Shown here: piece by piece, positions 1 through 64,000 of the stretch
Position numbering within the stretch: the stretch's first letter is position 1
How the letters are laid out: every line of letters begins with the position of its first letter
NCBI GenBank assembly: GCA_963815885.1
Contig: CAWFIM010000003.1
Coordinates: 196,234-260,233, forward strand
Origin: an uncultured Solirubrobacterales bacterium
GTDB taxonomy: Bacteria > Actinomycetota > Thermoleophilia > Solirubrobacterales > 70-9
Direction: 5' to 3'
Length of the DNA: 64,000 nt
Notes under the pieces: generated by a model
Database searches by the model: none
Told to the model about the DNA's origin: nothing
The model's input: the letters and a program-made list of their open reading frames with translations, nothing else
Program-made: the position numbers and the translations under genes

Positions 1-306
1 GGGATCGGTGCCGCGATCGCCCTGCGAACCGGCAGCGCCAGCGTCGTCCAGGGGCTGTTCCCGCTCGTCCTCGTCATCCTCTTCCTCTCCTCCGCCTTCT
101 TCCCCCAGGACCTGATGATCGAGCCGGCGAAGACGATCGCCCAGTACAACCCGCTGAGCTTCGTAGTCGAAGGGATCCGCGAGCCGATGATCTCGGGGAT
201 CGAGGCGGCCGACACGCTCTACGCGGTGCTGGCGATCCTCGGCATCGTCGTCGTCGGCCTCCTGCTCAGCGACCGCGCCCTGCGACACCGGCTGCGGGTC
301 GGCTGA
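1..306 (+). CDS. ABC-2 type transporter permease, C-terminal part (5' end outside window)
   Basis: The frame is open from base 1. The hydrophobic tail reads ...LFPLVLVILFLSSAFFPQDLMIEPAKTIAQYNPLSFVVEGIR. Its stop overlaps the next permease start as TGATG. Confidence 0.6.
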   Translation, partial: GIGAAIALRTGSASVVQGLFPLVLVILFLSSAFFPQDLMIEPAKTIAQYNPLSFVVEGIREPMISGIEAADTLYAVLAILGIVVVGLLLSDRALRHRLRVG

Positions 307-1097
307 TGGAAGCGGCGGTGAGGATTCCGGCCTGGCGCGCCAACCTGGCGACGATCGCCGCGCTGATGGCGCGGGCGAAGAACGAGCTGGTCCGGGTGCC
401 CGGGGCGGCGATCCCGGGGGTGCTGGCGCCGACGATCTTCTTCCTCGGCCTCAACGGCGTCTTCGGGGCGCTGACCCAGCTGCGCGGCTTCAGTACCGGC
501 AGCTACGAGTCCTTCATCGTCCCGATCAGCATGCTGCAGGGGGCGGGCTTCACCGGCGCCGCGGCCGGGGTCAACCTCGCCCGCGACATCGAGCAGGGTT
601 GGCTCGACCGGCTGTTGGTCTCGCCCGCGCCGCGCTGGGTCCTGCTGGCGGGCACGGTGCTGGCGGCCAGCGCCCGGGCGCTGATCCCGGCGACTTTCGT
701 GCTGGCGATCGCGCTGGCGCTGGGCGCCGGCTGGCCCGGGATCGACGGTCTCGCAATCACCTACTTCATGGTCGCGGCGATGGCGGCGGTCGCCGCCTGT
801 TGGGGCTGCTTCCTGGCGCTGCGCTTCAAGAGCCAGTCGGCGGCGCCGCTGATGCAGGCGGGGATGATGGCGCTGATCCTCACCACCACCGCCTACGCGC
901 CGCTGGCGCTGCTGCAGGGGTGGCTTCAGGACATCGCCCGGATCAACCCGGTGACGCAGGTGGTCGAAGCGGCGCGCCAGGGCTTCGTCGGCGCCGTCAG
1001 CTGGGCTGAAACCTGGCCCGGGCTGCTGGCGCTGACCGGCCTGCTGGCGGTGCTCGGCGCCCTTGCGCTGCGCGAGATGCGCCGCACCGCGCTTTGA
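306..1097 (+). CDS. ABC-2 type transporter permease
   Basis: 263-aa polytopic hydrophobic ORF with high GC3, paralogous in style to the preceding fragment and coupled to it. Confidence 0.7.
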   Translation: MEAAVRIPAWRANLATIAALMARAKNELVRVPGAAIPGVLAPTIFFLGLNGVFGALTQLRGFSTGSYESFIVPISMLQGAGFTGAAAGVNLARDIEQGWLDRLLVSPAPRWVLLAGTVLAASARALIPATFVLAIALALGAGWPGIDGLAITYFMVAAMAAVAACWGCFLALRFKSQSAAPLMQAGMMALILTTTAYAPLALLQGWLQDIARINPVTQVVEAARQGFVGAVSWAETWPGLLALTGLLAVLGALALREMRRTAL

Positions 1098-2326
1098 CCC
1101 GGCGCCGACGGGCCGACTCCGTCCATCCTCTGGACGTTTCAGGCCCGCCGGCGCATGTGGTCGCCGAGGCCGAGCGGGTGCTGCGCCAGAACTGGCTCGA
1201 AGGCGATCGCGATGGCGTCCGCTTCTCCTACACCCGGCCGAGTCCGGGCCGCTACCCGTGGCAGTGGTACTGGGACTCGTGCTTTGCCGCGATCGTCTGG
1301 CGCCGCTTCGCGCCGGAGCGGGCGCGGGCCGAGCTGGAGAGCCTGCTCGCCGCCCAGCGACCCGACGGCTTCGTCGGCCACACGATCTTCTGGGACCGAC
1401 CCGTGTCGCTGCTCCGCCTCAGCTTCTACAACGTCGCCTCACGGACGGCGCTGCAAACCGAGACGATCCAGCCGCCGCTCCTGGCCTGGGCCTGGCGGAT
1501 CGCCGTCGGCGACCCGGCGGCCGAGCCGCGGATCGCGGCGCAGGTCGACTGGCTGGCGGCGAACCGCGACCTCGACGCGGACGGGCTGCTGTGGATCGTG
1601 CAGCCCGACGAGTCCGGCCTCGACGCCTCGCCGAAGTTCGAACCGGTCTGGGGCTGGCGCTCCAACGGCCGGCTCGGCTTCCCGCTGCTGGTGCGGCGCA
1701 ACCGGCAACTCGGCTTCGACGCCCGGCGGGTTCGCGACCGCGGGCACCCGGTCCTCTGCGAGACCCTGGTCAACACGATGTGGTCGCTCTCGCTGCAGGC
1801 CCTGGGGCGGCCCTCGGCGACCCCGGCACTGGTCGAGCGACTGTGGGACGAGCGATTGGGGCTGTTCCTCGACGAGGTCCAGCCCGGCGGCGCCCGGCCG
1901 ACGATCGTCACCTGGGCCGCGTTGGCGCCGCTTGCCCTACCGGACCTGCCCGAGGAGATCGGCCGGCGGCTGGTCGAGGAGCACCTGCTCGACCCGCGCG
2001 AGTTCCTGACGCCGGTCGCGCCGCCGTCGGTGGCGGCATCCGAGCCGAGCTATCAGCCCGGCGGCGGCCGCGGACCGATCCGCCGCTACTGGCGGGGGCC
2101 GACCTGGGTCAACTCGGTCTGGCTGGTCTGGCTGGGACTGCGGCGACTCGGCTACGAGCACGAGGCGCGGCGCCTGGCGGACGGCCTGATCGCCGCCGTT
2201 GCCCGCGAAGGCCTGCGCGAGTACTACGACCCCCGCGGCGGCCGTGGCCTCGGCGCCAAGGACTTCGCCTGGTCGGCGCTGATCGCCGAGCTGGCCGACC
2301 CAGAGTTGGCCTACCGCTTCAAATAG
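1094..2326 (+). CDS. Glycoside hydrolase, GH63-like / MGH1-like (alpha/alpha)6 barrel family
   Basis: 410-aa ORF containing YPWQWYWDSCFAAI, typical of this hydrolase family. It has a TTG start overlapping the upstream stop, so the exact start is uncertain. Confidence 0.6.
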   Translation: MTRRRRADSVHPLDVSGPPAHVVAEAERVLRQNWLEGDRDGVRFSYTRPSPGRYPWQWYWDSCFAAIVWRRFAPERARAELESLLAAQRPDGFVGHTIFWDRPVSLLRLSFYNVASRTALQTETIQPPLLAWAWRIAVGDPAAEPRIAAQVDWLAANRDLDADGLLWIVQPDESGLDASPKFEPVWGWRSNGRLGFPLLVRRNRQLGFDARRVRDRGHPVLCETLVNTMWSLSLQALGRPSATPALVERLWDERLGLFLDEVQPGGARPTIVTWAALAPLALPDLPEEIGRRLVEEHLLDPREFLTPVAPPSVAASEPSYQPGGGRGPIRRYWRGPTWVNSVWLVWLGLRRLGYEHEARRLADGLIAAVAREGLREYYDPRGGRGLGAKDFAWSALIAELADPELAYRFK

Positions 2327-2359
2327 TTCGCTGCCGACGCACCCGAGAACCGACTGGGC

Positions 2360-2500
2360 CTACTTCAGCAATTCGAGGAACGGGCTGTCGGGATGCGTGA
2401 AGTGATGGTGGCTGCCCTTCGAGCGAGCAAGCTTCCAGCCCTCCTGCTCGAGGACTCTGATCAGCTGCCGGGGACGGACCGACGGAAGTCGTCCGCTCAC
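2360..2500 (-). CDS. hicA: HicA-family toxin, abnormally short (46 aa)
   Basis: Not in the ORF track because it is under 60 aa. My own translation is VSGRLPSVRPRQLIRVLEQEGWKLARSKGSHHHFTHPDSPFLELLK*. The GTG start overlaps the hicB stop as GTGA. Confidence 0.55.
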   Translation of the reverse strand: MSGRLPSVRPRQLIRVLEQEGWKLARSKGSHHHFTHPDSPFLELLK

Positions 2501-2724
2501 GCGGCGACGGTGATGCGCTCGATCAGCGCTGGCTGCGGCAGCGGACGGCCCTCGTGCGCCAGCACCTCGAGGTAACCCTCGATCGCGTCTTTGGCCATCG
2601 AGAGAGCCTCATCGCGGGTCTCCCCTTGGGTATGGCAGCCCGGCAGGGCCGGCACGGACACGCTGAAGCCACCCTCTTCTTCGGGCTGCAGCACAACCTC
2701 GAACTCGTGAGATTTAGTCGTCAT
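2497..2724 (-). CDS. hicB: HicB-family antitoxin (UPF0150-type)
   Basis: MTTKSHEFEVVLQPEEEGGFSVSVPALPGCHTQGETRDEALSMAKDAIEGYLEVL is a typical HicB N-domain. I chose the internal ATG at 2724 rather than the ORF-track start at 2796. Confidence 0.8.
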   Translation of the reverse strand: MTTKSHEFEVVLQPEEEGGFSVSVPALPGCHTQGETRDEALSMAKDAIEGYLEVLAHEGRPLPQPALIERITVAA

Positions 2725-2833
2725 TCCAACTGCCTCTGACGCCCAAGGATAGCCACCAGTCATCCCAGCCGCCTTTCCCGGAGCGCCCGCTGGCACACCA
2801 CCGCGCAGCCCAGCTGCATGAACCGCCAGCGGG

Positions 2834-3053
2834 CTATTTGTAGCGGTAGGTGATCCTGCCGCGATCGAGGTCGTACGGGGAGAAGCTCGATCTTCACCCG
2901 GTCGCCGGGGAGGATGCGGATGTAGTGGCGTCGCATCTTGCCCGAGATGTGGCCGAGCACGTCGTGGCCGTTATCCAATTTGACGCGGAACATCGTGTTG
3001 GGGAGGGCCTCGGTGATCTCTCCCTCCATTTCGATCTTTTCCTCTTTCGCCAT
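2834..3053 (-). pseudogene. infA: Translation initiation factor IF-1 with a +1 frameshift
   Basis: [57 protein letters not shown] is followed, one frame over, by [15 protein letters not shown] (TAG at 2834-2836). The span is 220 nt (3n+1), with the extra base near 2880-2885. Confidence 0.85.
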
Positions 3054-3133
3054 GCGGCGGGGAACATAACAGTCGCGCCTCGCTCCCTGCGCAAGGAATC
3101 AGATATGGATGCTTGCTCGCTCGGCTCTCCGAC

Positions 3134-4564
3134 TCACCTTCGGCGCAGGTATTCGACCGCGTCCTGCCGGGTCGTGATCTCCCCCGCGTACTGTGCCGCC
3201 TCGAGGTCGGCGAGCAGCTCGCCCAGCTCCGGGCCGGCCTCGATCTCCAGCGCGCTCGCCACCTCGTCACCGCGCAGCAGCGGCGCCGGCGGGCCGTCGC
3301 GGCGCCAGTCCAACCCGGCGGCGATCATCTGGCGGGCGAGGGCAAGGTGCGCCTCGACCATCTCCGGGCTGGCGAGCGGGCCGGCGCCGCGAGCGGAGAG
3401 GCGGTCGGCGACGGTGAGCAGGGTGACGTCGACGGTGACCGGTTCGGTCGCGCGCAGGTATTCGTGCACGCGACGGGCCGGCAACGGCGCCTCCGGGATC
3501 AGGAAGCCGAGCCGCAGGTGGTGGAGGGTCAGCGCCTGCAGGTGCTGGGTCAGCCGGCGGCTGGCTCGCAGGCGCCGGCAGATGCCGCCGACGATCTCGG
3601 CGCCGGTCTGGTCGTGTCCGCGGAAGCCGACGAAGCCGTCGTGCTCGGCGCGGGTCTGGGGCTTGCCGATGTCATGGAGCAGGGCACCGAAGCGCAGCGC
3701 CGTGCCGTGGGTCAACTCGTCGGCCAGCGGCTCCGCCAGCAGGGCACCGACCTCATCGGCACGCTCGCCGGCAAAGCGATCGAGCTCGCGCTCGACTTCG
3801 AGCATGTGCGCGAGCACCGCCAGCGTGTGGCCGTACACGTCGAGGTGGTGGTTCGGGCCCTGCCCCACCCCGCGCAGCTCCTCCAGCTCGGGCAGCACCA
3901 CCGGCGTCAGCCGCAGCTCGTCGAGCAGGGCCAGCCCACGGAGGGGATCGGGCCCGCCGAGTAACCGTCGCAGCTCGGCCAACTGCCGCTCGCCGGCGGG
4001 CTCGGCGGCGTGGCCGGCGGCGGCGCAGGCCAGCTCGACGGTCGCCGGATCCAGTTCCAGATTCAGCTCGGCCCCGAGCCGGGCCGCGCGCAGCAGCCGC
4101 AGCGGGTCCTCGACGAAGCTGCGCTCCCCGACCGCCCGCAGCACCCGCCGCCGCAGGTCGTCGAGCCCGCCGAAGGGATCGAGCGCCGCGCCGCCGGCCA
4201 GCGGCACGGCGACGGCGCCGATCGTGAAGTCGCGGGCGGCGAGGTCGGCATCGATCCCCTCGCCGCGCAGCGCGGTGGCGTCGACCTGCCAGCCGCGAGC
4301 CGGCGCGACCACCCGCCAGGTGCCGAACTCGGCCGAGAGCTCGAAGGCGTGCTCGCCGAGCTCGGCGGCGATCGCCTTCGCCGCCATCCCAGGATCGCCG
4401 GCGACAGCGAGGTCGAGGTCGGCGACGTCCTGGCCGAGGGCGGCGTCGCGAACGGCGCCGCCGACGATCCAGACGTCCGCGGACCCCTCGAGCGCCCGCC
4501 TCACCGCCGCCGCCAGCGGAGCGTCGCGCAGGACGGCGGCGAGCTTGGCGGTTTGGTCGCTCAT
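3134..4564 (-). CDS. cca: CCA-adding enzyme / tRNA nucleotidyltransferase with HD domain
   Basis: Contains the IVGGAVRDAAL nucleotidyltransferase motif and the LLHDIGKP HD motif. Confidence 0.85.
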   Translation of the reverse strand: MSDQTAKLAAVLRDAPLAAAVRRALEGSADVWIVGGAVRDAALGQDVADLDLAVAGDPGMAAKAIAAELGEHAFELSAEFGTWRVVAPARGWQVDATALRGEGIDADLAARDFTIGAVAVPLAGGAALDPFGGLDDLRRRVLRAVGERSFVEDPLRLLRAARLGAELNLELDPATVELACAAAGHAAEPAGERQLAELRRLLGGPDPLRGLALLDELRLTPVVLPELEELRGVGQGPNHHLDVYGHTLAVLAHMLEVERELDRFAGERADEVGALLAEPLADELTHGTALRFGALLHDIGKPQTRAEHDGFVGFRGHDQTGAEIVGGICRRLRASRRLTQHLQALTLHHLRLGFLIPEAPLPARRVHEYLRATEPVTVDVTLLTVADRLSARGAGPLASPEMVEAHLALARQMIAAGLDWRRDGPPAPLLRGDEVASALEIEAGPELGELLADLEAAQYAGEITTRQDAVEYLRRR

Positions 4565-4586
4565 ACGGCTACAAACCCGCCACTCG

Positions 4587-5696
4587 TCACGCCGCGCGGC
4601 GCGGCACCCGCGACGAGATCCCGCAGGTCACCTCATAGTTGATCGTGTCGAGGCGAGCGGCGACCTCCTCGGCGAGGATCGCGTCCTCGCCCTGGGCGCC
4701 GATCAGCACCGCCTCCACTCCCGGCTCGACGTCGGTGTCGGGCCCGAGGTCGATCGTCACGTTGTCCATCGAAACCGTGCCGACCAGCGGCCGGCGGCGG
4801 CCGCCGACCAGGACCTCGGCGTTGTTGCTGAGCCCGCGCCGGACGCCGTCCCCATAGCCGAGCGGAATCACGCCGACGCAGGTCTCCTCCGGCGCCCGCC
4901 AGCGCTGCCCGTAGCCGGCGCTGGCACCCGCGGCGAAGCGCTTGACATCGGCCACGTAGGAGCGCAGCGAGAGGGCCGGCACCAGGCCCCGCTCGGCCGG
5001 ATCGGCCTGGAAGGGGTCGAGCCCGTAGACGGCGACGCCGCAGCGGACCATGTCGAAGTGTGAGCGCGGCTCGCGGAAGACCGCGGCGCTGTTGGCGGCA
5101 TGCGCGATCGCGCCGGGGAACTCGGCCTTGACCGGCGCCGCCACCGCCTCGAAGCGCTCGAGCTGCTCCTCGAAGAAGGCGGAGTCCAGCTCATCGGCGG
5201 TCGCGAAGTGGGTCCAGACGCCGGCCAGCTCGAGGCTCGGGTCGGCGTCGCAGGCGCGCGCCAGGGCCAGCACCTCCTGCGGATCGGGGTTGCCGAGCCG
5301 GCCCATGCCGCTGTCGTACTTGACGTGGACGCGGGCCGGCCGCCCCTGCGCCCGGGCGCGGTCGGCGAGGAGACGGCGAAAGCCCTCGCGCCAGACCGCC
5401 ACCTCCGAGCCCGCCGAGAGGACGATGTCGACGTCCTCGGCGGTCAGCGCCCCCATCGTCAGCAGGGGGATGTGCTGGAAGCGCCGGCCGATCTGTTCGG
5501 CCTCGGCCGCGGTGGCGACCGCGAGCCGCGTCGCGCCGCCGGCGAGCGCGGCGTTGGCGCAACCGTCGGCGCCGTGGCCGTAGCCGTCGGCCTTGACCAC
5601 CGCGCAGAGCTCGGCGCCGTTGCGCAGCTCCGAGCTCAGCCTGGCGCAGTTGGCGCGGACCGCCTCGAAGTCGATCCGGGCGACCGCCCGCTCCAT
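4587..5696 (-). CDS. alr: Alanine racemase
   Basis: Contains the AVVKADGYGHG PLP-lysine motif. Full length at 369 aa. Confidence 0.9.
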   Translation of the reverse strand: MERAVARIDFEAVRANCARLSSELRNGAELCAVVKADGYGHGADGCANAALAGGATRLAVATAAEAEQIGRRFQHIPLLTMGALTAEDVDIVLSAGSEVAVWREGFRRLLADRARAQGRPARVHVKYDSGMGRLGNPDPQEVLALARACDADPSLELAGVWTHFATADELDSAFFEEQLERFEAVAAPVKAEFPGAIAHAANSAAVFREPRSHFDMVRCGVAVYGLDPFQADPAERGLVPALSLRSYVADVKRFAAGASAGYGQRWRAPEETCVGVIPLGYGDGVRRGLSNNAEVLVGGRRRPLVGTVSMDNVTIDLGPDTDVEPGVEAVLIGAQGEDAILAEEVAARLDTINYEVTCGISSRVPRRAA

Positions 5697-5700
5697 CGCG

Positions 5701-6165
5701 CTACTCGTCGTCGACCAGCGCGGCCAGGGCGTCGGCCCTCGTGACCATGCCCGTCAGGCGCCCGTCGGCGTCGACCACCGGGAGGTGGTTGTGGTGCTTG
5801 TCGGCGATCTTCTTGGCGACGCGGTCGGCCGCTTCGTAGTCGTGCGCGACCACCGGGTCCGGCGTCATCAGCTCCGAGACAGCGGTCGCGAAGGCTTTGT
5901 TGAGCCTCTCCTCGAAGCCCTTCATCGAGCCGACGAAGACGACCCCCCCCATGATGTTGAGGTAGTGGGGCAGGTGCAGGTCGGATTCCTCCTCGCTCAG
6001 CACCAGGTCCGACTCGCTGACGATCCCGACCACCCGCCGGTCCTCGTCCACGACCGGCACCGCGCCCAGCTCGGTCTTCGCGAGCAGGTCGATCGCCTTG
6101 CGCGCATCGTCGTCGGGAGAGACGCTCGGCACGTCGGTATCCATGATGTCGGCGGCGGTCTTCAT
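5701..6165 (-). CDS. CBS domain pair protein
   Basis: 154 aa with two CBS-like repeats (VSPDDDARKAIDLL..., VVDADGRLTGMVTRADAL). Confidence 0.8.
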   Translation of the reverse strand: MKTAADIMDTDVPSVSPDDDARKAIDLLAKTELGAVPVVDEDRRVVGIVSESDLVLSEEESDLHLPHYLNIMGGVVFVGSMKGFEERLNKAFATAVSELMTPDPVVAHDYEAADRVAKKIADKHHNHLPVVDADGRLTGMVTRADALAALVDDE

Positions 6166-6175
6166 CCCGGCGAGG

Positions 6176-7645
6176 TTATTCGACCGACTCGACGGGGCGC
6201 AGGCCCGCTGGGATCGAGTCGATCACGTCGGTCGCGATCACCGACTCGGCGGCGCCGATCCGCGCGGCGGCGTCGCGGCCGGCGCGAGCGTGGGCGAGGA
6301 CGGCGGCGCAAGCGGCGGCGAAGGGCTCCAGGCCGCGTGCCAGCAGCGCCGCGACCATCCCCGCGAGCACGTCGCCGCTGCCGGCGGTCGCGAGCGCCGG
6401 CGCCGAGAGCGCGTTGACGGCGATCCGGGTGCCGTCGCAGACGATCGTGTCGTCGCCCTTGAGGACGACCACGGCGCCGGCGGCCGCGGCCGCCTCCTGG
6501 GCCGAAGCGAGCCGGTGGGCGCCAATCTGCTCCGAGTCGCGCTCGAGCAGGCGCCCCAGCTCACCCGCGTGCGGGGTGAGGATCGTCGGCGCCGCACGGG
6601 CGGCGACCTCCTCGAGCCGGCCGGCGAAGGCGTTGAGGCCGTCGGCATCGACCACCAGCGGCGCCTCGATCCGCCCCACCACATCCCGTGCCAGCTCAAC
6701 CGAGCCGGGGTCGCGCCCCAGCCCTGGGCCAAGCACGCCTGCGGCGGCGCGCTCGAAGGTGCGCAGCAGCGCCTTCGCGGAGGCCGGCACCAGGCGACCG
6801 TCGCCACCCGGGCAGCCGACCGACATCACCTCGGGCTGGCCCGCTTCGAAGACCGGCTCGAGGTCGGCCGGGACGGCGACGGTCGCGTAGCCGGCGCCGG
6901 TCCTGATCGCCGCCGAGGAGGACATTCGAACGGCGCCGGTGAGGCCACGCGAACCGCCGGCGACCGTCACCTGGCCGGAGCTGAACTTGGTCGAGCGCGG
7001 CCCCCGGCGCGGTGCCAGCGCGAGCACCGCGGGGTCGATCGTGCCGCCGGCCGGGCGGCCGGGGTCTCCGGGAGGGATGCCGATCGGCACCACCCGCAGC
7101 TCGCCGGTGTGCGCCTTGCCGGGCGCGATCCGCTGGCCCAGCTTCGCCGCGTGGAAGCTCACGGTCAGATCGGCCTCGACCGCGATACCCGCCACCTCGC
7201 CGCTGGAGGCGTCGACCCCGGAGGCGATGTCGCAGGCGACGACCGGGGCGCCACAACGGTTGATCGCCTCGATCGCCGCCGTCGCGGGTTCGCGCGGCGC
7301 GCCCTCGAAGCCGGTGCCGAAGATCGCGTCGACCACGGCGCCGGCGCCGGCCAGCCAACGGTCGAGGTCGTCGGGCACGTCCTCGGAGAAGAGGTTGGCG
7401 GTCGCGACCTCGAACCCCATCCCCCGCAGGTGCCGCGCGGCGACCTCGCCATCGCCGCCGTTATTGCCTTTGCCACAGACGATCCGCACCGGCCCCCCCG
7501 AGGCCAGCCCGGCGACGGCCTCTGCCAGCGCGGTCCCGGCAGCCTCCATCAGCTCCGAAGAGGGAATTCCCTGCTCCTCGATCGCCCAGCGATCGACCGC
7601 CCGGATCCCCTCGGCGTCGTACAGCGGCTGCAGCCACGGCTCCAT
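6176..7645 (-). CDS. nnr: Bifunctional NAD(P)H-hydrate epimerase / ADP-dependent dehydratase
   Basis: N-terminal YjeF_N-like region (GKGNNGGDG) plus a C-terminal kinase-like region (TAGSGDVLAG). Confidence 0.9.
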   Translation of the reverse strand: MEPWLQPLYDAEGIRAVDRWAIEEQGIPSSELMEAAGTALAEAVAGLASGGPVRIVCGKGNNGGDGEVAARHLRGMGFEVATANLFSEDVPDDLDRWLAGAGAVVDAIFGTGFEGAPREPATAAIEAINRCGAPVVACDIASGVDASSGEVAGIAVEADLTVSFHAAKLGQRIAPGKAHTGELRVVPIGIPPGDPGRPAGGTIDPAVLALAPRRGPRSTKFSSGQVTVAGGSRGLTGAVRMSSSAAIRTGAGYATVAVPADLEPVFEAGQPEVMSVGCPGGDGRLVPASAKALLRTFERAAAGVLGPGLGRDPGSVELARDVVGRIEAPLVVDADGLNAFAGRLEEVAARAAPTILTPHAGELGRLLERDSEQIGAHRLASAQEAAAAAGAVVVLKGDDTIVCDGTRIAVNALSAPALATAGSGDVLAGMVAALLARGLEPFAAACAAVLAHARAGRDAAARIGAAESVIATDVIDSIPAGLRPVESVE

Positions 7646-7732
7646 CCGGGTCAGCCTAGAAGTCGGAGGAGATGATTCAAAGATATTTGCTAACTATCAT
7701 TCGCTCCGAAATCGCGATACTTTAAAAAGATC

Positions 7733-8906
7733 ATGATCTTCGAGACCCCCACCTTGGACGACGACGAGCGCGCGGTGCTCACGCTCCTGTCGGAACAGCG
7801 CACGGACCTTCGAGAGCGCGTTGCGGAGCCGAGGCGCTGGAACGGCAGCTTGCGCCGCATGGCATTCGCGCGGGCCGTGCAGGGCTCCAACAGCATCGAG
7901 GGCTACAACGCCTCGCTCGACGACGTCGTCGCCGCCGTAGAGGGGGAGCCGACGCCCGACACCGAGGAGGAGACTCGGCTCGCGCTTGCCGGATACCGGG
8001 ATGCGATGACCTACGTCCTGCAAGTCGCGGACGACGAGACCCTCGCGATCGACGAGGGTCTGCTCAAGAGCCTGCATTTCATGATGCTCAGGCACGACCT
8101 CTCGAAACGGCCCGGCCGGTGGCGCCCCGGAGCGACCTACATCCACCACGGAGCGACCGATGAGATCGTCTACGAAGGACCGGCGAGCGACAAGGTCCCG
8201 GGTTTGATCGCCGAGCTTGTCCAGAGCCTCACCGAGGACGAGAGCCCGGTGGTGGTCAAGGCCGCGATGGCCCATCTCAATCTGGCGATGATCCACCCGT
8301 TCAGCGACGGCAACGGCCGCATGGCCCGCTGCCTGCAAACGCTCGTCCTCGCCCGCGACCGAGTCATCGCACCTGTCTTCTCCAGCATCGAGGAGTTCCT
8401 CGGTCGCAACACCGAGGCCTACTACGGGGTGCTCGAGGAGGTTGGCGCCGGCGGTTGGCATCCGCAGCGCGACGCGCGTCCATGGTTGCGATTCTGCCTA
8501 CGCGCCCACTACCTCCAGGCGACGACCACGATGCGCCGCCGCGAGGAGATTCGAGCGGCTCTGGGTCGGCTGCCTGGAGCTGGCGGAAGCTCACGGACTG
8601 CCCGAACGATGCGCCGCCGGCCTGATGGATTTGACCTTTGGCCTGCGACTCCGGAGGGGCACCTACCAATCCTCGGTCGAGACCGCGACCGGCGGGGAGA
8701 TCAGTGACCTGACGGCGTCCAGGGACCTGAAATCACTGGTCGACAGCGGCATGGCCGAGGCGATCGGCGAGCGCCGCGGTCGTTACTACCTTGCCGCCGC
8801 CCCCTTGACCGATCTGCGAGCGAGAGTCAGGGGGGAAAGGCCGGCGAAATCGGATGACGATCCGTTCGAGATCGTGCGCTCGCGCCGTCAGCCCAGACTC
8901 GCCTGA
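7733..8906 (+). pseudogene. Class II Fic-family AMPylase with C-terminal winged-helix domain, +1 frameshift
   Basis: Contains the HPFSDGNGRMAR Fic motif and the N-terminal inhibitory motif SNSIEG. The C-terminus (ERLWVGCLELAEAHGLPER...ISDLTASRDLKSLVDSGMAEAIGERRGRYY) continues in the frame of ORF 8442..8906. The span is 1174 nt (3n+1). Confidence 0.8.
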
Positions 8907-8968
8907 CGGCTATTTGCCGAGCCCGGCATAGCTTGATCGTGAACTTCGACGCTAGCGACCGCCCGGAC

Positions 8969-9187
8969 CTATAGACCGTTGCGCGGATCCTTTGGCTCGT
9001 CGCTATGCCACCAGATACCACCGAAAAACACCCCGAACTCGATCAGTAGCGGAAAGACGAAAATTGCGAAGAACAAGACGTAGTCGAGAGCCACTTTGAG
9101 ATGATATCGCGCATAGGGGCGCTCCGAGGAAACGGAGCGCCCGCATTGCCACGACCTACCAAGTGCTCTTGTTTGCGGGAACCCCAT
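8969..9187 (-). CDS. Hypothetical small membrane protein
   Basis: ORF-track entry with one clear hydrophobic helix (VLFFAIFVFPLLIEFGVFFGGIWW), lying in the lower-GC islet. I see no homology. Confidence 0.3.
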   Translation of the reverse strand: MGFPQTRALGRSWQCGRSVSSERPYARYHLKVALDYVLFFAIFVFPLLIEFGVFFGGIWWHSDEPKDPRNGL

Positions 9188-9241
9188 CCCCGTCCGCGTG
9201 AACGTACGCCCTAGTAAGAGTCACTGTCCAGAACGCTTACA

Positions 9242-9478
9242 TCACGCGCCGAGACCTGCACCACCACTGATCCAGGGTACTGACCACGCCGCTTTGCGCG
9301 CCGCAAGCTCGGACTCGGGGAATGCCGTCACGAACTTTCGTAGCAGGAACCGCCGCCTCTGCACAACATCCACCACCCGCCCCGTCTCGGCGACTTCCTG
9401 AGCCCACTGAACGGCCTCGTCGAGATTATCGAACGCTTCTTGCCACCGCCCATCAAAGCCAACCTCATACGTAGCCAT
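9242..9478 (-). CDS. Hypothetical protein
   Basis: I chose the internal start MATYEVGFDGRWQEAFDNLDEAVQWAQEV... so that it does not overlap the upstream gene. No recognisable family. Confidence 0.35.
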   Translation of the reverse strand: MATYEVGFDGRWQEAFDNLDEAVQWAQEVAETGRVVDVVQRRRFLLRKFVTAFPESELAARKAAWSVPWISGGAGLGA

Positions 9479-9510
9479 CGTCAGGAACTTGAGGTGGATC
9501 ATCTCACCTC

Positions 9511-10578
9511 TCAGCACTCAATCCGCCCCGCCTCGCGACCCGGACCGGGCTGCCAAGCTACGCCGAAAAACGCGACATCAAGCGACGGGCGCAAGACAAA
9601 ACCCAAGCAGCTCCCATCAGCATTCACCTGCATCACTGCGCTGCCATATCCCAGTTCTTCAGGTTCCAGCCATTCCGGCAGGTAACGCACGAAAGCCAAG
9701 CGCTCTCCCGACGGATCCCAACTCTGGGAGTAATCGCTTCCCGGGCTGCTGGTCACCCGTCGCAAGCCACCGCCGCCCGACCTGACCGTAAAGAGATCGC
9801 TCCTCGATTCCGACTTTCCACCACGTCGGCGAACGTTTCGCCATCGTACAAACGCCACTCTGCTGCCATCCGGCGAATACACAGGATCGGCTGCCCGGCG
9901 CAAGAACACAGATGTCCTCCCGCTCGCCAGGTCTATCCTCACCACGCTCCACGATCCGCGCCGAGGAAAGCGGCTCGCCAGCAGATCCTCCCCGTCCGGA
10001 GAAAACGACCCGGCATACATCCAAACGCCGTTGCGCTCGGGCGTTATGCGCCGCGCGGAGCCACCGAACACGTCAACGGCCCAAACACTCGCGCCACTTC
10101 TCACAAGTTCCTTCTTCCCGCGGCCGTTCACCCGAGATCGGAGCCGATAGCGCGTGAAGAAGACCGTCCGACCATCGGGGGCGAACTTGGGTTCATCCGC
10201 GCCACGGGTCCCCTTTAACGGCCTCAACTCAGACCCATCGGACGAACTGACGTACAGTCGCACTGCCCGTGGGCCCTCATCCAACCTCCCCGAAAGCGCC
10301 ACAAATACGACCATCGATCCATCCGGCGACCAAGAAGGCAGCGTGAATTCTTCGGGGAGCGGCCTCTCCTTCGGACCGCCCCCCGCCAGCCGCAGCGGCT
10401 GGGCACCGGTCTCGTCCACCGTCGTTAAGTCGAACCGATACGGGAAAAGCGTGTTCTCCACCACTGCTAGGCGCGGGCCGTCCGGTCCTACCAATGCAAA
10501 CGCAGAACTCGAAACGAGCGATGCCAAGGTAAGCGCAACGGACGCCCACATCAAAAATCGAGCTATGCGGCCAGCCAC
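9511..10578 (-). CDS. Secreted TolB-like beta-propeller (PD40/WD40-like repeats)
   Basis: Signal peptide MAGRIARFLMWASVALTLASLVSSSAFA, followed by repeated SPDG/APDG blades (WSPDGSMVVF, FAPDGRTVFF, FSPDGEDLL, YSPDGSRVAF, WDPSGERLAF). Confidence 0.65.
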   Translation of the reverse strand: MAGRIARFLMWASVALTLASLVSSSAFALVGPDGPRLAVVENTLFPYRFDLTTVDETGAQPLRLAGGGPKERPLPEEFTLPSWSPDGSMVVFVALSGRLDEGPRAVRLYVSSSDGSELRPLKGTRGADEPKFAPDGRTVFFTRYRLRSRVNGRGKKELVRSGASVWAVDVFGGSARRITPERNGVWMYAGSFSPDGEDLLASRFPRRGSWSVVRIDLASGRTSVFLRRAADPVYSPDGSRVAFVRWRNVRRRGGKSESRSDLFTVRSGGGGLRRVTSSPGSDYSQSWDPSGERLAFVRYLPEWLEPEELGYGSAVMQVNADGSCLGFVLRPSLDVAFFGVAWQPGPGREAGRIEC

Positions 10579-10605
10579 CCTAGAATCCTACCTTCGCAAT
10601 CGACT

Positions 10606-10914
10606 CTAATGTGGGGGCAATGCTGGCGGTGGGATACAAAGGCGACTCTCTCCTCGGCGTAAACGCATCGACGAAGCAAAGAACGTGTACCTCCCCCGAA
10701 GTGGAGTTCGGCATTGAGAAGAGCGGCTCACTGCGCCGGTTGGCGAAGCCTTACGAACGTCGCTCCAGCTGCTTCTCCCTACGGTACTCCAGAAAAGCTG
10801 GGGTAGATCAGCGTGTCCGTCAAAGCGAGGGCACTCCAAGCTGTTCGTCACCCCGTCCTGGGACTGAGTGGCGACCATGTCGTTGGCGAAGTAGTTCGTG
10901 CTCAGCGCCGTCAT
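10606..10914 (-). pseudogene. Orphan RHS-core remnant
   Basis: Only the first 24 or so codons (LSTNYFANDMVATQSQDGVTNS) match the main RHS protein ([22 protein letters not shown]). The rest has no RHS character in any frame. Confidence 0.5.
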
Positions 10915-10945
10915 TGCTTTGCAGGTGGCCAGCCAGTGGCGCTGC

Positions 10946-11185
10946 TCATTCGTCGTGATCGTCCACGTTTCGATTCGCTCGCTCGGTTTCCGCTCGGTAT
11001 CGCATCAAGCCCAAGGCCGCGGCGATCCCGCCTCCGACAGGCAGCACCCAGTGTCCCACTACCTGGGTGACGACCAAGATCCCGCTGGTGATCATGAAAG
11101 CCAGCGCGAAGAGCCATATCGTCACTTCGAGGCGCGTCCACCGCCGATTCCGTAGATAGCCAGGCTTATTCACCCGACGCTTCAT
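10946..11185 (-). CDS. 79-aa two-TM protein, candidate RHS immunity protein
   Basis: MKRRVNKPGYLRNRRWTRLEVTIWLFALAFMITSGILVVTQVVGHWVLPVGGGIAAALGLMRY... Its ATG lies 11 nt after the RHS stop. The ORF-track entry 10946..11422 overlaps the toxin gene, so I trimmed it. Confidence 0.5.
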   Translation of the reverse strand: MKRRVNKPGYLRNRRWTRLEVTIWLFALAFMITSGILVVTQVVGHWVLPVGGGIAAALGLMRYRAETERANRNVDDHDE

Positions 11186-11196
11186 GACATCTGGAC

Positions 11197-14100
11197 CTAA
11201 CATAAGCCCGCCAAGTCGCCCGCACCGGTTCCAGCAGCGAAGATACCTACAATGAAAGATGCGCCACCGGTTACGGGAGCCAGCGCAAGCCCAGTCGCCG
11301 CGACGCCCGAGCCCCACGCTATCCAACCGCAGGCATGCGCATCCTCTGATCCAAGCTGCGCTTCTCCTGCCGTTGCTTTCTCCGCCCTTTGCTGCACTTC
11401 CGTAATTTCTTGAGCATGCCACTTATTTACTTTGTTTTGGATGCGTTCGAGAAAATTGGGGGCGTGTTCCAGGTAGTGCAAGAAGCGTTCGGCGCCACGC
11501 TGGCTATTGAATTTCGTCACGATCGCACCCCTATTGTTCGCCCTGCGGGCAGCCTGCCTAATCGACGCGGGAGTCGGAGGACCGTAGCATTTCTTATGCC
11601 CAGGATGAGCACATTCCCCAGTTAGATCGAACCCGTTGATCGGGTCCTGATTCGCGTAGTCATACGCATTAGCCGCCCCTCCCATCACAGGATCGGGGGT
11701 CAAGAACCGCCCGATCTGCGGCACGTAACTCCTCGCCCCCATCTGAATCACGCCCGAGGCGAGTTCAGTACGCCGCTGCTTGCCTCCAAGCCACCCATAC
11801 CGGCCCGCGCTGCCAGAGGTGGGATTCCCGAACTCGTCATAGCCGAAGGTTTTTTTCAAGCTCGTAACCAGCGGACTGATCGCCGCGGTGGCGGCCACAT
11901 CACCGTGCAAGTTGGTCAGCTGGAGGGTGATTTCTGAGCCGCTTTCCTGCACGGCGGCGAGTTCCCCGCCGATCCCGGTGATGTTGCGGGTCCAGCTACC
12001 GCCCCGTTCGGTCCAGGCCGGAGAGTCCGATGCGTTGTCGTAGTGGAAGACTTCATAGCCTTCCAGGCCGCCACCGCCCTGCAAGCGCTGTCGCTGGCGA
12101 AGAGAGGCGTCGAGCTGGAAGGTGTTCGTCACTCCGTTCTGGGACTGGCTGGCGACCATGTCGTTGCCGAAGTAGCTCGTGCTCAGCGTTTTGCCGCCGG
12201 CGTAGGCGGCCGGCAGGCTGGTGATCCGCCCGAAGTCGTCGTAGGCGATGCCGGTTGCTTCGAGGCGGTCGGCTTTGTCGTATTTGTAGGTTTGGGTCGT
12301 GCCTCCCGACCCGGCGCAGACGCCGCCGAGTTCGGGGGCCCGGGTCGTCTTCGAGGTCCGATTGGAGTCCTTGTCGTATGCGTAGACGCGCGTCGTGCAG
12401 CTTCCTCCCGTAGGAGTTTCCTGCGCTGAGAGAAGGCGGCCGGCATTGTCGTAGCCGTAGCGGTCGGTGCCGAGGGTTCCGCTTTCGGCGAGGATCTGCC
12501 CATAGATCGAGCGTTCCAGGCCGAAATCGAGCCAGGTGCAACTGGCCCCGCAGGAGCTTGACTTCGTGTAGGTGAGGTGGACCGGTTCCCCGGCGGGGTC
12601 GAAGGTGGTTTTCACGGTCAGGCCGTCGGGAAGACCGCGTTCGACCAAGTTGCCGTCGGCGTCATAGCTCGCCGTGAAGACCCCCGCCGCGGAGTCTTCG
12701 AGTTCCACCGGCAGACCGGTTACCGAATCGTATTTGAGCGTCTGGCTTCCTTTGTTGTCGGTCACCGAGACCGGGCGACTCAGGAGGTCATAGGTGGTGC
12801 TCGCTTTGTTGCCGTCAGCGTCTTCGTAGGAAGTGGGCCGCCCGAGCGAGTCGTAGGTGCTGGTCGTCGCCTGTTTGTCAAAGCCGGCGCATTCTTCGTG
12901 TTCTTCGTCACAGACGAAACGCTGGACGTTCGGCAGCCCGAGAGCTGCGCTGTACTGCGTTTCCGTCTTCGGGATCGGTGCGCCGCCGCCTTCGATCAGC
13001 TTGGTCGTCTGGCGCCCTGCTGCGTCGTAGGTGAGCTTGGTCACGCGCGCCCCTTCGTCGTGCCCGCCGATGCTTTCCTTGACTTTCAGCGGCTCGCCGA
13101 GCTGGTTGTAGGAGAGGACTTCTTTGACGGGGAGGTCGGGAAGTCCCGGGGCTCCAGGCTGAGCGGCTGGCAACACCTTGCAGGGAAGGCCCGCGTAGGC
13201 GGTGCTTTCGCAACTGGGGAATTCCGTTTCTTTTTTGGCGGTGTAGTAGACGGTCTTCGTGGTCCCGGCGCCGCCGCCTTCGGGGTTGGAGGGCTGGCGC
13301 TGTTCGGTCGGCAGGCCGGTCGTTTTGTCATAGACGGTCACCGACTTGATGTTGAGCGCTTCGGGGTTTTCCCCCGCGGGGTCGATGATGGTTTCGGTCG
13401 GCTGGAGGAGCGTCCAGTCGTAGTGGGTTTCGGTGGTCCGCTGATCGGCGTCTTCGCCCTGGCCCGGGATGCTCGCTGCGGAGGTTTCCTTGGTAGGCAG
13501 ATGCGGCTTCGGGTTGCTCGCCGACCAGTTCCCAGGATTGTCATAGAGCACGACCCTGTGCAGGCGCGCTTCCGCCGTCCCGCCGGCGGAGAGGGTGACC
13601 TGATGCAGCGGCCCCCATTCCTCCTGCATCTCGGTCCCGTCGGAGGAATAGGTCCGATGGGTGTCGAGCTGCGCCGCCCGCGTCGCGGTTTCCCCGGCGG
13701 GGGCGGCGAGAGCCCGCAGCCGGTTCTGGGCGCTCAGTTCCCGCACGACGTTGCCGAACTGATCGGTTTCGCTCGTGCTTATCGAGGCGGCCGAGGTTCC
13801 CGCCCCGGCGGGCGTGGCGGTGTTGACGTTCATGCCGTCGGAGTCCATGTAATAGACGGTCGCCCGGGCGTAGCTCGAGGGCGGGCTTGAGGGCACTTCG
13901 GTAGGCGGGAAGATCGCGGTCGCGTCGACCGGGATGTCCTGCTGGCCCCATTTGGCGATCGTTGAGGGACTGAGGTCATATGGCGCGCCGCTGCCGCTGA
14001 GCGGCACCCCGTAGGCGATCGTCGTCTTTGCGGTCGCCGGGGAGGCAAGGAGGCTCGGGCGCTTTGCCACAACGAGCCGCCCTGCTTCTTCCTCTTCGTC

Positions 14101-16842
14101 GGCGAAGCCGTATTCGAGCGTCCAGGGCTGCTGGCCCGGAGGCGTGATCGTTTTCAGCTGGCCGGTGGCGGTGTAGGAGTAGGTCTCTTCCAGCGCCGGG
14201 GAGATGCGGGGGTCCCAGGCTGCGGAGAGAAATCCTTCGGGGTTGTAGACGTAGCGCGCGACTTCCCAGTTTTTCTGCACCCCTTCAGAGGGGCCGTAGA
14301 AGCTGATGGAGGTCAGCCGGTCTCCGTAGGCATACGTCGTGTAGGTGAACTTCAGGGATTTGCACCCGAACGTCGTCAGCGGCGAGGTTTCGCAGTTGAT
14401 CCCGGGTGGCGTCGGCGCGACGATCGTGTCCAGCCGCTTCTTCACCAAGTCGTAGTTCAGGCGCGAGAGGTTGCCCGAGCCGCCGAGCTGGGAGACCGAG
14501 ACCGGCAGGTATTCGCTGCCGCCGCTGCTGTTGGCAAAGGTCGTGCGTTCGCCTTCGGGAGTCGCCAAGACCAGCTGGCCGGAGCCGTTTTTGATCAGGC
14601 CGTAGCCGGCGAGTTCGGGCGGGGTGATGAAGCTTTCGCCCTGCTTTTCGAAGGCGATTTCGGCGCCTTCGGTCGTTTTGAGCAGAGCGTAGGCGTAGCT
14701 GAAGGTGACGGTTTCTTCTTCTTCGTAGGATTCCGTTTCTTCGACGATCTTGGCGCTTGCCCAGGGGCTGCCGCCGGCCATTTCCATCGCCCCGCTCGGT
14801 TCCCAGCCCGGTCCGAGGACTTTCTTCATTTCCCTTTGGTAGGGGGATTCGTTGTCCTTGTCCGGGATTTTGCTCAGGTTCACCCCGCGGGAGTTGAAGG
14901 AGCGCGAGAAGCCGAGCGGGCTTTTGAAGGCCGGGATCGTGGCGTCGGTTCGGGAGACCGAGAGGTTGCCGGTGAGCAGGTCAAGCGTCCCCGGTCCCAC
15001 TGCCGCGGTCGCGTCTTTCGGTCCCCCGAGGGCGCGGTTGACCTTCGCTTCGACCGGCACGCTCAGGCCGTCCTGGCTGCCCGTGGTGTTGAACAGGGCA
15101 CGGATCTGGATCGTCCCGCCTTTTTTCTGCAACGCGCTCGTCGCGTGGGCGGCGTCGAAGTAGAGCGTTTTGCTCTGTTTGACGCCCGAGACCGCCAGCG
15201 GCCAGCTCACCGCCTGGTTGTTGGCATCGCGAACGAGGTTGGAGGGGATCAGCTCGAAGGGTCCTTTTTTGCCTTCGCGATAGAGGAAGCTGACCCCGGT
15301 AACGCCCGGTTCTGACCAGCCCGCCTGCAACCGCAGCCGCCTCGCCGTCACGGTGCCCTCGCTCGGCAAGGTGACCTTGCTGGAGCTCGGCGCAGCCGCG
15401 TAGTAGGTGAGCGTCAGCTTCGGCCTCGTTTCGACCGGCGAGGTCGAGGAGGAACGGAAGGAGACGTAGCGGCGCGGGCAGACGCCGGCGGATTCGCATT
15501 CCGCCGTCCTGGTCTCGTTGTTCTGCTTGACGACGAGACCTTGATTTTCGATCGAGCCGGCAACCCAGCCGGCCACCAGTTTTCGCAAGCTTTCCGACTG
15601 GAATTCCCACCAACCCGCTTTGCTGTTGAGCGTCTGGGCCAGACCTTCGGAGTTGAAGTCCCCGCCGGGCGTCGTCCAAGGGTGATCAGCATTTCCGGTC
15701 GGCGATTCCCAGTTAAGCGCCGAGCTCCATGACTTCGTGACCCTGCGGGTTTCAAGGCCGGTGGTGTTCTCGGGGGCAGCGGGCGCGTATAGCCCGAGCA
15801 CCGCTTTGCTCACATAGGAGCTCTGGCTCAACGAGCCGCTGTGGTCTGATCCCGCTGGAAAGCGCAGAAACGTGCGAATCGGCTGTTTTTCTATCTGGCT
15901 GTAGGCGACGAGGAGTTCTGAGCCTCCGGTGGTGCCGCACTGGTGCCAGCCTTTGGGAGGCGACGTGCTTCCGAGGTCGCAATCGAGCGTCGAGCCCAGC
16001 ATCGTGATCGTCGGGTCGATCGTTGCCGGCCACTGCCGCGCTGGGTCCGAGAGCCATTCGCTGCTCGCGATGACGCTCAAGATCCACTTGCCTTCTGGGG
16101 CCTGTTCGAGCCCATAGTGCACTGCGCTCGCGGGAGCGGGTAGGCCGCCGCCGCTGTCGGCGATCGTCGGGGCCGGCAAGGTTGCGAAGTCGTTCCCCGC
16201 TTCATCGCGGATCTCGATCGAGCCGTCCTCGGCGAGTTCCGGCGTCAGGTCGCCCGATAGATCAAGCTCGAAGCGATATTCGTTGGGCTGGGAGGAGTTC
16301 TGCAGGACGATGCTCTCCTTGAGCCCGTCGCTGAGGCTCTGCAGCTCGAAGGAGAGGGCGCCGTTCGCGGCTTCATAGGTCGCGGTCGCTCCTTCTACTT
16401 CGGCGGTTTCGCTCGTCGGACCGAGGTAGCGATAGGCAACCCAGCTCCCTTCTTCGGAGAGGCGAACCGGTTCCTGACCCATTTCTTCGGGGAGATGGAG
16501 GTCGAAGGAGTTGGCGCCGTTGGTCACTCCCCCGCCCTGCGCTCCTTCGAGTTCTTCTTCGATGGGTTTCCATTCCCCGTCGGCCGTTTCGTAGTTGACC
16601 GGGGCTGGGAATAATTCGGTCTGTAGCTCTCCGCTCGGGAGCAGGTAGGTGTCCGAGGTAGAGGTGCGCTGGTCTGGCAGCTCGGTGCGCGCTGGCGCTT
16701 CTTCCCCTGCGGGCGGTTCACTCTCACCGCGGGCCACGCCGAGGCGGATGCTCAGGGACAGGCCCGTCATCACGAGCAGGGCGGCAATGAACCAGAAAAT
16801 GCCGCGGGTGATCGGGCGGTGCGCAGCGCTGTGAGATCGCAA
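11197..16842 (-). CDS. Sec-exported DNRLRE-domain / RHS (YD-repeat) polymorphic toxin
   Basis: Many YD repeats ([49 protein letters not shown]) and the RHS core end [17 protein letters not shown]...[12 protein letters not shown] propose a TTG start at 16842, preceded by AGGAGG-aatc and followed by the TM/signal segment [22 protein letters not shown]. The longest ORF reaches 17037. Confidence 0.9.
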
Positions 16843-17131
16843 GATTCCTCCTGAATGTTTTGGCCAAGACCAGAACCCGCGACACTCGCCGCGTACCAGC
16901 CGGGGACAGTGCGCGGCATGACGCAGCGACCCTGCTCCCTCCCTACTCACCGGATGTCTAACAGTCAGCCGATCTTCGTGCGACCTTAGTTTTAATGATT
17001 GTTCATTTTTCCCAGATGAAACCCTTAGCTCGGTCAAAATCGGCTGTCCGAGGCGAGGGTCATTGCTCCCGAAATGTGTGTTCGCCGGAGTTCGATATAG
17101 AGTCCCGGCGAGTCGTCCCGATGATCAGGCG

Positions 17132-18049
17132 ATGTCCTTCATGAGTGCGCCGCGCTCGGCCCCTCGCCTACTCGTCGGGACGTTCGAGCTGTACCTGCGC
17201 TACCCGTTCCTCTTCCTCTTTCTCGCCGCCGGGGTAATCGTCCCCTACGAACTGATCGCACTTACGGCGACCGGCACCGGAGCTTTCTCGCGCACCGATA
17301 CGAGCGCCGGCGCTCAGCTCTTCCTCACCCTGGCCGACTTTGCGCTGATCACCCCGCTGGTCTCGGCACTACACATTCACGCAGTTGCCGAAGTGAAGCG
17401 CGACCAGGAGCCTCGGATCGGTCCCGTCACCCTTCAGGGACTCAGGGTTCTGCCGGTCGTAGCCGCGGCGACGATCGCCTCCTGGCTTGGAATCACGGTC
17501 GGGTTCGCCTTGCTGATCGTCCCTGGGTTGATCCTCCTGCTGCGCTGGGCCGTGGTCGCGCAGACCGCGGCGATCGAGCACGAGGGTTGGCTGCCGGCGC
17601 TGCGCCACAGCGGCCGGCTGACCGCGGGGAACTACGGCCACATCGCAGTCTTCCTCGTCATCCTCTGTGGGATCGCGACCGTGCCGTTCATCATCGGCGG
17701 TATCGCCTTTGGACATCACGGCACCGGGACGGCCTCATTCCTCACCGGACTCGCGATTCGCATCTTCACCGCGTCCTTCACGGCACTGGCGGGGGCGCTC
17801 CTCTATTACGACCTCATGGCGCGCTGGGAGGAGGAACCTCAACCAGCTAGCGCCCAGAGAACTTCCTTCGATCCGCGTGCCCACTCGGACCTCGACCGTC
17901 CCAAGGGCTGGTACGTCGACCCCTCCTCCCCCAGCTCGATGCGGCACTGGGGCGGAAGCGAGAGGCCCGAGTGGAGCAGCCGCACCCGGACTCCCCGGAA
18001 GATCAGGCGGGCCTGGCGAACCGAGGACAAGGATGGGTCGCCTGGATGA
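17132..18049 (+). CDS. Polytopic membrane protein with C-terminal DUF2510-like motif
   Basis: Several TM helices, and the C-terminus GWYVDPSSPSSMRHWGGSERPEW resembles the GWYPDP...RYWDG..W motif. I chose the internal ATG. Confidence 0.55.
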   Translation: MSFMSAPRSAPRLLVGTFELYLRYPFLFLFLAAGVIVPYELIALTATGTGAFSRTDTSAGAQLFLTLADFALITPLVSALHIHAVAEVKRDQEPRIGPVTLQGLRVLPVVAAATIASWLGITVGFALLIVPGLILLLRWAVVAQTAAIEHEGWLPALRHSGRLTAGNYGHIAVFLVILCGIATVPFIIGGIAFGHHGTGTASFLTGLAIRIFTASFTALAGALLYYDLMARWEEEPQPASAQRTSFDPRAHSDLDRPKGWYVDPSSPSSMRHWGGSERPEWSSRTRTPRKIRRAWRTEDKDGSPG

Positions 18050-18070
18050 GCACCGCCTGGCGCTTGTGGA

Positions 18071-19570
18071 TTATTCGCCGAGCCCGGCGATCAGCTTTGC
18101 CGTGGTCAGGTCGCCGGCGGGGCTCGTGCCGAGCGCGAGGTATTCGATCCCCTTCAGGTAGGGCTTCGCCTGGCGGAAGTTCTCGTCGTCGGCGGGGATC
18201 AGGCCGCTCGCCAACTTCAGCGCCTCCGGGCCGTCGGCGAAGCCGCTGATCGGCGCGCCGCCGAGGGCGGCAACCGCTTCCTTGTAGAGCGGCCTAGCGG
18301 CGAGCGACTCGTCCGGCTGGGTGGTGAGCGCCCGGACCGCCGCCGGTAGGCCGTAGGCGATCGCGATCCGCTTCCCTTCGGCGGCGGCGACGATCGGCTT
18401 CGGGCCCAGTTCGTCGCTGCGGATCGAGAAGCCACTGGGCTTGCCCGAGATCGCGGTCACCCCTGGGGTGCCGCTGGCGCGCAGCAGCAGGCCGATGTTG
18501 GAGACCGTGTTGGTCGCTTCCCTCGAGCCGCTGGTCGCGAGCACCACGGCGCCGGCAAGGTCGCTCTTGCCGCTGCCTTCGGCGAAGACCCCGAGGTCGC
18601 CGATCGAGGAGGAGATCTTCTCGACGTCGATCCCGGCTTCCCTCAGGGTGCTCTTGAACTTGTGGGGCGGCACCTCGCCGGGGATGCCGTCAGCGTCGAT
18701 CCGGTCGATCGCTTCGCCGATCCGCGCGCCGAAGTCAGCTGAGGAGAGGGCGAGGGCCGAGTCCGCCGGCAGCGAGCCGAGCAGCTTCGAGGCGTCGCCG
18801 CTGGGCGGGCGCTCGCCGCCGGCGTCGGTGCTGAGGTCGATCTCGAGCTGGTCGGAACCGGGGACGAGGCTGGCGACCGCGGTCGCTTCGTCCGGATCGA
18901 TCCCGGCGGTGTCGAGGAATTGACGGGTTTCGGAGTCGATCGTGTCGCCGGATTGCTGGATCAGCCTGCCGATGTCGACGAAGACGTCGGCGAAGCTGCC
19001 GCTGGAGGCGGCATCGAAGGCACTCGCGAAACTTTCCTCGTCAGCCAGCGATTCGCCTTCGGAGGCGTCGACAATCGCCTTGAAGGTGGCCTTGTCTTCG
19101 GCGACGACAAGGAAATCGCCGACCACCCCGGCGATCGTGCCATCGTCGGACTCGCCCCGCTTGTCGACGAAGGCACGCGCGGCGGCGGCGTCGGTGGTCT
19201 GCACCGCGACGCCGTAGCCGTGGAAGTCGTCGCCGTCGTATTCGTCGAAGAACAGCCCGCCCCTTTCGCCCAGCCACGGCTTCACTTCCTTGTCGAAGTC
19301 GAGCTTTTCGCCCGAGGAGGCGGCCGAGCTTTCGAGTTCGGAGACGATGAACGAGCCGAGGCTGGTGTCGATGCCGCTGATCCGCTCGAACAGCGATTCG
19401 ACGTTCGACTTCTGCGCGCCCTGGGGCTGCATCTCGGCTTCGATGTAGAGGCTCGTCCGGGGCGGCGCCAGCGAGGCAGGATCGGGGGTCGCGCCGCCGC
19501 CTCCACCGCAACCGGCGACGCCGAGGGCGGTGGCCAGCGCGAGGGCCGGGAGGACGAGGCGCGCCTTCAT
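18071..19570 (-). CDS. Lipoprotein (DUF3352-like, tentative)
   Basis: MKARLVLPALALATALGVAGCGG contains a lipobox. I trimmed the ORF-track start at 19732, which would overlap glmS. Confidence 0.55.
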   Translation of the reverse strand: MKARLVLPALALATALGVAGCGGGGGATPDPASLAPPRTSLYIEAEMQPQGAQKSNVESLFERISGIDTSLGSFIVSELESSAASSGEKLDFDKEVKPWLGERGGLFFDEYDGDDFHGYGVAVQTTDAAAARAFVDKRGESDDGTIAGVVGDFLVVAEDKATFKAIVDASEGESLADEESFASAFDAASSGSFADVFVDIGRLIQQSGDTIDSETRQFLDTAGIDPDEATAVASLVPGSDQLEIDLSTDAGGERPPSGDASKLLGSLPADSALALSSADFGARIGEAIDRIDADGIPGEVPPHKFKSTLREAGIDVEKISSSIGDLGVFAEGSGKSDLAGAVVLATSGSREATNTVSNIGLLLRASGTPGVTAISGKPSGFSIRSDELGPKPIVAAAEGKRIAIAYGLPAAVRALTTQPDESLAARPLYKEAVAALGGAPISGFADGPEALKLASGLIPADDENFRQAKPYLKGIEYLALGTSPAGDLTTAKLIAGLGE

Positions 19571-19595
19571 GCAGCGGCGCATCCTGGCGGCGGCG

Positions 19596-21446
19596 TCACT
19601 CGACGGTGACGGTCTTGGCCAGGTTGCGGGGCTGGTCGACGTTGAGGCCGCGGGCGCGGGCGATGTCGTAGGCGAGCAGCTGCAGCGGCAGGATCGCGAC
19701 GATCGGCTGCAGGATCCAGTCGGTCGCGGCAACCTCGATCGTCTCGTCGGCGACCTCGGCGACGCGGCTGTTGCCGGCGGTCACGATCCCGATCGTCTGG
19801 GCTCCGCGGGCCCGCACCTCCTCGACGTTGGAGAGCACCTTCTCCAGCACCGGGCTGTCGGTGGCGACGCAGACGACGGGCGTCGACTCGTCGAGCAGGG
19901 CGATCGGCCCGTGCTTCATCTCCCCCGCCGCGTAGGCGTCGGTGGGGATGTAGGAGACCTCCTTCAGCTTCAGCGCCCCCTCAAGGCAGATCGGCAAGCC
20001 GATGTGGCGGCCGAGGTAGAGGAAGAAGTCCTGCTGGCTGTGGGCGGCGGCGACCGCGCGCACCCCCTCCTCGACGCCGGCGAGGGTCTCCTCGATCTTC
20101 GACGGCAGGCTCTTCATCTCGGCGACCAGCTCGGCGATGCGCTCGGGGGGCAGCGACCCGCGCAGCTCCGCCAGCCGCAACCCGAGCAGGTACATGACCG
20201 CCACCTGGGCGAGGAAGGTCTTGGTCGCGGCGACACCGATCTCCAGCCCGGCGCGGGTGTAGAGGGTCGCGTCAGAGTCGCGGGTCGCCTGGCTTCCCAT
20301 GATGTTGGTCACCGCCAGCACCTTCGCCCCGGCGTCGCGGGCCAAGCGCATCGCCGCCAGCGTGTCGGCGGTCTCGCCGGACTGGGTGATGCCAACCACG
20401 AGGTCGCCGGGACCTACCACCGGATTGCGGTAGCGGTACTCGGAGGCGATGTCCATCTCGACCGGGACCCGGGCCCACTCCTCGATCGCGTAGCGACCGA
20501 CCAGGCCGGCGTGGTAGGAGGTGCCGCAGGCGACGATCACGATCCGCCCCAGGCCGCGAAGGAAGTCGTCCTCGAGCTCGACGGCGGAGAGGTCCACCCC
20601 CTCGTCGCGGGGGAGCCGGTCGGCGATCGTCTCGGCGACTGCGTCGGCCTGTTCGTGGATCTCCTTCAGCATGAAGGTCTCATAGCCGCCCTTCTCGGCG
20701 GCATCGGCGTCCCAGGTCACCTCTTCGGAGGCGCGCTCGATCGGGTTGCCGTCGGTGTCGGTGATCCGCACCTCGCCCGCTTCGATTTCCACCACCTCGC
20801 CGTTTTCGATCGGCACCGCGCAACGGGTGTCGGCGAGGAAGGCGGGGATCGCCGAGGCGAGGAAGGTCTCCCCCTCGCCGACCCCGGCGACCAGCGGGCA
20901 CTCCTTGCGGGCGCCGACCAGGCGCTGGGGCTCCTCGGCGTGCATGGCGACGAAGGCGTAGTGACCGCGCAGGTCGGCGTAGGCGGCGCGGACCGCGGCG
21001 GCGAGGTCGCCGTCGTAGTGGTCGGCGATCAGGTGGGCGACGACCTCCGCGTCAGTTTCGGAGCTGAACTCCTCCCCCTCCGCCTGCAGCCGCTTGCGCA
21101 GGCCGGCGTGGTTCTCGACGATCCCGTTGAGGACGATGTGGACCTGGCCGGAACTGTCGTCGTGAGGATGAGCGTTCTCCTCGGTGACCCGGCCGTGGGT
21201 AGCCCAGCGGGTGTGGGCGATGCCGGTGTGGGACGGAGGCAGGGCGCCAGCGCCGTTCTCGGCCCGCTCGTCGACGGCGGCACGGAGGTTGGCGAGGTTG
21301 CCGACCGCGTGCACGCTCTCGACCTCGCCGTCCTCGAGCAGCGAGAGGCCGGCCGAGTCGTAGCCCCGGTATTCGAGCTTTTCCAGCCCCGCGAGCAGAA
21401 GCTCCTCGCAGGGGCGGCCGCCCACGTATCCGACGATCCCACACAT
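19596..21446 (-). CDS. glmS: Glutamine--fructose-6-phosphate aminotransferase
   Basis: MCGIVGYVG N-terminal nucleophile plus two SIS domains. 616 aa. Confidence 0.95.
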   Translation of the reverse strand: MCGIVGYVGGRPCEELLLAGLEKLEYRGYDSAGLSLLEDGEVESVHAVGNLANLRAAVDERAENGAGALPPSHTGIAHTRWATHGRVTEENAHPHDDSSGQVHIVLNGIVENHAGLRKRLQAEGEEFSSETDAEVVAHLIADHYDGDLAAAVRAAYADLRGHYAFVAMHAEEPQRLVGARKECPLVAGVGEGETFLASAIPAFLADTRCAVPIENGEVVEIEAGEVRITDTDGNPIERASEEVTWDADAAEKGGYETFMLKEIHEQADAVAETIADRLPRDEGVDLSAVELEDDFLRGLGRIVIVACGTSYHAGLVGRYAIEEWARVPVEMDIASEYRYRNPVVGPGDLVVGITQSGETADTLAAMRLARDAGAKVLAVTNIMGSQATRDSDATLYTRAGLEIGVAATKTFLAQVAVMYLLGLRLAELRGSLPPERIAELVAEMKSLPSKIEETLAGVEEGVRAVAAAHSQQDFFLYLGRHIGLPICLEGALKLKEVSYIPTDAYAAGEMKHGPIALLDESTPVVCVATDSPVLEKVLSNVEEVRARGAQTIGIVTAGNSRVAEVADETIEVAATDWILQPIVAILPLQLLAYDIARARGLNVDQPRNLAKTVTVE

Positions 21447-21477
21447 GGAGGCGAGTAAGGGTAGAGGTCGGCGAGCG

Positions 21478-22791
21478 TCAGGCCAGCTCGTCGCGCACCG
21501 CGCTGACCAGGCGCTTGCAGACCTCGTCCGCCTCCGCGGCGGTGGGTGCCTCGACCATCACCCGCACCAACGGCTCGGTCCCCGACGGCCGCAGCAGCAC
21601 GCGGCCGCGGCCCTCGAGGGCCTTTTCCTCGCGCTCAGCCGCCTCCCAGACCGCGGCGGCGCCGGCCAGGGCCTCGCGGTCGGCGACCTCGACGTTGACG
21701 AGGACCTGCGGCAGCTTGCGCATCGGTACCGCGTCGACGAGGGCGGCCCCGGCGAGCTCGCGCATCGTCATCAGCGCAGCGGCGATGCCATCGCCGGTGG
21801 CGACGAAGTCGGAGGCGATGATATGGCCGGACTGCTCGCCGCCGAGCTTCCAATCGCGGCGGCGCATCTCGTCGAGCACGTAGCGGTCCCCGACCTGGGT
21901 CACGGCGACCTCAATTCCCGCCTCCTCCATTGCCTGGTGGAAGCCGTAGTTGCTCATCACCGTGACGACGACACCGCCGAGCTCCTCGCCGCGGGCGGCG
22001 ATCCCGCGGGCGGCGAGCGCGATCAGCTCGTCGCCATCGTGGACGCGGCCGTCGCCGTCGACGGCCAGCATCCGATCGCCGTCGCCGTCGAAAGCGAACC
22101 CAATCTCGGCCTCCGAGCCGGCGACCCGCCGCGCGAGCGGCTCCAGGTTGGTGGAGCCGCAGCCCGCGTTGATGTTGCGCCCGTCGGGCTCGGCGCCGAT
22201 CGTCTCGACGCTGGCGCCGAGCCGCTCGAAGATCGCCGGAGCGGCGCGGTGGGTGGCACCGTTGGCGCAGTCGAGCAGGACGCGGCGGCCGGAAAGGTCG
22301 AGCGGGAAGGCCGCCTCGAGCTCGCGCAGGTAGTCCTCGAGGCCGCCGTTCAGCTCGCGCACGCGGCCGGGCTCGGCGGCCGCGTGGTCGCCGTTGAGCA
22401 GCGACTCGATCCGCGCCTCCAGCTCGTCGTCGAGCTTGGTCCCCCGACCGGAGAAGAACTTGATCCCGTTGTCCCGGTAGGGGTTGTGGGAGGCGGAGAC
22501 GACCGCGGCGAGGTCGAGCCCCAGGCGCTTGACGAGAATTGCGGCGGCGGGCGTCGGCAGCACCCCGCCGAGCAGCGCGTCGCCACCGGCCGCGGCCACC
22601 CCGGCCGCCAGCGCCGACTCCAGCATCGGCCCCGACTCGCGGGTGTCGCGGACGATCAGGACCTGCGGTCGCGCCGCCTCCAGCGAGGCGGTGGCAGCAC
22701 GGCCCAACGCCGTCGCCAGCTCGGCGGTGAGGAACGTCCCAGCCTCTCCCCGGACCCCGTCGGTTCCGAAGAGCTTGCGCCCGGCGCTCAC
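21478..22791 (-). CDS. glmM: Phosphoglucosamine mutase
   Basis: Contains the SASHNPYRDNGIKFF phosphoserine loop. 437 aa. Confidence 0.95.
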   Translation of the reverse strand: MSAGRKLFGTDGVRGEAGTFLTAELATALGRAATASLEAARPQVLIVRDTRESGPMLESALAAGVAAAGGDALLGGVLPTPAAAILVKRLGLDLAAVVSASHNPYRDNGIKFFSGRGTKLDDELEARIESLLNGDHAAAEPGRVRELNGGLEDYLRELEAAFPLDLSGRRVLLDCANGATHRAAPAIFERLGASVETIGAEPDGRNINAGCGSTNLEPLARRVAGSEAEIGFAFDGDGDRMLAVDGDGRVHDGDELIALAARGIAARGEELGGVVVTVMSNYGFHQAMEEAGIEVAVTQVGDRYVLDEMRRRDWKLGGEQSGHIIASDFVATGDGIAAALMTMRELAGAALVDAVPMRKLPQVLVNVEVADREALAGAAAVWEAAEREEKALEGRGRVLLRPSGTEPLVRVMVEAPTAAEADEVCKRLVSAVRDELA

Positions 22792-22801
22792 CGAGGCCCC
22801 G

Positions 22802-23758
22802 TCAGCGCTTGCTGAACTGAGGCCGCTTGCGGGCCTTCTTCAGCCCGGCCTTACGCCGCTCCTTGACCCGCGCGTCGCGGGTGAGGAAGCCGCGCCGCTT
22901 GAGGTCGCCGCGGAGCTCCGGGTCGATCTCAGTCAGCGCCCGGGCGATGCCGTGGCGGACCGCGCCGGCCTGGCCGCCGATGCCGCCACCGTGGACGCGG
23001 ATGCGGACGTCGACGTTGCCCTCGTAGCCGGAGACGACAAGCGGCTGGCGCGCCATCGTCTGGTGCAGGGGGCGCGGGAAGAACTCCTCGAGGCTGCGCT
23101 TGTTGACTTCGATCTTGCCCTTGCCGGGCAGCAGGGTGACGCGGGCGATCGAGCGCTTGCGTTTGCCGGTAGCGAGGTAGCGGGCGCCGCTCTCCATCTT
23201 CGCCGGAGCGCGGCCCGCCGTTCCGGCGGCCGGCTCGTGAGCCTCGGCCAGGGCGGCTTCGCGCCGCGCTTTCTCCTCTTCCTCGGCTTCCAGCCGGGCA
23301 CGCTCTTCCGCGCTCAGTGCCGGCGCCGCCGGCTCCACCGCGATCGGCTCCAGATCGGCGCCGGGGATGACGTCTTTCTTCTTCTCCGCCGCCTTCGGCT
23401 CCTCCGCGGCCGGCTCGGGAGCCTCCTCAACCTCGGCCTCCTCGGAAAGGGCGTCGGACTCCTCCACCGGAGCCTCCTCAACGGACTCGGACTCCGCGGC
23501 CGCCTCCTCTGCCACAGGCTCCTCGACGGCCTCGGACTCCGCCAGCTCAGATGCCTGCTCCTCGGCAGGCGACTCGGCCTCAGCCTCCGACGCCTCGACC
23601 GCCGGCTCCTCAGGCGCATCTGCCGCGGGTGGCGCGGCGGAGGGCTCCTCGCCCGCAGCTTGCGAGGACGAGGAGTCCTCTGCCGCGACAGGACCCGTGG
23701 GCTGATCCTCTGAGCCCTCGGCCGTCTCGTCGTCGCGTTTCGTCTCGTCGTCTGCCAT
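22802..23758 (-). CDS. rpsI: 30S ribosomal protein S9 with long acidic N-terminal extension (start uncertain; canonical-length alternative at 23197)
   Basis: The C-terminal 131 aa ([20 protein letters not shown]...[11 protein letters not shown]) form a complete S9. The in-frame upstream ATG at 23758 overlaps the rplM stop as ATGA and has GGAGA 7 nt upstream. Confidence 0.8.
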
Positions 23759-24189
23759 CAGTTCGTCTCCATCGGTTTCGGCTGCTGCGCCGCGTGCGGG
23801 TGATCGGGGCCAGCGTAGACCTTCAGCTTGGTCAGCTGCTGGCGGGCAAGGCGGTTGCGAGGCAGCATCCCCTTGACTGCCTTGCGGATCACTTCCTCGG
23901 GCCGGCGGTCGAGCATCTCCCCCAGCGTCCGTGACTTGATCCCACCGGGGTAGCCGCTGTGGCGCCAGTAGGTCTTCTGCGCCAGCTTGTCGCCGGTGAC
24001 GCGGATCTTCTCGGCGTTGACGACGACGACGAAGTCGCCGGTGTCGACGTGCGGCGTGTACTCGGGCTTGCGCTTGCCCCGCAGGACGTCGGCGATCTGG
24101 GTCGCCAGGCGGCCCAACGTCTTGCCCTCGGCATCGACGACATACCAGTCTCGCTGGCGGTTGGCTGGCGTGGCGACAAAGGTCTTCAT
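23758..24189 (-). CDS. rplM: 50S ribosomal protein L13
   Basis: [39 protein letters not shown]... is canonical L13. I chose the internal ATG at 24189. Confidence 0.95.
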
Positions 24190-24420
24190 CGTGCAAAAAC
24201 CGCGCGGGTCCTCCCACGCGGCCGGGAGGATCATAGCCATCCCGGCATCTATACTGCCGCGCCAGCAATGCCGAATCCCGTCCGGGCAACCGAGCGGGAG
24301 CGGAGGAACCGCAGGGACCAGGCAGGTCCCAGGGGCGAATCGAACGAAAACGTTCGTAGCGCATCTCTTTCAGCGCGAGCCCGACAGCTAACTCCGTAGG
24401 CGATCGAAAGAGAGGGCTGG

Positions 24421-25374
24421 TTGACGCGGAACAAGCTGAGCGCCCGGCGCGGTCTGGCTGGTTGGAAGGTCGTTCTGGCGGCGATCCTCGCGCTGCTCGC
24501 CGTCTTCCCCGGAGCCGCCGCCGCCGCGATCGCGACCGGCGGGGCCGGCACCCCCGGCGCCGCGCCGACGCCGAAGGGCAGCCCCACCGGTGCTGCTGAC
24601 CCGGCGCCGAGCGCCGGCGCGCTCACCCTGCTCTCGGCCGAGGCCAGCCCGCGCAAGAACTTCTTCTTCGGCTACCGCTATCCCCGCTTCGCCTTCGCGA
24701 TCGCCAGCACCCAGCCGCAGAACGACCTTCAGGTCAACGTCGTCAACTCGGCCGGCGAAGTCGTCCGCAGCTTCTTCCGCAACGACGTCGCGCCCGAAGC
24801 GCCGGTCTCGGTGCGCTGGGACGGCACCACCGCCGAAGGCCGCCCCGCCCGCAACGGCCGCTACACCTTCCAGGTGCTCGCCCAGGGCAACACCGCCGCC
24901 GCCCGGCGCGCCACCGCCTCGGTGACGGTGACCGCCGGCTTCGCCCTCTACGGCTACGCCTTTCCGATCCTCGGCGCTCACGAATTCGGCCTCGGCGCCG
25001 GTCGCTTCGGAGCCCCTCGCTCCGGTCACACCCATCAGGGCCAGGACGTGATGGCGGCCTGCGGCACCCCCCTCCTCGCCGCCCGCGGCGGCGTCGTCCA
25101 GTACGCGGGTTACGAGGGCAACGCCGGCAACTACATTGTCATCGACGGCAAGGGCACGCCGAACGACTTCATGTACGCGCATCTGGCCGAACCCTCGCCG
25201 CTGCAAGCGGGCGAAACCGTCCGCACCGGCCAGCCAATCGGCATCGTCGGCGACACCGGCGACGCCACCGCCTGCCACCTGCACTTCGAGATCTGGGGAC
25301 CGCCCGGCTGGTACGAGGGGGGCTCGCCCTTCGATCCGCTGCCGGAACTCGAAAAGTGGGACCGGTACAGCTGA
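24421..25374 (+). CDS. Secreted M23-family metallopeptidase with FlgD-Ig-like middle domain
   Basis: Signal/TM segment, then HTHQGQD (HxxxD) and CHLHFE (HxH). TTG start. Confidence 0.85.
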
Positions 25375-25401
25375 GGGTTTGGGCCATCCCCGTCCTCGTG
25401 C

Positions 25402-25809
25402 CTACACGAGACTGATGCGCAGCTGCGCGTGTGCCCGAGAGATCTGCTCGAAGTCGCTGTCCTGAGCGACGACCGGGAGCCCGTGCTCGACCGCGGTGGC
25501 TGCGATCAGGGCGTCGGTGAGCTTCACGGCGCGCTGGATGCCGGCAGCGCGACAATCGGCGACGAGTCGCGCCCAACTGACCATCACCGCTTCTGAGATC
25601 GGGATTGGGTCGGCGGTCCTGGCAAGGGCCAGGGTGTCGGCACGACGGGCCCGCGTGGTGTCATCGGCGGCACTCAGCACACCGAGCTGCAGCTCGCCGA
25701 TCGTCACCACCGAGACGGCGACACGATCGGGCAGCTCGCCCAGCGGTCGGCCGCTCTCGCGGGCGATGAAGACCGAGGTGTCGAGCAGCCCGGCGCTTGC
25801 CTCGCTCAA
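25402..25809 (-). CDS. vapC: PIN-domain toxin VapC
   Basis: LLDTSVFIA N-terminal acidic motif and ...VVAQDSDF. It overlaps the antitoxin gene by 4 nt. Confidence 0.85.
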   Translation of the reverse strand: MSEASAGLLDTSVFIARESGRPLGELPDRVAVSVVTIGELQLGVLSAADDTTRARRADTLALARTADPIPISEAVMVSWARLVADCRAAGIQRAVKLTDALIAATAVEHGLPVVAQDSDFEQISRAHAQLRISLV

Positions 25810-26057
25810 AGGTCTGCGAGGGTCTGGCCAGCGAGCTCGTCGAGCTCGGTCTGCAGGGCAGGGTCGGCGGCGCGCTCGCGCAATTGCTCGCGAAGCTGCT
25901 CGCCGGCAAGCCAGCGGGCGCGCTGGCCATGGGGCACGATGTCGGCGGCCGGCTCGCCGTTGACGGTGAGGACAACCCGTTCGCCGGCACGGACGGCGTC
26001 GATCACGCGAGCGGTTCGGTTGCGCAGATCACGGACTCCGATCTCCATGTGCGACAC
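25806..26057 (-). CDS. Phd/YefM-type antitoxin partner of VapC
   Basis: IGVRDLRNRTARVIDAVRAGERVVLTVNGEPAADIVP is a typical Phd/YefM N-terminus. Confidence 0.75.
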   Translation of the reverse strand: MSHMEIGVRDLRNRTARVIDAVRAGERVVLTVNGEPAADIVPHGQRARWLAGEQLREQLRERAADPALQTELDELAGQTLADL

Positions 26058-26095
26058 AGTAGCACCATTTGCCGCTAGGCTCCGGCGACGCCGCA

Positions 26096-26214
26096 GAGGG
26101 TAGGCCGGGCATCCTCCTCACTCGGTACCTCGTCGCTGAGAAGTGTGGCTGCTGACGCCTCTTCGAGCTCCTCCTCCTCCGCAAAACGTTCGCAGGAATG
26201 CCCGGCCTACCCTC
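26096..26214. repeat. Structured element copy 1 (119 nt, 17-bp perfect terminal stem)
   Basis: 26096-26112 gagggtaggccgggcat pairs perfectly with 26198-26214 atgcccggcctaccctc. The interior carries ctcggtacctcgtcg and ctcctcctccgcaaaacgttcgcagg. Confidence 0.8.
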
Positions 26215-26271
26215 GACAGTGATCAGGGACCGCAGGGGCCTCGCGCTTTGTCCATTAGCTGGCCCGGACTC

Positions 26272-26395
26272 GGGGAGGGGGCCGGTGGTGCCTGCGAGCG
26301 TTTTGCGGAGGAGGAGAACAGCGGCCCGAGGCGCCAGCTCTACCCGGCTTCATCGACGAGGTACCGAGCGAGCAGGCACCACCGGCCCCCTCCCC
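26272..26395. repeat. Structured element copy 2 (124 nt, 24-bp perfect terminal stem), inverted relative to copy 1
   Basis: 26272-26295 ggggagggggccggtggtgcctgc pairs perfectly with 26372-26395. The interior carries cgacgaggtaccgag (26354-26368) and cctgcgagcgttttgcggaggaggag (26291-26316), which are reverse complements of the copy-1 motifs. Confidence 0.8.
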
Positions 26396-26405
26396 CCGCC
26401 CATGC

Positions 26406-26849
26406 TCAGCCCGCGCACCCCTCGCAGCGTCCCCGCAGCACCACGTCGTGCTCGGCAACCTCGAAATCGATGCTCTCCGAGAGCCGGCCGATCGCCTGCT
26501 CGAGGCGCGGGTCCTCGAACAGGACCATACGGCCGCAATCGCGGCAGATCGCGTGGTGGTGATGGTGGCCGTCGGGCTCGACCCGCTCGTAGCCGGCAGT
26601 GCCGCGGCTGACTTCGATCCGCTGCACCAGGCCCAGCTCCTCGAGCTGCTCGAGCGCCCGGTAGACGCTGGCCCGGCCGACCGGCGGCCGGCGGCGGCGC
26701 AGCTCGTCGTCGAGGTCGAGGGCGGTGACCGCGCAGTCATGGCGCGCCAGCGCCTCGATCACCGCCACCCGGGCGCCACCGCGGCGCAGCCCGGCGCTCC
26801 CGAGCGCATCCAGCGCGTGGTCCCGCCAGCCGGCGTCGATCGTGCTCAT
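26406..26849 (-). CDS. zur: Fur-family metalloregulator, probably Zur
   Basis: Winged-helix N-terminus, a His run (GHHHHHAICRDCG) and a C-terminal CEGC. It is divergent from a ZIP transporter gene. Confidence 0.75.
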   Translation of the reverse strand: MSTIDAGWRDHALDALGSAGLRRGGARVAVIEALARHDCAVTALDLDDELRRRRPPVGRASVYRALEQLEELGLVQRIEVSRGTAGYERVEPDGHHHHHAICRDCGRMVLFEDPRLEQAIGRLSESIDFEVAEHDVVLRGRCEGCAG

Positions 26850-26873
26850 GCCGAAATCGTACCGGGTTTAAAC

Positions 26874-26886
26874 GAGATTGAATCTC
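26874..26886. promoter_or_regulatory. Candidate Zur/Fur operator
   Basis: AT-rich palindrome GAGATT-G-AATCTC in the 59-bp divergent zur/ZIP intergenic region. Confidence 0.35.
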
Positions 26887-26908
26887 ATTCAGTGATAGCC
26901 TCCGCGCC

Positions 26909-27628
26909 GTGTCGTTGATCGCGATCCCGCTCTCCGCCCTCGCCGCCCTGGCGACGATGCTGGGTGGGAAGGTCGCGCTGCGCCTCTCCCACACGCTGCC
27001 GACCGTGATCGCCTTCACCGGCGGCGTCGTCGTTGCGGTGGCGCTGTTCGACGTGCTGCCGGAGGGGATCACGAACGTCGGCGACCCGGCGAAGGCAACG
27101 ACGCTGGTCGCGATCGGCTTTCTCGTCTTCTTCTTCGCCGAGCGCGTCCTCGTCCTCCACCACCGCGACCAGCCCGACGAGGCACGCGCACACCACCGGG
27201 TCGGCATTCTCGGCGCGCTCGGGCTCTCGATCCATAGCTTCATCGACGGGCTCGGGATCGGCCTCGCCTTCGGCCTCGACAGCGCCACCGGCCTGCTCGT
27301 CTTCGTCGCCGTGATCAGCCACGACTTCGCCGACGGCCTCAACACCGTCAGCTTCGTCCTCAACCAATCCGGGGATCGTGAGCAGGCGGGTAGATGGCTG
27401 CGGATCGACGCCCTGGCGCCGATATTGGGGGCGGTGGTCGGCTCGCTGCTGACCGTCTCCGACCACACCCTTGGCTACATCCTCTGCCTCTACAGCGGCT
27501 TCTTCATCTACATGGGTGCAACCGACCTGCTGCCCGAGGCCCACGCCGACGCTTCTTGGGCCCGAGTCGCCCTGACCGCCTCCGGTTTCGCACTGATCTT
27601 CGTGATCACCCGCGTCGCCGGCGTCTGA
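26909..27628 (+). CDS. ZIP-family divalent metal transporter
   Basis: 239-aa polytopic protein with HSFIDGLGIG and SHDFADGLN motifs. GTG start. Confidence 0.8.
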   Translation: MSLIAIPLSALAALATMLGGKVALRLSHTLPTVIAFTGGVVVAVALFDVLPEGITNVGDPAKATTLVAIGFLVFFFAERVLVLHHRDQPDEARAHHRVGILGALGLSIHSFIDGLGIGLAFGLDSATGLLVFVAVISHDFADGLNTVSFVLNQSGDREQAGRWLRIDALAPILGAVVGSLLTVSDHTLGYILCLYSGFFIYMGATDLLPEAHADASWARVALTASGFALIFVITRVAGV

Positions 27629-27761
27629 GCGTTTCAACCAGTAGCGGGCATTTGTTTAAAAAATGAGGTTGGCTATCAAGCCAGTGATCCGGACAATTAC
27701 TCAGCACGTATCGAGTAAGCAGTGCTGTTCGAGGTAGCCACCCACCCTTTAAGGAGCCCCC

Positions 27762-28356
27762 GTGAGAAGAACCCGTCCCGAACTGATCGACCAGCGCATG
27801 GTCAGGGCACTCGCCCACCCGTTGCGGATCAAGATCCTCGAGATCCTGACCGAACGGACCGCCAGCCCGAACCGGCTCTCTGACGACCTCGACGCCGGCC
27901 TCAGCCACGTCGCCTACCACACCCGGGCGCTCGACAAGTGCGGTTGCCTCGAGCTGGTCGACACGGCGCAGCGGCGCGGGGCGACCGAGCACTTCTACAA
28001 GGCCTCGCCGCACTCGTTTATCGGCGACCGGATCTGGCGCCGGGTACCCCGGGCGCTGCTCGGCGGCGTCTCCGGCGCGACCCTGCAGAGCTTCATGGAC
28101 CGCGCCGTGGCGGCCCTCGAAGCCGGCACGATCGACGGCCGCGAGGACACGGTCCTCTACTGGATGCCGGTCCGCCTCGACGAGAAGGGCTGGAAGCAAG
28201 CCACCCAGACGATGGAAGAGGCAGTCGACAAGGTGCTGGTGATCCAGGAGGAAAGCCGGGGGCGCCTCAGCCGGCGCCGGGGCTTGGGTGCGATTCTCGG
28301 CGATTATCGGCGTCGCCGGCTTCGAGACCCCCGGCTCGCGCGAGGCAATGATCTAG
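27762..28356 (+). pseudogene. ArsR-like winged-helix regulator, probable +1 frameshift at a G5 run
   Basis: LAHPLRIKILEILTERTASPNRLSDDL is an HTH. As called, the ORF runs 178 nt antisense into guaA. Shifting at GGGGG 28258-28262 gives ...GASAGAGAWVRFSAIIGVAGFETPGSREAMI*, ending at 28356, 8 nt before the guaA stop. Confidence 0.55.
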
Positions 28357-28363
28357 GCCGGCG

Positions 28364-29932
28364 CTACTCCCACTCAATCGTCGCCGGCGGCTTCGAGGAG
28401 ATGTCGAGGGCGACGCGGTTGACGTCGCGGATCTCGTTGATGATCCGGTTCGAGACCCGCTCCAGCAGGTCGTACGGCAACCGTGCCCAGTCGGCGGTCA
28501 TCGCGTCGTCGGAGGTGACGGCGCGGATCACGATCGGGTAGGCGTAGGTGCGCCCGTCGCCCTGGACCCCGACCGAGCGGACAACCGGCAGCACGCAGAA
28601 GGACTGCCAGAGCTGCCGGTAGAGCTCGGCGGCGCGGATCTCCTCCTGCAGGATCGCGTCGGCGGCGCGGAGGATGTCGAGCCGCTCCTTGGTGACCTCG
28701 CCGCCGACGATGCGGATCCCCAGGCCGGGCCCGGGAAAGGGCTGGCGCCAGACCATCCGCTCGGGCAACCCCAGCTCCGCCCCGACCGCCCGCACCTCGT
28801 CCTTGAACAGCATTCGCAGCGGCTCGACCAGGTCGAAGTCGAAGTCCTCCGGCAGGCCGCCGACGTTGTGGTGGGACTTGATCGTCTCCGCGTGGTCGGA
28901 GCCGCCGGACTCGATCACGTCGGAGTAGAGCGTCCCCTGGACGAGGAAGCCGACGTCCTCGAGCTTCGCCGCCTCCTCCTCGAAGACGCGGATGAACTCC
29001 TCGCCGATGATCTTGCGCTTGCGCTCGGGGTCCTCGACCCCGGCCAGCTTGGTGAGGAAGCGGTCTTCGGCCTCGACGTGGACCAGTGGGATGCCGAACT
29101 GGGCGAAGGCCTCGACCACCTGCTCGGCCTCGTTCAGCCGCATCAGGCCGTGGTCGACGAAGACGCAGGTCAGCCTCTCCCCCACCGCCCTGTGGACCAG
29201 CAGCGCCGCGACCGAGGAGTCGACGCCGCCGGAGAGGCCGCAGATCACCCGGCCCTCGCCGACCTGGGCCCGGACCTTCTCGATCTGCTCGGCGATCACC
29301 GACTGCGGCGACCACTGTTGGACGCAGCCGGAGACGTCGCGCAGGAAGCGGGTCAGGATCTCAGTGCCGTAGGGCGTGTGGACGACCTCGGGGTGGAACT
29401 GGATCCCGTAGAGGCCGCGGTCGGGCAGCTCGCAGGCGGCGACAGGGGAGCCCGGACTGGAGGCGAGCGGCACGAACCCCCGCGGCGCCTCGAAGACCGC
29501 GTCGCGGTGGCTCATCCAGCAGCTCTGCTCCTCGGGCAGCCCGCCGAGCAGCCGCCCTCCCCCCTCCCGCAGGACCAGGTCGGTGCGCCCGAACTCCCCC
29601 GACTCGGCCGACTCGACCCTGCCACCGAGGGCGAGAACCATCGCCTGCATCCCGTAACAGATGCCCAGCAGCGGCACCTCGAGATCGAGCAGCTCGGTCG
29701 GGAACTCCGGCGCCCCCTCCTCATACACCGAAGCCGGCCCGCCGGAGAGGATCAGCCCCTTCGGCCCCCGCTCCCGAATCTTCTCCAGCGGCGTGGAGAC
29801 CGGCAGCAGCTCAGCAAAGACCCCGCATTCGCGAATGCGTCTCGCAATCAGCTGCGAGTACTGCCCCCCGAAATCGAGAACGAGCACCTCCTCCACCGCC
29901 CCTCCGGCGGGTGGCGCGGTAGGGGGGCCCAT
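28364..29932 (-). CDS. guaA: GMP synthase (glutamine-hydrolysing)
   Basis: GATase region ([20 protein letters not shown], ...GICYGMQ), ATP-PPase SGGVDSSV and a C-terminal IEWE. I chose the start at ATG 29932 to avoid overlap with the upstream gene. Confidence 0.95.
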
Positions 29933-30014
29933 GTCCGAGGAAGCTTTAGCTACCGGAGGACATGGGGGGTCCCCTGCCGCGACAGGACCCGCCGGCCGGA
30001 GCGCATCGGGACTA

Positions 30015-31220
30015 CTAGTCATCCGATACGGCAACTCCCGCTGACACGGCCGCCCGTCCATTCGAGCCCATGCCCACCGACTGCTCGTTCTGCAGCTTCT
30101 TCCCCTCGCTCATCAGCGCCGGCGCGACCATCACCTCGGCCCGCTGGAAGGAGCGAATGTCCTCGTAGCCGCAGGTGGCCATCGAAGTTTTCAGCGCCCC
30201 CATCAGATTGAAGGTGCCATCGTTCTCCTGGGCTGGGCCGAGCAGGATCTCCTCCATCGTTCCGTCCTGCTTGGTCGAGACCCGGGTACCGCGCGGCAGC
30301 GAGGGATGGAAGGTCGCCATCCCCCAGTGGAAGCCGCGACCGGGGGCCTCCTTGGCGCGGGCGAGCGGCGAGCCGACCATCACCGCGTCGGCACCGCAGG
30401 CGATCGCCTTGGAGACGTCGCCGCCGGTGCGCATGCCGCCGTCGGCGAGCACATTGACGTACTCGCCGGTCTCCAGCATGTGTTGGGAGCGGGCGGCGGC
30501 GACGTCGGCGATCGCGGTCGCCTGCGGGACGCCGATCCCGAGCACGCCGCGGGTCGTGCAGGCGGCGCCGGGGCCGACGCCGACGAGGACGCCGACGGCG
30601 CCGGTCCGCATCAGGTGCAGGCCGGTTGAGTAGGAGGCGCAGCCGCCGACCACGGTCGGCACCGGCACCTCGGCGATGAACTCCTTCAGGTTCAGCGGCT
30701 CGACCGTGGTCGAGACGTGTTCGGCGGAGATCACGGTCCCCTGGACGACGAGGATGTCGAGGCCGGCCTCGACCGCCACCTCGTAGTGCTCGCGCACCTT
30801 CTGCGGAGTCAGCGAGCCGCAGGCGACGGCGCCGCGCTCCTTGATCTCGGCCACCCGCTTGCCGATCAGCTCGGGCTTGACCGGCTCGGTGTAGATCTCC
30901 TGCATCAGCCGCGTCGCAAGCTGCTTGGGTGCGGCGGCGATCTGCTCCAGCCGCTCCTCGGCGTCCTCGAAGCGGGCCCAGATGCCCTCCAGGTTGAGCA
31001 CCCCAAGGCCGCCGAGCTCGTTGACCAGGACGGCCGTGTCGGGGCTGACCACCCCGTCCATCGCCGAGGCGACGAGCGGCAGGTCGAAGCGGTAGGGGCC
31101 GAGGGTCCAGCTGATGTCGATGTCGTCGGCATCGCGGGTGCGGCGTGACGGGACGATCGCGATGTCGTCGAATCCGTAGGCGCGCCGCCCCTTCTTGCCG
31201 CGGCCGATTTCGATTTCCAA
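30015..31220 (-). CDS. GuaB3-type IMP dehydrogenase-family protein (no CBS insert)
   Basis: [15 protein letters not shown]..., ...[10 protein letters not shown]... TIM-barrel IMPDH family at about 400 aa. Confidence 0.8.
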
Positions 31221-31256
31221 GTGATTCCTCCAGGGCTGGCGGTTGAACTAGCCAGC

Positions 31257-32213
31257 CTACACTTCCGCCGGGACCTCCAGATCGTGCACGGCGACCTCGC
31301 CCAGCAGGCGCTCGACCTGGTTGCGGTCGACGGTTCCGGCGCCGAAGTGCTGGGTCGACTCGGCGCCGCAGGCGACGCCGTAGGCGAGGCAGTCCTCGGC
31401 CGAGCGGTCCTCGTAGCTGGCGGCCACGTAGCCGGCCAGGAAGGCGTCGCCGGAGCCGACCGTGGAGACGGGCTCCAGCGACTCGGTGTGGACCTCGAGC
31501 AGGCGCCGCTCGGCGCCCTCGCCGACGCTGGCGACGCAGCCTTCCGGCCGCGTGATCGCCGCCTCGGAGGCGCCGAGGCGGACCAGCTCCTGCAGCCCCT
31601 GGGCGAGGTCGCCGCGGTCGGCGAACTCCTGCCCGACCAGCTCCTCGGCCTCGCGCTCGTTCGGCGTCACCATCGAGGCGCCGGCGCGGACGCCCGCCAG
31701 CATCGCCTCGCCCTCGGCGTCGAGGACGACGGAGACGCCGCGGCGACCGAGGTCGTCGATCAGCCGGGCGTAGAGGTCGTCGCCGGCGCCCGGCGGCAGC
31801 GATCCCGCCAGCACGCAGATCCGCGCCCCGCCGGCCAGGTAGCCGATCCGCTCGAAGAGCCTCTTCACCTCCTCGGGGCTGACCGCCGGGCCGCGCTCGT
31901 TGATCTCGGTCTGGTCGCCGGAGGTGGGGTCGATCACGGCCAGGTTGATCCTCGTCTCAGCCGCGATCCGGGTGAAGTCGGTCAGCACCGACTCTTCCCG
32001 CAGCCCTTCGAGGACGCGGGTCCCGGTCGGCCCGCCGACGAAGCCGGCGGCGATCACCGGACGGCCGAGCAGGCTCAGCGCGCGGGCGACGTTGATGCCC
32101 TTGCCGCCGGCCACGGTGCGGCTCTCGACCGAGCGGTGGCGGCGGCCGAGGCGGAAGTTCGGGACGGCGACGGTACGGTCGATCGCCGCGTTGAGAGTCA
32201 CAGTGAGGATCAC
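31257..32213 (-). CDS. PfkB-family 1-phosphofructokinase-type sugar kinase
   Basis: TVTLNAAIDRT, GGKGINVARAL and GSGDAFLAGY motifs. I chose the GTG start at 32213, after the upstream stop at 32221. Confidence 0.8.
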   Translation of the reverse strand: MILTVTLNAAIDRTVAVPNFRLGRRHRSVESRTVAGGKGINVARALSLLGRPVIAAGFVGGPTGTRVLEGLREESVLTDFTRIAAETRINLAVIDPTSGDQTEINERGPAVSPEEVKRLFERIGYLAGGARICVLAGSLPPGAGDDLYARLIDDLGRRGVSVVLDAEGEAMLAGVRAGASMVTPNEREAEELVGQEFADRGDLAQGLQELVRLGASEAAITRPEGCVASVGEGAERRLLEVHTESLEPVSTVGSGDAFLAGYVAASYEDRSAEDCLAYGVACGAESTQHFGAGTVDRNQVERLLGEVAVHDLEVPAEV

Positions 32214-32220
32214 GCTGCTT

Positions 32221-33438
32221 TCACCCGATTCCGCTCCCCTTGGTCGTTCTACGAGACAGGCGGCGGTAGAGCAATACCCCGCCAATGAGTATCACGAACA
32301 TAGCCAGGGCGATGGGAATCGGGTGCTGTTCGACGAAGGCCCTGACGCGGTCGAAGGCGCTCGCCTCGGGAATCGAGCGCGCGGCGCGCAGCGGCACCGT
32401 CGCAGCCGGCCGGCCGGCGACGAGGACGGTGGCGTGGCCGAGCGTGGTGCCGCGCTTGACCGGGCCCTCGACCTCCTCGGGCGCCTCGACCTCGACGCCC
32501 AGCCGCTGGCCCCGCCGCAGGCCGACCACGGCCGCGCGGGCGGCCCGCAGCGGCAGCTCGCCGCCGGCGTAGCGGATCGAGGGGTCGGCGAGGTCCTGGC
32601 CGGCGCGGATCGGGCGCCAGCGCCGGTACTGGCGGAAGCCCCATTCGAGCAGTTCGAGGTTGTCGCGGAAACGGGCTTCGTCGCTGGGGGCGCCGATCGC
32701 GACGGAGATCAGGTCGACGCCCTGGCGCCGGCCGCTGCCGACCAGGACGTAGGCGGCGTCGAAGGTGTGTCCGGTCTTGACTCCGGTGACCCAGGGGGCG
32801 TCGAAGAGCAGTTCGTTGATCGTCACGATCCGCCGCCGCGGGCGGACGCTGCGCAGGACGGCGCTGCGTGAGTCGGAGATCCGCGCGAAAGCGGGAATTT
32901 GCAGCAGGCGCCGGGTCAGCGTCGCCAGGTCCGCGGCGCTGGAGAAGTTGCCCCGCTGATCGAGGCCGATCGGGTTGGCGTAGTGGGTGTCGGCGAGGCC
33001 GAGCGCGGCGGCGCGGCGGTTCATCTCGACCACGAAGCGGTCGGTCGAGCCGGCGGCGGCGATCGCGAGGTCGTGGGCGGCGTCGTTGCCGCTGCGCAGG
33101 ATCAACCCGTAGAGGAGGTCGCGGACGCTGATCCGCTGGCCGGTCCGCAGGCCGAGCAGCGACTCGCCGTAGATCGGGTGGTAGGGAGCCGCGCGCACGA
33201 TCCGCTCGAGCGGCAGCTCGTGCAGCGCCACCCAGGCGGTCATCAGCTTGGTCGTGCTGGCGATCGGCAGGTGCCGCGCGGCGGCGTGAGAGGTGAGCAC
33301 CGCGCCACTGCGGGCGTCGATCAAGGTCCAAGCCCGCGCTTCGACCCGCGGCTTCCCCGCCGCGGCGGCGGGCCCGGCCAGGACGAGGGCAGCCAGCGCC
33401 GCCGCCGACAGCGCGACGCCGAGGCGAAGCTTCCTCAT
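32221..33438 (-). CDS. D-alanyl-D-alanine carboxypeptidase (S11 family)
   Basis: Signal peptide, SxxK (ASTTKLMT), SGN (LRSGNDAA), KTG (GVKTGHT) and a C-terminal TM anchor. Confidence 0.85.
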   Translation of the reverse strand: MRKLRLGVALSAAALAALVLAGPAAAAGKPRVEARAWTLIDARSGAVLTSHAAARHLPIASTTKLMTAWVALHELPLERIVRAAPYHPIYGESLLGLRTGQRISVRDLLYGLILRSGNDAAHDLAIAAAGSTDRFVVEMNRRAAALGLADTHYANPIGLDQRGNFSSAADLATLTRRLLQIPAFARISDSRSAVLRSVRPRRRIVTINELLFDAPWVTGVKTGHTFDAAYVLVGSGRRQGVDLISVAIGAPSDEARFRDNLELLEWGFRQYRRWRPIRAGQDLADPSIRYAGGELPLRAARAAVVGLRRGQRLGVEVEAPEEVEGPVKRGTTLGHATVLVAGRPAATVPLRAARSIPEASAFDRVRAFVEQHPIPIALAMFVILIGGVLLYRRLSRRTTKGSGIG

Positions 33439-33743
33439 CGCAGCTTCAGGGTCTCGCCGGCGATCAGGATCTGCGGATCGACTTCGGGGTTGAGGGCGAT
33501 GATGTGGGCGACCGGCACCCCCGTCCGGTGGGCGATCGAGACCAGCGTGTCGCCGCTCTTCACGACGTAGGTCTTGGCCTCGGTCCGCTGCCTGTGGTGA
33601 GCGGAATTGGTGCCCTGGTGGCGATGATCGGAGGAGTTGGAGTCGCCAAGCGAACCGGCGATCGCGACGATGACGACTACGACCGCGGCGACCAGAGCGA
33701 CGGCGGCGGAGATCCGGGCGAAGGCGCTGGAGCGTTTTTCCAT
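33435..33743 (-). CDS. Membrane-anchored LysM-domain protein
   Basis: MEKRSSAFARISAAVALVAAVVVVIVAIAG TM segment plus YVVKSGDTLVSIAHRTGVPVAHIIALNP LysM domain. Confidence 0.75.
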   Translation of the reverse strand: MEKRSSAFARISAAVALVAAVVVVIVAIAGSLGDSNSSDHRHQGTNSAHHRQRTEAKTYVVKSGDTLVSIAHRTGVPVAHIIALNPEVDPQILIAGETLKLR

Positions 33744-33801
33744 TGGGAGAGGTGGCGATTCGGAGCTGGCGCGGCTGATCGTATAGCCGCTATAGGCGTT
33801 T

Positions 33802-34680
33802 TCAGGCGGTCGAAACGTCCCAGGTGAGCGCCCGCAGGCGCTCCGCGGCGGCGGCCGGGTCGGGATCGGCGGCGATCCCACGGGAGGCGGCGATCAGCGC
33901 CGAGGCCGGGCCGGCGGCGAAGGCCGCCCCCAGCGACTCCGGCTTGCCGCCCTGCGCACCGACGCCGGGGATGAGGAAGATCGAGCGCGGCATCAGCTCG
34001 CGCATGCGGGCGAGGTGCTCGGGCGCGGTGGCCCCGACGACCGCGCCCATTCCACTGAGGCCGCGATCGCCGAGCAGGCGCTCGGAAAGGCCGTCGACGA
34101 TCCGGGCCAGTTGCTCGTGCAGCGGCAGTTGCGGCGCCGGCAGGTCCTGGAGATCGGCGGCGCCAGGGTTGCTGGTGCGGACCAGGGCGAAGATCCCCGC
34201 CCCGGTCGCGGCCGCGGCCGCGACCAGAGGCTCCAGCGCGTCGAGGCCGAGCAGCGGGTTGGCGGTGAAGGCGTCGGCGCCGAGGCCAGGCACCGGCCCC
34301 CAGGGGGTCGGCGTCTCGCCAACCAGCGCTTGGGCATAGGCGGCGGCGGTGACCGGGACGTCGCCGCGCTTGCCATCGGCGATCGTCAGCAGCCCAGCTT
34401 CGTGGGCGGCGTGGCAGACCTCTTCGAGGGCGGCCCAGCCGGGCGCCCCGAGGCGCTCGAAGCAGGCGAGCTGCGGCTTGACCGCGACGCAGGCGGGGCC
34501 GGCGCGGTCGATCAGGGTGCGGCAGTGGGTGACGACCGCGGCGGCGGCGCGCTCGGCCGCCGGCCCGCCCCCCTTGGCGGCCGACCCGGACAGCTTCGCC
34601 GGGTCGGGGTCGAGGCCGAGGCAAATCTGGCTGCGGCGCTCCTCGACGAGCGCCGCCAGCCGGTCCGCGAACGGACTCGT
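33802..34680 (-). CDS. pyrF: Orotidine-5'-phosphate decarboxylase, type 2 (no canonical start codon)
   Basis: My own translation upstream of ORF 33802..34293 continues in frame: TSPFADRLAALVEERRSQICLGLDPDP...VKPQLACFE...ADGKRGDVPVTAAAYA. The frame is open only from 34704 and has no ATG, GTG or TTG before 34293. Confidence 0.85.
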   Translation of the reverse strand, partial: TSPFADRLAALVEERRSQICLGLDPDPAKLSGSAAKGGGPAAERAAAAVVTHCRTLIDRAGPACVAVKPQLACFERLGAPGWAALEEVCHAAHEAGLLTIADGKRGDVPVTAAAYAQALVGETPTPWGPVPGLGADAFTANPLLGLDALEPLVAAAAATGAGIFALVRTSNPGAADLQDLPAPQLPLHEQLARIVDGLSERLLGDRGLSGMGAVVGATAPEHLARMRELMPRSIFLIPGVGAQGGKPESLGAAFAAGPASALIAASRGIAADPDPAAAAERLRALTWDVSTA

Positions 34681-34681
34681 C

Positions 34682-34964
34682 TCAGCCGCCCTTGACCTTG
34701 GTCTTCAGGGCCGAACCGGCGGAGAAGCGCGGGACCTTGCCGCCCGGAATCGTGATCCGCTCGCCGGTGCGCGGATTGACGCCCTGGCGCGGTCCGCGCT
34801 CGGCGACATGGAATTTGCCGAAACCGGTGAAGCTGACCTCGCCACCGGAGGCTCAGCGCGTCGGTGATCGCGTCGAGCACGGCGTCGACGGCGTCGCCGG
34901 CGGCCTTCTTGCTGCCCAGCCGGTCGTCGCCGGCAAGTTGATCCAGAAACTGAGCCTTGGTCAC
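34682..34964 (-). pseudogene. hup: HU-family nucleoid protein with +1 frameshift
   Basis: MTKAQFLDQLAGDDRLGSKKAAGDAVDAVLDAITDALS then continues one frame over as SGGEVSFTGFGKFHVAERGPRQGVNPRTGERITIPGGKVPRFSAGSALKTKVKGG*. The span is 283 nt (3n+1), with the extra base near 34850. Confidence 0.85.
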
Positions 34965-35037
34965 GTCGGAAATCCTCCTCGGGGGTTGAAGACGGCCGCA
35001 ATCTAACAGCGAACTCGGCGTAACCGCCTGCCTGGGG

Positions 35038-36390
35038 TCACGAGCCGCTGACCGCGATCTCGCCGACCAGCAGCGGCGGCGTGCTGACCGAACCGCCGAA
35101 CGGGACCCAGCGGGACTCGGCGCCGGCGGCCCGAACCGCGCCCAGCATCGAGATCAGGTCGCCCGCGATCGTGAACTCGCGGATCGGCTCGGCCAAGGCC
35201 CCGGCGCGGATCGCCCGACCCGACGCACCGACCGAGAAGACGCCGGTGACCGGGTTGACGCCGGAGTGCAGGCCGGCGACGTCGGTGACGAAGACCCCGT
35301 CCGCCGCCTCCGTCAACAGCTCCGCGAAGCCGAGCGATCCAGGCGCGACGACGAGGTTGGAGGCCGAGACCGAGGGCTGGGAACGGTAGCCGTGGCGAGA
35401 GGCGCTCCCGGTCGACTCGGTTCCCTCGCGGTTGGCGGTGTAGGCGTCGTAGAGGAAGGCGCGCAGCCTCCCCCCCTCGATCAGAGCGGTCCGGCGCCGC
35501 GGCACGCCCTCGCCGTCAAACGGCGCCGAGGCGGAGCCGCCGGGGTCGCGGCCGTCGTCGCTGAGGACCAGCGCCTCGCCGGCCAGGCGCTCGCCGAGGT
35601 GTCCGGCGAAGGGCGAGCGGCCGCGCTGCACCGCGGCGGCGCTGAGGGCGCCGCCGATCAGCCCGGCGAAGCTGGCGGCGACCGTCGGGTCAAGTACCGC
35701 CGGACAGGAGCGGGAGGCCGGCTTGGAGGCGCCGATCATCGCGACGGCGCGCTCGGCACCCTCGCGGCCGATCGCCTCGGGGTCGAGCCCGGCGGGACCA
35801 CGGGCAAGGCCGAAGCCGAGGCCGGTCTCGTGGGCTCCGTCGTCGTCGGCGAGCGCCTGCAGGTAGGCAAAGCAGCTCGAGGACTCGTACTCGCCGGCAA
35901 TTCCGGTCGAAGAGGCGATCGCGACCCGCTCGGAGGAATCGGCGTAGACGACCTGCTCTACCCCGGCGATCCGGGGGTCGGCGTCGAGCGCGGTGCGCTC
36001 GACGCTCAGCGCCAGCTCGGCCGCCCGCGCGCTCGTCCAGGTGCCGACCGAGGGATCGGTGAGGCCGGGCAGCGCCTCGATCTCGGCCGGGGCGGGTGGC
36101 GCCGCGAACTCGTCCTCGTCGGCGACCGCCGCCCCCTCGGCGGCGCGGCCGGCAATCGCCGCCACACCCCACTCGGAAAGATCGGTCCCGTAGGCGTAAC
36201 CGGCCCTGCCGCCGATCCAGACGCGAACCCCGATGCCGCCCTGGGTCGCCGCGGTCAGGCTCTCGACCTCGCCGCCATGGACTCGTAGCTCGCGGCCGCT
36301 CTCGTGGGAGACATAGGCCTCGGCCTCCCCCGCCCCCGCGGCCTGGGCCGCCTCCACCGCGCGCGCCGCGGCCGCGCTCAGCTCGCTCAC
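35038..36390 (-). CDS. pmbA: PmbA/TldE metalloprotease subunit
   Basis: TldD/PmbA-family sequence. The GTG start overlaps the tldD stop as GTGA. I trimmed the ORF-track start at 36567. Confidence 0.85.
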   Translation of the reverse strand: MSELSAAAARAVEAAQAAGAGEAEAYVSHESGRELRVHGGEVESLTAATQGGIGVRVWIGGRAGYAYGTDLSEWGVAAIAGRAAEGAAVADEDEFAAPPAPAEIEALPGLTDPSVGTWTSARAAELALSVERTALDADPRIAGVEQVVYADSSERVAIASSTGIAGEYESSSCFAYLQALADDDGAHETGLGFGLARGPAGLDPEAIGREGAERAVAMIGASKPASRSCPAVLDPTVAASFAGLIGGALSAAAVQRGRSPFAGHLGERLAGEALVLSDDGRDPGGSASAPFDGEGVPRRRTALIEGGRLRAFLYDAYTANREGTESTGSASRHGYRSQPSVSASNLVVAPGSLGFAELLTEAADGVFVTDVAGLHSGVNPVTGVFSVGASGRAIRAGALAEPIREFTIAGDLISMLGAVRAAGAESRWVPFGGSVSTPPLLVGEIAVSGS

Positions 36391-37772
36391 CGCTCGGTCC
36401 CGCCGACGGTCATCGAACCAACCCGGACGTGTCCCTGGCCGGTGCCGACCGGGGCTTTCTGCCCGCCCTTGCCGCAGATCCCGGTCTTCATGAAGAAGTC
36501 CTCTCCGACCGCATCGATCGCCATCAGCGCCTCCAGGCAGTTGCCGATCAAGGTCGCGCCGCGACACGGCCGGGTCACCCTGCCGCCCTCGATCAGGTAC
36601 CCCTCGGAGACGCCGAAGACGAAGTCCCCGGTCGCCGGCTCGACCTGGCCGCCGGCGAAGGAGACCGCGTAAAAGCCCCTCTCGATCTCGGCGATCATCG
36701 CCTCCGGCGAGGCCTCGCCCGGGGCGATGTAGGTGTTGGTCATGCGCGGGATCGGCAGGTGACGGAAGCTCTCGCGCCGGCCGTTGCCGGTCGAGGCGAC
36801 GCCGTCGCGCTCAGCGGTGAGACGGTCGTAGAGGTAGGCGGTCAGCCGCCCGTCCTCGATCACCTGCGTCCGCTGGGTCGGGGTGCCCTCGTCGTCGATC
36901 GCATCGCTCCCCCACTCGCCCGGCATGCGCCCATCGTCGTAGGCGCTGAGCGGCGGCTGCGCGACGCGCTCGCCGAGCTTGCCGACGTAGACGCTGGCCT
37001 GCTTCTGGATGTGGTCGGCCTCGAGCCCGTGGCCGGTCATCTCGTGGAAGAGGACGCCGCCGAAGCCGCCGCCGACCACGACCGGCATCGAGCCCGACGG
37101 CGCCGGGCCAGCATCGAGCAGGGTCAGCGCCTTCCGCGCGGCCTGTTCGGCGATCGCCCCCGGGTCGTCTTCGAGCAGCTCGAAGCCGCGATGCCCGCCG
37201 AGGGTCTCCGCCCCGGTCTCGACGGTTCCCTCGCGGCGGGCGACCGCCTGGGCACCGATCCGCACCCGGGTGCGGTCGTCGCCGGTCGCGAGCCCTTCGG
37301 AGTTGGCGACAGCGACCTCGCGACGTGCCTCCGCGTAGGAAGCGGTGAACTGGGCGACCTCGGCACCCTGGCCGCGGGCGCGCTCGTCGAGCTCGCGCAG
37401 CAGCTCCGCCTTGCGCTCGGAACCGACCTCCTCGGGCCGCCGCTCGATTGGCTGCGGGTCGCTCGCCACGGCGCCAAGCGCCTGGGGATCGCAGCGCTCG
37501 CCGTGCAGAGCGGCGGCAGCCTCGTCGGCGGCGCGCTCGAGGTCGGCCGGGTCGAGACCGTCGACGTGGGCGAAGTAGGTGGTGCCGCCGTCGACGACGC
37601 GCACCCCAGCCCCCTCCTCGGCGCCGGACTGGACCGCCTCGATCCGCGACTCGTCGATCGACATCGCCAGCCCGCGGCGGCGTTCGGCGAAGACCTCGGC
37701 GAAGCGGCCGCCGTTGGCCAGCGCCCGCGCCAGCACCCGTTCGGCGATGGCCGGTTCGAGCAGCTCGCTCAC
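36387..37772 (-). CDS. tldD: TldD metalloprotease subunit
   Basis: Contains FHEMTGHGLEADH (HExxxH). 461 aa, GTG start. Confidence 0.9.
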   Translation of the reverse strand: MSELLEPAIAERVLARALANGGRFAEVFAERRRGLAMSIDESRIEAVQSGAEEGAGVRVVDGGTTYFAHVDGLDPADLERAADEAAAALHGERCDPQALGAVASDPQPIERRPEEVGSERKAELLRELDERARGQGAEVAQFTASYAEARREVAVANSEGLATGDDRTRVRIGAQAVARREGTVETGAETLGGHRGFELLEDDPGAIAEQAARKALTLLDAGPAPSGSMPVVVGGGFGGVLFHEMTGHGLEADHIQKQASVYVGKLGERVAQPPLSAYDDGRMPGEWGSDAIDDEGTPTQRTQVIEDGRLTAYLYDRLTAERDGVASTGNGRRESFRHLPIPRMTNTYIAPGEASPEAMIAEIERGFYAVSFAGGQVEPATGDFVFGVSEGYLIEGGRVTRPCRGATLIGNCLEALMAIDAVGEDFFMKTGICGKGGQKAPVGTGQGHVRVGSMTVGGTER

Positions 37773-37993
37773 TGCTTCGGTCGCTTCCCCGCCACCTCGA
37801 TCAGGCGCCCCGCGGCGACGAACAGCTCAGCGCCGGAGGGAGAGTTCTCGGCCTGGTCGCTGCTGCGGCCATTGGCGTAGTAGAGGCGGGCAAAGGGACG
37901 GCGGGAAACGCGGCGGCGACGGACGTAGGCGGCGGCCTCGTCGGCATAGCCGGAGACGCGGTCGAGCAGGACCCGGTGGGGCTTCGGCGGCAT
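37769..37993 (-). CDS. Hypothetical 74-aa protein, translationally coupled on both sides
   Basis: High-GC3 ORF with TGATG and GTGA overlaps to its neighbours. No recognisable family. Confidence 0.45.
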   Translation of the reverse strand: MPPKPHRVLLDRVSGYADEAAAYVRRRRVSRRPFARLYYANGRSSDQAENSPSGAELFVAAGRLIEVAGKRPKQ

Positions 37994-38415
37994 CAGTCGC
38001 CGCCCCCCCGCGCCCGCGCCAGGTCGCGCAGGGCCGAGCGCAGGTCGAAGAAAAACAGCGAGGCGAGGGCGAAGCGCTCGGTCACCGCGACGGCGGCGAG
38101 GCCGGCATGGCGCAGGGCGAAGACCTCCCCCTGCTCGGTGGCGACGTGGACCTGCTCGACCGGTTCGTCCCCGGCCGCGTCGGCGACCGAGAGCAGCGTC
38201 GCCGCGTCCTCGCGCCAGCGCTCGGCGTCGCCGGCCGCGGCGAGAACGGCACCGCCGGAGTCGAAGATCGCGGCGGCGCGGAGGTCGGGTGACATCTCGG
38301 TCAGAAAGGCCAGTGCCGCCTCGGCGGCGTCGCCGGAAAGGGCCTCGTTGGTGGCGGCGTCGGCCATGTGGGTGAAAATACCGACCGTGCCCCTCGCCCG
38401 AGCCTCCTGGATCAT
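37993..38415 (-). CDS. Roadblock/LC7-like small protein (tentative)
   Basis: The pattern ...LRAAAIFDSGGAVLAAAGD...GEVFALRHAGLAAVAVTE resembles the Robl/MglB fold family. The start could also be the ATG at 38367. Confidence 0.4.
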   Translation of the reverse strand: MIQEARARGTVGIFTHMADAATNEALSGDAAEAALAFLTEMSPDLRAAAIFDSGGAVLAAAGDAERWREDAATLLSVADAAGDEPVEQVHVATEQGEVFALRHAGLAAVAVTERFALASLFFFDLRSALRDLARARGGGD

Positions 38416-38544
38416 CGTTGTCGCCGTCTGCGCGGTCGCCGCGATCCTCTTTGCGATCAGCGGCTACACCGGCTACACGATCACCCTGATCGCGGTCGGC
38501 CTGGCCGCCGCGGTCAACTTGCTGCCCCCTCCTTAGAAGGGACT

Positions 38545-40066
38545 AGCTTTCCCCCGCCAAGTCAAGGAGAGGGATAGCGCAGGGCCGATCGAACCGACAT
38601 GGTCGGCCGCAAATTGCGCGAAGAGCGCCGGACTCGGCGATGGCCACCGAACCGGCAGGCTGATCAGTCGCCGTCGAGCGGCAGGCTTTCGTTTGCGCCG
38701 TGAGAGAGGCGGCCGACGCGAGCGGGCGGCAAGCTAGCTTTCGCCGTCATGCGGCATAGCCGGAAACGCCGTCACCGCTCGCGCCATGCCTCATCCGAAC
38801 ATAGCGCTCTTCGTCGAAGGTTTCTTGTGTCTGAAGAAGGGCAAAGCAAAGCCGGCAGGCGTGGCGGGCCAGCGTCACCCGGGCCTGGATCGGCGCCATC
38901 CCGCGCTCGCGCAGCTCCCGGTCGCGAGAGGCGAAGGCCCCGCATCTCTGCGAGAGCCCCCAGGCGATTCCCATCAAGGCGTCGCGGAACTCGGCCAGCC
39001 CCGCCCGGGAGATGCGCCCCCGGCGCCGCAGCGTCGCCGATTCATAGGTGGCCGGCGCCAGCCCGGTCGCCGAGTAGAGATGCCCGGCGGAGGGGAAGCG
39101 CTCGATCGGCAGGGCGTGGGCAGCGAAGGCGGCGGCGCGTGTCTGGGCGACTCCCGGCAACGAAGCAAGGACCTCCCCCGCGGTGGCGGCCAACAGCACG
39201 GCGATCTGTCCGTCGACCGCGGCGATGTCGTGCTGGAGCAAGCGCCAGCGCTCAAGGTCGCCGCGCAGGCGCTCGGCTCGCAGCTCGGCGTCTGGCGGCG
39301 GCGGCAAGAGGGCCCGCCACCGCGCCGACCAGTAGCTCGCATTCGCTTTCGTGAAGCGCCCCGGGGCGCGGGCGATCAGCGAGCGCGGTGCCGGAGCGCG
39401 CCCGGCAAACTCGACCGCGCAGGCCAAGACCGCCTGGCCGGAGGCGTCCTCGAGCTTGAGCGCCCGCCCGTGGCCCACCGGGGCCGAGAGCCCTGGGCAG
39501 AGGGCATTCAGCTGGTCGTGGAGGCGCTGCTGGGTGATTTTTCGGATCCCGACCAGGGCCCGGCGGTGGCGAACCGCGCCGAGCATCGCCGCGACCGTCG
39601 CCCCCTCGGGAGGGCGACCGAGCCCCTGGCGGGCAAGGGTGATGAGCGCGGCGCAGTCGCGATCGTCGGTCTTGGTCCGGCGCGAGCCCAGGCCGGTGCG
39701 GGCGGCCTGGGTCTCAGAAGGCGCGAAGAGCCGCAGCGATCCGGCGAAGCGGCGTTCGAGCTCCGCCACCCAGGCGTGATGAAGGGATCCTGTCGCCTCC
39801 ACCGCGATCACCGGCCGGTCTTCGCTGCCGGCGGCAGCACCCACCAGGCGCTGCAGCTCGTCGACTCCAGCTCGGAGCGTTGGCAGGCTCACCGGCTCTC
39901 CGATCACTCCTCGCTCTCCCGTAGCCAGCATCACGCGGTTGGCGACCTTCCCGCAATCGATCGCGACCACCAAGGTCTTTGCAGGAAGCTCTCTGCCGAT
40001 CAGGTGCTCCATGAACAACCTCCCTCTCTAGGAAAAGAAGAAAGCCTCTTCAAGCGGGGAAGGCCC
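38545..40066 (-). mobile_element. IS110-family insertion sequence (ends approximate)
   Basis: A single DEDD-type transposase gene with about 200 nt of non-coding sequence 3' of it and no more than 75 nt 5' of it. There is only a weak imperfect inverted repeat (38547-38561 vs 40048-40063). Confidence 0.6.
38747..40018 (-). CDS. IS110-family transposase / recombinase
   Basis: VVAIDCGK, VIAVEATG and RRTKTDDRDCAAL (DEDD RuvC-like) plus a C-terminal Tnp domain. 423 aa and intact. Confidence 0.9.
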   Translation of the reverse strand: MFMEHLIGRELPAKTLVVAIDCGKVANRVMLATGERGVIGEPVSLPTLRAGVDELQRLVGAAAGSEDRPVIAVEATGSLHHAWVAELERRFAGSLRLFAPSETQAARTGLGSRRTKTDDRDCAALITLARQGLGRPPEGATVAAMLGAVRHRRALVGIRKITQQRLHDQLNALCPGLSAPVGHGRALKLEDASGQAVLACAVEFAGRAPAPRSLIARAPGRFTKANASYWSARWRALLPPPPDAELRAERLRGDLERWRLLQHDIAAVDGQIAVLLAATAGEVLASLPGVAQTRAAAFAAHALPIERFPSAGHLYSATGLAPATYESATLRRRGRISRAGLAEFRDALMGIAWGLSQRCGAFASRDRELRERGMAPIQARVTLARHACRLCFALLQTQETFDEERYVRMRHGASGDGVSGYAA

Positions 40067-40092
40067 TCAGAGGAGTTGTTGTTCAGGAGCTA

Positions 40093-41004
40093 TCAGCCGG
40101 AGCGGAACGGGCCCGCCTCGCTGTCGTCGGGCTCGCGAAAGGAGGTCTCCGGCTCTGCGTGGATCAGCACCTCGGAGTTCGGGATCTCGGCCTCGATCGA
40201 GTCGCGCATCTGGTGCGCCAGCTCATGCGCACGCTCGAGGCTAGTGCCGGAGCGGTACTGCACGTGGAGGTCGATGTGGCGGCGGTTGCCGGCACGACGG
40301 GCGCGCAGCTTGTGGTACCCGGCGACCTCGGCGGTGCGGGCGGCGGCGATCGCCGCCTCGATCCGGTCCATCTCCGGCCCAGGCAGGGCTTCGTCGACCA
40401 GGACGCCCGAAGAACGGCGGATGATCCTGATCCCGGCCCAGACGATCGCCGCCGCGACCACCAGCGCCGTGATCGAGTCGAACGCGGCGGCGCCGGTGAT
40501 CTCGACCAACGCCAGGCCGACGAGGACGCCGGCCGAGGTGAGGGCGTCGGTGCGCAGGTGGGCCGCGTCCCCCTCCAGGGCCGGCGATTCGTGCGCCGCC
40601 GCCTGCCGGGAGAGGACCGCCGAGACGGCGAGGTTGGCGAGGACCGAGAAGGCCATCACCGCGATGCCGACGCCGACCGTCTCCACCTCGGCCCCGTCGA
40701 CCAGCCGCCGGGTCGCCTCGTAGACGATGATCCCGGCGCCGACCAGGATCAGCATCCCCTCGATCGTCGCCGCCAGGCTCTCGACCTTCTCGTGGCCGTA
40801 GGGATGCTCGGCGTCAGCCGGCTCGTCGGCTTTGCGCACCGAGACGAAGGCGACGACGGAAGCGACCAGGTCGATCAGCGAGTGGACCGCCTCGGTGAGG
40901 ATCGCGATTGAGCCGGTGACCGCCGCCGCGGCCAGCTTGAGCGCGATCAGCAGCGCGTTGGAGGCGATCGAGAGCGCCGCGGCGCCGCTTTTCGTCCGGA
41001 TCAC
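40093..41004 (-). CDS. Cation diffusion facilitator (CDF) transporter
   Basis: Six TM helices with HSLIDLVAS and DALTSAG motifs, and a cytoplasmic C-domain. Confidence 0.9.
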   Translation of the reverse strand: MIRTKSGAAALSIASNALLIALKLAAAAVTGSIAILTEAVHSLIDLVASVVAFVSVRKADEPADAEHPYGHEKVESLAATIEGMLILVGAGIIVYEATRRLVDGAEVETVGVGIAVMAFSVLANLAVSAVLSRQAAAHESPALEGDAAHLRTDALTSAGVLVGLALVEITGAAAFDSITALVVAAAIVWAGIRIIRRSSGVLVDEALPGPEMDRIEAAIAAARTAEVAGYHKLRARRAGNRRHIDLHVQYRSGTSLERAHELAHQMRDSIEAEIPNSEVLIHAEPETSFREPDDSEAGPFRSG

Positions 41005-41594
41005 GGCGAGCCCTCGACGGCGAGGCCGAGGTGCGCGGCGAGCATCCCGGCCGCCTTGCCGCGATGGCTGATCGCGTGCTTCTCGGCGTCGCTCAGCTCG
41101 GCGTAGGTGCGTTCGTCGCCGGGGCCGGTCGCGTCCGGGACGAAGGCGGGGTCGTAGCCGAACCCGCCCTCTCCTCGCCCCCGCTCGAGCAGATGCCCCT
41201 CGCAGCGCGCCTCGAAGATCCGCTCGCCGCCGTCCTCGTCGACCAGCGCGATCGCGCAGACGTAGGCGGCGCGGCGCCCGCCGCCGGCCGCATCGACTTC
41301 GCGCAGCAGCTTCGCCAGGTTCTCCTCGTCACTGGCACCCGCGCCCGCGTAGCGGGCGGAATAGATGCCCGGGGCCCCGCCGAGGTCCTCGGCTTCGATC
41401 CCGGAGTCGTCGGCGATCGCGACCTCGCCGGTGGCGGCGTGCGCGGCGCGCGCCTTGATCAGCGCGTTGGCGGCGAAGCTGTCGCCATCCTCCGGCGGCA
41501 GCTCGACCTCGGGCGGCAGCGGCCTCAGCTCGACCGACGGCAGCAGTTCGGCCATCTCCCGCACCTTGTGGCGGTTGCCGGTCGAGAGAATCAC
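41001..41594 (-). CDS. rdgB: Non-canonical purine NTP pyrophosphatase (RdgB/HAM1)
   Basis: VILSTGNRHKVREM..., GFGYDPAF and SHRGKA motifs. The GTG start overlaps the rph stop as GTGA. Confidence 0.9.
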   Translation of the reverse strand: MILSTGNRHKVREMAELLPSVELRPLPPEVELPPEDGDSFAANALIKARAAHAATGEVAIADDSGIEAEDLGGAPGIYSARYAGAGASDEENLAKLLREVDAAGGGRRAAYVCAIALVDEDGGERIFEARCEGHLLERGRGEGGFGYDPAFVPDATGPGDERTYAELSDAEKHAISHRGKAAGMLAAHLGLAVEGSP

Positions 41595-42310
41595 GCTGCC
41601 CGCTCCTGCACCTCCCGCAGCCGGCCGATGCCGCCCTCGGCGAGCGCGAGCAGCTCGTCGAGCGAGGCCCGGGAGAGCGGCGTGCGCTCGGCGGTCGCCT
41701 GCACCTCGACCAGGCCGCCATCGCCGGTCATCACTACGTTGGCGTCGACCTCGGCGGCCGAGTCCTCGTTGTAGTCGAGGTCGCAGAGCGCGCGACCGCC
41801 GACCATGCCGACGCTGACCGCCGCGACCGAGCCGGTCAGCGGCATCGTCTCCAGGGCTTTGCGATCGAGCAGTTTCTGGAAGGCCTGGCGCAGCGCCACG
41901 TAGCCGCCGGTGATCGCCGCGCAGCGGGTGCCGCCGTCGGCTTCCAGCACGTCGCAGTCGACGTAGACGCTGCGTTCCCCCATTGCCTTGAAGTCGACGA
42001 CAACCCGCAGCGAGCGCCCGATCAGCCGCTGGATCTCGACCCCGCGCCCGTCTTGCTTGCCCTTCGAGATGTCGCGCTGCTTGCGGTCCCCGGTCGAGGC
42101 GGGCAGCATCGCGTACTCGGCGGTGACCCAACCTTTGCCGCGACCCTGCATCCAGCGCGGCACGGTGTCGTTGACCGACGCGGTGCAGATCACCCGGGTA
42201 CGGCCGATCGAGATCAGGGCCGAGCCATCGGCGCTGGCGACGAAGCCGGGGTCGATCGTCACCGGCCTGATGTCTGCCGGGGCGCGGTCATAGCTGCGCG
42301 ATGCGGGCAT
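41591..42310 (-). CDS. rph: Ribonuclease PH
   Basis: 239 aa of canonical RNase PH sequence (RPVTIDPGFV...GSALISIGRTRVICTAS...). Confidence 0.95.
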   Translation of the reverse strand: MPASRSYDRAPADIRPVTIDPGFVASADGSALISIGRTRVICTASVNDTVPRWMQGRGKGWVTAEYAMLPASTGDRKQRDISKGKQDGRGVEIQRLIGRSLRVVVDFKAMGERSVYVDCDVLEADGGTRCAAITGGYVALRQAFQKLLDRKALETMPLTGSVAAVSVGMVGGRALCDLDYNEDSAAEVDANVVMTGDGGLVEVQATAERTPLSRASLDELLALAEGGIGRLREVQERAA

Positions 42311-42347
42311 CGGGCGAGTCTTTCACGCGAGCGCCCGACGGCGGCGC

Positions 42348-42761
42348 CTACCGTTCTGGATGGACCCGCAGGCCGCGCTGCCCGAAGTGCGCGTCGAAGG
42401 CGAAGGCCTCCCCACCGCCGTCGCGCTCGATCAGGGCGAAGGAGGTCGCGTCGACGTAGCTCCAGCGCTTGTCGCCGTGACGCTCGAGGATCTCCCAGGC
42501 GTCGTTCTCAACCGCCTCGTCGAGGCGGACCAGCTCGATCGCGCCGCTGGCCCGGAAGCGCCTCCCCCACTCGACCGCCTCGCCGCGGCCGACCCTGACC
42601 ATCAGGGCGGTGTAGGTCTCGGCGAAGACGTAGTTGGAGGTGAACAGGGCGGCGCCCTCGGCCAACAGGCCGGAGAGCGCCGCCCGCGCCCGCTCGTGCT
42701 CCGCCTCGGCAGCATTGCGCAGCGCGACGAAGGCGCTGGTGTCGACGAAGACCGCCCTCAT
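42348..42761 (-). CDS. vapC: PIN-domain toxin VapC
   Basis: VFVDTSAFVAL and ...WSYVDATSFALIE motifs. It overlaps the antitoxin gene by 4 nt. Confidence 0.85.
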   Translation of the reverse strand: MRAVFVDTSAFVALRNAAEAEHERARAALSGLLAEGAALFTSNYVFAETYTALMVRVGRGEAVEWGRRFRASGAIELVRLDEAVENDAWEILERHGDKRWSYVDATSFALIERDGGGEAFAFDAHFGQRGLRVHPER

Positions 42762-43081
42762 CGGCCGTAAAGATCGCGATCCAGCGTGGTGACGCTGGTG
42801 CCCTCCCGCCCGCGGCCCGGCGACTCGTCGACCAGGTAGCGAAGCAGCGGGTCCGCGGCCGGATCCGGCCGGCGCGCGCGCTCGGCGTCGATCAGCTCGC
42901 GCACTACCGCGGCAATGCTGCCCGATTTGCCGGCGCGTTGCCGAAGCCAGCGATGCTGGGCGTCATTCAGATATAGCTGCGTTCGATGCTTCATGCTGTC
43001 ATACAGCATATGTGCCAACGCGGACGGAACCGGCGTCGCCGTGGCTTGTGCAGTAGTCATCGCATTTCCCTTTCCGCTCAC
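42758..43081 (-). CDS. Ribbon-helix-helix antitoxin (start uncertain, possibly ATG at 42994)
   Basis: MKHRTQLYLNDAQHRWLRQRAGKSGSIAAVVRELID is a CopG/RHH fold pattern. Confidence 0.7.
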   Translation of the reverse strand: MSGKGNAMTTAQATATPVPSALAHMLYDSMKHRTQLYLNDAQHRWLRQRAGKSGSIAAVVRELIDAERARRPDPAADPLLRYLVDESPGRGREGTSVTTLDRDLYGR

Positions 43082-43115
43082 TCGCGGCGCCGGAGCCCTC
43101 CCAGGAGGATCGGCG

Positions 43116-43364
43116 CTACTTGAAGGCGACCTTGTCGACCGCCTCCTTGATCTTGTTGACGATCACGTCGGCCAGCTCGGTCCCCTGCTTGCCGTTGAAC
43201 CCCTTCATCGCCGCGACCATCCCGACCATCAGCAGCGAGACCAGCAGGATCAAGCCCACGTACTCGACCGTCCCCTGGCCGGACTCGCCCGCGAGCAGCC
43301 GCCGGATGCGGTGCACCCGGCAGGAAATCGCGGCGTGCAGGTACCCCATCAACGCGTAGAACAT
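43116..43364 (-). CDS. Flp-type (class III signal peptide) pilin-like protein
   Basis: GESG/QGTVEYVGLILLVSLLMVGMVAAM fits the G/XXXXEY prepilin motif. GAGGAGG lies 6 nt upstream of the ATG at 43364. Confidence 0.5.
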   Translation of the reverse strand: MFYALMGYLHAAISCRVHRIRRLLAGESGQGTVEYVGLILLVSLLMVGMVAAMKGFNGKQGTELADVIVNKIKEAVDKVAFK

Positions 43365-43509
43365 CGAAGCCTCCTCTCGGTTGGGCGGCCCATGCTCGGC
43401 CCTGCGGGCGCACCGATCCAGACCCGATCGCGCCAACTTCGCAACGGCACCGCGCCAAGAGACGCGCACCACGGCCGCTACGGCCCCGCTCGCGGATACC
43501 CTGACCCGG

Positions 43510-44460
43510 GTGCGCGTCCTGGTCGTCACCAATCTCGAGCCCGACGACTCGGCGCCGCAGCGGGGCCGTTGGGTCCGCGACCAGATCGACGAGGTACGGC
43601 GGCGGGGGATCGAGGTCGACGTGTTCGGCTTCCCTCCCGGCCGCGCCGAGTACATCCCTGCCACCCGACGACTGCGCGCGCTACTGCGACGGGAGCGCTT
43701 CGATCTCGTCCACGCCCACTACGGCCTGGCCGGCTGGTGCGCGAGGTTGGCCGGGGCGCGGCCGCTGATCGTCAGCTTCCACGGAACCGACGTGCGCCAC
43801 GGGATCGTCGGCCCGCTCTCCCATCGCCTCGCCTGGCGGGTCGACCTCGTCGCGGCGGTCTCGCGGGCCCTGTTCGCCCCCGAGGACGGGCGGCCCGGCC
43901 TGCCCGCGGTCCCCGGCTCGGCGGTGCTGCCCTGCGGGCCCGACCTCGGCCGCTTCGAACGCATCCCGCGAGCGAGCGCGCGCGCGACGCTCGGCCTCGA
44001 CCCCGACGGCCGCTACCTCTTCTTCCCCGCCAACCCGGAGCGACCGGAGAAGCGCCACGACCGCGCCGCGGCGCTCGCCGCCGCCTGCGACGCCGACCTG
44101 CTGAGCGGCGGGGCGATCCCCCCCGAGCGAATGCCGCTCTGGATCAACGCCGCCAGCGCCACCCTGATCACCTCCGACTACGAGGGCTTTGGGATGGTCG
44201 CCGTCGAGTCGCTCGCCTGCGACGTGCCGGTTCTCTCGACCCCGGTCGGCGTCGCCCGCTACGCGCTCGGCGGGATCGACGGCTGCCTCTGCGCGCCGTT
44301 CGAGATCGGCGCCTGGGGCGAGACCGCCCGCGCCCACCTCGATGCCGCCGACCCACGCGTCGCGGGGGCGGCGCGCGCGGCCTCGCTGTCCGCCGCGCGG
44401 ATGGCCGAGCGCACGATTGCCGTCTACCGCGACATCGCCCGCAGCCCGGTAATAGATTGA
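43510..44460 (+). CDS. GT4-family glycosyltransferase
   Basis: VRVLVVTN start and an EX7E region (SDYEGFGMVAVESLACDVPVLSTPVG). The GTG start at 43510 is my choice. Confidence 0.75.
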   Translation: MRVLVVTNLEPDDSAPQRGRWVRDQIDEVRRRGIEVDVFGFPPGRAEYIPATRRLRALLRRERFDLVHAHYGLAGWCARLAGARPLIVSFHGTDVRHGIVGPLSHRLAWRVDLVAAVSRALFAPEDGRPGLPAVPGSAVLPCGPDLGRFERIPRASARATLGLDPDGRYLFFPANPERPEKRHDRAAALAAACDADLLSGGAIPPERMPLWINAASATLITSDYEGFGMVAVESLACDVPVLSTPVGVARYALGGIDGCLCAPFEIGAWGETARAHLDAADPRVAGAARAASLSAARMAERTIAVYRDIARSPVID

Positions 44461-44464
44461 GCGG

Positions 44465-44899
44465 ATGAGCACGGAGGGAGCAAGCGGCGAGAACCTCAGC
44501 GCGCAGGTCGCCGAGGCCGAGCGCAGGCTGAAGGCGGCCGCCGAGGTGGCCACCGCCGCCGAGCGACGGGCCAGCGCCGAGATCGAGGCGCTGGAAGCCG
44601 ACCTGGAGCGCCAGCGAACCGAGGCCGATCAGGAGCGCGAGCGCCTGCTCCTGGCCCACGAGCAGGAGCTTCAGCGCGAGCGGGAGGCCAAGGAGCACGC
44701 GATCCGGGCCGCCGAGGAGCGGCTGGGCGAGATCGAAACCGAGGCGGCCGCGGCCGAGCGGCGAATCGAGGAGGCGGAGGAGCGGGCGGCGGAGGCGGAG
44801 CGGTCGGTCGAGGACGAGAAGGCGCGAGCCCGCGAAGGCGCCGCCGGCTGGCTGCGAGCCCAGCTCGACTCGATCCGCCGAGAGGCTGAGGGGCGATAG
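44465..44899 (+). CDS. Coiled-coil Glu/Arg/Ala-rich protein
   Basis: 144 aa, heptad-like and E/R/A rich. No known family. Confidence 0.45.
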   Translation: MSTEGASGENLSAQVAEAERRLKAAAEVATAAERRASAEIEALEADLERQRTEADQERERLLLAHEQELQREREAKEHAIRAAEERLGEIETEAAAAERRIEEAEERAAEAERSVEDEKARAREGAAGWLRAQLDSIRREAEGR

Positions 44900-46341
44900 A
44901 GGCGAGCCACGAGTTCGACGTCGCCGTCGTCGGCGGCGGCGCCGCTGGCCTCTGGACCGCGCTGCGCGCGGCCGAGCTGGGCACCCGCGTCGGCCTCGTC
45001 TCCCGCACTCCGCTCAACCAGAGCGCCAGCTTCTGGGCCCAGGGCGGCCTCGCCGCCGCCCTCGAACCCGGCGACTCGCCCGACCGCCACGCCGCCGACA
45101 CGATCGCCGCCGGCCGTGGCCTCTGCCGGCCCGCGGCCGTCCAGGTCCTGGTCGAGGAGGCGCCGGCGGCGGTCCGCGAACTGATTGCCCGCGGCGTCGT
45201 CTTCGACCTCGACCACGAGGGCCGGCTGGCGCTCGGACTCGAGGGAGGGCACGCGAGCCGTCGCATCGTCCATGCGGGCGGCAGCCAGACCGGTCACGAG
45301 ATCACCTCGAAGCTGGCGGCGATGGTCGCCGCCGAGGAGCGCATCGAGGTGATCGAGCGGACCTCGGCGACGGCGCTGTGGAGCGACGGCAGCCGCTGCC
45401 ACGGGATCGTCTGCGACGCCGGCCCGGTCGCCGCCGGCGCCACGGTGCTGGCGACGGGCGGCGCCGCGGCTTTGTGGAGCCGGAGCACCAACCCGCGCGG
45501 GGCGATCGGCGCCGGCCCGGTGCTGGCCGCCGCCGCCGGCGCCGACCTTGCCGACCTCGAGTTCTGCCAGTTCCACCCGACCGCGATCGCCCTCCCCGGC
45601 TCGAGCGCCGATGGAGTGCTGATCACCGAGGCGATCCGCGGCGAGGGGGCGAAGCTGCTCGACGCCGCCGGCCGCCGCTTCACCGACGAGCTCGCCCCGC
45701 GTGACGCGGTCACCGCGGCGATCCTCGATCGGATGGAGGGCGACGGTACCCAGAACGTCAAGCTCGATCTGCGCGAGATCGACCCCGCCCGCTTCCCGAA
45801 CGTCTTCGCCTCGCTGACCGAGGCCGGCTTCGACCCGCGCTCCGAGCCGGTGCCGGTCGCCCCCGCCGCCCACTACACGATGGGCGGGATCGCGGTCGAC
45901 CTCGATGGCCGCTCTTCGCTGCCCGGGCTCTACGCCGTCGGCGAGTGCTCGTGCACGGGCCTGCACGGCGCCAACCGCCTCGCCTCGAACTCGCTCAGCG
46001 AGTGCTTCGTCTTCGGCGGGCGCGCGGCGGTGGCGGCGTCGAAGGAGGAGCCGGCCGGCTCGCGACCGCCGCTACCGGACTGGCGCTTCGAGCCCCCAAC
46101 CGAGACGACCCGCGACGCCGTTTGGCGCCTCGCCGGACCGTTGCGCCGCCCCGACCAGCTCGCCGAGCTCGGCGGCGATCCCTACCCGCTGGCCCAGGCG
46201 ATCGCGGCGATGGCGCTGGAGCGCCGCGAGTCGCGGGGCGGCCATCTGCGCGTCGACTTCCCCCAGCTCGACCACGAAATGGACGGCGTCCACCTGGTCG
46301 CCGGGGCGCGGGGGGAGATCCGCCGCGAGCGCTGGGCTTGA
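44896..46341 (+). CDS. nadB: L-aspartate oxidase (no canonical start codon)
   Basis: My own translation upstream of ORF 45322..46341, in the same frame, is (ATA)EASHEFDVAVVGGGAAGLWTALRAAELG...FWAQGGLAAA, followed by HYTMGGI and ESRGGHLRVDFP. The frame is open only from 44890. Confidence 0.85.
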   Translation: MEASHEFDVAVVGGGAAGLWTALRAAELGTRVGLVSRTPLNQSASFWAQGGLAAALEPGDSPDRHAADTIAAGRGLCRPAAVQVLVEEAPAAVRELIARGVVFDLDHEGRLALGLEGGHASRRIVHAGGSQTGHEITSKLAAMVAAEERIEVIERTSATALWSDGSRCHGIVCDAGPVAAGATVLATGGAAALWSRSTNPRGAIGAGPVLAAAAGADLADLEFCQFHPTAIALPGSSADGVLITEAIRGEGAKLLDAAGRRFTDELAPRDAVTAAILDRMEGDGTQNVKLDLREIDPARFPNVFASLTEAGFDPRSEPVPVAPAAHYTMGGIAVDLDGRSSLPGLYAVGECSCTGLHGANRLASNSLSECFVFGGRAAVAASKEEPAGSRPPLPDWRFEPPTETTRDAVWRLAGPLRRPDQLAELGGDPYPLAQAIAAMALERRESRGGHLRVDFPQLDHEMDGVHLVAGARGEIRRERWA

Positions 46342-46433
46342 CTCCAGGCCCCTGGCTTTTGTGATCCACCTAGGTGGTAATCTACCTGTGATTCTACTTG
46401 GAATCATAAGTAGCCGGAGGAGGAACTACCACC

Positions 46434-46730
46434 ATGCCAACCCTTGACACGAAGGAGCTTATATCCGTCACCGAGGCCGGAAGGCTCGGGATCTCCGCGC
46501 TCGTGAAGGTGGCTGAGCGGGGGGAGCAGCGAGTTCTGATGAAGAACAACAAGCCCGTGGCCGCCGTGGTCGGAATCGAAACGCTGGAACGCAATGAGGA
46601 GCTTGAGGAGCGTCTATTGGACGTTTCCCTCGCCTTAACCCGGTTGCTGACGACCAGTGAGCGACGGCATTCGCTCGATGACGTTCTCGACCGGCTCGGA
46701 TTTACCCGCGAGGATCTCGAGAAAGACTGA
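46434..46730 (+). CDS. Phd/YefM-family antitoxin
   Basis: ISVTEAGRLGISALVKVAERGEQRVLMKNNKPVAAVV. It lies in a lower-GC islet. Confidence 0.8.
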   Translation: MPTLDTKELISVTEAGRLGISALVKVAERGEQRVLMKNNKPVAAVVGIETLERNEELEERLLDVSLALTRLLTTSERRHSLDDVLDRLGFTREDLEKD

Positions 46731-46734
46731 AGGC

Positions 46735-47136
46735 ATGCCCGTCCGCGTCGAGTTGATAGACGAGGCTGTTGTTGACCTGGCGGAACTGACAGAGAGCGGC
46801 AACATCAAGCAGTTCTTCAAGAAGCTTCTAGAAGTAGAGGCTCACGGAGCCGACGCGGGACAGCCCCTCGGGGGGAAATTAGTTGGCTGGCGCAAACTTA
46901 CGGTCGGCAACCGGAACTGGCGCATCGTCTTTCATGTCAATAAGGCTGAGACGGTCGCAACGGTCTGCGTCATCGGAGATCGTGAGGACGCGGCTTGCTA
47001 CGAGGAGGCGCAGAGGCGCGCCAAACAGGCCAACGACATCGACGCTGCCTCGCTGGCGGCGTCGATGATCGATGTCTTAGGCAGCCGCAAGCAGCGTAGG
47101 GCAGCGAAAACGAAAGCAAAAGCAGTTAAGAGCTAG
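46735..47136 (+). CDS. RelE/ParE-superfamily toxin-like protein with Lys-rich tail
   Basis: LGGKLVGWRKLTVGNRNWRIVFHVNKAETVATVCVIGDRED matches the RelE/ParE core pattern. I chose the ATG at 46735, 5 nt after the antitoxin stop. Confidence 0.65.
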   Translation: MPVRVELIDEAVVDLAELTESGNIKQFFKKLLEVEAHGADAGQPLGGKLVGWRKLTVGNRNWRIVFHVNKAETVATVCVIGDREDAACYEEAQRRAKQANDIDAASLAASMIDVLGSRKQRRAAKTKAKAVKS

Positions 47137-47145
47137 CTTCGGGCG

Positions 47146-49170
47146 ATGCTGCTGGGCGTCGACGTGGGCGGGACCTTCACCGACGCGGTCCTCCTCGACC
47201 GCGGGGCCGTCCACACCGCCAAGGTTCCGAGCACCCCCGGCGATGAGTCGCGGGCGGTGATGGGCGCCGTGAACGAGGTCCTGCGGAGAGCGGGCGCAGA
47301 CGCCTCCGCGGTGACCGCCTTCGCGCACGGGATGACGGTCGGGACCAACGCCCTGCTGGAGGAACGCGGCGCTCGCACCGCCCTGATCGCCACCCGCGGC
47401 TTCGCCGACCTGCTCGAGATCGGCCGCCAGGACCGCCCCCACCTCTACCGCCTCTGCAGCCCCAAGCCCGCTCCCCTGATCCCGCCGGAGCTGCGGTTCG
47501 AGGCCGACGAGCGGATCGGCCCGGAGGGCGTCGTGACGCCGCTGGGCGAGGACGAGGGCGAGCGACTGGCGGCGCTGCTGGCCGAGCATGAGGTCGAGTC
47601 GGTCGCGATCTGCCTGCTGTTCTCCTACCTCGACCCGGAGCACGAGCAGCGGCTCGCGGCGCACCTGCGGGAGCGGCTCCCCGATGTCCACATCTCCGCC
47701 TCGCACGAGGTGCTGCCGCGCTTCCGCGAGTACGAGCGCTGCTCGACCACCGCGATCGACGCCTACCTGAGCCCGCTGCTGGGCGACTACCTGGGCCGCC
47801 TCGCCGACGCCGCCGCGGAGACAGGGGTCCCGTCGCCGCTGGTGATGCGTTCCTCCGGCGGCGTCGCCCCGGCAGCCGAGGCCGCCACGGCGGGCGCCTG
47901 GAGCGTCCTCTCCGGCCCCGCCGGGGGAGCCGTCGGGGCCGCCCTATTGGCCGCCGCCAGCGGCGATGGCAACGCCCTCGGCTTCGACATGGGCGGCACC
48001 TCGTGCGACGTCTGCGTGGTCGCGGAGGGGGAGGTCGGCCGCACCGATTCGCGGCGGATCGGCGGGCGCCCGATCCAACTGCCGATGGTCGACGTCCACA
48101 CCGTCGGCGCCGGCGGCGGCTCGATCGGCTGGCGCGACGCCGGCGGCGCCCTGCGGGTGGGGGCCCGATCGGCCGGCGCCGAGCCCGGCCCCGCCTGCTA
48201 CGGCCGCGGCGGCAGCGAGCCGACCGTCACCGACGCCAACCTGCTGTTGGGTCACCTGGCCGCGGACTCCCGCCTCGCCGGCGGCGTCGAGCTCGACGCC
48301 GACGCCGCCCGGGCGGCGGTCGGCGCCCTGGCCCGTTCGCTCGACCTCGATCCGCTCGAGACGGCGGCCGGCATCCTCCGCGTCGCCAACCAGGAGATGG
48401 TGCGGGCGCTGCGGGTGGTGACGGTCGAGCGTGGCATCGACCCGCGCGGCTTCGCGCTGCTGCCCTTCGGCGGCGCCGGGCCGATGCACGCCGCGGCGAT
48501 CGCGGCCGAGCTGGGGATCGAGACGATCCTCTGCCCGCGGGCCGGCGGCGTCCTCTCCGCGCTCGGCCTCTGCGCCTCGGAGCGGCGGCGCGACACGGCG
48601 CGGACGGTGATGTTGAGCGGAGACGCGCTCAGCGCCAATGGCATCGCCGCCGCCGTTGGCGAGCTGATCGCGACCATCGACACCGACCTCGAGCGGGCGC
48701 GTCCGCAGGTGGTCTACGAGATGCGCTACGCCGGCCAGGCCTTCGAGCTCTCGGTGCCGGGCCCGATCGACCCCGACCCGGCCGAGCTGATCGAGAGCTT
48801 CGAGCGCCGCCACGAGGAGCGCTACGGCCACCGCGACCCCGACGGCGAGGTGGTCCTGGTCGACATCCGCCTGGCCCTGGTCGTCCCGGGCTCCGAGCCG
48901 CGGCTTCTCGCCGCCGCGGAGGGCGAGCTGGCGGAAGGTCGCCGGCCGGTGTTGTTCGAGGGCGCCTGGGTCGAAACCCCGATCCTGCGCGGCGAGCCGG
49001 CGGCCGGCACCGAGGCCGCCGGGCCGGTCATCTTCGAGCTGCCCGAGTCGACGCTCGTGCTGCCGCCCGGGTGGGCGGCCGAGGTCGACGGCGCCGGCAC
49101 GATCGTTGCCCGGTTCCAAGCGGACGCGGGGGGTAACAAAGGAACCACGGAACCAGGGGTGGAGCGATGA
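47146..49170 (+). CDS. hyuA: Hydantoinase/oxoprolinase A subunit
   Basis: MLLGVDVGGTFTDAV N-terminus. 674 aa. Confidence 0.9.
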   Translation: MLLGVDVGGTFTDAVLLDRGAVHTAKVPSTPGDESRAVMGAVNEVLRRAGADASAVTAFAHGMTVGTNALLEERGARTALIATRGFADLLEIGRQDRPHLYRLCSPKPAPLIPPELRFEADERIGPEGVVTPLGEDEGERLAALLAEHEVESVAICLLFSYLDPEHEQRLAAHLRERLPDVHISASHEVLPRFREYERCSTTAIDAYLSPLLGDYLGRLADAAAETGVPSPLVMRSSGGVAPAAEAATAGAWSVLSGPAGGAVGAALLAAASGDGNALGFDMGGTSCDVCVVAEGEVGRTDSRRIGGRPIQLPMVDVHTVGAGGGSIGWRDAGGALRVGARSAGAEPGPACYGRGGSEPTVTDANLLLGHLAADSRLAGGVELDADAARAAVGALARSLDLDPLETAAGILRVANQEMVRALRVVTVERGIDPRGFALLPFGGAGPMHAAAIAAELGIETILCPRAGGVLSALGLCASERRRDTARTVMLSGDALSANGIAAAVGELIATIDTDLERARPQVVYEMRYAGQAFELSVPGPIDPDPAELIESFERRHEERYGHRDPDGEVVLVDIRLALVVPGSEPRLLAAAEGELAEGRRPVLFEGAWVETPILRGEPAAGTEAAGPVIFELPESTLVLPPGWAAEVDGAGTIVARFQADAGGNKGTTEPGVER

Positions 49171-50672
49171 ACGAGCTCGACCCCATCTCCCTCCAGGTCC
49201 TGATCGGCGGCCTTCGCGCCGCCTGCGACGAGATGGGCGCGGCGCTGATCCGCTCCGCCTACTCGGCCAACATCAAGGAGCGCCACGACTGCTCCACCGC
49301 CCTCTTCGATGACAAGGGCGAGCTGGTGATGCAGGCCGAGCACATCCCCGTGCATCTCGGCTCGATGCCGGACGCGGTCGCCGCCGTGCTCGACGAGGAG
49401 CAGCGCCCGGGCTCGACCTGGGTCCTCAACGATCCCTACCGCGGCGGCACCCACCTTCCTGACGTAACCCTGATCTCGCCGGTCTTCGCCGCGGACGGAC
49501 TGCTCGGCTTTGCCGCGAGCCGAGCCCACCACGCCGACATCGGCGGGCCGACGCCGGGCGGGATGCCGGCGTTCTCGCGGACGCTCGGGGAAGAGGGCGT
49601 GGTGATCCCGCCGACGCGGGTCGACGAGGCCGAGCTGCGGCGACTCGCCGCGCAGATGCGCGCGCCGCGCCAGCGCCTCGCCGACTTCCGCGCCCAGCAG
49701 GCCGCCAACCGTGTCGGCGAGACCCGCCTGCTCGAGCTCGCCGCCCGCCTCGGCGACGGCGCACTGCGGGCCGGGATGGCGGCGATCCTCGCCTACGCCG
49801 AGCGTCGCACCCGCGTCGCGCTCGCCGCGCTTCCCGACGGCACCTACGAGGCCTCCGACGTGCTCGAGGACGACCGCGAGGGCGCCGAGCGCGACGCGGT
49901 GCTGCGGCTGGCGGCGACGATCGAGGGCGATCGCCTACGACTCGACTTCAGCGACAGCGACCCCCAGGTGGACGGCAACCTCAACTGCCCGCTCTCGGTG
50001 ACCAAATCGGCTGCGTTCTTCGCCGTACGCGTGCTGACCGACCCCGAGGCGCCGCCCTGCGCCGGGGCTCATCGCCCGATCGAGGTCGTCGCACCCGCCG
50101 GCTGCCTGCTCAACGCCCGCTTCCCGGCCGCGGTCGCCGCCGGCAACGTCGAGACCTCGAGCCGCGTCGCCGACCTGGTGATCGCCGCGCTCGGCGGCGC
50201 CCGCCCGGTGCCCGCCCAGGGCCAGGGGACGATGAACAACCTGACCCTGGCCAACGACGACTTCACCTACTACGAGACGCTCGGCGGCGGCCAGGGCGCC
50301 TGCCCCGACGCCGACGGACCGAGCGCGATCCAGGTGGCGATGTCGAACACGCTCAACACCCCGATCGAGGCCCTGGAGACCGAGTTCCCGCTGCGCGTCC
50401 GCGAGCTCTCGGTCCGCCGGGGCAGCGGTGGCGGCGGCGGCCAGCGCGGCGGCGACGGGTTGGTGCGGGAGATCGAAGCGCTGGCGCCGATGCGCTTCAC
50501 GGCGATCGGCGAGCGCCGGCGGCACCCGCCGCGCGGTCGCAAGGGGGGCGGAGACGGGGCAACAGGCCGCAACCTGCTCAACGGCGAGGCGATCCCCGGC
50601 AAGGCCGAGGGCGAGCTTGCGGCCGGCGATCGCCTCAAATTCGAGACTCCGGGCGGCGGAGGCACGGATTAA
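49167..50672 (+). CDS. hyuB: Hydantoinase B/oxoprolinase subunit
   Basis: LNDPYRGGTHLPD motif. It overlaps hyuA by 4 nt. Confidence 0.9.
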   Translation: MNELDPISLQVLIGGLRAACDEMGAALIRSAYSANIKERHDCSTALFDDKGELVMQAEHIPVHLGSMPDAVAAVLDEEQRPGSTWVLNDPYRGGTHLPDVTLISPVFAADGLLGFAASRAHHADIGGPTPGGMPAFSRTLGEEGVVIPPTRVDEAELRRLAAQMRAPRQRLADFRAQQAANRVGETRLLELAARLGDGALRAGMAAILAYAERRTRVALAALPDGTYEASDVLEDDREGAERDAVLRLAATIEGDRLRLDFSDSDPQVDGNLNCPLSVTKSAAFFAVRVLTDPEAPPCAGAHRPIEVVAPAGCLLNARFPAAVAAGNVETSSRVADLVIAALGGARPVPAQGQGTMNNLTLANDDFTYYETLGGGQGACPDADGPSAIQVAMSNTLNTPIEALETEFPLRVRELSVRRGSGGGGGQRGGDGLVREIEALAPMRFTAIGERRRHPPRGRKGGGDGATGRNLLNGEAIPGKAEGELAAGDRLKFETPGGGGTD

Positions 50673-50804
50673 GCGTTTTTAATTTTGCGATTTCGCCCTG
50701 CTCGTCTAGAATTCGCGACCGCTGGCAGGCAGAGCGGCCTTCGCCGCGAGCCCCGAGGCGCGAGCAAATCCCCCCGATTCACCACTCGCAGGTACCGATT
50801 TCAC

Positions 50805-51434
50805 ATGCCGATCGCTTTCAAGGAATGGGCAGTAACCGTCCGCGCTCTCGCCGAGGGCGAGCAGCTGCTGACCCTGCGCAAGGGAGGCATCCGCGAGGAG
50901 AACAAGCACTTCGAACTCGAGCACGAGCGCTTCTTCCTCTACCCCACCTTCGACCATCAGCGCAACGACCTGGTGCGGGAATCGCATCACCCCGAGCTGA
51001 GCCGCGCGCTCGAGGAGGGCGTCTGGCCCGACGAGGAGCCGCCGCCGAAAGCGCTGCTCCAGGACGGCGGCATTCCGCAGCCGGACCGGGTCCGGCTGCG
51101 CGCCTGGGCGGAGGTCACCGATCACGTCACGATCAACGATCGCCGCACCCTCGACAGCCTCTCGCCGTATTACATCTGGACCCCGGACTACGCCGAGAAG
51201 CGGCTCGCCTGGAAGCGGCGCCACCCGCTTCACATCCTGCTGCTGCGGGTCCACCGCATCCCCCGCCCGGTCACCGTGCGGGTCCGCGACGAGTACCACG
51301 GCTGCCGCTCCTGGGTCGAGATCGACCGCGACCTGCCCTTCGAGGGCACCCCGGTGATGGCCGACGAAGAGTTCGACCGCGCCCGCCAGGAGATCCACGA
51401 GGTCTGCGGCTCCGCCGAGCCCGCGCTCGTCTGA
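50805..51434 (+). CDS. DUF1802-like conserved hypothetical protein
   Basis: MPIAFKEWAVTVRALAEGEQLLTLRKGGIRE...FFLYPTFDHQ pattern. I chose the internal ATG. Confidence 0.5.
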   Translation: MPIAFKEWAVTVRALAEGEQLLTLRKGGIREENKHFELEHERFFLYPTFDHQRNDLVRESHHPELSRALEEGVWPDEEPPPKALLQDGGIPQPDRVRLRAWAEVTDHVTINDRRTLDSLSPYYIWTPDYAEKRLAWKRRHPLHILLLRVHRIPRPVTVRVRDEYHGCRSWVEIDRDLPFEGTPVMADEEFDRARQEIHEVCGSAEPALV

Positions 51435-51543
51435 GGTCGGCAGACCGGCGCATATCGACGTCCTCGGTCGCTCGCGTGCGGAGCACGCCACGCTCCCTGC
51501 GTCCTTGATCTGCTTGGTCTGACGACCTCAGTAGGCTCGAATC

Positions 51544-52302
51544 ATGAGCTGGGTGGAGACGGAGTCGCTGAGCTTTACCGCGCGGCACGATACGGGCGAC
51601 TCCGCCTACGCGGAGCGAACGCTGGACCGTATGGAGGACCTGCGATTGCGGCTCGAGGACCGCTTCGCGCGGGCGCCGGGCGACGTCACCGTGGTCATCC
51701 ACACCAACCCGGCCTGGCTGACCATGGCCCACCCCTTCCTCCCCGCCGCCAGGTGGTCCGCCGCCCCAGCGGGGCGCCGCTACCTCGCCGGCTGGGCGAT
51801 GGCGACCGAGCTTCACGTCCTCAACGACACGCACATGGAGCGCCGGGCCGCGGGGGAGGACTCCAGGGAGGCGCTGCGAGGAACGGCTGAGCGCCTCTAC
51901 GCCCAGCTTGTGGTCGCCGCCAACAACTCCGCCCTGCCTCCCTCCTGGACGCCGCGGCGGTTCGCCCGCTACCTACGCTGGGCCTGGTTGGTCGAGGGCG
52001 GCGCCCAGTACTTCGCCCGCCAGGTGAGCCTCTACCGCGCCGCGGTGATCCGGCGCCTGCGCGAGAGCGCCCGGCCCGCGTTCCCGCCCTCCCGCCGCGA
52101 CGCGGTCATCCTCGGCGGCACGATCTTCGACCTGCTCGAGGAGGAGCGCGGCCCCGAGGCCTGCGAGCGACTGGTCGATGGGCTCCTCCCCGGCGGGCCG
52201 GTGCCGACGCTCGAAGACGCCTTCGACGCCCGCTTCCGCGAGATCGAGGAAGCCTGGCGCGACCACCTGCGCAGCATGGCCCGCCCCAGCGGCGTCAGCT
52301 GA
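51544..52302 (+). CDS. Hypothetical protein
   Basis: 252-aa ORF with coding-like GC3 and no motif I recognise. Confidence 0.45.
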   Translation: MSWVETESLSFTARHDTGDSAYAERTLDRMEDLRLRLEDRFARAPGDVTVVIHTNPAWLTMAHPFLPAARWSAAPAGRRYLAGWAMATELHVLNDTHMERRAAGEDSREALRGTAERLYAQLVVAANNSALPPSWTPRRFARYLRWAWLVEGGAQYFARQVSLYRAAVIRRLRESARPAFPPSRRDAVILGGTIFDLLEEERGPEACERLVDGLLPGGPVPTLEDAFDARFREIEEAWRDHLRSMARPSGVS

Positions 52303-52308
52303 GCGCGC

Positions 52309-52713
52309 TCAGACGGAGCGCAGGAGCAAAAAGACCACGAAGACAAGGGCCAGAACCCCAAACGACCAGCCCCAAATCCGGGTGTAGGCGCCAATCAGTC
52401 CATAGCCGCGCGGCTTGCGGCCACAGCCTTCTTCGAGGTAGCCGGCGTTGACGGGCTCCGGCAAGGTTTCTTCGTCCTCGACCAGCGTCTCGGCCAGCAG
52501 GGCGCGGGCTTTCTCGGAGCAGTCGGCGCGGACCAGAACCCGCCGCGAGCCGCCGCCTGGGTTCAGCCAGCCGATACCGACCTGGGGGCCGTTCACGCTC
52601 AGCGGCTGCACGAGGCTGGGGATGCCAGCGCCCTTGAGCAGTCCCTGGACCATCTCCGCTTCGACCTGGTCATTGGCGAAGGCGACCGCGACCAGCTCAT
52701 CACCGCCCGACAT
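52309..52713 (-). CDS. DUF2007-like domain protein with C-terminal TM anchor
   Basis: LVAVAFANDQVEAEMVQGLLKGAGIPSLV plus a C-terminal GWSFGVLALVFVVFLLL. Confidence 0.5.
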   Translation of the reverse strand: MSGGDELVAVAFANDQVEAEMVQGLLKGAGIPSLVQPLSVNGPQVGIGWLNPGGGSRRVLVRADCSEKARALLAETLVEDEETLPEPVNAGYLEEGCGRKPRGYGLIGAYTRIWGWSFGVLALVFVVFLLLRSV

Positions 52714-53192
52714 CAGCTGAGCTGGTAGAGCACCCAGACCAGGATCACCGCGCCGAGGAAGGCCGCGCCGACCCAGAGCGCCAGGCGCGCGGGCGAGGTG
52801 ACGCCGGTTTCTCCGTGGGCGAGCTGCCGTTGCTCTTCCAGCTCGCGCCGCTCTTCGTCCTCGTCCTCGACCATCGTGTCGGCGAGGACGTCGCGAGCTT
52901 TCCTGGCGACGTCGGAGTGGACGTACACGTCGTGCGGACCGGCGGCGAGGAAATCGGGATTGTCGAAGCCGCCGCTGCGCTTCAGCACGCTGGGGATGCC
53001 CGCCTCCGACAGCAGTCCCTGCAGCATTTCGGCTTCGGCTTGGTTGCGAGCGAAGGCGACCTTGACGAGCTTGCCGCCGCCACCGCCGCCGCCTCCCCCG
53101 CCATCGCCGCCATGCGATCCGCCCCCGCCGCCGCCATGGGCGCCGCGCTGGTGGGCGCCGTGGGTGCGGCTATGCGACTTCGAGCTCGGCAT
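52713..53192 (-). CDS. DUF2007-like domain protein with His/Gly-rich N-tail and C-terminal TM anchor
   Basis: SKSHSRTHGAHQRGAHGGGGGGSHGGDGGGGGGGGGG, then LVKVAFARNQAEAEMLQGLLSEAGIPSVL and a C-terminal TM segment LALWVGAAFLGAVILVWVL. Confidence 0.5.
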   Translation of the reverse strand: MPSSKSHSRTHGAHQRGAHGGGGGGSHGGDGGGGGGGGGGKLVKVAFARNQAEAEMLQGLLSEAGIPSVLKRSGGFDNPDFLAAGPHDVYVHSDVARKARDVLADTMVEDEDEERRELEEQRQLAHGETGVTSPARLALWVGAAFLGAVILVWVLYQLS

Positions 53193-53568
53193 CGGCGATC
53201 TTCAGGTCGTGGAGCAGGTAGCCCTTGACGTCGGGGTTCTCGGCGTCCTGCAGGGAGACGATCACGTAGACCTGTTCGGGCCAGGCGACCGCCTGGTTGA
53301 CGTCGGTCTGGGAGGGATAGGCGGCGCTCTTGGTGTGCGAGTGGTAGATCCCGAGCAGCTCGCCGCCGCCGCCTTCGATCGATTTCAGCGCGTCGTACTG
53401 CTCCTGCGGGTCCATCTCGTAGCGCAGCGGGCTGGCGGCGGAGTTGGCGACCCGGATCACCTCGCTCGCCTCACCGTCGCGGCCGCCGATCATCCCGCAG
53501 CACTCGTTCGGCAGGTCCTCGCGCGCGTGCGCGACCATCTCATCGATCAGGCTCTGGGAAATGCGCAT
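53170..53568 (-). CDS. mec: JAMM/MPN+ metalloprotease (Mec-like)
   Basis: NECCG and HSHTKSAAYPSQTD (HxHx7Sx2D) motifs. Confidence 0.85.
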   Translation of the reverse strand: MRISQSLIDEMVAHAREDLPNECCGMIGGRDGEASEVIRVANSAASPLRYEMDPQEQYDALKSIEGGGGELLGIYHSHTKSAAYPSQTDVNQAVAWPEQVYVIVSLQDAENPDVKGYLLHDLKIADAELEVA

Positions 53569-53586
53569 CGTGGCGGCAACCGGCGC

Positions 53587-54552
53587 TTACCACCAAACGG
53601 TGGAATCGAGGTTTTCGATCTCCTCGATCGGTTTCGTGTAGACGCCGGAGGAGAGGTACTTCCAGCCGTCGTCGGGGATCAGGAAGACGACGTTGCCGCC
53701 GTCCAGCTCGCCGGCAATGCGGGTGGCGATCGCGGCGATTGCGCCGGAGGAGACGCCGGCGAAGATGCCTTCCTCCTCGAGCAGCCGCTTGGTCCAGACG
53801 ATCGCGTCGCGGTTGGAGACCATGATCTTGCGGTCGAGGATCGAGAGGTCGATGATCGGCGGGATGAAGCCGTCGTCGAGGCTGCGCAGCCCCTGGACTT
53901 CCTCGCCTTGCATCGGCTCGGAGGCGACGATCAGCGTCTCTGGGTTCGCCTCCTTGAGGCGGCGGCCGTTGCCCATCAGGGTGCCGCCGGTGCCGAGCCC
54001 GCCGACGAAGGCCGCGACCTCGTCGAGCTCATCGAGGATCTCGACTGCGGTGCCGTTGTAGTGGGCGAGCGGGTTGGCCTCGTTGCCGTACTGGTAGGGC
54101 ATGTAGTAGCTCGGATCGTCGGCCATCTCCAGCGCCACCTCGACCGCCCCGTTGGAACCCTTGGCGCCCTCGGAATAGACGATCTCTGCCCCGTACATGC
54201 GCAGCAGCTGGGTGCGCTCCTCGGTGACGTTGTCGGGCATCACCACCTTCAGCGGGTAGCCCTTGCGGCGGCAGATCATCGCCAGCGAGATGCCGGTGTT
54301 GCCGGAGGTCGGCTCGAGGATCGTCTGACCCGGTTCGATCGCCCCCTCGGCCTCGGCCGCCTCGATCATCGACTTCGCGACCCGGTCCTTGACCGACCCG
54401 GTCGGGTTGCGGCCCTCGAGCTTGGCGTAGATGCGCACCTCGGGCTTCGGCGAGAGCCGCGGCAGCTCGACCAGCGGCGTGTTGCCGATCGACTCGACGA
54501 TGTCGCCGAAGCGTCCCCCGCAGGGCCTGTTGAGCAGTTCGTCGCGGATCAT
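53587..54552 (-). CDS. cysM: Cysteine synthase, CysM-type (sulfur-carrier dependent)
   Basis: NPTGSVKDR PLP lysine and SGNTG motifs. It is adjacent to the JAMM protease gene. Confidence 0.85.
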   Translation of the reverse strand: MIRDELLNRPCGGRFGDIVESIGNTPLVELPRLSPKPEVRIYAKLEGRNPTGSVKDRVAKSMIEAAEAEGAIEPGQTILEPTSGNTGISLAMICRRKGYPLKVVMPDNVTEERTQLLRMYGAEIVYSEGAKGSNGAVEVALEMADDPSYYMPYQYGNEANPLAHYNGTAVEILDELDEVAAFVGGLGTGGTLMGNGRRLKEANPETLIVASEPMQGEEVQGLRSLDDGFIPPIIDLSILDRKIMVSNRDAIVWTKRLLEEEGIFAGVSSGAIAAIATRIAGELDGGNVVFLIPDDGWKYLSSGVYTKPIEEIENLDSTVWW

Positions 54553-54562
54553 CGCTCTCCCG

Positions 54563-54581
54563 TTACTTCAAAAAGTATAGC
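54563..54581. promoter_or_regulatory. Shared 19-bp AT-rich motif, copy 1 (upstream of cysM)
   Basis: TTACTTCAAAAAGTATAGC, identical to 58641-58659. It contains the inverted repeat TACTT-N4-AAGTA. Confidence 0.5.
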
Positions 54582-54705
54582 CACGGGGGCCCAGGCGATG
54601 TGGGTTGCGCCGGGCACCCGCCCGGGAGTAATTTGGCTGGGATCCGGGTAGTTACCCGCCGGGTACAGCCACCCCGTCAACACCCCGTCAACGGAGGAGC
54701 TCGCG

Positions 54706-55537
54706 ATGAAGAACCCCCGGCTTCGTGCCTTGCCAGCCCTCGCGGCCGTGCTCGCGCTGGGCGCCTTCGCGACCGGCTGCGGCGGTGGCAACGACGACGG
54801 CGCCGGCGGGCGGAGGCGGCGGGGGCGAAAAGCTCACGGTCGGCTCCGACGTCCCCTACCCGCCGTTCGAGGAATTCGGCAAGACGAAGTCCGAATTCAA
54901 GGGCTTCGACATCGAACTGGTGGAAGCGATTGCCCAGAAGATCGGGCGCACGCCCGAATTCAAGGACACGTCGTTCGACACGATCTTTCGCGATCTCGCG
55001 CAGGGCAAGTTCGACATGGTCGCCTCGGCGACGACGATCACCCCCGAACGCGAGGAAACCGTCGACTTCACCAACCCGTACTACCTGCCCTCGGCGCAGT
55101 CGATCGTCGTCAAAAAGGGGAACTCCGACCTGAAAACGGGCAAAGACCTCAAGGGTCTCGTCGTCGGAGTGCAGCAGGGGACCACCGGCGAGGAATACGC
55201 CGAAGAAGAAATCGACACCAAGGAACTGCGGACCTACCCCCAGGGCCCCGACACGATCCCGGCCCTGAAGGCGGGGACGATCGATGCGGTCGTGATCGAT
55301 CGCCCGGTTGCCGAAAACATCATCGCGGCCGACAGCGATCTCGAAATCTCGGGCGGGATCGAAACGGAAGAACAGTACGGATTCGTCGTCCAGCAGGGCG
55401 ATGAAGGGCTGCTCGACGAACTCAACGAAGCCCTGAAGGAAGTCATCGACTCGGGGGAATACGAGACGATCTACAGGAAGTGGTTCCACAAGCCGGTCCC
55501 GCCGGGGATCGGCACCACTACCCACGAAGCGGAATGA
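54706..55537 (+). pseudogene. Polar amino acid ABC transporter substrate-binding lipoprotein, +1 frameshift
   Basis: The lipoprotein signal MKNPRLRALPALAAVLALGAFATGCGGGNDDG is in the frame of ORF 54706, and the mature domain GGGGGEKLTVGSDVPYPPFEE... is in the frame of ORF 54725. The span is 832 nt (3n+1), with the shift in a G-rich stretch at about 54800-54825. Confidence 0.8.
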
Positions 55538-55571
55538 CCCGGGCCTGACCGGCCCGAAGACATTGGCGTGG

Positions 55572-55602
55572 GAAAAGGGGCCGGCTCGCCGGCACCCTTT
55601 TC
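55572..55602 (+). terminator. Intra-operon hairpin between binding-protein and permease genes
   Basis: gaaaaggggccggc-tc-gccggcacccttttc forms a GC-rich stem with one bulge. The downstream U-tract is weak. Confidence 0.35.
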
Positions 55603-55644
55603 AATGAAAGCGGGTAGAGGCGGGTCCGACGCCAGGAGGACGCG

Positions 55645-56391
55645 ATGAACGAGATCATCGAACAGTACTTCGACCTCTCGCAGATGTCGAAACACTTCGA
55701 CGAGGTCTTGAACGGGTTCGTGATCACCCTCGAACTCGCGCTCCTCGCGACCGTGCTGGCGCTGATCTGGGGGCTCCTCCTTGCCCTGCTCCGCCAGCTT
55801 CCGGGCAGGGGATTCCTCCCGGTGCGGTTTCTCACGATCGGCTACATCGACGTCTTCCGCGGCGTTCCCCTACTGATCTTGATTCTGCTGATCTCCGGCA
55901 GCCTCGCCTTCCTGCCGCTGCCGGAGGCGCTCACCATCCCCCACTGGCTGGGCAAACCGGACAACTTCTGGTACGGGATCATGGCCTTGGTGCTGGTCTA
56001 CGGCGCCTACTACGCGGAGGTGTACAGGGCCGGGATCGAAGCGGTTCCGAGCGGCCAGATGGAGGCGGCCCGGTCGCTCGGGATGAGCCACGGCCAGGCG
56101 ATGCGCAGCGTGGTGGTCCCGCAGGCGGTTCGCAAGGTGCTCGCGCCGATGCTGAACGAATTCACGGCGCTGCTGAAGGACACGACGCTGGTCAGCGTGA
56201 TCGCCCTGAACGAGGTGGCGCTGGTCGGCCGGGATATCCAGTCCAAGACCTTCAACAGCTCGGCGCTGACCCTCGGCGCAATCCTGTTCCTGATCATCGT
56301 CCTGCCCCTGGCCCGGCTGGTCGACAGGCTGATCGCGCGCGAACGGGCGCGGACCTCCCGCGGCGGGACGCCCCAGGTCATGCACCACTAG
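55645..56391 (+). CDS. Amino acid ABC transporter permease
   Basis: Polytopic protein with an EAA-like loop ([22 protein letters not shown]). Confidence 0.85.
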
Positions 56392-56398
56392 GCGCCAG

Positions 56399-57163
56399 AT
56401 GGCGGAGCCGATGCTGAGATTGGAGGGGGTCCGCAAGCGCTTCGGTGAGCTCGAGGTGCTGCGCGGGATCGACCTGGAGATCGCCAAAGGGGAAGTCGTC
56501 TGCGTGCTCGGTCCGAGTGGCTCCGGCAAGAGCACCCTGCTGCGCTGCGTCAACCTGCTCGAGCCTCCCGAGGACGGCCAGATCTTCCTCGAGGGCCGGG
56601 ACATCTGCAGGGGACCGAAGTCGGGCACCGGCGAGGAAAGCTGGGAGCTCGACTTCGTCCGCCAGCGGGTCGGGATCGTCTTCCAGCAGTTCAACCTCTT
56701 CCCGCACAAGACGGCGCTGCAAAACGTGTCGATGGCGCCCGAAAAGGTTCTCGGCCGCTCCAAGGCGGAGGCTCAGGCCAGGGGCACCGATCTGTTGACG
56801 CGGGTCGGCCTCGCCGACAAGCTGAACGAATACCCGGAACGGCTGTCGGGCGGCCAGCAGCAACGGGTGGCGATCGCCCGGGCGCTGGCGATGGACCCGC
56901 ACGTGATGCTGTTCGACGAGGTGACCAGCGCGCTCGATCCCGAGCTGGTCAAGGAGGTGCTCGACGTGCTGCGCGAGCTGGCGGCGGAGGGGATGACGAT
57001 GATCGTGGTCACCCACGAGATCGGCTTCGCCCACGAGGTCTGCGACCAGGTCGTGTTCATGGACGACGGCGTGATCGTCGAGCGGGGCGAGCCGGCTGAC
57101 GTGCTCGACAACCCGCGCGAGGAGCGAACGCGGAAATTCCTGGGATTGGTGCTGGGCGCCTAA
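56399..57163 (+). CDS. Amino acid ABC transporter ATP-binding protein
   Basis: Walker A (GPSGSGKST), signature (LSGGQQQR) and Walker B (VMLFDE). Confidence 0.9.
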
Positions 57164-57435
57164 CGGCCGCCGGCCATCGCCGGCAGGATCACGACGGTGT
57201 CGCCGTCGGTGACGGCGGTGTCGAGCCCATCCAGCACCCGCACGTCCTCGTCGTTGAGGTAGACGTTGACGTAGCGGTTGAGGTCGCCGTCCTCGCCGAA
57301 CAGCTGCGCCTGGGTATCGGGGTACTCGCCGGTCAGCGCCCGCAGGACCTCGCCGACGCTGCCACCGGCTGCCTCGACCTCGGGCTGACCGCCCGTTTTC
57401 GGGCGCAGCACAGGGGGGATCCTCACGGTCGCCAT
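57160..57435 (-). CDS. cysO: MoaD/ThiS-family sulfur carrier (CysO-like) ending in GG-R
   Basis: 91-aa protein with a beta-grasp pattern and the C-terminus ...ILPAMAGGR*. Confidence 0.8.
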
Positions 57436-57454
57436 CGGCTGGGAAACCTATCGC

Positions 57455-58612
57455 CTATCCGGCGCAGAAGAGCTCGTAGTCGGGGAACTGGCCCAGCTCC
57501 GACTCCGGTATCTCCGGCGCGTTCTCGCCGCAGATCGGGCACTCCGGGTCGCGTCGGACCTTCAGCTCCGTGAATCTCGTGCCGAGCGCCTCGTAGAGCA
57601 GCAGGCGACCGATCAGCGGCTCGCCGACGCCGAGGACCAGCTTGATCACCTCGTTTGCCTGCAGCGTGCCCATCGTCCCCGCCATCACGCCGAGGACGCC
57701 GTTGGCGGAGCAGCTCGGCGCCAGCTCGGCCGGCGGCGGCGTCGGGTAGAGGCAGCGGTAGCAGGGCCCCTCGAAGGGGACGAAGGTCGAGATCTGGCCG
57801 TCGAAGCTGAGGATCGAGGCGGAGACGACCGGCTTGCGCAGCCGCACCGAGGCGTCGTTCAGGAGGTAGCGGGTGGGGAAGTTGTCGGCGCCGTCGACGA
57901 CGATGTCGTAGTCGCGGAGCACCTCGAGGATGTTGCCGGCGCTGAGCCGCATCCGGTGCTCGACCACGTCGACGTCGGGGTTCAGCGCCTCGATCGTCTT
58001 GCGCGCCGATGCGGTCTTCGGCTCGCCGATCCGTTCGGTGTTATGGATCACCTGGCGCTGCAGGTTGGAGGCGTCGACCACGTCGTCGTCGACCAGCCCG
58101 ACCGTGCCGATCCCGGCAGCGGCCAGGTAGAGCGCCGTCGGCGCGCCGAGCCCGCCGGCGCCCAGCAGCAGCACCTTCGCGTTCAGCAGCTTGATCTGGC
58201 CGTCGACCCCGACCTCCGGCAGCAGCGTGTGACGCGAGTAGCGCTCGCGCTGCTCAGCGGTCATGCCCTGCGCGGCGACGACCGGCAGCCCCTGCTCCTG
58301 CCAGGCGAGGATGCCACCGCCCATCGAGGCGACGTTCTCGTAGCCCAGCTCCTGCATCTGTGCGGCAGCAATCGCCGAGCGGTTGCCGGAGCGGCAGTAG
58401 AGGATCGTGCGGGCCGACTTGTCGGGGGCCGCCGACTCGATCTCGTCGCCGAGCAGGCCCGGCGGGACCAGCTTGCCCCCCTCGAGGTGAGCCTCCTGGT
58501 ACTCGTGCGGCTCGCGCGTGTCGACCAGGACGACGTCGCCGCCCTTGATCTCCTCCGCCGCCTCGAACGGCTCGATCTCCTCGATCGTCTGGGTTCCTAC
58601 GCCGCTTGCCAT
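57455..58612 (-). CDS. Rhodanese-ThiF/MoeB fusion E1-like adenylyltransferase/sulfurtransferase (MoeZ-like, rhodanese at the N-terminus)
   Basis: N-terminal rhodanese with YCRSGNRS, then LLLGAGGLGAP and the CYRC and CPIC zinc pairs. Confidence 0.85.
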   Translation of the reverse strand: MASGVGTQTIEEIEPFEAAEEIKGGDVVLVDTREPHEYQEAHLEGGKLVPPGLLGDEIESAAPDKSARTILYCRSGNRSAIAAAQMQELGYENVASMGGGILAWQEQGLPVVAAQGMTAEQRERYSRHTLLPEVGVDGQIKLLNAKVLLLGAGGLGAPTALYLAAAGIGTVGLVDDDVVDASNLQRQVIHNTERIGEPKTASARKTIEALNPDVDVVEHRMRLSAGNILEVLRDYDIVVDGADNFPTRYLLNDASVRLRKPVVSASILSFDGQISTFVPFEGPCYRCLYPTPPPAELAPSCSANGVLGVMAGTMGTLQANEVIKLVLGVGEPLIGRLLLYEALGTRFTELKVRRDPECPICGENAPEIPESELGQFPDYELFCAG

Positions 58613-58640
58613 CGCTAAATCTCCTAAATCCGGATCAGCT

Positions 58641-58659
58641 TTACTTCAAAAAGTATAGC
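58641..58659. promoter_or_regulatory. Shared 19-bp AT-rich motif, copy 2 (upstream of the E1-like gene)
   Basis: TTACTTCAAAAAGTATAGC, identical to 54563-54581. Confidence 0.5.
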
Positions 58660-58743
58660 GGGCGTTGGGATGAGCACCGCTCCAGCTTCCGACTCGTTTG
58701 GGTACGTTTGCGATCTTAATTCGGTACTACCACTGGAGGCACC

Positions 58744-58953
58744 GTGAAGATCCGCTCGTCCCTCGCTGTACTCGCAGCCGCCGTAGCCCTGGCCGTCACC
58801 GCCGTCCCCGCCACCGCCGGCGACAAGGACTGCTCCGACTTCAGCACCTGGCAGCAGGCGCAGCACTTCTACAAGAAGCACGGCGGGCCGCGGTACGACC
58901 CGCACCGGCTCGACGCCGACCACAACGGCATCGCCTGCGAGAGCCTGCGCTAG
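58744..58953 (+). CDS. Secreted Excalibur calcium-binding domain protein
   Basis: Signal peptide plus DCSDF...DADHNGIACE (DxDxDGxxCE). GTG start. Confidence 0.7.
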   Translation: MKIRSSLAVLAAAVALAVTAVPATAGDKDCSDFSTWQQAQHFYKKHGGPRYDPHRLDADHNGIACESLR

Positions 58954-58955
58954 CG

Positions 58956-59816
58956 CTAGCCGAGGCTGGGGCGCATCTGGCGCAGCCTCTTGACCCGCTC
59001 CTCGATCGGCGGGTGGGTCGAGAAGAGGCCGGCGATGCCCTTGCTGGAGAAGGGCTTGACGATGTAGAGCGGCTCGGCCGCCTGGTTGACCTGCATCGGC
59101 ATGTCCTGTGCCCCCTGCTCGAGCCTCAGCAGGGCGCTGGCCAGCGACTCCGGGTTGCCGCAGATTTCAGCGCCGCCGGCGTCGGCCGCGTACTCGCGCT
59201 GACGCGAGATCGAGAGCTGGATGATGCTCGCGGCGATCGGGGCTAGCAGGACCATCGCCAGCGAGGCGACCAGGCCCAGCGGCGAATTGTCGTCGTCGCC
59301 GAACCAGAGCAGCATGTAGGCGAGATAGGTGATCGCGGCGCCGATCGCCGAGGCCACCGACTGGATCAGGATGTCGCGGTGCTGGACGTGGGCGAGCTCG
59401 TGGGCGAGCACCCCGCGCAGCTCGTCCTCGGAGAGCAGCTTGGTGATCCCGCGGGTGACCGCCACCGCCGAGTGCTTCGGGTTGCGCCCGGTCGCGAAGG
59501 CGTTGGGCTGGTCCTGGGGGATCATGTAGAGGCGCGGCATCGGCAGGTCGGCGCGGGTCGTCAGTTCGCGCACGATCTGGTAGAGCCGCGGCGCTTCGGA
59601 CTCGTCAATCGGCTTGGCGCGGCTCATCGCCAGCGCCAGTTTGTCGCTGTAGAAGTAAGAGCCGAGGTTGATCAGCAGGGCGATTCCGAGGAACAGCGCG
59701 GCGGTGCTGGGGCCGCCGATCAGGGCGCCGATCAGGACCAGCAGGCCCGAGAGCGAGGCCAGCAGGATGGTCGTCCGCAGGGTGGCGCCCCAGGTGGATT
59801 GCTTGGTCGTGGTCAT
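58956..59816 (-). CDS. htpX: Zinc metalloprotease HtpX (M48)
   Basis: HELAHVQHRD motif and four TM segments. Confidence 0.9.
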   Translation of the reverse strand: MTTTKQSTWGATLRTTILLASLSGLLVLIGALIGGPSTAALFLGIALLINLGSYFYSDKLALAMSRAKPIDESEAPRLYQIVRELTTRADLPMPRLYMIPQDQPNAFATGRNPKHSAVAVTRGITKLLSEDELRGVLAHELAHVQHRDILIQSVASAIGAAITYLAYMLLWFGDDDNSPLGLVASLAMVLLAPIAASIIQLSISRQREYAADAGGAEICGNPESLASALLRLEQGAQDMPMQVNQAAEPLYIVKPFSSKGIAGLFSTHPPIEERVKRLRQMRPSLG

Positions 59817-59934
59817 ACCTTCAGCTCCTCGGTCGAAGTGGTCTAGCCAGTATTACGTCGAGATCGCGAATTGCCCATAGGTGACAACCCCTATTCGCGG
59901 CGGTGAACCACCCAGGGGCTTCTAGGCTTGGCCG

Positions 59935-60795
59935 ATGACCGTCGCGGTGATCGTCGTGCTCGCCCTGGCCGTGGCCGCGCTGGGGGCCGGCCTGCTCCGC
60001 CTCAGGCGCCGCTTCGCCCCGCTGGAGCGGCTGGTCGAGGAGATGGAGAAGGTCGACCTGAGCCGGCCTGGCCCGCTGCTGCCGGCCTCAATCGACGGCG
60101 TCGGCGAAACCGAGGAGGTTGAGCGGATCGAGCTCGCCTTCCTGCGGATGATCCGGCGCCTGGAAGCCGAGCGCCGCCGCGCCGGCTCCGCTGCCCTGCG
60201 GGCGCAGGAGGAGGAGCGCGCCCGCGTCGCCCGCGACCTCCACGACGAGGTGAACCAGTCGCTGACCGGCCTGCTGCTGCGGCTCGAGGCGGTGCGGGAG
60301 GCGGCGCCGGCCGAGCTGGAGCCCGAGCTGGCCGAGACCAAGGCCCTGGCCAACCAGGCGATGCACGAGCTGCTCTCGCTGGCCCGTCAATTGCGACCGA
60401 CGGCGCTCGACGACCTCGGTCTGGCGGCGGCGATCGGCGGTCAGGTCGAGCGACTCTCCCGCGGTGAGCTAGCGGCCGAGCTGCACGCCGACGGCGACTT
60501 CTCCGACCTCGGCGACGACGCCCAGCTCGTCGTCTACCGGGTCGCCCAGGAGGCGCTCTCCAACGCCGCCCGGCACAGCGGCGCCGGGCACGTCGAGGTG
60601 GGGTTGCGACGAGCCGGTTCCGGCGGCGTCGAGCTGACGGTCGCCGACGACGGCCGCGGCTTCGCCTTCGACGAGTCCGAGGGCGGCTTGGGCCTGGCCG
60701 GGATGCGCGAGCGGGCGCTCCTGGTCGGCGGCGAGCTGACGATCGAGTCGCGACCCGGCCGCGGCACCACGGTGCGGCTCAGCGTCCCCGGCTGA
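59935..60795 (+). CDS. HisKA_3-type sensor histidine kinase
   Basis: One TM helix, H-box ARDLHDEVNQSL, and DDGRGF and GLGLAGMRER motifs. Confidence 0.85.
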   Translation: MTVAVIVVLALAVAALGAGLLRLRRRFAPLERLVEEMEKVDLSRPGPLLPASIDGVGETEEVERIELAFLRMIRRLEAERRRAGSAALRAQEEERARVARDLHDEVNQSLTGLLLRLEAVREAAPAELEPELAETKALANQAMHELLSLARQLRPTALDDLGLAAAIGGQVERLSRGELAAELHADGDFSDLGDDAQLVVYRVAQEALSNAARHSGAGHVEVGLRRAGSGGVELTVADDGRGFAFDESEGGLGLAGMRERALLVGGELTIESRPGRGTTVRLSVPG

Positions 60796-60824
60796 TCGAC
60801 GGGCCGATTTCCCTCCATATAGGC

Positions 60825-60832
60825 GTATTTCC
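60825..60832. repeat. 8-bp target site duplication (left) of the IS66-family element
   Basis: GTATTTCC lies immediately outside the left TIR, and an identical copy is at 62370-62377. Confidence 0.85.
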
Positions 60833-62369
60833 GTAAGCGTTCAGCCCCTCATGCCCTGTGGGGTAGACGTGCCCGAGTCGGCTCTGCTCAGACCAGCGAA
60901 GGCGCGGGGCTTGCCCGTGCCGAGGCGGTTATCGCCTCGACCAGGAAGCCGAAGAGTGAGCGGCCCTGCAGCCGGCAGGTCTGAGAGACCGAGAGCATCC
61001 GCTCGGCAAAGCGCTCGCCTGCATTGGACTGGCTGCCGAGGGAGATCTTGCGGTAGATCACCGCTCCACGCAGCCCGCGCTCGGCACGGTTGTTGGTCGG
61101 CTCCACCTCCTCGATCTCGGTGAAGGTCCAAAGCGCCGGCCAGAGCTTCAAGAGGTTGCGGGCAAAGGTGCGGAACTGACGGTTGAGCATGCTCTTCTTG
61201 CGGTGGGGCTCAAGCAGAGCCCGCAGGCGGCGCTTGATCGGTGCAATCTCGCGGGCGAGACGATCTCGATCGCCGTGGCCGGCGAAGGAATCCCAGGCAC
61301 GGAAGAGCTCCCTGGCAGATCTCCAAGCCCCGCCTCGCCGAAGCGCCCTTGGTCTGCGAGCCCTTCGGAGTGGCGGCGGAAGTCGCGCAGCAGGTGAGCC
61401 CAGCAGACCTGGCGCCGAGCGGGATCAAGGGAGTCATAAGCCCACCAGCGATCCGAGGAGACGATGCCGGCGAAGCTCTCGCCGATCAGCCCCGGCAACT
61501 CACGCTCATGGCGATCGGCGGCGATATGGAAGGCGGCAAGGCTGTCGGTGATTGCGCCCCACAGGGTTCGCTTTTGCCCGGCGCAGCGCCAGCCGGTCTC
61601 ATCGACGCAGATGACGGGTGAGTCCTTGACCGCCTCGCGCAGCCCGGCGTATGGCTCGGCCAGGGCGCCGGAAGTGCGCTGGCAGATCGCATCGACCGAG
61701 CCGGCCGAGACTTCGCAGCCAAACAGCTCGCCGCAGAGCTCGGAGGCATCGCGGCGAGAGATCCGGTTGCGCACAGAAAGCAATGAGACCGCCGCCTGCA
61801 ACCTGGGTCCGAAGGCGCTTTGGCGGATCTCCTCGGGCAACGATGCGCGCGGGTGCTCGTCCCGCAACCGGGGCAACGCAGCGAGTGGGCCCGGTGCTCG
61901 GTGACCCTGACCGCGATTGGCGGCAGCTCCGTGACCTGGTGGCGGTGAGGCGGGGCGGCATGATCGCTGCGATCGAGATCGCCGCCCGCAGCCCGAGCAA
62001 CGCTCGGGCCAGTGATCGACGATCTCATCCAGCTCCGATTCGGCCACGAGCTTGCGAGCCGTTCCTTTGTGACCGGGCTGGGCACCCTGCTTGCGGGTGC
62101 TCGCTCCACGCCCCTGCCGAGAAGGCTTGCCCGGCGGGTCGGCCGAAGGCGGCCGGGAGGAGTTCTGGGAGCTCTCGCGCAGCTTCTCCTCAAGGCGCTC
62201 GATCCGCGCCTCCAGGCGAGTGACCTGGCGCTCATAGCGGGCAGTCAGCTCGACCAGGAACTCGACGCACGCCTCACGACCGGCGTCATAGACCGCCTCG
62301 GCTTCGGCGCGCTCCACACCAAGGAGTTCGCCGGGCCGTTATGTCCCCCTGCCGGGGCTGAACGCTTAC
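60833..62369 (-). mobile_element. IS66-family insertion sequence (1537 bp)
   Basis: Perfect 16-bp TIRs, GTAAGCGTTCAGCCCC (60833-60848) and GGGGCTGAACGCTTAC (62354-62369), flanked by an 8-bp direct repeat. Confidence 0.9.
60888..62317 (-). pseudogene. IS66-family transposase (TnpC-like) with at least 3 frameshifts
   Basis: Family motifs are spread over three frames. These include SSRPPSADPP, QPGHKG, RHQVTELPPIAVRVTEHRAHSLRCPGCG (second frame), VICVDETGW and CWAHLLRDF. ELFRAW...VEPTNNRAERGLRGAVIYRKISLGSQS lies in the third frame (ORF 60888..61190). Confidence 0.85.
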
Positions 62370-62377
62370 GTATTTCC
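62370..62377. repeat. 8-bp target site duplication (right)
   Basis: GTATTTCC. Confidence 0.85.
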
Positions 62378-62421
62378 GGCCCATCGACGGGGTTTTCCGG
62401 CCCATCGACGAGACTTGGGGG

Positions 62422-63051
62422 GTGCGCGTCTTGATCGCCGACGACCATGGGATCGTTCGCTCCGGGATTCGGCTGCTGCTGGAGCGCCAGCCGGACATCG
62501 AGGTCGTGGCCGAGGCGGCCGACGGCGCCGAGGCGCGGGACCTGGCGGTGCGCGAGCGCCCCGACCTGGCGATCCTCGACGTGAAGATGCCGAAGCTGAC
62601 CGGGCTGCAGGCGACCCGCGAGATCAAGCGGCAGGCGCCCGACATCTCGGTCCTGATCCTCTCCATGCACGACGACGAGCGCTACCTGTTCGAGGCGCTG
62701 AAGGCAGGCGCCTCCGGCTACGTGCTGAAGGCGCAGGCCGACACCGACCTGCTGGCGGCGATCCGCGCGGTGCAGCGCGGCGAGCCGTTCCTGACGCCGG
62801 AGGCCCAGCGGACCCTGATCAAGGACGTGCTGCAGCGCGGCTCCAGCGGCGAGGAGGAGCTGACCCCGCGCGAGGAGGAGATCGTCAAGCTGGTCGCCGA
62901 GGCGAACACGACGAAGCAGATCGCCGCGGTCCTGCACCTCTCCGAGAAGACGGTCGAGAACCACCGCGCCAACGCGATGCGCAAGCTCGGCATGCGCGAC
63001 CGGGTCGAGCTCGTCCGCTACGCGATCCGGCGCGGTCTGATCGAGCCCTAG
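62422..63051 (+). CDS. NarL/LuxR-family response regulator
   Basis: Receiver domain (VLIADDH...LAILDVKMP) plus LuxR HTH (LTPREEEIVKLVAEANTTKQIAAVLHLSEKTVENHR). Confidence 0.9.
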   Translation: MRVLIADDHGIVRSGIRLLLERQPDIEVVAEAADGAEARDLAVRERPDLAILDVKMPKLTGLQATREIKRQAPDISVLILSMHDDERYLFEALKAGASGYVLKAQADTDLLAAIRAVQRGEPFLTPEAQRTLIKDVLQRGSSGEEELTPREEEIVKLVAEANTTKQIAAVLHLSEKTVENHRANAMRKLGMRDRVELVRYAIRRGLIEP

Positions 63052-63086
63052 GAAGCCGGCACCGCGGCTTTGCTTGACTCCCCGCA

Positions 63087-64000
63087 GTGACCACCGCGGG
63101 CGACTTCCAAGAGAAACGCTGGCTGGCCCTGATCCTGCTGGCGGCGGCCCAATTCGTCGTCGTCCTCGACGCCTCGATCGTCAACGTCGCCCTGCCCTCG
63201 ATCGGCAGGGCGCTCGACTTCTCACAGGAGAACCTGCCGTGGGTCGTCAACGCCTACGTGCTCACCTTCGGCGGCTTCCTCCTGCTCGGCGGGCGGACCG
63301 CCGACCTGCTCGGGCGGCGGCGCGTCTTCATGGCCGGGCTGATGCTGGTCGCCGTGGCCTCGCTCGCCGCCGGCTTCGCCGCCAGCGAGGGACAGCTGAT
63401 CGCGGCCCGGGCCGCGCAGGGCCTCGGCGCGGCGATTATCTCCCCCGCCGCCCTTTCGATCGTCACCACGATCTTCAGCGACGGCGCCGAGCGCAACAAG
63501 GCGCTCGGGGTCTGGGGCGCGGTCGCCGGCGCCGGCGGCGCCGCCGGCGTCCTGCTCGGCGGGATTCTCACCGACGGTCTCGGCTGGGAGTGGGTGCTGT
63601 GGGTGAACGTGCCGGTCAGCCTCGTCGCCTTCGCGCTGACCCCGCGGTTGATCGCCGAGAGCCGCGCCTCCGACCAGGCGCGTGCCTTCGACGTCGCCGG
63701 CGCCGTCACCGTCACCGCCGCCCTCTCGCTGCTCGTCTACGCGGTGATCGACGCCAGCAGCGCCGGCTGGGAGTCGACGAAAACGCTCGGCCTGATCGCC
63801 CTCTCCCTGCTCCTGCTCGCCGCCTTCGTGGCGATCGAGCTGCGGTCCCGCAAGCCGCTGGTCCCGTTCTCGATCTTCCGCATCCGCACCCTGACCGGGG
63901 CCAACGTGGTCGGGGTCCTGGTCGGTGGATCGCTCTTCTCGATGTTCTTCTTCATCTCGCTCTACATGCAGCAGGTGCTGGGCTACAGCGCGATCCACGC
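63087..64000 (+). CDS. MFS transporter, DHA2/EmrB-like (3' end outside window)
   Basis: Not in the ORF track because there is no stop in the window. My own translation is VTTAGDFQEKRWLALILLAAAQFVVVLDASIVNVALPSIGRAL...GGRTADLLGRRRVF... Confidence 0.8.
   Translation, partial: MTTAGDFQEKRWLALILLAAAQFVVVLDASIVNVALPSIGRALDFSQENLPWVVNAYVLTFGGFLLLGGRTADLLGRRRVFMAGLMLVAVASLAAGFAASEGQLIAARAAQGLGAAIISPAALSIVTTIFSDGAERNKALGVWGAVAGAGGAAGVLLGGILTDGLGWEWVLWVNVPVSLVAFALTPRLIAESRASDQARAFDVAGAVTVTAALSLLVYAVIDASSAGWESTKTLGLIALSLLLLAAFVAIELRSRKPLVPFSIFRIRTLTGANVVGVLVGGSLFSMFFFISLYMQQVLGYSAIH

Follow-up and report, generated by a model that had tools for sequence, protein, structure and literature searches.

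To our knowledge, the RHS/WapA tips characterized to date in Gram-positive bacteria are nucleases. The WapA tips described act on nucleic acids: those of Bacillus subtilis WapA are tRNases, while Streptococcus suis CT1 structurally resembles the nuclease NucB (PMC12704120). An RHS tip that depolarizes membranes and is paired with an immunity protein of two transmembrane (TM) segments already has a characterized precedent (PMC9637101). This is the pore-forming tip of Tse5, from a Gram-negative type VI secretion system (T6SS), in which the 149-aa Tse5-CT is carried on an Rhs protein and its cognate partner Tsi5 has two TM segments. Membrane-active tips also occur outside the RHS proteins. The ionophores of contact-dependent inhibition (CDI) systems combine variable entry domains with CdiI immunity proteins of 72-100 aa, which have two helices and both ends in the cytoplasm (PMC11630599), and TspA, EsxX and TelE are glycine-zipper depolarizing toxins of type VII secretion systems (T7SS; PMC12744356).

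The window (the whole 64,000-nucleotide stretch of DNA analysed) encodes an RHS protein whose C-terminal tip is a member of an unannotated toxin family within this known kind of bacterial weapon (Table 1). The gene starts at the TTG at 16842, which has AGGAGG 4 nt upstream and is preferred to the TTG at 17037, the first codon of the mechanical ORF; the public gene call for the identical contig likewise gives 1881 aa. RHS repeats (E=1.4e-17, 64 bits versus a cutoff of 22 in the Pfam scan) and YD repeats (53.2 bits versus 15.8 in the NCBIfam scan) are well supported, and DUF6531 is weak and sub-threshold (20.8 bits versus 24.1). The N-terminal hydrophobic stretch, assessed by eye and hydropathy only, reaches a Kyte-Doolittle (KD) maximum of 2.27, and full-length relatives have clearer AxA signal peptides. 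Neither a PAAR, VgrG or LXG trafficking domain nor a LysM or similar cell-wall binding domain was matched by Pfam or NCBIfam on the protein. There are no T6SS or T7SS genes among the 30 ORFs neighbouring the RHS gene across the window, and the scan of ORFs around it revealed neither a SecF-like gene nor a sortase gene. The delivery features listed in the earlier note (a hydrophobic N-terminal signal, a DNRLRE-like domain and no T6SS or T7SS genes among the window ORFs examined) are therefore borne out. This architecture of Sec-type signal, DNRLRE, weak DUF6531 and RHS repeats is the one described for S. suis WapA (PMC12704120), and the carrier is most likely a WapA-like RHS protein exported by Sec from a monoderm actinobacterium of Solirubrobacterales type.

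Table 1. Features of the RHS toxin locus, in window coordinates.
Feature	Coordinates	Strand	Basis
RHS/WapA-like polymorphic toxin gene, 1881 aa	11197..16842	-	RHS_repeat PF05593, YD_repeat TIGR01643
N-terminal Sec-type signal or signal-anchor	16729..16842	-	Basic n-region, then ~18 hydrophobic residues
DNRLRE domain	15406..15879	-	NCBIfam NF033679, E=3.9e-13, 49.8 bits (cutoff 34)
RHS repeat-associated core end, DPVMG-x17-DLTGE	11617..11841	-	TIGR03696
Tip head, Cys-x7-Cys loop and GPPTP linker	11569..11613	-	Head Cys pattern across family
Tip N-domain, cationic amphipathic helical, ~70-75 residues	11359..11568	-	AlphaFold2 and conservation
Tip tail, 44-residue Gly/Ala-rich hydrophobic hairpin	11200..11331	-	Cys95, C-terminal Cys138, P-V-T-G-G turn
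Candidate immunity gene, 79-aa two-helix membrane hairpin	10946..11185	-	Starts 11 nt past toxin stop
Relic of RHS core 3' end (orphan-cassette scar)	10815..10908	-	Alignment to core

The Rhs_assc_core match (48.8 bits versus a cutoff of 32.5, model positions 1-75 of 76) stops after the DLTG of DLTGE, one residue short of the tip boundary. The core-end motif is a degenerate form of the DPxGL-x(17-18)-DPxGL type that is kept across relatives, and by analogy with the autoprotease role given to the DPXGL-(18)-DPXGL motif in PMC9637101, it is presumed to comprise an aspartyl autoprotease and its cleavage site. Exactly 138 codons follow the core boundary (11200-11613, minus strand), with the stop at 11197-11199. 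Codon usage marks them as foreign to the core: GC3 drops from 0.80 to 0.565 in the tip (Fisher p = 2.8e-9), and the lowest value of any 138-codon window within the core is 0.70. The core itself lies below the neighbouring housekeeping genes (~0.90-0.94). The codon usage switch observed previously is thus a real drop, but it had been placed exactly at the boundary; a single change point fits best 27 codons upstream of it, so the shift is near the boundary rather than exactly on it.

The same core end carries many other tips. Tips were collected from the 120 best-scoring relatives of the final 210 residues of the core (53-83% identical). In 100 of these the tip was 60 aa or longer; these tips formed 29 BLAST clusters, and 19 of 99 public tips on such core ends belong to the window tip's family. 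Roughly one in three tips on this core has a Cys-closed tail at its end. Downstream of the tip lies the core relic, 75-95 nt long, which reads MTALSTNYFANDMVATQSQDGVTNS... and then gives way to unrelated sequence; a 70-nt stretch of it is 90% identical to 12119-12188. Public orphan cassettes start at the same core position, and orphan cassettes of tip plus ORF are present at loci L002 and L010. The occurrence of at least 29 tip types on one core end, together with the downstream relic, marks the tip as a swapped module. This agrees with the proposal in the earlier note of a polymorphic-toxin module: the tip is unannotated, compositionally distinct and one of at least 29 alternatives, and is a variable rather than a fixed part of orthologous RHS proteins.

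A word-indexed search with the tip returned 3 relatives only, an apparent extreme rarity that was corrected by an exhaustive profile search yielding 39 representative clusters, 25 of them at E<=1e-10. Members occupy the extreme C-terminus of Sec-signal RHS proteins in Solirubrobacterales-like genomes, and every representative with readable upstream sequence follows an RHS core end, the remainder being short C-terminal fragments or having spurious upstream sequence (P0019, P0022). A scan of the genome collection with a 4-sequence alignment found one locus, in a Solirubrobacterales MAG. Some relatives are degenerate, with P0002 lacking the first tail Cys, L003 carrying a frameshift in a C-run and L002 being an orphan with a broken core. 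These relatives, and the core relic adjoining the locus, would accord with tip and ORF being a decaying remnant devoid of current function. However, the window copy is intact (an 1881-aa ORF that keeps all four Cys, with the ORF downstream also undamaged) and both the tip and ORF families are under strong purifying conservation, making decay extremely improbable.

The tip resembles no characterized toxin domain with confidence, as the earlier note had stated. Pfam and NCBIfam gave no tip match at or near thresholds, PHROGs and PADLOC matched nothing in it, ORF 10946-11185 had no usable match in any of the four, and PDB sequences gave no tip match at E<0.05. The structural search that had been suggested, Foldseek with an AlphaFold2 model built from 35 sequences, found nothing in the PDB (best E = 9.4). 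No Pfam bacteriocin family matched the tip, and no enzyme family matched its N-domain. Faint echoes were nevertheless obtained. ApoL (PF05461) did not match the window tip and reached E<0.1 in just 3 of 35 family members, the best being relative P0008 (25.8 bits versus a cutoff of 25.9; residues 47-128 to profile 53-129). The Ssp4 family T6SS pore-forming effector model NF053808 matched the hydrophobic stretch only (E = 0.0056, 15.9 bits versus a cutoff of 300), and the 35-tip profile weakly echoed AopB, NheL1 and MakE in the PDB (E = 0.075-0.47). All five are alpha-helical pore formers; the echoes are all sub-threshold and could be compositional. The same profile matched no Tse5 chain at E<=10 among all PDB chains, which may lack the CT fragment; the Tse5 entries there match the RHS shell only.

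Three parts can be distinguished in the tip. In the head, the two Cys come or go together: 26 of 29 family tips have the pair and the remaining 3 have neither, with the loop varying as Cys-x7-10-Cys; in keeping with this, each family tip has 4 or 2 Cys and never an odd number. The GPPTP linker is also found on unrelated tips (P0056, P0073, P0096). The N-domain has the pattern RRANxxxAIVxxF...AERFLHYLE...KVNKW..., and in the 35-sequence AlphaFold2 model, where pLDDT is 73-88 over tip residues 11-80, it is predicted to form helices at 15-27, 38-49 and 54-84. The 100-degree hydrophobic moment is high in the first two (1.5-1.9) and weaker in the third (0.88). Residues 1-94, which span the head loop, N-domain and linker, have a net charge of +5. 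Conserved positions in the 35-sequence alignment are mostly hydrophobic; there is no invariant polar or catalytic residue, and only A77 reaches 90%. The N-domain is the best-folded and best-conserved part of the tip, possibly the active part itself, and this was counted against a membrane model.

The tail is the sole hydrophobic part of the tip, though moderately so (KD up to 1.86). Its bracketing by Cys, first read from the sequence as written, proved far beyond chance: the last residue is Cys in 35/35 relatives that include the tail, and Cys95 is kept in 33/34, the exception being the degenerate P0002. The upstream Cys lies 31-50 residues before the C-terminal one (mode 42-44), in tails of 37-50 residues with the turn P-x-T/S-G-G (P in 27/34, T/S in 32/34, GG in 27-29 of 34). 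The stacked GxxxG/A repeats fared less well. Two GxxxG, 13 small-xxx-small and 3 zipper patterns are literally present, including G128xxxG132xxxG136 and two further glycine-zipper matches, but in a tail of 52% G/A/S their number is no higher than composition predicts, with 77%, 20% and 59% of same-composition shuffles, respectively, reaching the observed counts. Stacked GxxxG was therefore dropped as evidence by itself.

The turn LAPVTGG, or APETGG, resembles LPXTG/LAXTG and is followed by ~20 hydrophobic residues, and WapA-type proteins are wall-associated, with sortase implicated for S. suis WapA (PMC12704120). The tail might accordingly be read as a C-terminal membrane anchor or sorting signal (sortase-like or CTERM-type, P-x-T-G-G) on the producer surface, with no toxin involved. 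This is very unlikely: instead of a basic C-terminal tail there is an acidic or neutral end (GDLAGLC) with an invariant final Cys, a conserved, Cys-bracketed hydrophobic arm also lies upstream of the motif, and no NCBIfam sorting-signal model matched. The tail moreover lies beyond the RHS autoproteolysis site and so could not anchor the RHS shell, and it is exchanged like a cassette together with its mini-protein and is also found in orphan cassettes. On the grounds of the missing basic tail, the conserved upstream arm and the position past the cleavage site, PxTGG was rejected as a sortase signal.

The fold of the tail differs between predictions, pLDDT being below 50 in both AlphaFold models. 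A run with 4 sequences (pLDDT 46; discarded) placed strands at 106-113 and 120-127, and the 35-sequence run, of which only the N-domain is usable, placed helices at 96-106 and 122-134. The autocorrelation of small-residue conservation peaks at lags 2 and 7 and not 4. The strands, the alternation of small and hydrophobic residues over 126-137 and the lag-2 periodicity would suit a membrane-acting beta-hairpin that builds a small beta-barrel or amyloid-like pore. Against this, both models have low confidence in the tail, the deeper alignment gave helices, the hydrophobic moments do not favour 160-180 degrees, and the weak sequence echoes are to helical pore formers only; a beta pore is thus considered quite improbable.

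A small membrane protein is encoded directly after the tip. It has a basic N-terminus, is almost entirely membrane-embedded and is predicted to have both ends in the cytoplasm; E20, L37, W46, R62 and Y63 are invariant across the 45 relatives found. Of 8 loci, 7 have a homologous two-TM ORF (~75-79 aa) after the tip (window, L001, L002, L003, L004, L005 and L010), and L006 has no intact membrane ORF downstream. The tip therefore does travel with the same downstream ORF, a point on which the earlier note had called for a survey. A weak match to Rv2743c/PspM (21 bits versus 27.7) is sub-threshold, looks like TM composition and was not accepted as its identity. The mini-protein is genetically linked to the tip and co-diverges with it; tail and ORF co-diverge with rho 0.71, versus 0.67 for the N-domain, and since this comparison covers 5 loci and is no stronger for the tail, covariation was discarded as a sign of direct contact. 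Small membrane proteins also follow the tips of three other Cys-tailed families that share this RHS core, each family having its own, whereas a tip without Cys-tail is followed by a 245-aa ORF without TM segments. The product of ORF 10946-11185 most likely protects the producer. We infer that the tip acts on membranes, and this reading has gained independent support: it is strengthened by the linked two-TM hairpin and by the pattern of membrane ORFs after Cys-tailed tips and a soluble ORF after the tail-less one.

The same pattern bears on the possibility that toxicity resides in the soluble helical N-domain, with a cytoplasmic or envelope target, and that the Cys-closed hairpin is only a translocation or entry device. 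The N-domain is confidently folded and well conserved, with its RRANK motif, and the tail type recurs on tips with differing N-domains, as a shared delivery module would. A precedent is found in the T6SS DNase Tde1, whose glycine-zipper segment is reported to be needed for effector translocation (PMC10240207). However, the N-domain is small (~70 residues, three helices), has neither an enzyme family match nor, A77 apart, a position reaching 90% conservation, and the linked protein lies nearly all in the membrane, with no soluble domain to bind a soluble toxin. All Cys-tailed families examined also have a membrane ORF downstream whatever their N-domain. An N-domain toxin is for these reasons judged unlikely.

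On balance, the tip is probably a Sec-delivered, WapA-like membrane-depolarizing toxin with an intramembrane immunity protein. It would act in the manner of Tse5-CT/Tsi5 and the CDI ionophores, probably with no common ancestry. In such a mechanism, the RHS shell would fold outside the cell after Sec export, and the aspartyl protease motif DPVMG-x17-DLTGE would free the tip inside it. Both tip disulfides (the head pair and Cys95-Cys138) would form outside the cytoplasm, in the oxidizing extracytoplasmic space. At a neighbouring cell, the basic amphipathic N-domain would dock on the anionic membrane or a membrane protein, resembling the variable entry domains of CDI ionophores, and the stapled hairpin would then enter the cytoplasmic membrane from outside. 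Inserted hairpins may oligomerize via their conserved small-residue faces, and the resulting ion leak would dissipate the membrane potential. In the producer membrane, the 79-aa protein, with both ends cytoplasmic and a three-residue outer loop (GHW), would block insertion or oligomerization by packing its VGGGIAAALG helix against the toxin hairpin.

In comparisons of the tip with other Cys-tailed families, hhalign gave only 42% probability tail-to-tail (A7) and 83% for the head/RRANK region (A8), and a superfamily is plausible at most. A bolder reading, put forward tentatively and with considerable doubt, is that the Cys-closed hairpin is a self-sufficient, bacteriocin-like pore module that Solirubrobacterales fused to RHS carriers in many versions. 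With at least 4 sister families, the tip family would then make up a large superfamily, so far uncharted, in which monoderm actinobacteria deploy disulfide-stapled ionophores. Each hairpin may be preceded by an N-domain of a different kind, docking on a receptor or on the membrane, and have its own mini membrane immunity protein. A distant relationship to ApoL/colicin-type pore formers, through their core of helix plus hydrophobic hairpin, is conceivable.

The analysis defines an unannotated toxin/immunity family pair, with 39 toxin clusters and 45 immunity relatives, in poorly studied soil actinobacteria. The design of the tip is simple, a 44-residue disulfide-stapled hairpin. Should this hairpin form ion channels by itself, it would be among the smallest polymorphic-toxin warheads known. 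It would then also be a handy model for how a producer passes a hydrophobic toxin through its Sec channel and membrane unharmed, and could yield membrane-active antibacterials of peptide size that act on monoderms. Annotation could likewise be extended to many RHS ends and mini-ORFs now listed as 'hypothetical' in metagenomes.

Each of the known systems shares some of these features. In disulfide-containing class II bacteriocins of Gram-positive bacteria, for example the pediocin-like ones, the C-terminal Cys takes part in a disulfide. Like the window tail, they are Gly/Ala-rich membrane-active peptides of ~40-50 residues with a disulfide at the last residue and a small membrane-associated immunity protein. 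They are exported alone, whereas the window peptide lacks a double-glycine leader and a Pfam bacteriocin match and is fused to a 1743-residue RHS carrier. TspA, EsxX and TelE resemble it in the Gly-rich C-terminal segment proposed to insert and oligomerize in a monoderm target membrane, and in membrane-bound immunity against the extracellular toxin (PMC12744356). They show no homology to the window tip and depend on an LXG domain and T7SSb export, whereas here neither an LXG match (Pfam/NCBIfam, on the RHS protein) nor a T7SS gene (among the ORFs examined) was found; EsxX also needs a soluble cytoplasmic immunity pair (PMC12744356), which the RHS shell would make unnecessary.

The WapA proteins of B. 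subtilis and S. suis share with the window carrier the Sec signal, DNRLRE, DUF6531 (weak here) and RHS repeats, as well as a variable C-terminal toxin, a downstream immunity gene and orphan cassettes (PMC12704120). The window carrier differs in that no LysM or other wall-binding domain was detected in it, and no SecF-like or sortase gene among the scanned ORFs. In the CdiA-CT ionophores, the tip is likewise in two parts: the N-terminal domain is helical and variable, with disulfide bonds in some groups, and the C-terminal domain spans the membrane and has a putative glycine zipper (PMC11630599). The 79-aa ORF fits the size, two-helix hairpin form and cytoplasmic ends of the CdiI proteins. Their ionophore domain is a predicted five-helix bundle, unlike the single 44-residue hairpin here, their carrier is exported by CdiA/CdiB two-partner secretion in Gram-negatives, and no sequence similarity to the window tip was found. 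A probable functional parallel is Tse5-CT/Tsi5 of Pseudomonas aeruginosa. Tse5 differs in its PAAR-like N-terminus and H1-T6SS firing with VgrG4 (here a Sec signal, DNRLRE and no T6SS), in its Gram-negative rather than actinobacterial monoderm host, and in that a Cys-closed hairpin with a C-terminal Cys is not described in the available excerpts of these reports; no sequence or profile similarity to the window tip was detected for the Tse5 chains deposited in the PDB. What the two share (PMC9637101, PMC10684867) is the length of the tip (~140-150 residues), its place past the RHS autoproteolysis motif and its lack of an enzymatic signature, together with helices of hydrophobic and amphipathic character, an RHS shell presumed to hide the hydrophobic cargo, and an adjacent gene for a cognate immunity protein in which two TM segments are predicted.

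The C-terminal tip of the RHS protein and the small gene behind it (the linked ORF) very probably constitute at least a polymorphic toxin/immunity cassette. Within the long mechanical reading frame of the RHS gene, the first 46 codons have a GC3 of 0.48; a TTG at 16842 is preceded by AGGAGG with 4 nt spacing, and a start there gives a product of 1881 aa, the length also found in the public gene call on the identical contig. At the N-terminus of this product ([39 protein letters not shown]), a basic n-region precedes a hydrophobic core of 18 residues. The protein further contains a DNRLRE domain (NF033679, 49.8 bits), a weak match to DUF6531 and RHS/YD repeats. Its RHS-associated core (TIGR03696, 48.8 bits) terminates at DPVMG-x17-DLTGE. 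The tip occupies exactly 138 codons directly after this core end, and the sequence read there in the earlier note was confirmed without change.

Features of the RHS locus and its surroundings in the window
Feature	Position	Strand	Remarks
Fic/DOC-family protein	7733-8707	+	PF02661, E=2.4e-15; just upstream of the low-GC edge of the island
G+C dip to 0.555	8900-9200		after the Fic/DOC gene
PD40/TolB-like beta-propeller protein	9511-10578	-	PF07676, E=3.1e-19; signal peptide; just downstream of the candidate toxin-immunity pair, an arrangement kept in related contig L003; loci L003, L007
RHS core 3' relic	10815-10908	-	downstream of linked ORF
Linked ORF	10946-11185	-	79 aa; 11 nt after toxin stop
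RHS gene (mechanical ORF)	11197-17037	-	tip at its 3' end
Tip	11200-11613	-	138 codons
Head linker of tip	11569-11613		C-x7-C-xGPP(T/S)P
ORF without Pfam match	17063-18049	+	328 aa; directly upstream of RHS gene
DUF3352 protein	18071-19732	-	E=2.1e-13; upstream of RHS gene
M23 peptidase with FlgD Ig-like domain	24400-25374	+	ordinary gene, unrelated to the toxin finding
Divergent Fur-family regulator / ZIP zinc transporter pair	26406-27628		ordinary genes, unrelated to the toxin finding

The tip matches no known toxin family, as had been proposed from inspection: scans of Pfam, NCBIfam, PHROGs and PADLOC gave no match near threshold, PDB sequence searches with 4-tip and 35-tip profiles returned nothing under E = 0.07, and Foldseek with the better tip model found no match. 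GC3 falls from 0.80 in the core to 0.565 in the tip (Fisher p = 2.8e-9), and no 138-codon window of the core drops below 0.70. The proposed switch in codon usage is therefore real, although placing it exactly at the boundary was slightly too strong, the best single change point lying 27 codons upstream. Surrounding housekeeping genes have a GC3 of 0.90-0.94. Because the core itself lies below these neighbours, and because G+C over a stretch of ~8.9-19.7 kb is 0.53-0.65 against a window mean of 0.70, the whole RHS locus looks like an inserted island between yjeF/CBS/alr and glmS/glmM.

Exchange of tips on a common core is evident among relatives. A search with the last 210 core residues recovered 314 sequences, the best 120 of which are 53-83% identical and mostly orphan cassettes of ~340 aa beginning at ...YFxNDMVA(S/T)QSQ... 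Among these best 120, 100 have a tip of 60 aa or more, 99 of which are public; these tips form 29 BLAST clusters, and a profile of 35 tips (A4) matches only 19 of the 99 public ones. The tip is thus not a fixed part of orthologous RHS proteins, and the earlier reading of it as a swapped module stands. In the core relic downstream of the linked ORF, a 70-nt stretch (10838-10907) is 90% identical to 12119-12188; its position corresponds exactly to where the public orphan cassettes start, homology ends after ~75-95 nt, and the remainder of the presumed cassette is gone. This relic is a scar of cassette turnover; that the locus as a whole is a decaying remnant is extremely improbable.

The tip family is larger than a word-indexed search indicated (three relatives). 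An exhaustive HMMER search with a profile of four sequences recovered 39 representative clusters, of which 25 are at E<=1e-10; some matches are short C-terminal fragments, and two members (P0019, P0022) have spurious upstream sequence. Wherever readable, the sequence upstream of the tip is the RHS core end, and the match extends to the last residue. Full-length members comprise 1844-2158 aa and have clear Sec signal peptides. The species-representative genome set contains one family locus, in a MAG of an uncultured Solirubrobacterales bacterium, and one close core relative bears the NCBI organism name 'Solirubrobacterales bacterium'. In the A4 alignment, the head contains two Cys spaced by 7-10 residues; it is followed by a helical N-domain with the pattern (R)ANK-xx-I-xxx-F...AExF-xxL...KxxxW-A...E-Q-xAA and then by a hydrophobic tail. 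AlphaFold2 models the N-domain fairly confidently (pLDDT 73-88), with helices at tip residues 15-27, 38-49 and 54-84; the first two are strongly amphipathic, and residues 1-94 carry a net charge of +5. The head linker that follows the predicted cleavage site in the window tip is also found in P0056, P0073, P0096, P0119 and P0141, tips with otherwise unrelated toxin domains, so that a recombination unit or functional 'pre-toxin' linker would extend past the RHS core boundary.

The tail is bracketed by cysteines. In all 35 members that include it the last residue is Cys, and a second Cys lies 31-50 residues upstream (mode 42-44) in all but one degenerate member. Between them, a conserved turn (P in 27/34, T/S in 32/34, G-G in 27-29/34) splits the tail into two arms in which Gly, Ala, Ser and aliphatic residues are abundant. 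Of the 29 tips whose N-terminus is complete, 26 contain exactly four Cys, one pair each in head and tail, and three have only the tail pair; the number is never odd, which two intramolecular disulfides would predict and which is consistent with a protein located outside the cytoplasm. The earlier note's description of the tail as stacked GxxxG repeats is not borne out by a shuffling control: the tail is 52% G/A/S, 20-77% of shuffled tails equal or exceed the motif counts observed, and small-residue conservation has its maxima at lags 2 and 7 rather than 4. Hydrophobicity is moderate (17-residue KD maximum 1.86). A hydrophobic C-terminus might alternatively serve as an anchor or sorting signal, but this is very improbable, given that the tail ends without the basic residues expected of such signals and is located after the predicted cleavage site.

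The protein encoded by the linked ORF starts with a basic segment (+8), continues with two hydrophobic helices that G-H-W connects, and ends in a charged tail; by the positive-inside rule, its two ends are predicted to be cytoplasmic. Homologues follow the tip in loci L001, L002, L003, L004, L005 and L010, 11-12 nt past the tip stop or overlapping it; with the window, the tip therefore travels with the same downstream ORF in seven loci, and in L006 no intact copy lies downstream. Searches found 45 relatives (49-139 aa, most 60-100), none with a meaningful annotation, among which E20, L37, W46, R62 and Y63 are invariant. Extra orphan copies of the 2-TM ORF downstream of the cognate (L005 10587-10754, L010 2120-2347) may represent arrays as in immunity genes. 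Tail, N-domain and linked ORF co-diverge, which with five loci shows only that the parts move as one cassette. Two loci show further variation. In L006 (7423-8060), the RHS protein P0010 has a shorter tail with a 39-residue Cys loop, and an ORF ending ...MPYRYRAP... faintly resembles the conserved MRYRAE of the candidate immunity family. In L003, the tip frame is broken in a C run at ~830-860 and the Cys-bracketed tail goes on in another frame; this copy is a pseudogene, or else the short-read assembly contains an error there.

Similar tails recur on other tips. Among the best 120 of the 314 core relatives, 35 of 100 tips end in Cys, the window tip included, two of which (P0121, P0146) look unrelated to the Gly-rich type. 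The A4 profile misses 21 of the 35, most of which have Cys-bracketed Gly-rich tails behind other N-domains. At least four further Cys-tailed families share this RHS core, with tails of 55-60 residues where measured (P0045/P0110/P0148, P0049/P0093, P0066/P0109/P0139, P0103/P0120/P0123/P0140, P0056, P0079, P0088 and P0113; loci L008, L009, L010). Comparison of the tip family with them by hhalign gave a probability of only 42% tail-to-tail and 83% in the head region. In each of three such families checked, a small membrane protein is encoded downstream: 51 aa in L010, 60 aa with two TM segments in L009 and 108 aa with several in L008. In L009, the tip of the main RHS protein is beta-rich and tail-less, and the 245-aa ORF behind it has no TM segment. 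Because immunity proteins are usually located at the site of toxin action (PMC12669606) and membrane ORFs follow Cys-tailed tips, this pattern suggests that the tail is the active element and that it acts at the membrane. The reverse assignment, with the N-domain as toxin and the tail as translocator, is unlikely.

AlphaFold2 folds the tail with pLDDT < 50, as strands with four sequences and as helices with 35, and sequence echoes of the family are to alpha-helical pore formers only: the ApoL hairpin region in relative P0008 (25.8 bits, cutoff 25.9), Ssp4 (E = 0.0056), and AopB, NheL1 and MakE (E = 0.075-0.47). None of these echoes reaches threshold, and composition may account for them, so they are leads and imply no family membership. 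A pore made of beta-hairpins, a sub-variant of the membrane-depolarising model, is decidedly unlikely.

Membrane depolarisation by the tip is itself somewhat probable; architecture, cassette behaviour, linkage and Cys parity form the established part of the model. The RHS protein would be exported via Sec, its shell would fold outside the cell, and self-cleavage would occur after DLTGE, with oxidation of both Cys pairs. After delivery to a neighbouring cell and docking via the basic N-domain, the stapled hairpin would insert and oligomerise, making the membrane leak ions and lose its potential, while the producer would be protected by the 2-TM hairpin packing against the toxin inside the bilayer. 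Precedents exist for these steps. Tse5-CT/Tsi5 pairs a 149-aa Rhs tip with an immunity protein of two TM segments (PMC9637101); CDI ionophores combine variable entry domains with a membrane domain containing a putative glycine zipper, and their CdiI proteins are two-helix proteins of 72-100 aa with both ends cytoplasmic (PMC11630599); TspA, EsxX and TelE provide further precedents (PMC12744356); and WapA is Sec-exported and has a DNRLRE domain (PMC12704120). An RHS-borne membrane toxin paired with a membrane immunity protein is thus already known. What appears to be new is a toxin/immunity family pair that is unannotated and non-homologous, together with its putative carrier of the Sec/WapA type in a lineage of monoderm actinobacteria and a predicted disulfide-closed hairpin with an invariant C-terminal Cys.

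What the first reader, a model, noticed from the sequence alone, without database searches (positions are those of the whole stretch)
26096..26395. Two inverted about 120-nt paralogous elements whose long terminal stems differ in sequence but remain perfectly paired
**Location.** The elements lie between zur and vapB.

**Element 1.** It spans 26096-26214 and has a 17-bp perfect terminal stem.

**Element 2.** It spans 26272-26395 in the opposite orientation and has a 24-bp perfect terminal stem.

**Shared interiors.** Both carry a 15-nt block ctcggtacctcgtcg and a 26-nt block ctcctcctccgcaaaacgNtcgcagg (25/26 identical), plus a looser central match.

**Stems.** The stem sequences differ (gagggtaggccgggcat vs ggggagggggccggtggtgcctgc), yet each is exactly complementary to its own partner arm. 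Pairing is therefore maintained by compensatory change.

**Interpretation.** That argues for selection on structure, either a structured RNA or a cruciform/MITE-like DNA element, rather than a simple duplicated spacer. On the minus strand the elements sit between the zur stop and the vapB start, with element 1 ending 38 nt upstream of vapB. They could therefore act as a terminator or processing site, or as a regulator of the TA operon.
Basis: seen in the sequence. Interest (0 to 1): 0.75.

Follow-up and report, generated by a model that had tools for sequence, protein, structure and literature searches.

The report
Paired palindromic repeat elements behind genes
The two hairpins are one conserved inverted pair from an undescribed family of about 130-bp palindromic repeats in soil Solirubrobacterales; each copy has a near-invariant 76-nt loop and its own perfectly paired stem, sits just after a stop codon or in frame inside a housekeeping gene, and its stem pairing seems to be kept by DNA copying between the arms rather than by RNA-level selection.

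Summary
Element 1 (26096-26214) and element 2 (26272-26395) are inverted paralogues with perfect 17-bp and 24-bp stems and shared interior blocks.

They belong to a large family with no Rfam match and no paper found. I recovered 87 exact-core copies in 27 Solirubrobacterales/Thermoleophilia MAGs plus the window, and 67 more in soil metagenomes.

- **Architecture:** a roughly 76-nt loop with near-invariant blocks, closed by a copy-specific stem (median 24 bp, 97% Watson-Crick).
- **Position:** copies start a median of 12 nt after a stop codon. The C-rich strand is in mRNA sense in 84 cases against 3.
- **Pairing of copies:** they usually form pairs, always in the same order.
- **Coding copies:** some are in-frame insertions in nuoG, nuoJ, a lysX-like gene and fbiC.
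- **DNA-level signs:** G·U is no commoner than A·C, the loop is inverted between identical arms at one orthologous site, and outer arms can be inverted copies of ancestral flank.

These signs point to DNA template switching, not RNA covariation.

The window pair is orthologous to pairs between an M23 peptidase gene and zur in other genomes. The toxin-antitoxin module was inserted later, so a role in its regulation is unlikely. A role as a 3'-end hairpin or insulator is plausible but unproven.

The parts
26096..26214 (-). Element copy 1. The G-rich sense (…GAACGTTTTGCGGAGGAGGAG…CGACGAGGTACCGAGTGA…) is on the minus strand. It is the copy on the M23-peptidase side of the pair.
   Evidence: The covariance model R1 scores it 111.1 bits over the full model length. 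The repeat finder and the pairwise alignment also recover it. Orthologous copies are present in L051, L025 and L024.
26096..26112 (.). Outer arm of copy 1, GAGGGTAGGCCGGGCAT. It pairs with 26198-26214.
   Evidence: The two arms are 17 of 17 complementary.
26198..26214 (.). Partner arm of copy 1, ATGCCCGGCCTACCCTC.
26215..26271 (.). Spacer of 57 nt between the two copies. It contains TTAGCTGG. Spacers in other pairs are variable and about 40-180 nt long (net of the arms), and they are rich in AGCT and GAAGCT.
26272..26395 (+). Element copy 2. The G-rich sense is on the plus strand, so the zur mRNA (minus strand) carries the C-rich sense. The element ends 10 nt from the zur stop codon.
   Evidence: The covariance model R1 scores it 132.6 bits. 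The arms are confirmed. Orthologous copies lie behind zur in L051, L025, L024 and L045.
26272..26295 (.). Outer arm of copy 2, GGGGAGGGGGCCGGTGGTGCCTGC. It pairs with 26372-26395.
   Evidence: The two arms are 24 of 24 complementary.
26372..26395 (.). Partner arm of copy 2.
26406..26849 (-). zur-like gene of the FUR family. Its 3' end abuts copy 2.
   Evidence: Pfam PF01475, E = 4e-25. It is 74-79% identical to the Zur orthologues that also carry the element behind their stop codon.
25402..26057 (-). Toxin-antitoxin module: a Phd/YefM antitoxin gene (25806-26057) and a PIN toxin gene (25402-25809). It was inserted in this lineage between the M23 peptidase gene and copy 1. It is not part of the element.
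   Evidence: Pfam PF02604 and PF01850. The module is absent from the orthologous intervals.
24421..25374 (+). M23 peptidase gene. It was the ancestral convergent neighbour of zur. In related genomes its stop codon is followed directly by the orthologue of copy 1.
   Evidence: Pfam PF01551. It is 76% identical to the L051 orthologue. The interval alignment is A5.

Best explanation
**What it is.** The two elements are one conserved inverted pair from an old, lineage-specific family of palindromic repeats of about 125-135 bp in Solirubrobacterales.

**Anatomy.** Each copy has a loop of about 76 nt. Three blocks in the loop are nearly invariant: GAACGTTTTGCGGAGGAGGAG, GGCGNCAGC and TCGACGAGGTACCGAGTGA. 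The loop is closed by a perfect stem of 17-32 bp. The inner base pairs of the stem are family-typical. The outer base pairs are specific to the locus.

**How the stem stays paired (inferred; supported by three lines of evidence).** The pairing is kept and extended at the DNA level. The two arms copy each other by intra-strand template switching, also called quasi-palindrome correction. This makes both-arm changes in a single step. It can pull flanking sequence into the stem as an inverted copy. It can also flip the loop.

**How the copies are distributed (shown).** Copies persist in two kinds of place.
- *Directly behind stop codons.* Here the C-rich strand is in mRNA sense. The copies usually form a pair, C-rich copy then spacer then G-rich copy, that fills the gap between two transcription units.
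- *In frame, in permissive loops or linkers of proteins.*

**What it does (inferred).** The copies behind genes act as very stable 3'-end hairpins. They would serve as a terminator, an insulator or a barrier to 3' exonucleases. The conserved, C-rich, YC-dense loop may be read by a trans-acting factor such as Rho. The G-rich orientation is selected against in untranslated mRNA.

**In this window.** Copy 2 serves the 3' end of zur. Copy 1 was the 3' element of the M23 peptidase gene until a toxin-antitoxin module was inserted between them.
For: **Size and spread of the family.**
- There are 87 exact-core copies in 63 loci from 27 MAGs plus the window.
- A further 67 copies lie in 51 metagenome contigs.
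- Single genomes hold at least 10-12 copies.

**Stem.**
- 96% of cells are paired and 24 of 25 pairs show double changes. There are 493 such cells, and 0 of 500 shuffles reach that number.
- The median stem is 24 bp. In the metagenome set all 67 arms are distinct.

**Marks of a DNA-level process.**
- G·U against A·C is 21:22 and 20:12.
- At the orthologous downstream nuoG site, the same arms hold the loop in opposite orientations in 3 of 7 aligned species (3 of the 12 orthologues typed).
- In L001 and L002 the stem runs into the ancestral coding flank CTCGG(G/C)AC. The opposite arm is its inverted copy and follows a synonymous difference between the two species.
- At nuoJ, the ancestral GGGAGAC is part of one arm, and the other arm holds its complement.

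**Position and orientation.**
- The stem starts a median of 12 nt after the stop codon, with n = 71 and a range of -1 to 35.
- The C-rich sense is in mRNA sense in 43 cases against 2 and in 41 against 1.
- The pair order is the same in 28 of 28 pairs and in 15 of 15.

**In-frame insertions.**
- The nuoG copy is an insertion relative to the solved M. smegmatis NuoG.
- The others are in nuoJ and in a LysRS-LPG synthase gene and fbiC.

**Age.** For 70 of 84 copies the nearest relative lies in another genome. Partners within a pair are no more alike than random copies.

**Window locus.** The same pair lies between the M23 peptidase gene and zur in L051, L025 and L024, and L045 has a single copy there.

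**Loop composition in the C-rich sense.** C is 37.6% and G is 26.8%, with about 18 YC dimers per loop.

**Published mechanism.** Template switching has been shown to create and maintain hairpins (PMC8794818).
Against: - No transcript, termination or stability data exist for these uncultured organisms.
- There is no U-tract after the stem (flanks). Mycobacterial RNA polymerase needs one at intrinsic terminators (PMC3993855).
- Copies in the middle of nuoG or fbiC cannot be terminators. The family as a whole therefore behaves like tolerated selfish DNA.
- The absence of a G·U excess would also follow if both RNA senses had to fold.
- In the nuoG orthologues the stem evolves more slowly than synonymous sites (0.22-0.28 against 0.44 mean pairwise difference). 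Some selection on the stem is therefore not excluded.
- How copies reach new loci is unknown.
- The very high conservation of the loop is partly an ascertainment effect, because the search pattern fixed 24 of its positions.
Confidence: 0.55

Rival explanations
1. The element is a genuine cis-acting structured RNA, such as a terminator, a processing site or an RNase III substrate. On this view the stem is kept by selection on RNA folding, and the compensatory changes are true RNA covariation.
For: - Stem covariation is very strong.
- Placement after stop codons is tight, and orientation follows the adjacent gene rather than replication.
- The pair A31-U106 covaries to G-C across a tandem G·A motif.
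- Loop blocks are conserved.
- Stems evolve more slowly than synonymous sites.
Against: - G·U pairs are as rare as A·C mismatches, at about 1% each.
- One-sided changes are almost absent.
- No interior structure is supported in either sense.
- Copies occur in both senses inside coding regions.
- The loop is flipped at an orthologous site.
- Stems absorb flanking coding sequence.
- There is no Rfam match.
Confidence: 0.2
2. The element is purely selfish or neutral palindromic DNA with no host function. It would be RPE-like. On this view, position and orientation reflect only where insertions are tolerated; for example, the G-rich sense carries the strong Shine-Dalgarno-like GGAGGAGGAG and is purged from untranslated mRNA.
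For: - There are in-frame insertions in nuoG (two sites), nuoJ, a lysX-like gene and fbiC.
- The nuoJ/nuoK junction shows gain, loss, remnant and replaced states.
- Decayed partner copies exist, scoring 30-76 bits.
- Several sister families share the same architecture.
Against: - The loop blocks are more conserved across species than neighbouring proteins that are only 74-79% identical at the amino-acid level.
- Copies are positionally conserved across species, with no recent burst.
- The pair order is strict even between co-directional genes (44 of 44 pairs if the overlapping L042 copies are counted; 43 in the two tabulated sets).
- The distance to the stop codon falls in a narrow range.
Confidence: 0.2
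3. The element is a classical MITE. It would be a deletion derivative of an insertion sequence, mobilised in trans by a transposase that recognises its terminal inverted repeats.
For: - It is short, multi-copy and palindromic, and it is mostly intergenic.
- Presence or absence differs between species.
Against: - The termini differ in every copy.
- No direct target-site duplication is present.
- No near-identical copies occur within a genome.
- No transposase was found among the 42 adjacent genes.
- There are no hits in viral contigs.
Confidence: 0.04
4. The element is a regulator or leader of the toxin-antitoxin operon.
For: Copy 1 ends 38 nt upstream of the antitoxin start codon.
Against: - The toxin-antitoxin module is missing from the orthologous intervals in L051, L025, L024 and L045, which still have the pair or a copy.
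- About 38-41 nt is also the usual distance from a G-sense copy to the next gene elsewhere. In those cases the gap holds a -10 box for a leaderless mRNA.
Confidence: 0.01

Closest known systems
Rickettsia palindromic elements (RPE)
   Same: - The size is similar, at about 100-150 bp, and both are palindromic.
- Both are old and inherited at orthologous positions.
- Neither has terminal repeats shared by all copies, and neither has target-site duplications.
- Both are frequently inserted in frame into unrelated housekeeping genes, where they are translated as extra peptide loops (review PMC10969869; here).
   Different: - The host is an unrelated phylum (Actinomycetota, Thermoleophilia), and there is no known sequence relationship.
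- Most copies here are intergenic, lie directly after stop codons in one orientation, and form fixed-order inverted pairs.
- The stems here are perfect and copy-specific around an almost invariant loop.
REP / BIME / REPIN elements of proteobacteria
   Same: - Both are extragenic palindromes found behind genes and between convergent genes.
- Both are often arranged as inverted pairs separated by other motifs.
- REP elements are proposed to stabilise mRNA 3' ends and to act as insulators.
   Different: - REP units are imperfect palindromes of 20-40 nt with a conserved sequence, and they are linked to a RAYT transposase.
- Here the unit is 125-135 bp with a conserved 76-nt loop and a variable stem.
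- Some copies lie inside genes.
- No RAYT gene was seen, although whole genomes could not be searched.
Correia (CREE) and ERIC MITEs
   Same: - Both are hairpin-forming repeats of 100-160 bp that are co-transcribed with genes.
- They are known to act as RNase III or RNase E sites, terminators or promoters.
- Inversion of Correia elements has been reported (PMC10969869).
   Different: - Those elements have terminal repeats shared by all copies and TA or other target duplications.
- Here the arms differ in every copy and there is no duplication.
- Instead there is an inverted copy of the flank.
TRIT, the conserved terminator-like hairpin of Mycobacterium (RNIE paper, PMC3152330)
   Same: - Both occur in high-G+C actinobacteria and are restricted to one lineage.
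- Both are many-copy palindromic motifs with conserved sequence.
- Both are tightly positioned at stop codons and are often bidirectional.
- In both cases the sequence conservation suggests an unknown factor.
   Different: - TRIT is a short hairpin whose stem sequence is conserved, and it overlaps the end of the coding sequence at about position -8.
- Here the loop is conserved and the stem is free to vary.
- The element here is about 130 nt long and starts at about +12.
- Copies also occur inside genes.
Template-switch (quasi-palindrome) mutation as a maker and keeper of hairpins (PMC8794818)
   Same: - One mutational event writes the reverse complement of one arm onto the other.
- This gives apparent compensatory changes and new or longer perfect stems.
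   Different: - That is a mutational mechanism, not an element family.
- Here it would act recurrently on a dispersed repeat that has a conserved loop.

Membership tests
MITE (Correia/ERIC type) | Terminal inverted repeats whose sequence is shared by the copies, because they are the transposase binding sites. | tested here: not met
   - All 67 arms in the metagenome set are distinct.
- Stems of random copies are only about 60% identical.
- Only positions near the loop are conserved.
MITE (Correia/ERIC type) | A direct target-site duplication flanks each copy. | tested here: not met
   - Flanks of all copies show no direct repeat.
- Comparisons of filled and empty sites at nuoJ and at the upstream nuoG site show none either.
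- Instead, one arm can be an inverted copy of the opposite flank.
MITE (Correia/ERIC type) | Many copies, with insertion polymorphism between genomes. | tested here: met
   - Single genomes hold at least 10-12 copies.
- The nuoJ site and the upstream nuoG site are filled in some species and empty in others.
MITE (Correia/ERIC type) | An autonomous insertion sequence with the same ends exists. | not testable with these tools
   - Whole carrier genomes could not be scanned.
- None of the 42 adjacent genes is a transposase.
REP/BIME/REPIN | A short imperfect palindrome of 20-40 nt with a conserved sequence. | tested here: not met
   The unit is 119-135 nt long, with a loop of about 76 nt and a variable stem.
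REP/BIME/REPIN | Inverted pairs are the common arrangement. | tested here: met
   There are 28 pairs in genomes plus the window, and 15 in metagenomes. All are in the same order.
REP/BIME/REPIN | An associated RAYT (Y1 transposase) gene is flanked by copies. | not testable with these tools
Rickettsia palindromic elements | A palindromic repeat of about 100-150 bp is inserted in frame into protein-coding genes. | tested here: met
   - Open reading frames continue through the copies in nuoG (two sites), nuoJ, the LysRS-LPG synthase gene and fbiC.
- The nuoG copy is an extra segment of about 43 residues relative to the solved NuoG structure 8e9g_G.
Rickettsia palindromic elements | Sequence homology to the RPE families, which are restricted to Rickettsia. 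| not tested
   - No RPE sequences were at hand.
- The host phylum differs, so membership is not claimed. Only the behaviour is alike.
Intrinsic (Rho-independent) terminator / TRIT | A G+C-rich hairpin is followed at once by a U-tract. | tested here: not met
   - The terminator scan found 0 sites in window 25950-26950.
- The 3' flanks of the C-sense copies are not T-rich.
Intrinsic (Rho-independent) terminator / TRIT | A narrow position just downstream of stop codons. | tested here: met
   The median distance is +12 nt, and 60 of 71 copies lie between +4 and +19. The RNIE paper reports +10 to +20 for intrinsic terminators (PMC3152330).
Any Rfam 15 RNA family | A score at or above the family's gathering threshold. 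| tested here: not met
   The best hit was mir-641 at 23 bits against a threshold of 100, with E = 0.26. It matches only the generic hairpin.
Integron attC site | Conserved R''/L'' and L'/R' boxes at the ends with a variable centre, arranged in co-directional cassette arrays. | tested here: not met
   - The pattern here is the opposite: variable ends and a conserved centre.
- The neighbours are housekeeping genes, often convergent.

The most novel reading that the evidence does not exclude
The element, together with several sister families in the same genomes, is a distinct class of 'self-stemming' repeat.

- A conserved loop of about 76 nt is the heritable, functional or mobile unit.
- It acquires a perfect, locus-specific stem by inverted duplication of its own flank.
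- It can flip within that stem.
- Its loop is read by a dedicated, still unknown factor that ends or insulates transcription in organisms lacking canonical U-tract terminators.

That would be both a new way for a repeat to build its own hairpin and a new type of sequence-specified terminator module.
Probability: 0.2. Interest if true: 0.8.

Novelty: new variant of a known kind. Interest (0 to 1): 0.6.

Why it matters
**A caution for covariation analysis.**
- This is a clean natural case in which textbook 'compensatory' stem changes are better explained by DNA template switching than by selection on RNA.
- The signal is strong: 24 of 25 stem pairs show double changes across hundreds of cells.
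- That is a warning for covariation-based RNA discovery in repeat-rich genomes.

**A new repeat family.**
- The work documents an undescribed, RPE-like and REP-like repeat family in an abundant but uncultured group of soil actinobacteria.
- It also hints at several sister families in the same genomes.
- Some copies are translated as inserts in complex I subunits.

**A candidate for how transcription units end.**
- The strict placement and orientation after stop codons is striking.
- So is the conservation of the loop, which exceeds that of neighbouring proteins.
- Together they make the family a concrete candidate for how transcription units are ended or insulated in high-G+C bacteria that lack U-tract terminators.

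**A practical effect on assemblies.** At least one MAG contig pair (L005 and L060) breaks or becomes chimeric inside a copy.

Tried and rejected
1. **Known RNA family.** An Rfam scan at E up to 10 returned only noise.
2. **Interior RNA structure.** RNAalifold on the loop columns found no varying pairs in the G-rich sense and no structure at all in the C-rich sense.
3. **Small protein gene.**
   - Core lengths run from 62 to 68 nt, so they are not multiples of three, and the two conserved blocks fall in different frames in the two window copies.
   - Only the coding-region copies have 66-nt cores.
   - A search with the 45-aa translated insert found nothing.
4. **Promoter in the spacer driving divergent small RNAs.**
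   - No -10-like box sits at a fixed distance from the stems.
   - The promoter scan found 0 sites.
   - The recurrent AGCTTCC motif remains unexplained.
5. **Wobble-pair asymmetry.** My first hand tally suggested a G·U excess in the G-rich sense. The full count reversed this, at 21:22.
6. **Local inverted duplication as the origin of the pair.** Partners are no more alike than random copies.
7. **Target-site duplications.** None were found.
8. **Phage or virus origin.** There were 0 hits in viral contigs.
9. **Rate test, stems against synonymous sites.** The result was intermediate (0.22-0.28 against 0.44), so it does not separate conversion between arms from selection.
10. **Other copies in the window.** There are none. 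The next-best covariance-model hit scores 19.9 bits.
Full report
**1.

- Arms 26096-26112 and 26198-26214 are 17 nt long and fully complementary. Arms 26272-26295 and 26372-26395 are 24 nt long and fully complementary.
- These are the only perfect inverted repeats of at least 17 bp with a loop of at most 140 nt in the 64-kb window.
- The 15-nt block CTCGGTACCTCGTCG occurs exactly twice, on opposite strands. With up to two mismatches there are 4 matches; shuffles gave a mean of 0.29 and none of 100 reached 4.
- The 23-nt block CTCCTCCGCAAAACGNTCGCAGG occurs exactly twice, on opposite strands, where 0.01 is expected.
- With one element reverse-complemented, the two align at 81% column identity.
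- Each strand of each element folds much better than shuffled versions, with z from -4.8 to -7.4.

The neighbouring genes are as follows.
- A FUR-family zur-like gene (26406-26849, minus strand), divergent from a ZIP zinc transporter gene.
- A Phd/YefM antitoxin gene with a PIN toxin gene (25402-26057, minus strand).
- An M23 peptidase gene (24421-25374, plus strand).

**2. The elements belong to a large, undescribed family**

Rfam 15 has no match. The best hit is a generic hairpin match to a microRNA model, 23 bits against a threshold of 100.

I scanned one genome per species for TTTTGCGGAGGAG-N25-55-GACGAGGTACC.
- The scan gave 63 loci in 27 MAGs. Almost all are labelled Solirubrobacterales or Thermoleophilia, and single genomes hold up to 10-12 copies.
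- The same pattern found 51 soil and rhizosphere metagenome contigs carrying 67 copies.
- It found nothing in viral contigs.
- A covariance model built from 84 copies found only the two copies in the window; the next hit scores 19.9 bits.
- In the loci, the model found a further set of diverged partner copies.
- A literature search found no description of such an element in this group.

**3. Anatomy**

In the G-rich sense every copy reads as follows:
- 5' arm
- GA
- AC
- GTTTTGCGGAGGAGGAG
- a variable segment
- GGCGNCAGC
- a second variable segment
- TCGACGAGGTACCGA
- GT
- GA
- 3' arm

Further features:
- The loop is 73-79 nt long.
- The stem has a median length of 24 bp, reaches up to about 32 bp, and is 97% Watson-Crick.
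- Positions next to the loop (…CCCTCC/GGAGGG…) and a few G-C pairs further out are conserved.
- The remaining stem positions vary freely, with up to four pair types per position. The outermost base pairs are unique to each copy.
- The helix continues across a tandem G·A motif to A31-U106. This pair changes to G-C in four copies, including window copy 2.
- No interior structure is supported by varying pairs in either sense.

**4. The 'compensatory' pattern is real but looks like a DNA process**

On the 84-copy alignment:
- 24 of 25 stem pairs have changes on both sides, in 493 cells.
- 96% of cells are paired, against 46-48% when the partner column is slid.
- 0 of 500 shuffles reach the observed values.

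Four observations argue against the usual reading, which is selection on RNA pairing.

*(a) No wobble excess.* G·U pairs are as rare as A·C mismatches: 21 against 22, and 20 against 12 in the independent set. One-sided changes are almost absent.

*(b) Loop inversion.*
- At the orthologous site in nuoG, seven species share the same flanks and the same arms.
- The loop is in one orientation in four of them and inverted in three.
- Across the 12 orthologues typed, 3 are inverted.

*(c) Flank capture at nuoG.*
- In L001 and L002 the 30-bp stem runs into the sequence CTCGG(G/C)AC, which encodes Leu-Gly-Thr.
- In L049, which carries a different hairpin at that site, the same sequence lies outside the hairpin, so it is ancestral nuoG sequence.
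- The opposite arm in L001 and L002 is its exact inverted copy. It even follows the GGG/GGC synonymous difference between the two species.

*(d) Flank capture at nuoJ.* At the end of nuoJ, the ancestral GGGAGAC seen in the empty sites is part of one arm, and the other arm carries its complement.

Arms that copy each other, capture of flank as an inverted duplicate, and loop inversion are what intra-strand template switching produces. This mechanism has been shown to create and maintain hairpins (PMC8794818).

Two caveats apply.
- A need for both RNA senses to fold would also remove the G·U excess.
- In the nuoG orthologues the stem diverges more slowly than synonymous sites (0.22-0.28 against 0.44 mean pairwise difference), so selection on the stem is not excluded.

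**5. Where the copies sit**

I called genes crudely from codon-position G+C. This calling reproduces the known genes of the window.

Position and orientation:
- Copies within 45 nt downstream of a stop codon carry the C-rich strand in mRNA sense in 43 cases against 2, and in 41 against 1 in the metagenome set.
- The stem starts a median of 12 nt after the stop codon. In 60 of 71 cases it starts between +4 and +19. That is the range reported for intrinsic terminators (PMC3152330).

Pairs:
- Most intergenic copies are paired: 28 pairs in genomes plus the window, and 15 in metagenomes.
- Read on either strand, the order is always C-rich copy, then spacer, then G-rich copy.
- Most pairs fill the gap between convergent genes.
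- Between co-directional genes, the second copy ends about 29-41 nt before the next start codon. In several cases that gap holds a -10 box for a leaderless mRNA.
- Spacers are variable in sequence and length. They often contain GAAGCT or AGCTTCC, which I cannot explain.

There is no U-tract after the stems.

**6. Copies inside genes**

In the nuo operon the element lies in frame at three places: two sites in nuoG and the 3' end of nuoJ.
- Against the solved M. smegmatis NuoG, the upstream copy corresponds to an extra segment of about 43 residues. The query region 413-473 aligns with chain residues 445-462.
- Other in-frame copies lie in the linker of a LysRS-LPG synthase gene and between the CofG and CofH halves of fbiC.
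- Inside coding regions both orientations occur, 11 in the G-rich sense and 10 in the C-rich sense.

The nuoJ/nuoK junction shows every state across 13 species:
- empty;
- filled;
- a stem-only remnant;
- a hairpin with a different loop.

The upstream nuoG site is filled in four species and empty in three. No filled site has a direct target duplication. This behaviour is that of tolerated, once-mobile DNA, and it closely resembles Rickettsia palindromic elements (PMC10969869).

**7. Age**
- For 70 of 84 copies the closest relative is in another genome, which marks it as an orthologue.
- Partners in a pair are no more similar than random copies.
- The best within-genome match is only 81% identical in the variable parts.

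There has therefore been no recent burst, and the pairs are not recent local duplications.

**8. The window locus**

Zur orthologues with 74-79% identity in L024, L025, L045 and L051 also carry a copy right behind their stop codon.
- In L051, L025 and L024 the partner copy follows the convergent M23 peptidase gene. That gene is 76% identical to the window gene.
- In the window, the 656-bp toxin-antitoxin module and its promoter region lie between the M23 stop codon (25374) and copy 1.
- The residual flank next to copy 1 still resembles the M23-side gap of L024.

The pair therefore predates the toxin-antitoxin insertion. Copy 1 was the M23-side element. A dedicated role in controlling the toxin-antitoxin module is unlikely.

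**9. Most likely mechanism, with the inferred steps marked**

*Shown:*
- a dispersed, old palindromic repeat with a conserved loop;
- copy-specific perfect stems;
- fixed placement and orientation behind genes;
- a fixed pair order;
- in-frame copies;
- loop inversion;
- flank capture.

*Inferred with moderate support:* the stems are kept perfect and extended by template switching between the arms.

*Inferred with weak to moderate support:* the copies behind genes are retained in the C-rich orientation because they act as very stable 3'-end hairpins, serving as a terminator, an insulator or an exonuclease barrier.
- The loop in that sense is C-rich (37.6% C against 26.8% G) with about 18 YC dimers. 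This composition would suit Rho.
- The G-rich sense carries GGAGGAGGAG, which could trap ribosomes in untranslated RNA.

*Unknown:*
- how copies reach new sites;
- what reads the loop;
- why pairs are obligatory even between co-directional genes.

**10. Comparison and novelty**

The element behaves like several known kinds of repeat:
- RPEs, in its in-frame insertions and its lack of shared terminal repeats and target duplications;
- REP/BIME elements, in its inverted pairs behind genes;
- Correia and ERIC MITEs, as a co-transcribed hairpin repeat;
- the mycobacterial TRIT motif, as a lineage-specific conserved hairpin at stop codons.

It fails the defining tests of MITEs (shared termini, target duplication), of REPs (size, extragenic location) and of canonical terminators (U-tract). 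It matches no Rfam family.

The combination that sets it apart is:
- a conserved loop with a free, perfect, partly flank-derived stem;
- loop flipping;
- the fixed pair order.

Several sister families with the same plan occur in the same loci. I rate it a new variant of a known kind, of moderate to high interest. Its main general lesson is that strong stem 'covariation' in a repeat can arise from DNA template switching.

Noticed in passing
L006 5910-6054 and 6698-6850; L018 7483-7638 and 7756-7904; L030 442-590; L063 1117-1248: A second family is built on the same plan. It has 20-32 bp perfect, copy-specific stems that end in …CGCGGGAAT/ATTCCCGCG…, and a conserved loop of about 91 nt. The loop occurs in both orientations, and the copies are again often in inverted pairs.
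   Followed up: partly
L010 3514-3636, L041 4913-5024, L058 6726-6846, L059 283-396; L011 1954-2012, L023 5332-5393, L047 1087-1148, L059 2371-2427: Two more hairpin families have variable perfect stems and conserved loops. One has a loop of about 72 nt (…AACTTTTTCG…CGAAAAAGT…). The other has a loop of 22-29 nt (GAGAACGGAC…CCCGCA).
   Followed up: no
L049 5069-5183 and L002 3047-3124: A different hairpin type, with loop CCGGACACTCAGCGC…, occupies the downstream nuoG site in L049 and the nuoJ/nuoK junction in L002. These are the very sites that hold the studied family in other species. The sites may be hot spots, or loops may be replaceable within a palindrome.
   Followed up: partly
window 25402-26057: A Phd/YefM-PIN toxin-antitoxin module is a lineage-specific insertion into the short gap between the M23 peptidase stop codon and element copy 1. 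It is absent from the orthologous interval in four related genomes.
   Followed up: yes
window about 26878-26890; L006 and L030 just outside the element: A perfect 13-bp palindrome, GAGATTGAATCTC, lies between zur and the divergent ZIP transporter gene and is probably a Zur box. A similar palindrome, GAGAATGAGTCTCATTCTC, followed by a -10-like TAGGGT, lies next to the element in L006 and L030.
   Followed up: no
window 22802-24364 (minus strand): The ribosomal protein S9 reading frame appears to carry an acidic, Ala/Glu/Pro-rich N-terminal extension of about 190 residues. Weak stem-only hits of the covariance model fall in this region, at 23444-23553 and 23627-23693.
   Followed up: no
L005 and L060 (same MAG, DASUMA01): The two contigs share an identical upstream flank and 5' arm, but they diverge inside the element. 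The repeat probably breaks or chimerises short-read MAG assemblies.
   Followed up: no
Spacers of 28 pairs, e.g. window 26215-26271, L030 2643-2735: The motif GAAGCT/AGCTTC recurs in 17 of 28 spacers, and AGCTTCC in 12. It is often close to a stem end. Its function is unknown.
   Followed up: partly

Follow-up and report, generated by a model that had tools for sequence, protein, structure and literature searches.

A conserved 19-bp promoter motif of Solirubrobacterales cysteine-synthesis and thioredoxin genes, proposed to be the operator of a thiol-sensing HxlR-family repressor

Background

The same 19-bp motif precedes both operons of sulfur-carrier-dependent cysteine synthesis in the 64-kb window (the whole stretch of DNA analysed here), and we propose that it is a core promoter overlaid by the operator of a thiol-sensing repressor of the HxlR/DUF24 family, a reading to which we assign a probability of roughly 0.6. 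Comparison of sequences establishes how the motif is conserved and oriented, the membership of its regulon, the geometry of its -10 box and start, and its kinship to a repeat found upstream of an HxlR gene.

Solirubrobacterales are among the most abundant Actinomycetota of soil and have barely been cultured, and to our knowledge their gene regulation is essentially unstudied. The outcome of this analysis is a concrete and testable circuit, in which a promoter-operator of 19 bp, a compact, coherent regulon and a named candidate sensor come together. Furthermore, the motif offers a very specific marker for the annotation of thiol-stress genes in metagenomes.

Results

Two identical copies in the window

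The plus-strand sequence TTACTTCAAAAAGTATAGC is found as an exact match at two sites, copies A and B (Table 1), and reads GCTATACTTTTTGAAGTAA on the minus strand, which is the coding strand of both cysM-mec and E1-cysO. No further match with up to three mismatches was found in the window, and 100 shuffles gave an expectation of 0 chance copies. The original prediction that an identical 19-mer stands before both halves of the pathway is confirmed. Between copy A and the cysM ATG there are 10 bases (11 by coordinate subtraction), and between copy B and the E1 ATG there are 28 (29 by coordinate subtraction). The flanks of the two copies are unrelated in sequence, so their identity does not reflect a recent duplication. 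Both are the clade consensus, the exact 19-mer being present at 90 of 219 sites from relatives, and both reach 35.6 bits when scored with a matrix derived from cysM loci that had been selected by protein in other organisms. Two much weaker sites, one at 7714-7732 ahead of a Fic gene (7 bits) and the other at 46822-46840 within an ORF (10 bits), were judged to be chance matches. An Rfam scan of the window gave no family at either motif site; its sole match was a c-di-AMP riboswitch at 24259-24417.

Table 1. Genes and proposed regulatory features at the two motif sites, in window coordinates.
Feature	Position	Strand	Basis
cysM, CysO-thiocarboxylate-dependent cysteine synthase	53587..54552	-	Pfam PALP, E = 7e-73; homologs so named in source databases
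mec, JAMM/JAB peptidase releasing cysteine from CysO	53170..53568	-	Pfam Prok-JAB
Two DUF2007 genes, overlapping the mec end and one another, same operon	52309..53192	-	Pfam DUF2007; coordinate overlap
E1-like sulfur-carrier activating enzyme, N-terminal rhodanese + ThiF	57455..58612	-	Pfam
cysO/thiS-type sulfur-carrier protein	57160..57435	-	Pfam ThiS
Motif copy A, proposed core promoter and operator of the cysM-mec-DUF2007 operon	54563..54581	-	Exact match; orthologous position kept in relatives
Motif copy B, proposed core promoter and operator of the E1-cysO operon	58641..58659	-	Exact match; same motif ahead of at least 63 E1 genes in relatives
Very probable -10 box TATACT, copy A, motif positions 3-8	54574..54579	-	Invariant T3/A4/T8; leaderless GTG 8 nt downstream in relatives
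Very probable -10 box TATACT, copy B	58652..58657	-	As for copy A
Proposed left half-site CTATA, copy A, positions 2-6, fused with the -10 box	54576..54580	-	C2/A6 conservation; aligns with CTTCA of the HxlR gene's operator
Proposed right half-site TGAAG, copy A, positions 12-16	54566..54570	-	88-95% conserved, protein-selected sites; equals right arm of HxlR operator
Proposed TGAAG half-site, copy B	58644..58648	-	As for copy A
Predicted transcription start, copy A	A15 = 54567 or G16 = 54566	-	Leaderless relatives

The gene order cysM-mec-DUF2007 is kept in four loci of relatives (L001-L004). As had been described, each of the two sites is in an intergenic region between divergent genes, with an ABC-transporter binding-protein gene (start at 54706) opposite copy A and a 69-aa Excalibur gene (58744-58950) opposite copy B. 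The further proposal that these divergent genes are co-controlled found no support: the motif is always oriented the same way, with no second copy facing either divergent gene, and it is kept in relatives whose thiS and cysM genes are direct neighbours and have no transporter in between.

The motif marks a small gene set across relatives

Searched with a 17-mer of the motif, about 186,000 species genomes gave at least 120 matches, and among the matches listed about 108 were Solirubrobacterales/Thermoleophilia MAGs, together with one Sphaerobacteraceae and one Ktedonobacteria genome. The genes downstream of the motif, again among the matches listed, were E1 (63), cysM (32), thioredoxin (27), thioredoxin reductase (2), glutaredoxin (1) and one unknown gene (3). 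The orientation of the motif relative to the downstream gene was constant in more than 100 Solirubrobacterales/Thermoleophilia genomes, and in 1 Mb of relatives' loci searched with up to four mismatches every site was upstream of such a gene and pointing at it. A full-text literature search for the motif sequence returned unrelated primer matches only.

An AT-rich element within GC-rich DNA, often with a transposon end adjoining, could in principle be a dispersed or mobile repeat devoid of a regulatory role. This reading is in effect refuted by the distribution of the motif, and we consider its probability negligible: the sites, about 220 in high-GC loci, are without exception promoter-proximal and directed, in one orientation, toward a small and coherent gene set, none of them is inside a gene, and the flanks of the two window copies are unrelated. 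The role first predicted for the motif, that of a regulatory signal common to cysM-mec and E1-cysO, is supported. The motif marks a regulon, kept across soil Solirubrobacterales, that joins the thioredoxin system to sulfur-carrier cysteine synthesis. With thioredoxin, thioredoxin reductase and glutaredoxin genes included, and with its clade-wide extent, this regulon is much wider than the one first envisaged.

A -10 box without a -35 partner

In 64 protein-selected sites, T3, A4 and T8 of the motif are invariant and positions 5-7 are variable, which is the TANNNT pattern. In protein-selected sites C2 is conserved at 100%, A6 at 86%, C7 at 81%, T12 at 94% and G13 at 88%, and the conservation of C2 and A6 is more than a -10 box alone explains. 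Neither a conserved -35 box nor an upstream activator site was found down to -49; a sigma-70 consensus scan of 52-60 kb gave no promoter-like site, as is to be expected of promoters that lack a -35 box. Start codons in relatives follow the -10 box by 7-8 nt, as they do at other candidate leaderless genes of the window. In several relatives (L043, L116, L119 and L036) motif positions 16-18 hold a GTG that is the sole possible in-frame start of cysM, which places the predicted transcription start at A15/G16. Furthermore, the cysM start codon falls 0-4 nt past G16 in most of 80 loci that were selected by protein and not by motif.

TATACT, contained in the coding strand and originally suggested as a possible -10 box, is very probably one, given its invariant positions and the leaderless GTG 8 nt after it in relatives. 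The mRNAs would consequently be leaderless or short-leader, starting at A15/G16 of the motif. For the window this predicts a cysM leader of 14 nt that contains the ribosome-binding sequence GGGAGAG, and an E1 leader of about 32 nt that starts at 58645 or 58644 and contains AGGAG as its ribosome-binding sequence; E1 loci share a conserved leader sequence. In several database entries the cysM protein has been extended through the motif, and these start-codon calls can now be corrected.

A TANNNT sequence 6-8 nt before the inferred start, with no -35 box, is the arrangement of the -10-only leaderless promoters of Actinobacteria, to which the motif is alike in its invariant T3/A4/T8 and its 7-8 nt spacing. 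It differs from the generic promoters of this type in the window, which have no GC before the -10 box and no TGAAGT after it. The GC at -14/-13, the -10 box and TGAAGT at -3 to +3 might be recognised as one unit by polymerase with a specialised sigma or a polymerase-bound factor, making a dedicated promoter under positive control with no separate repressor. The register of -10 box, TGAAG and start codon, equal in at least five gene families, would suit such a promoter, as would the missing -35 box and the transposon end found about 12 bp upstream of the motif in at least eight loci, whose tolerance implies that the promoter is self-contained. However, sigma-specific promoters normally keep a -35 element, and in distant cysM orthologs TGAAG decays, with GCTAnnnT and the leaderless start retained, so that the -10 part works without the box, like an ordinary housekeeping-type promoter. 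Moreover, the perfect palindrome of the HxlR gene described below lies upstream, not downstream, of its -10 box, which is in keeping with a dimer bound to DNA rather than with contacts made by polymerase. We consider a dedicated promoter unlikely.

The box at the start site also invites a reading with no protein factor, in which it tunes initiation, for example through the use of NAD(H), dephospho-CoA or FAD to initiate or through sensing of the level of the initiating nucleotide, and couples the genes to redox cofactors. The consensus of NAD-capping promoters in E. coli is H-3 R-2 R-1 A+1 S+2 W+3 W+4, with a modal start 7 bp after the -10 box (bioRxiv 10.1101/239426). TGAAGTA, with A15 as +1 and 7 bp after the -10 box, fits it at 7/7 positions, and the natural variants G13A and G16C remain within R and S. 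This consensus is nevertheless degenerate (chance of about 0.6% per register) and the match was recognised after the fact; exact-base conservation, the conservation of C2 and A6, and the palindrome ahead of the HxlR gene are left unexplained, and we hold this reading to be very improbable. It would likewise be a long shot for TGAAGTA to serve both as half-operator and as an NAD(H)/dephospho-CoA/FAD initiation site, with the mRNAs of the regulon cofactor-capped; if true, redox-cofactor caps would tie mRNA stability or leaderless translation to the redox state of the cell.

A candidate regulator of the HxlR family

All HxlR-family ORFs found in 1.4 Mb of relatives' loci are 3-6 kb from an exact motif, the HxlR gene and an exact motif being on one contig in L080, L107 and L207, and the HxlR orthologs are abundant and 84-100% identical. 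No PF01638 (HxlR) regulator gene is present within the window. In the loci examined no other regulator gene was found adjoining the target genes as such; an adjacent Rrf2 gene, which heads the suf operon, a HisKA_3/GerE two-component pair, and a DNA polymerase X gene adjoining trx neither carry nor explain the motif.

A perfect CTTCA-N5-TGAAG repeat is found upstream of the regulator gene in 7/7 orthologous loci, just upstream of a GCTAnnnT -10 box, and it has no occurrence elsewhere in 1.45 Mb. When ACTTCAGTTCGTGAAGCA, the site of the HxlR gene, is aligned with the cysM variants ACTACACTTCGTGAAGCA, 16/18 positions agree, and of the two that differ, one (T4 to A) is what gives rise to the -10 box. 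With a cysM-only matrix the seven HxlR sites are the top matches outside the regulon (15-17 bits). The window sites, CTATA-N5-TGAAG, agree with the palindrome at 3/5 positions in the left half and 5/5 in the right.

Among solved HxlR-family structures the regulator matches HypR (1e-20) and YodB (3e-16), and also QsrR. Its Cys8 aligns with HypR Cys14, the residue changed to Ser in the variant chain 4a5n, and lies in an invariant N-terminal CPVC motif; in 20 orthologs residues 5-103 are almost invariant, and Cys8, 11, 18 and 37 are invariant. This evidence points to a dimeric regulator as the most likely reader of the motif, and to a redox-sensing HxlR-family protein as the likely regulator of the regulon. 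The HxlR gene could instead act locally and regulate nothing beyond the operon that it forms with rpiB. Some members of the family, HxlR itself and HypR among them, are activators.

The 19-mer also contains the inverted repeat TACTT-CAAA-AAGTA, in which the original prediction saw the operator of a dimeric regulator. The dimer stands as the most likely reader; the dyad is probably not the functional one, being absent from the candidate regulator's own operator, and CTATA-N5-TGAAG, shifted by 3 bp, explains the conserved positions. Another dimeric regulator could still read TACTT-N4-AAGTA, the likeness to the HxlR repeat being coincidental or due to a paralogous regulator. A6/C7/T8/T9 do complement A14/A15/G16/T17, each arm is conserved at more than 80%, and on its reverse strand, too, the motif reaches 13-17 bits. 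The outer pair 5/18 covaries above expectation (0.64 vs 0.42), which may reflect either lineage or the GTG start codon. The left arm, however, varies uncompensated in many cysM sites (TATTC, TCCTT, CAGTT), the conserved C2 and the spacer positions T12/G13 are not accounted for, and the loci examined had no other regulator gene beside the targets. We regard this alternative as rather improbable.

Discussion

The proposed HxlR/DUF24 repressor model, built from these comparisons, would work as follows. Ordinary RNA polymerase holoenzyme would read TATACT with no -35 partner and start at A15 or G16, giving short-leader mRNAs in the window and leaderless ones in many relatives. A dimer of the regulator would sit on CTATA (positions 2-6) and TGAAG (12-16), separated by a 5-bp spacer, these half-sites being an imperfect copy of the CTTCA-N5-TGAAG repeat that would cover the -35 region in the promoter of the regulator gene itself. 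With its cysteines reduced, the protein would cover -13 to +2 and block polymerase; under thiol stress, the presumed signal, oxidised or alkylated cysteines would release it, and E1-cysO, cysM-mec, the thioredoxins, thioredoxin reductase, glutaredoxin and the regulator-rpiB operon would be induced jointly. The model leaves the conservation of C7 (81%) unexplained.

The nearest known systems are the thiol- and electrophile-sensing regulators YodB, QsrR, CatR and HypR of Bacillus and Staphylococcus (MarR-DUF24), which share with the candidate regulator the family PF01638 and an N-terminal cysteine in a 'CP' context. The YodB operator, TACT-N7-AGTA, is an inverted repeat of 15 bp (PMC8063818), as is the one proposed for the candidate, with a repeat of about 15 bp in 7/7 regulator promoters whose half-sites are spaced by roughly one helical turn. 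An operator overlapping the promoter and a thiol-stress signal, as proposed here, are also features of YodB-type systems, and one Ktedonobacteria MAG has an old-yellow-enzyme-type target. Direct targets of YodB are quinone and nitro reductases, and Bacillus thioredoxin genes are reached indirectly, since YodB controls spx and Spx controls them. In contrast, the candidate regulon would comprise the thioredoxin system and CysO-dependent cysteine synthesis themselves. The half-sites, CTTCA/TGAAG, are also different in sequence, the candidate regulator has a CPVC (CxxC) motif and two more invariant cysteines, and at its targets the left half-site would be fused with the -10 box of -35-less, often leaderless promoters.

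Nearly the same gene set, namely thioredoxin, thioredoxin reductase, mec-cysO-cysM and a moeZ-like E1, belongs to the SigH regulon of Mycobacterium and the SigR regulon of Streptomyces, with AosR (DUF2017) acting at mec-cysO-cysM (in part PMC8280819). Unlike those systems, the promoters described here have no -35 element, and the locus has no DUF2017 gene, its DUF2007 genes being of an unrelated family. The SigH/SigR pattern GGAAT-N18-GTT (17-19 nt apart) was present between -200 and +60 at 1/200 sites, which is the background rate. In this lineage the SigH/SigR-type gene set appears to be placed under a YodB-like repressor instead; if this is true, the same regulon has been wired through a different kind of regulator.

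Results

The 19-mer TTACTTCAAAAAGTATAGC occurs twice in the window, base for base, once before cysM-mec and once before the genes for an E1-like protein and its carrier. An exact search of the window bore out the original prediction on this point, and also its claim that chance occurrence is unlikely, 0 copies being expected in shuffled sequence; no third copy was present in the window at up to three mismatches, and a matrix scan of the window gave no scoring sites beyond these two. Both downstream genes lie on the minus strand, and we number the motif on that strand, where it reads GCTATACTTTTTGAAGTAA, from G1 to A19. The sequences flanking the two copies are unrelated to each other.

Features of the window, with predicted transcription starts
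Feature	Position	Strand	Basis or remark
Motif before cysM-mec	54563-54581		exact search
Motif before E1 gene	58641-58659		exact search
cysM (PALP)	53587-54552	minus	Pfam
mec (JAB)	53170-53568		Pfam
Two DUF2007 genes	52309-53192		Pfam
E1 gene (Rhodanese-ThiF)	57455-58612	minus	Pfam
ThiS/CysO carrier gene	57160-57435		Pfam
Amino-acid ABC transporter	between cysM-mec and E1-carrier groups	plus	Pfam
ABC-transporter binding-protein gene	54706-55537		frameshifted
Excalibur-domain protein gene, small	58744-58950		divergent
Predicted cysM start	54567/54566		inferred; leader 14 nt, ribosome-binding sequence GGGAGAG
Predicted E1 start	58645/58644		inferred; leader about 32 nt, ribosome-binding sequence AGGAG
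Conserved E1 leader	58613-58640		
c-di-AMP riboswitch (ydaO/yuaA type)	24259-24417	plus	81.6 bits, E = 2e-17
IS66-family transposase fragment (with DUF6444)	61148-62317	minus	
HisKA_3 kinase gene	59935-60795		
GerE response-regulator gene	62422-63051		
Lower-GC stretch	about 8000-18000		GC 0.60-0.65 versus about 0.71 elsewhere
Fic-domain gene	7733-8707		promoter AT-rich, leaderless-type

Judged by its CysM homologs, the source organism is Solirubrobacterales-like. In four relatives fetched through their CysM proteins (loci L001-L004), the motif stands before both E1 and cysM in the same orientation (4/4), and it is retained in those where thiS adjoins cysM without an intervening transporter. 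When the 17-mer GCTATACTTTTTGAAGT was searched in about 186,000 species, each represented by a single genome, at least 120 matches were obtained; among the matches listed, about 108 belonged to Solirubrobacterales, Thermoleophilia or 'Actinomycetes' MAGs and about 10 were obvious chance matches in AT-rich genomes. Gene counts drawn from the matches listed, which are relative, place the motif before E1 (at least 63 sites), cysM (at least 32), thioredoxin (at least 27), thioredoxin reductase (at least 2), glutaredoxin (at least 1) and a gene for an unknown basic protein divergent from rpoD (at least 3). Across about 1 Mb taken from these loci, all sites with up to four mismatches were upstream of such genes and pointed at them. 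These comparisons argue that the motif is conserved across the clade and marks a putative regulon. The idea that the ABC transporter and Excalibur genes share this control is not supported: the motif has a single orientation, no second copy faces either gene, and only some relatives carry those genes at these positions.

Exact 17-mers were also observed in a Sphaerobacteraceae MAG (L027, 767-783), 53 nt upstream of a thioredoxin gene, and in a Ktedonobacteria MAG (L062, minus strand, 4858-4874), 59 nt upstream of an NADH:flavin oxidoreductase (old-yellow-enzyme) gene. The system may extend to Chloroflexota; alternatively, chance may account for the Ktedonobacteria match, or the contigs may have been placed in MAGs to which they do not belong. 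The unannotated basic, low-complexity protein (139-163 aa; no match in Pfam) is encoded behind an exact motif, which would drive it, in loci L074, L080, L107 and L207, and behind a degenerate one in L205; the leader of its gene, about 130 nt long, is conserved, and the divergent neighbor is rpoD, which encodes the principal sigma factor. A gene for an Rrf2-family regulator heads the suf (sufC-sufS-nifU) operon 2-7 kb upstream of E1 in L001-L004 (4/4), a region whose counterpart would fall beyond position 64000 of the window. A full-text search of a collection of open-access literature returned no mention of the motif sequence.

No -35 element, nor anything else conserved, was found upstream of the motif as far as -49. 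Conservation within it was scored in 80 metagenome loci picked by CysM protein similarity (62-96% identity), a set that is unbiased toward the motif because it was selected by protein. T3, A4 and T8 are conserved at 100% and positions 5-7 vary, which is the actinobacterial TANNNT -10 pattern, places the promoter within the motif and agrees with the earlier suggestion that TATACT (positions 3-8) is a possible -10 box. In the same set C2 reaches 100%, A6 86%, C7 81%, T9 88%, T12 94%, G13 88%, and A14, A15 and G16 94-95%, positions 10 and 11 being unconstrained. The dyad TACTT-N4-AAGTA of the original prediction is partly conserved, so that a different regulator acting through it could be envisaged; such a reading leaves C2, T12 and G13 unaccounted for, its left arm varies without compensation at many sites, and we hold it to be weaker than the HxlR-type model proposed below. 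Generic -10-only promoters in the window have neither the GC before the -10 box nor the TGAAGT after it. Because the furthest cysM orthologs keep GCTAnnnT and the leaderless start although their TGAAG has decayed, the TGAAG box is best regarded as a regulatory add-on outside the basal promoter. A promoter recognized whole by a special sigma factor, or by a factor bound to the polymerase, is less probable than the HxlR-type model.

In L043, L116, L119 and L036, cysM can start in frame ahead of the conserved CysM N-terminus NRPCGG only at the GTG of motif positions 16-18, with no room for a ribosome-binding site before it; the thioredoxin reductase and glutaredoxin genes begin at the same GTG, and in most other cysM genes the start falls 3-4 nt further on. 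The GTG-only starts imply that transcription begins at A15 or G16, 7-8 nt after the -10 box, a spacing also seen at other candidate leaderless genes in the window. A factor-free start-site effect would draw on the fit of TGAAGTA to the E. coli NAD-capping consensus HRRASWW (7/7 positions) and on the placing of A15 7 bp after the -10 box; we rate it, too, below the HxlR-type model. Database cysM calls of 326-331 aa (L001 10001-10996, L003 10001-10981; proteins P0055, P0053 and P0029) begin with an ATG shortly before the motif and read through it (MAILFEV...), and in these the leaderless GTG is more likely to be the true start.

A search for the HxlR-family signature in all DNA fetched found just two such ORFs, each 3-6 kb from an exact motif and near rpoD; the regulator gene is absent from the 64-kb window. 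The candidate belongs to PF01638, its best 120 homologs being 84-100% identical, and matches the solved HxlR-family structures of HypR/YybR (1e-20), YodB (3e-16) and QsrR. Its Cys8 aligns with HypR Cys14, the residue changed to Ser in variant chain 4a5n, and residues 5-103, including the CPVC motif and two more cysteines, are almost invariant in 20 orthologs. Upstream of hxlR, (A/T)ACTTCAGTT(C/G)GTGAAGCAT(T/C)GCGCTAnnAT-N9-ATG is found in 7/7 orthologous loci (L080, L107, L205-L209). Here CTTCA-N5-TGAAG forms a perfect inverted repeat that covers the -35 region of a GCTAnnnT promoter of the leaderless kind; the repeat was not found elsewhere in 1.45 Mb. With the TGAAG boxes aligned, the regulator's site ACTTCAGTTCGTGAAGCA and natural cysM variants ACTACACTTCGTGAAGCA agree at 16/18 positions. 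Of the two mismatches, one (T4 to A) is precisely the substitution by which the -10 box arises. By a position matrix built from cysM sites alone, the seven hxlR sites were the top matches outside the regulon (15-17 bits). The conservation of C2, A6 and T12-G16 would follow from a pair of half-sites with a 5-bp spacing, which in the window are CTATA and TGAAG.

Loci L020, L026, L032, L051, L082, L116 (two copies) and L192 carry a repeat end, TTTCAAACTGACCCACYRCC, of which 13 copies were counted in 1.4 Mb; 8 of these end 11-13 bp upstream of the motif. Inverted pairs bound segments of 4-5.5 kb (L026 at about 970-5085 and L116 at about 1225-6720 are examples). These contain a DDE transposase-like ORF with weak IS1/rve_3 matches; their cargo is defence-like and comprises an AAA_21 ATPase, a methylase-Mrr nuclease fusion and an HTH protein. 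The arrangement suggests a transposon whose insertion point lies a constant distance before the motif promoter, the -35 region of which it replaces.

Other features of the window were observed. The leader before E1 is conserved as well (AAAGCTGATCCGGATTTAGGAGATTT; leaders in L001-L124) and includes the palindrome ATCCGGAT directly before the ribosome-binding sequence. The transporter's binding-protein gene has its lipoprotein signal peptide (MKNPRLR...FATGC) in one frame and its SBP_bac_3 domain in the next, and the frame changes in a run rich in G near 54800-54825; either the assembly is wrong there or the gene is a pseudogene. The IS66 fragment separates the kinase gene from its response-regulator gene, which are adjacent in relatives. 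The lower-GC stretch, with the Fic-domain gene at its edge, is possibly an acquired island.

Discussion

In the model that we favor, with a probability of about 0.6, a reduced HxlR-type dimer would occupy -13 to +2 of every regulon promoter, as well as the -35 region of its own hxlR-rpiB promoter, and would be released by cysteine oxidation or alkylation. Because its own operator is perfect and the target operators are imperfect, self-control would be tight and release at the targets easier.

Mycobacterium and Streptomyces have essentially this gene set in their SigH/SigR thiol-stress regulon (PMC8280819), and a SigH/R-type promoter is not present at the motif sites. The motif itself resembles TACT-N7-AGTA, the site bound by YodB, a Bacillus thiol-stress repressor of the HxlR/DUF24 family (PMC8063818).
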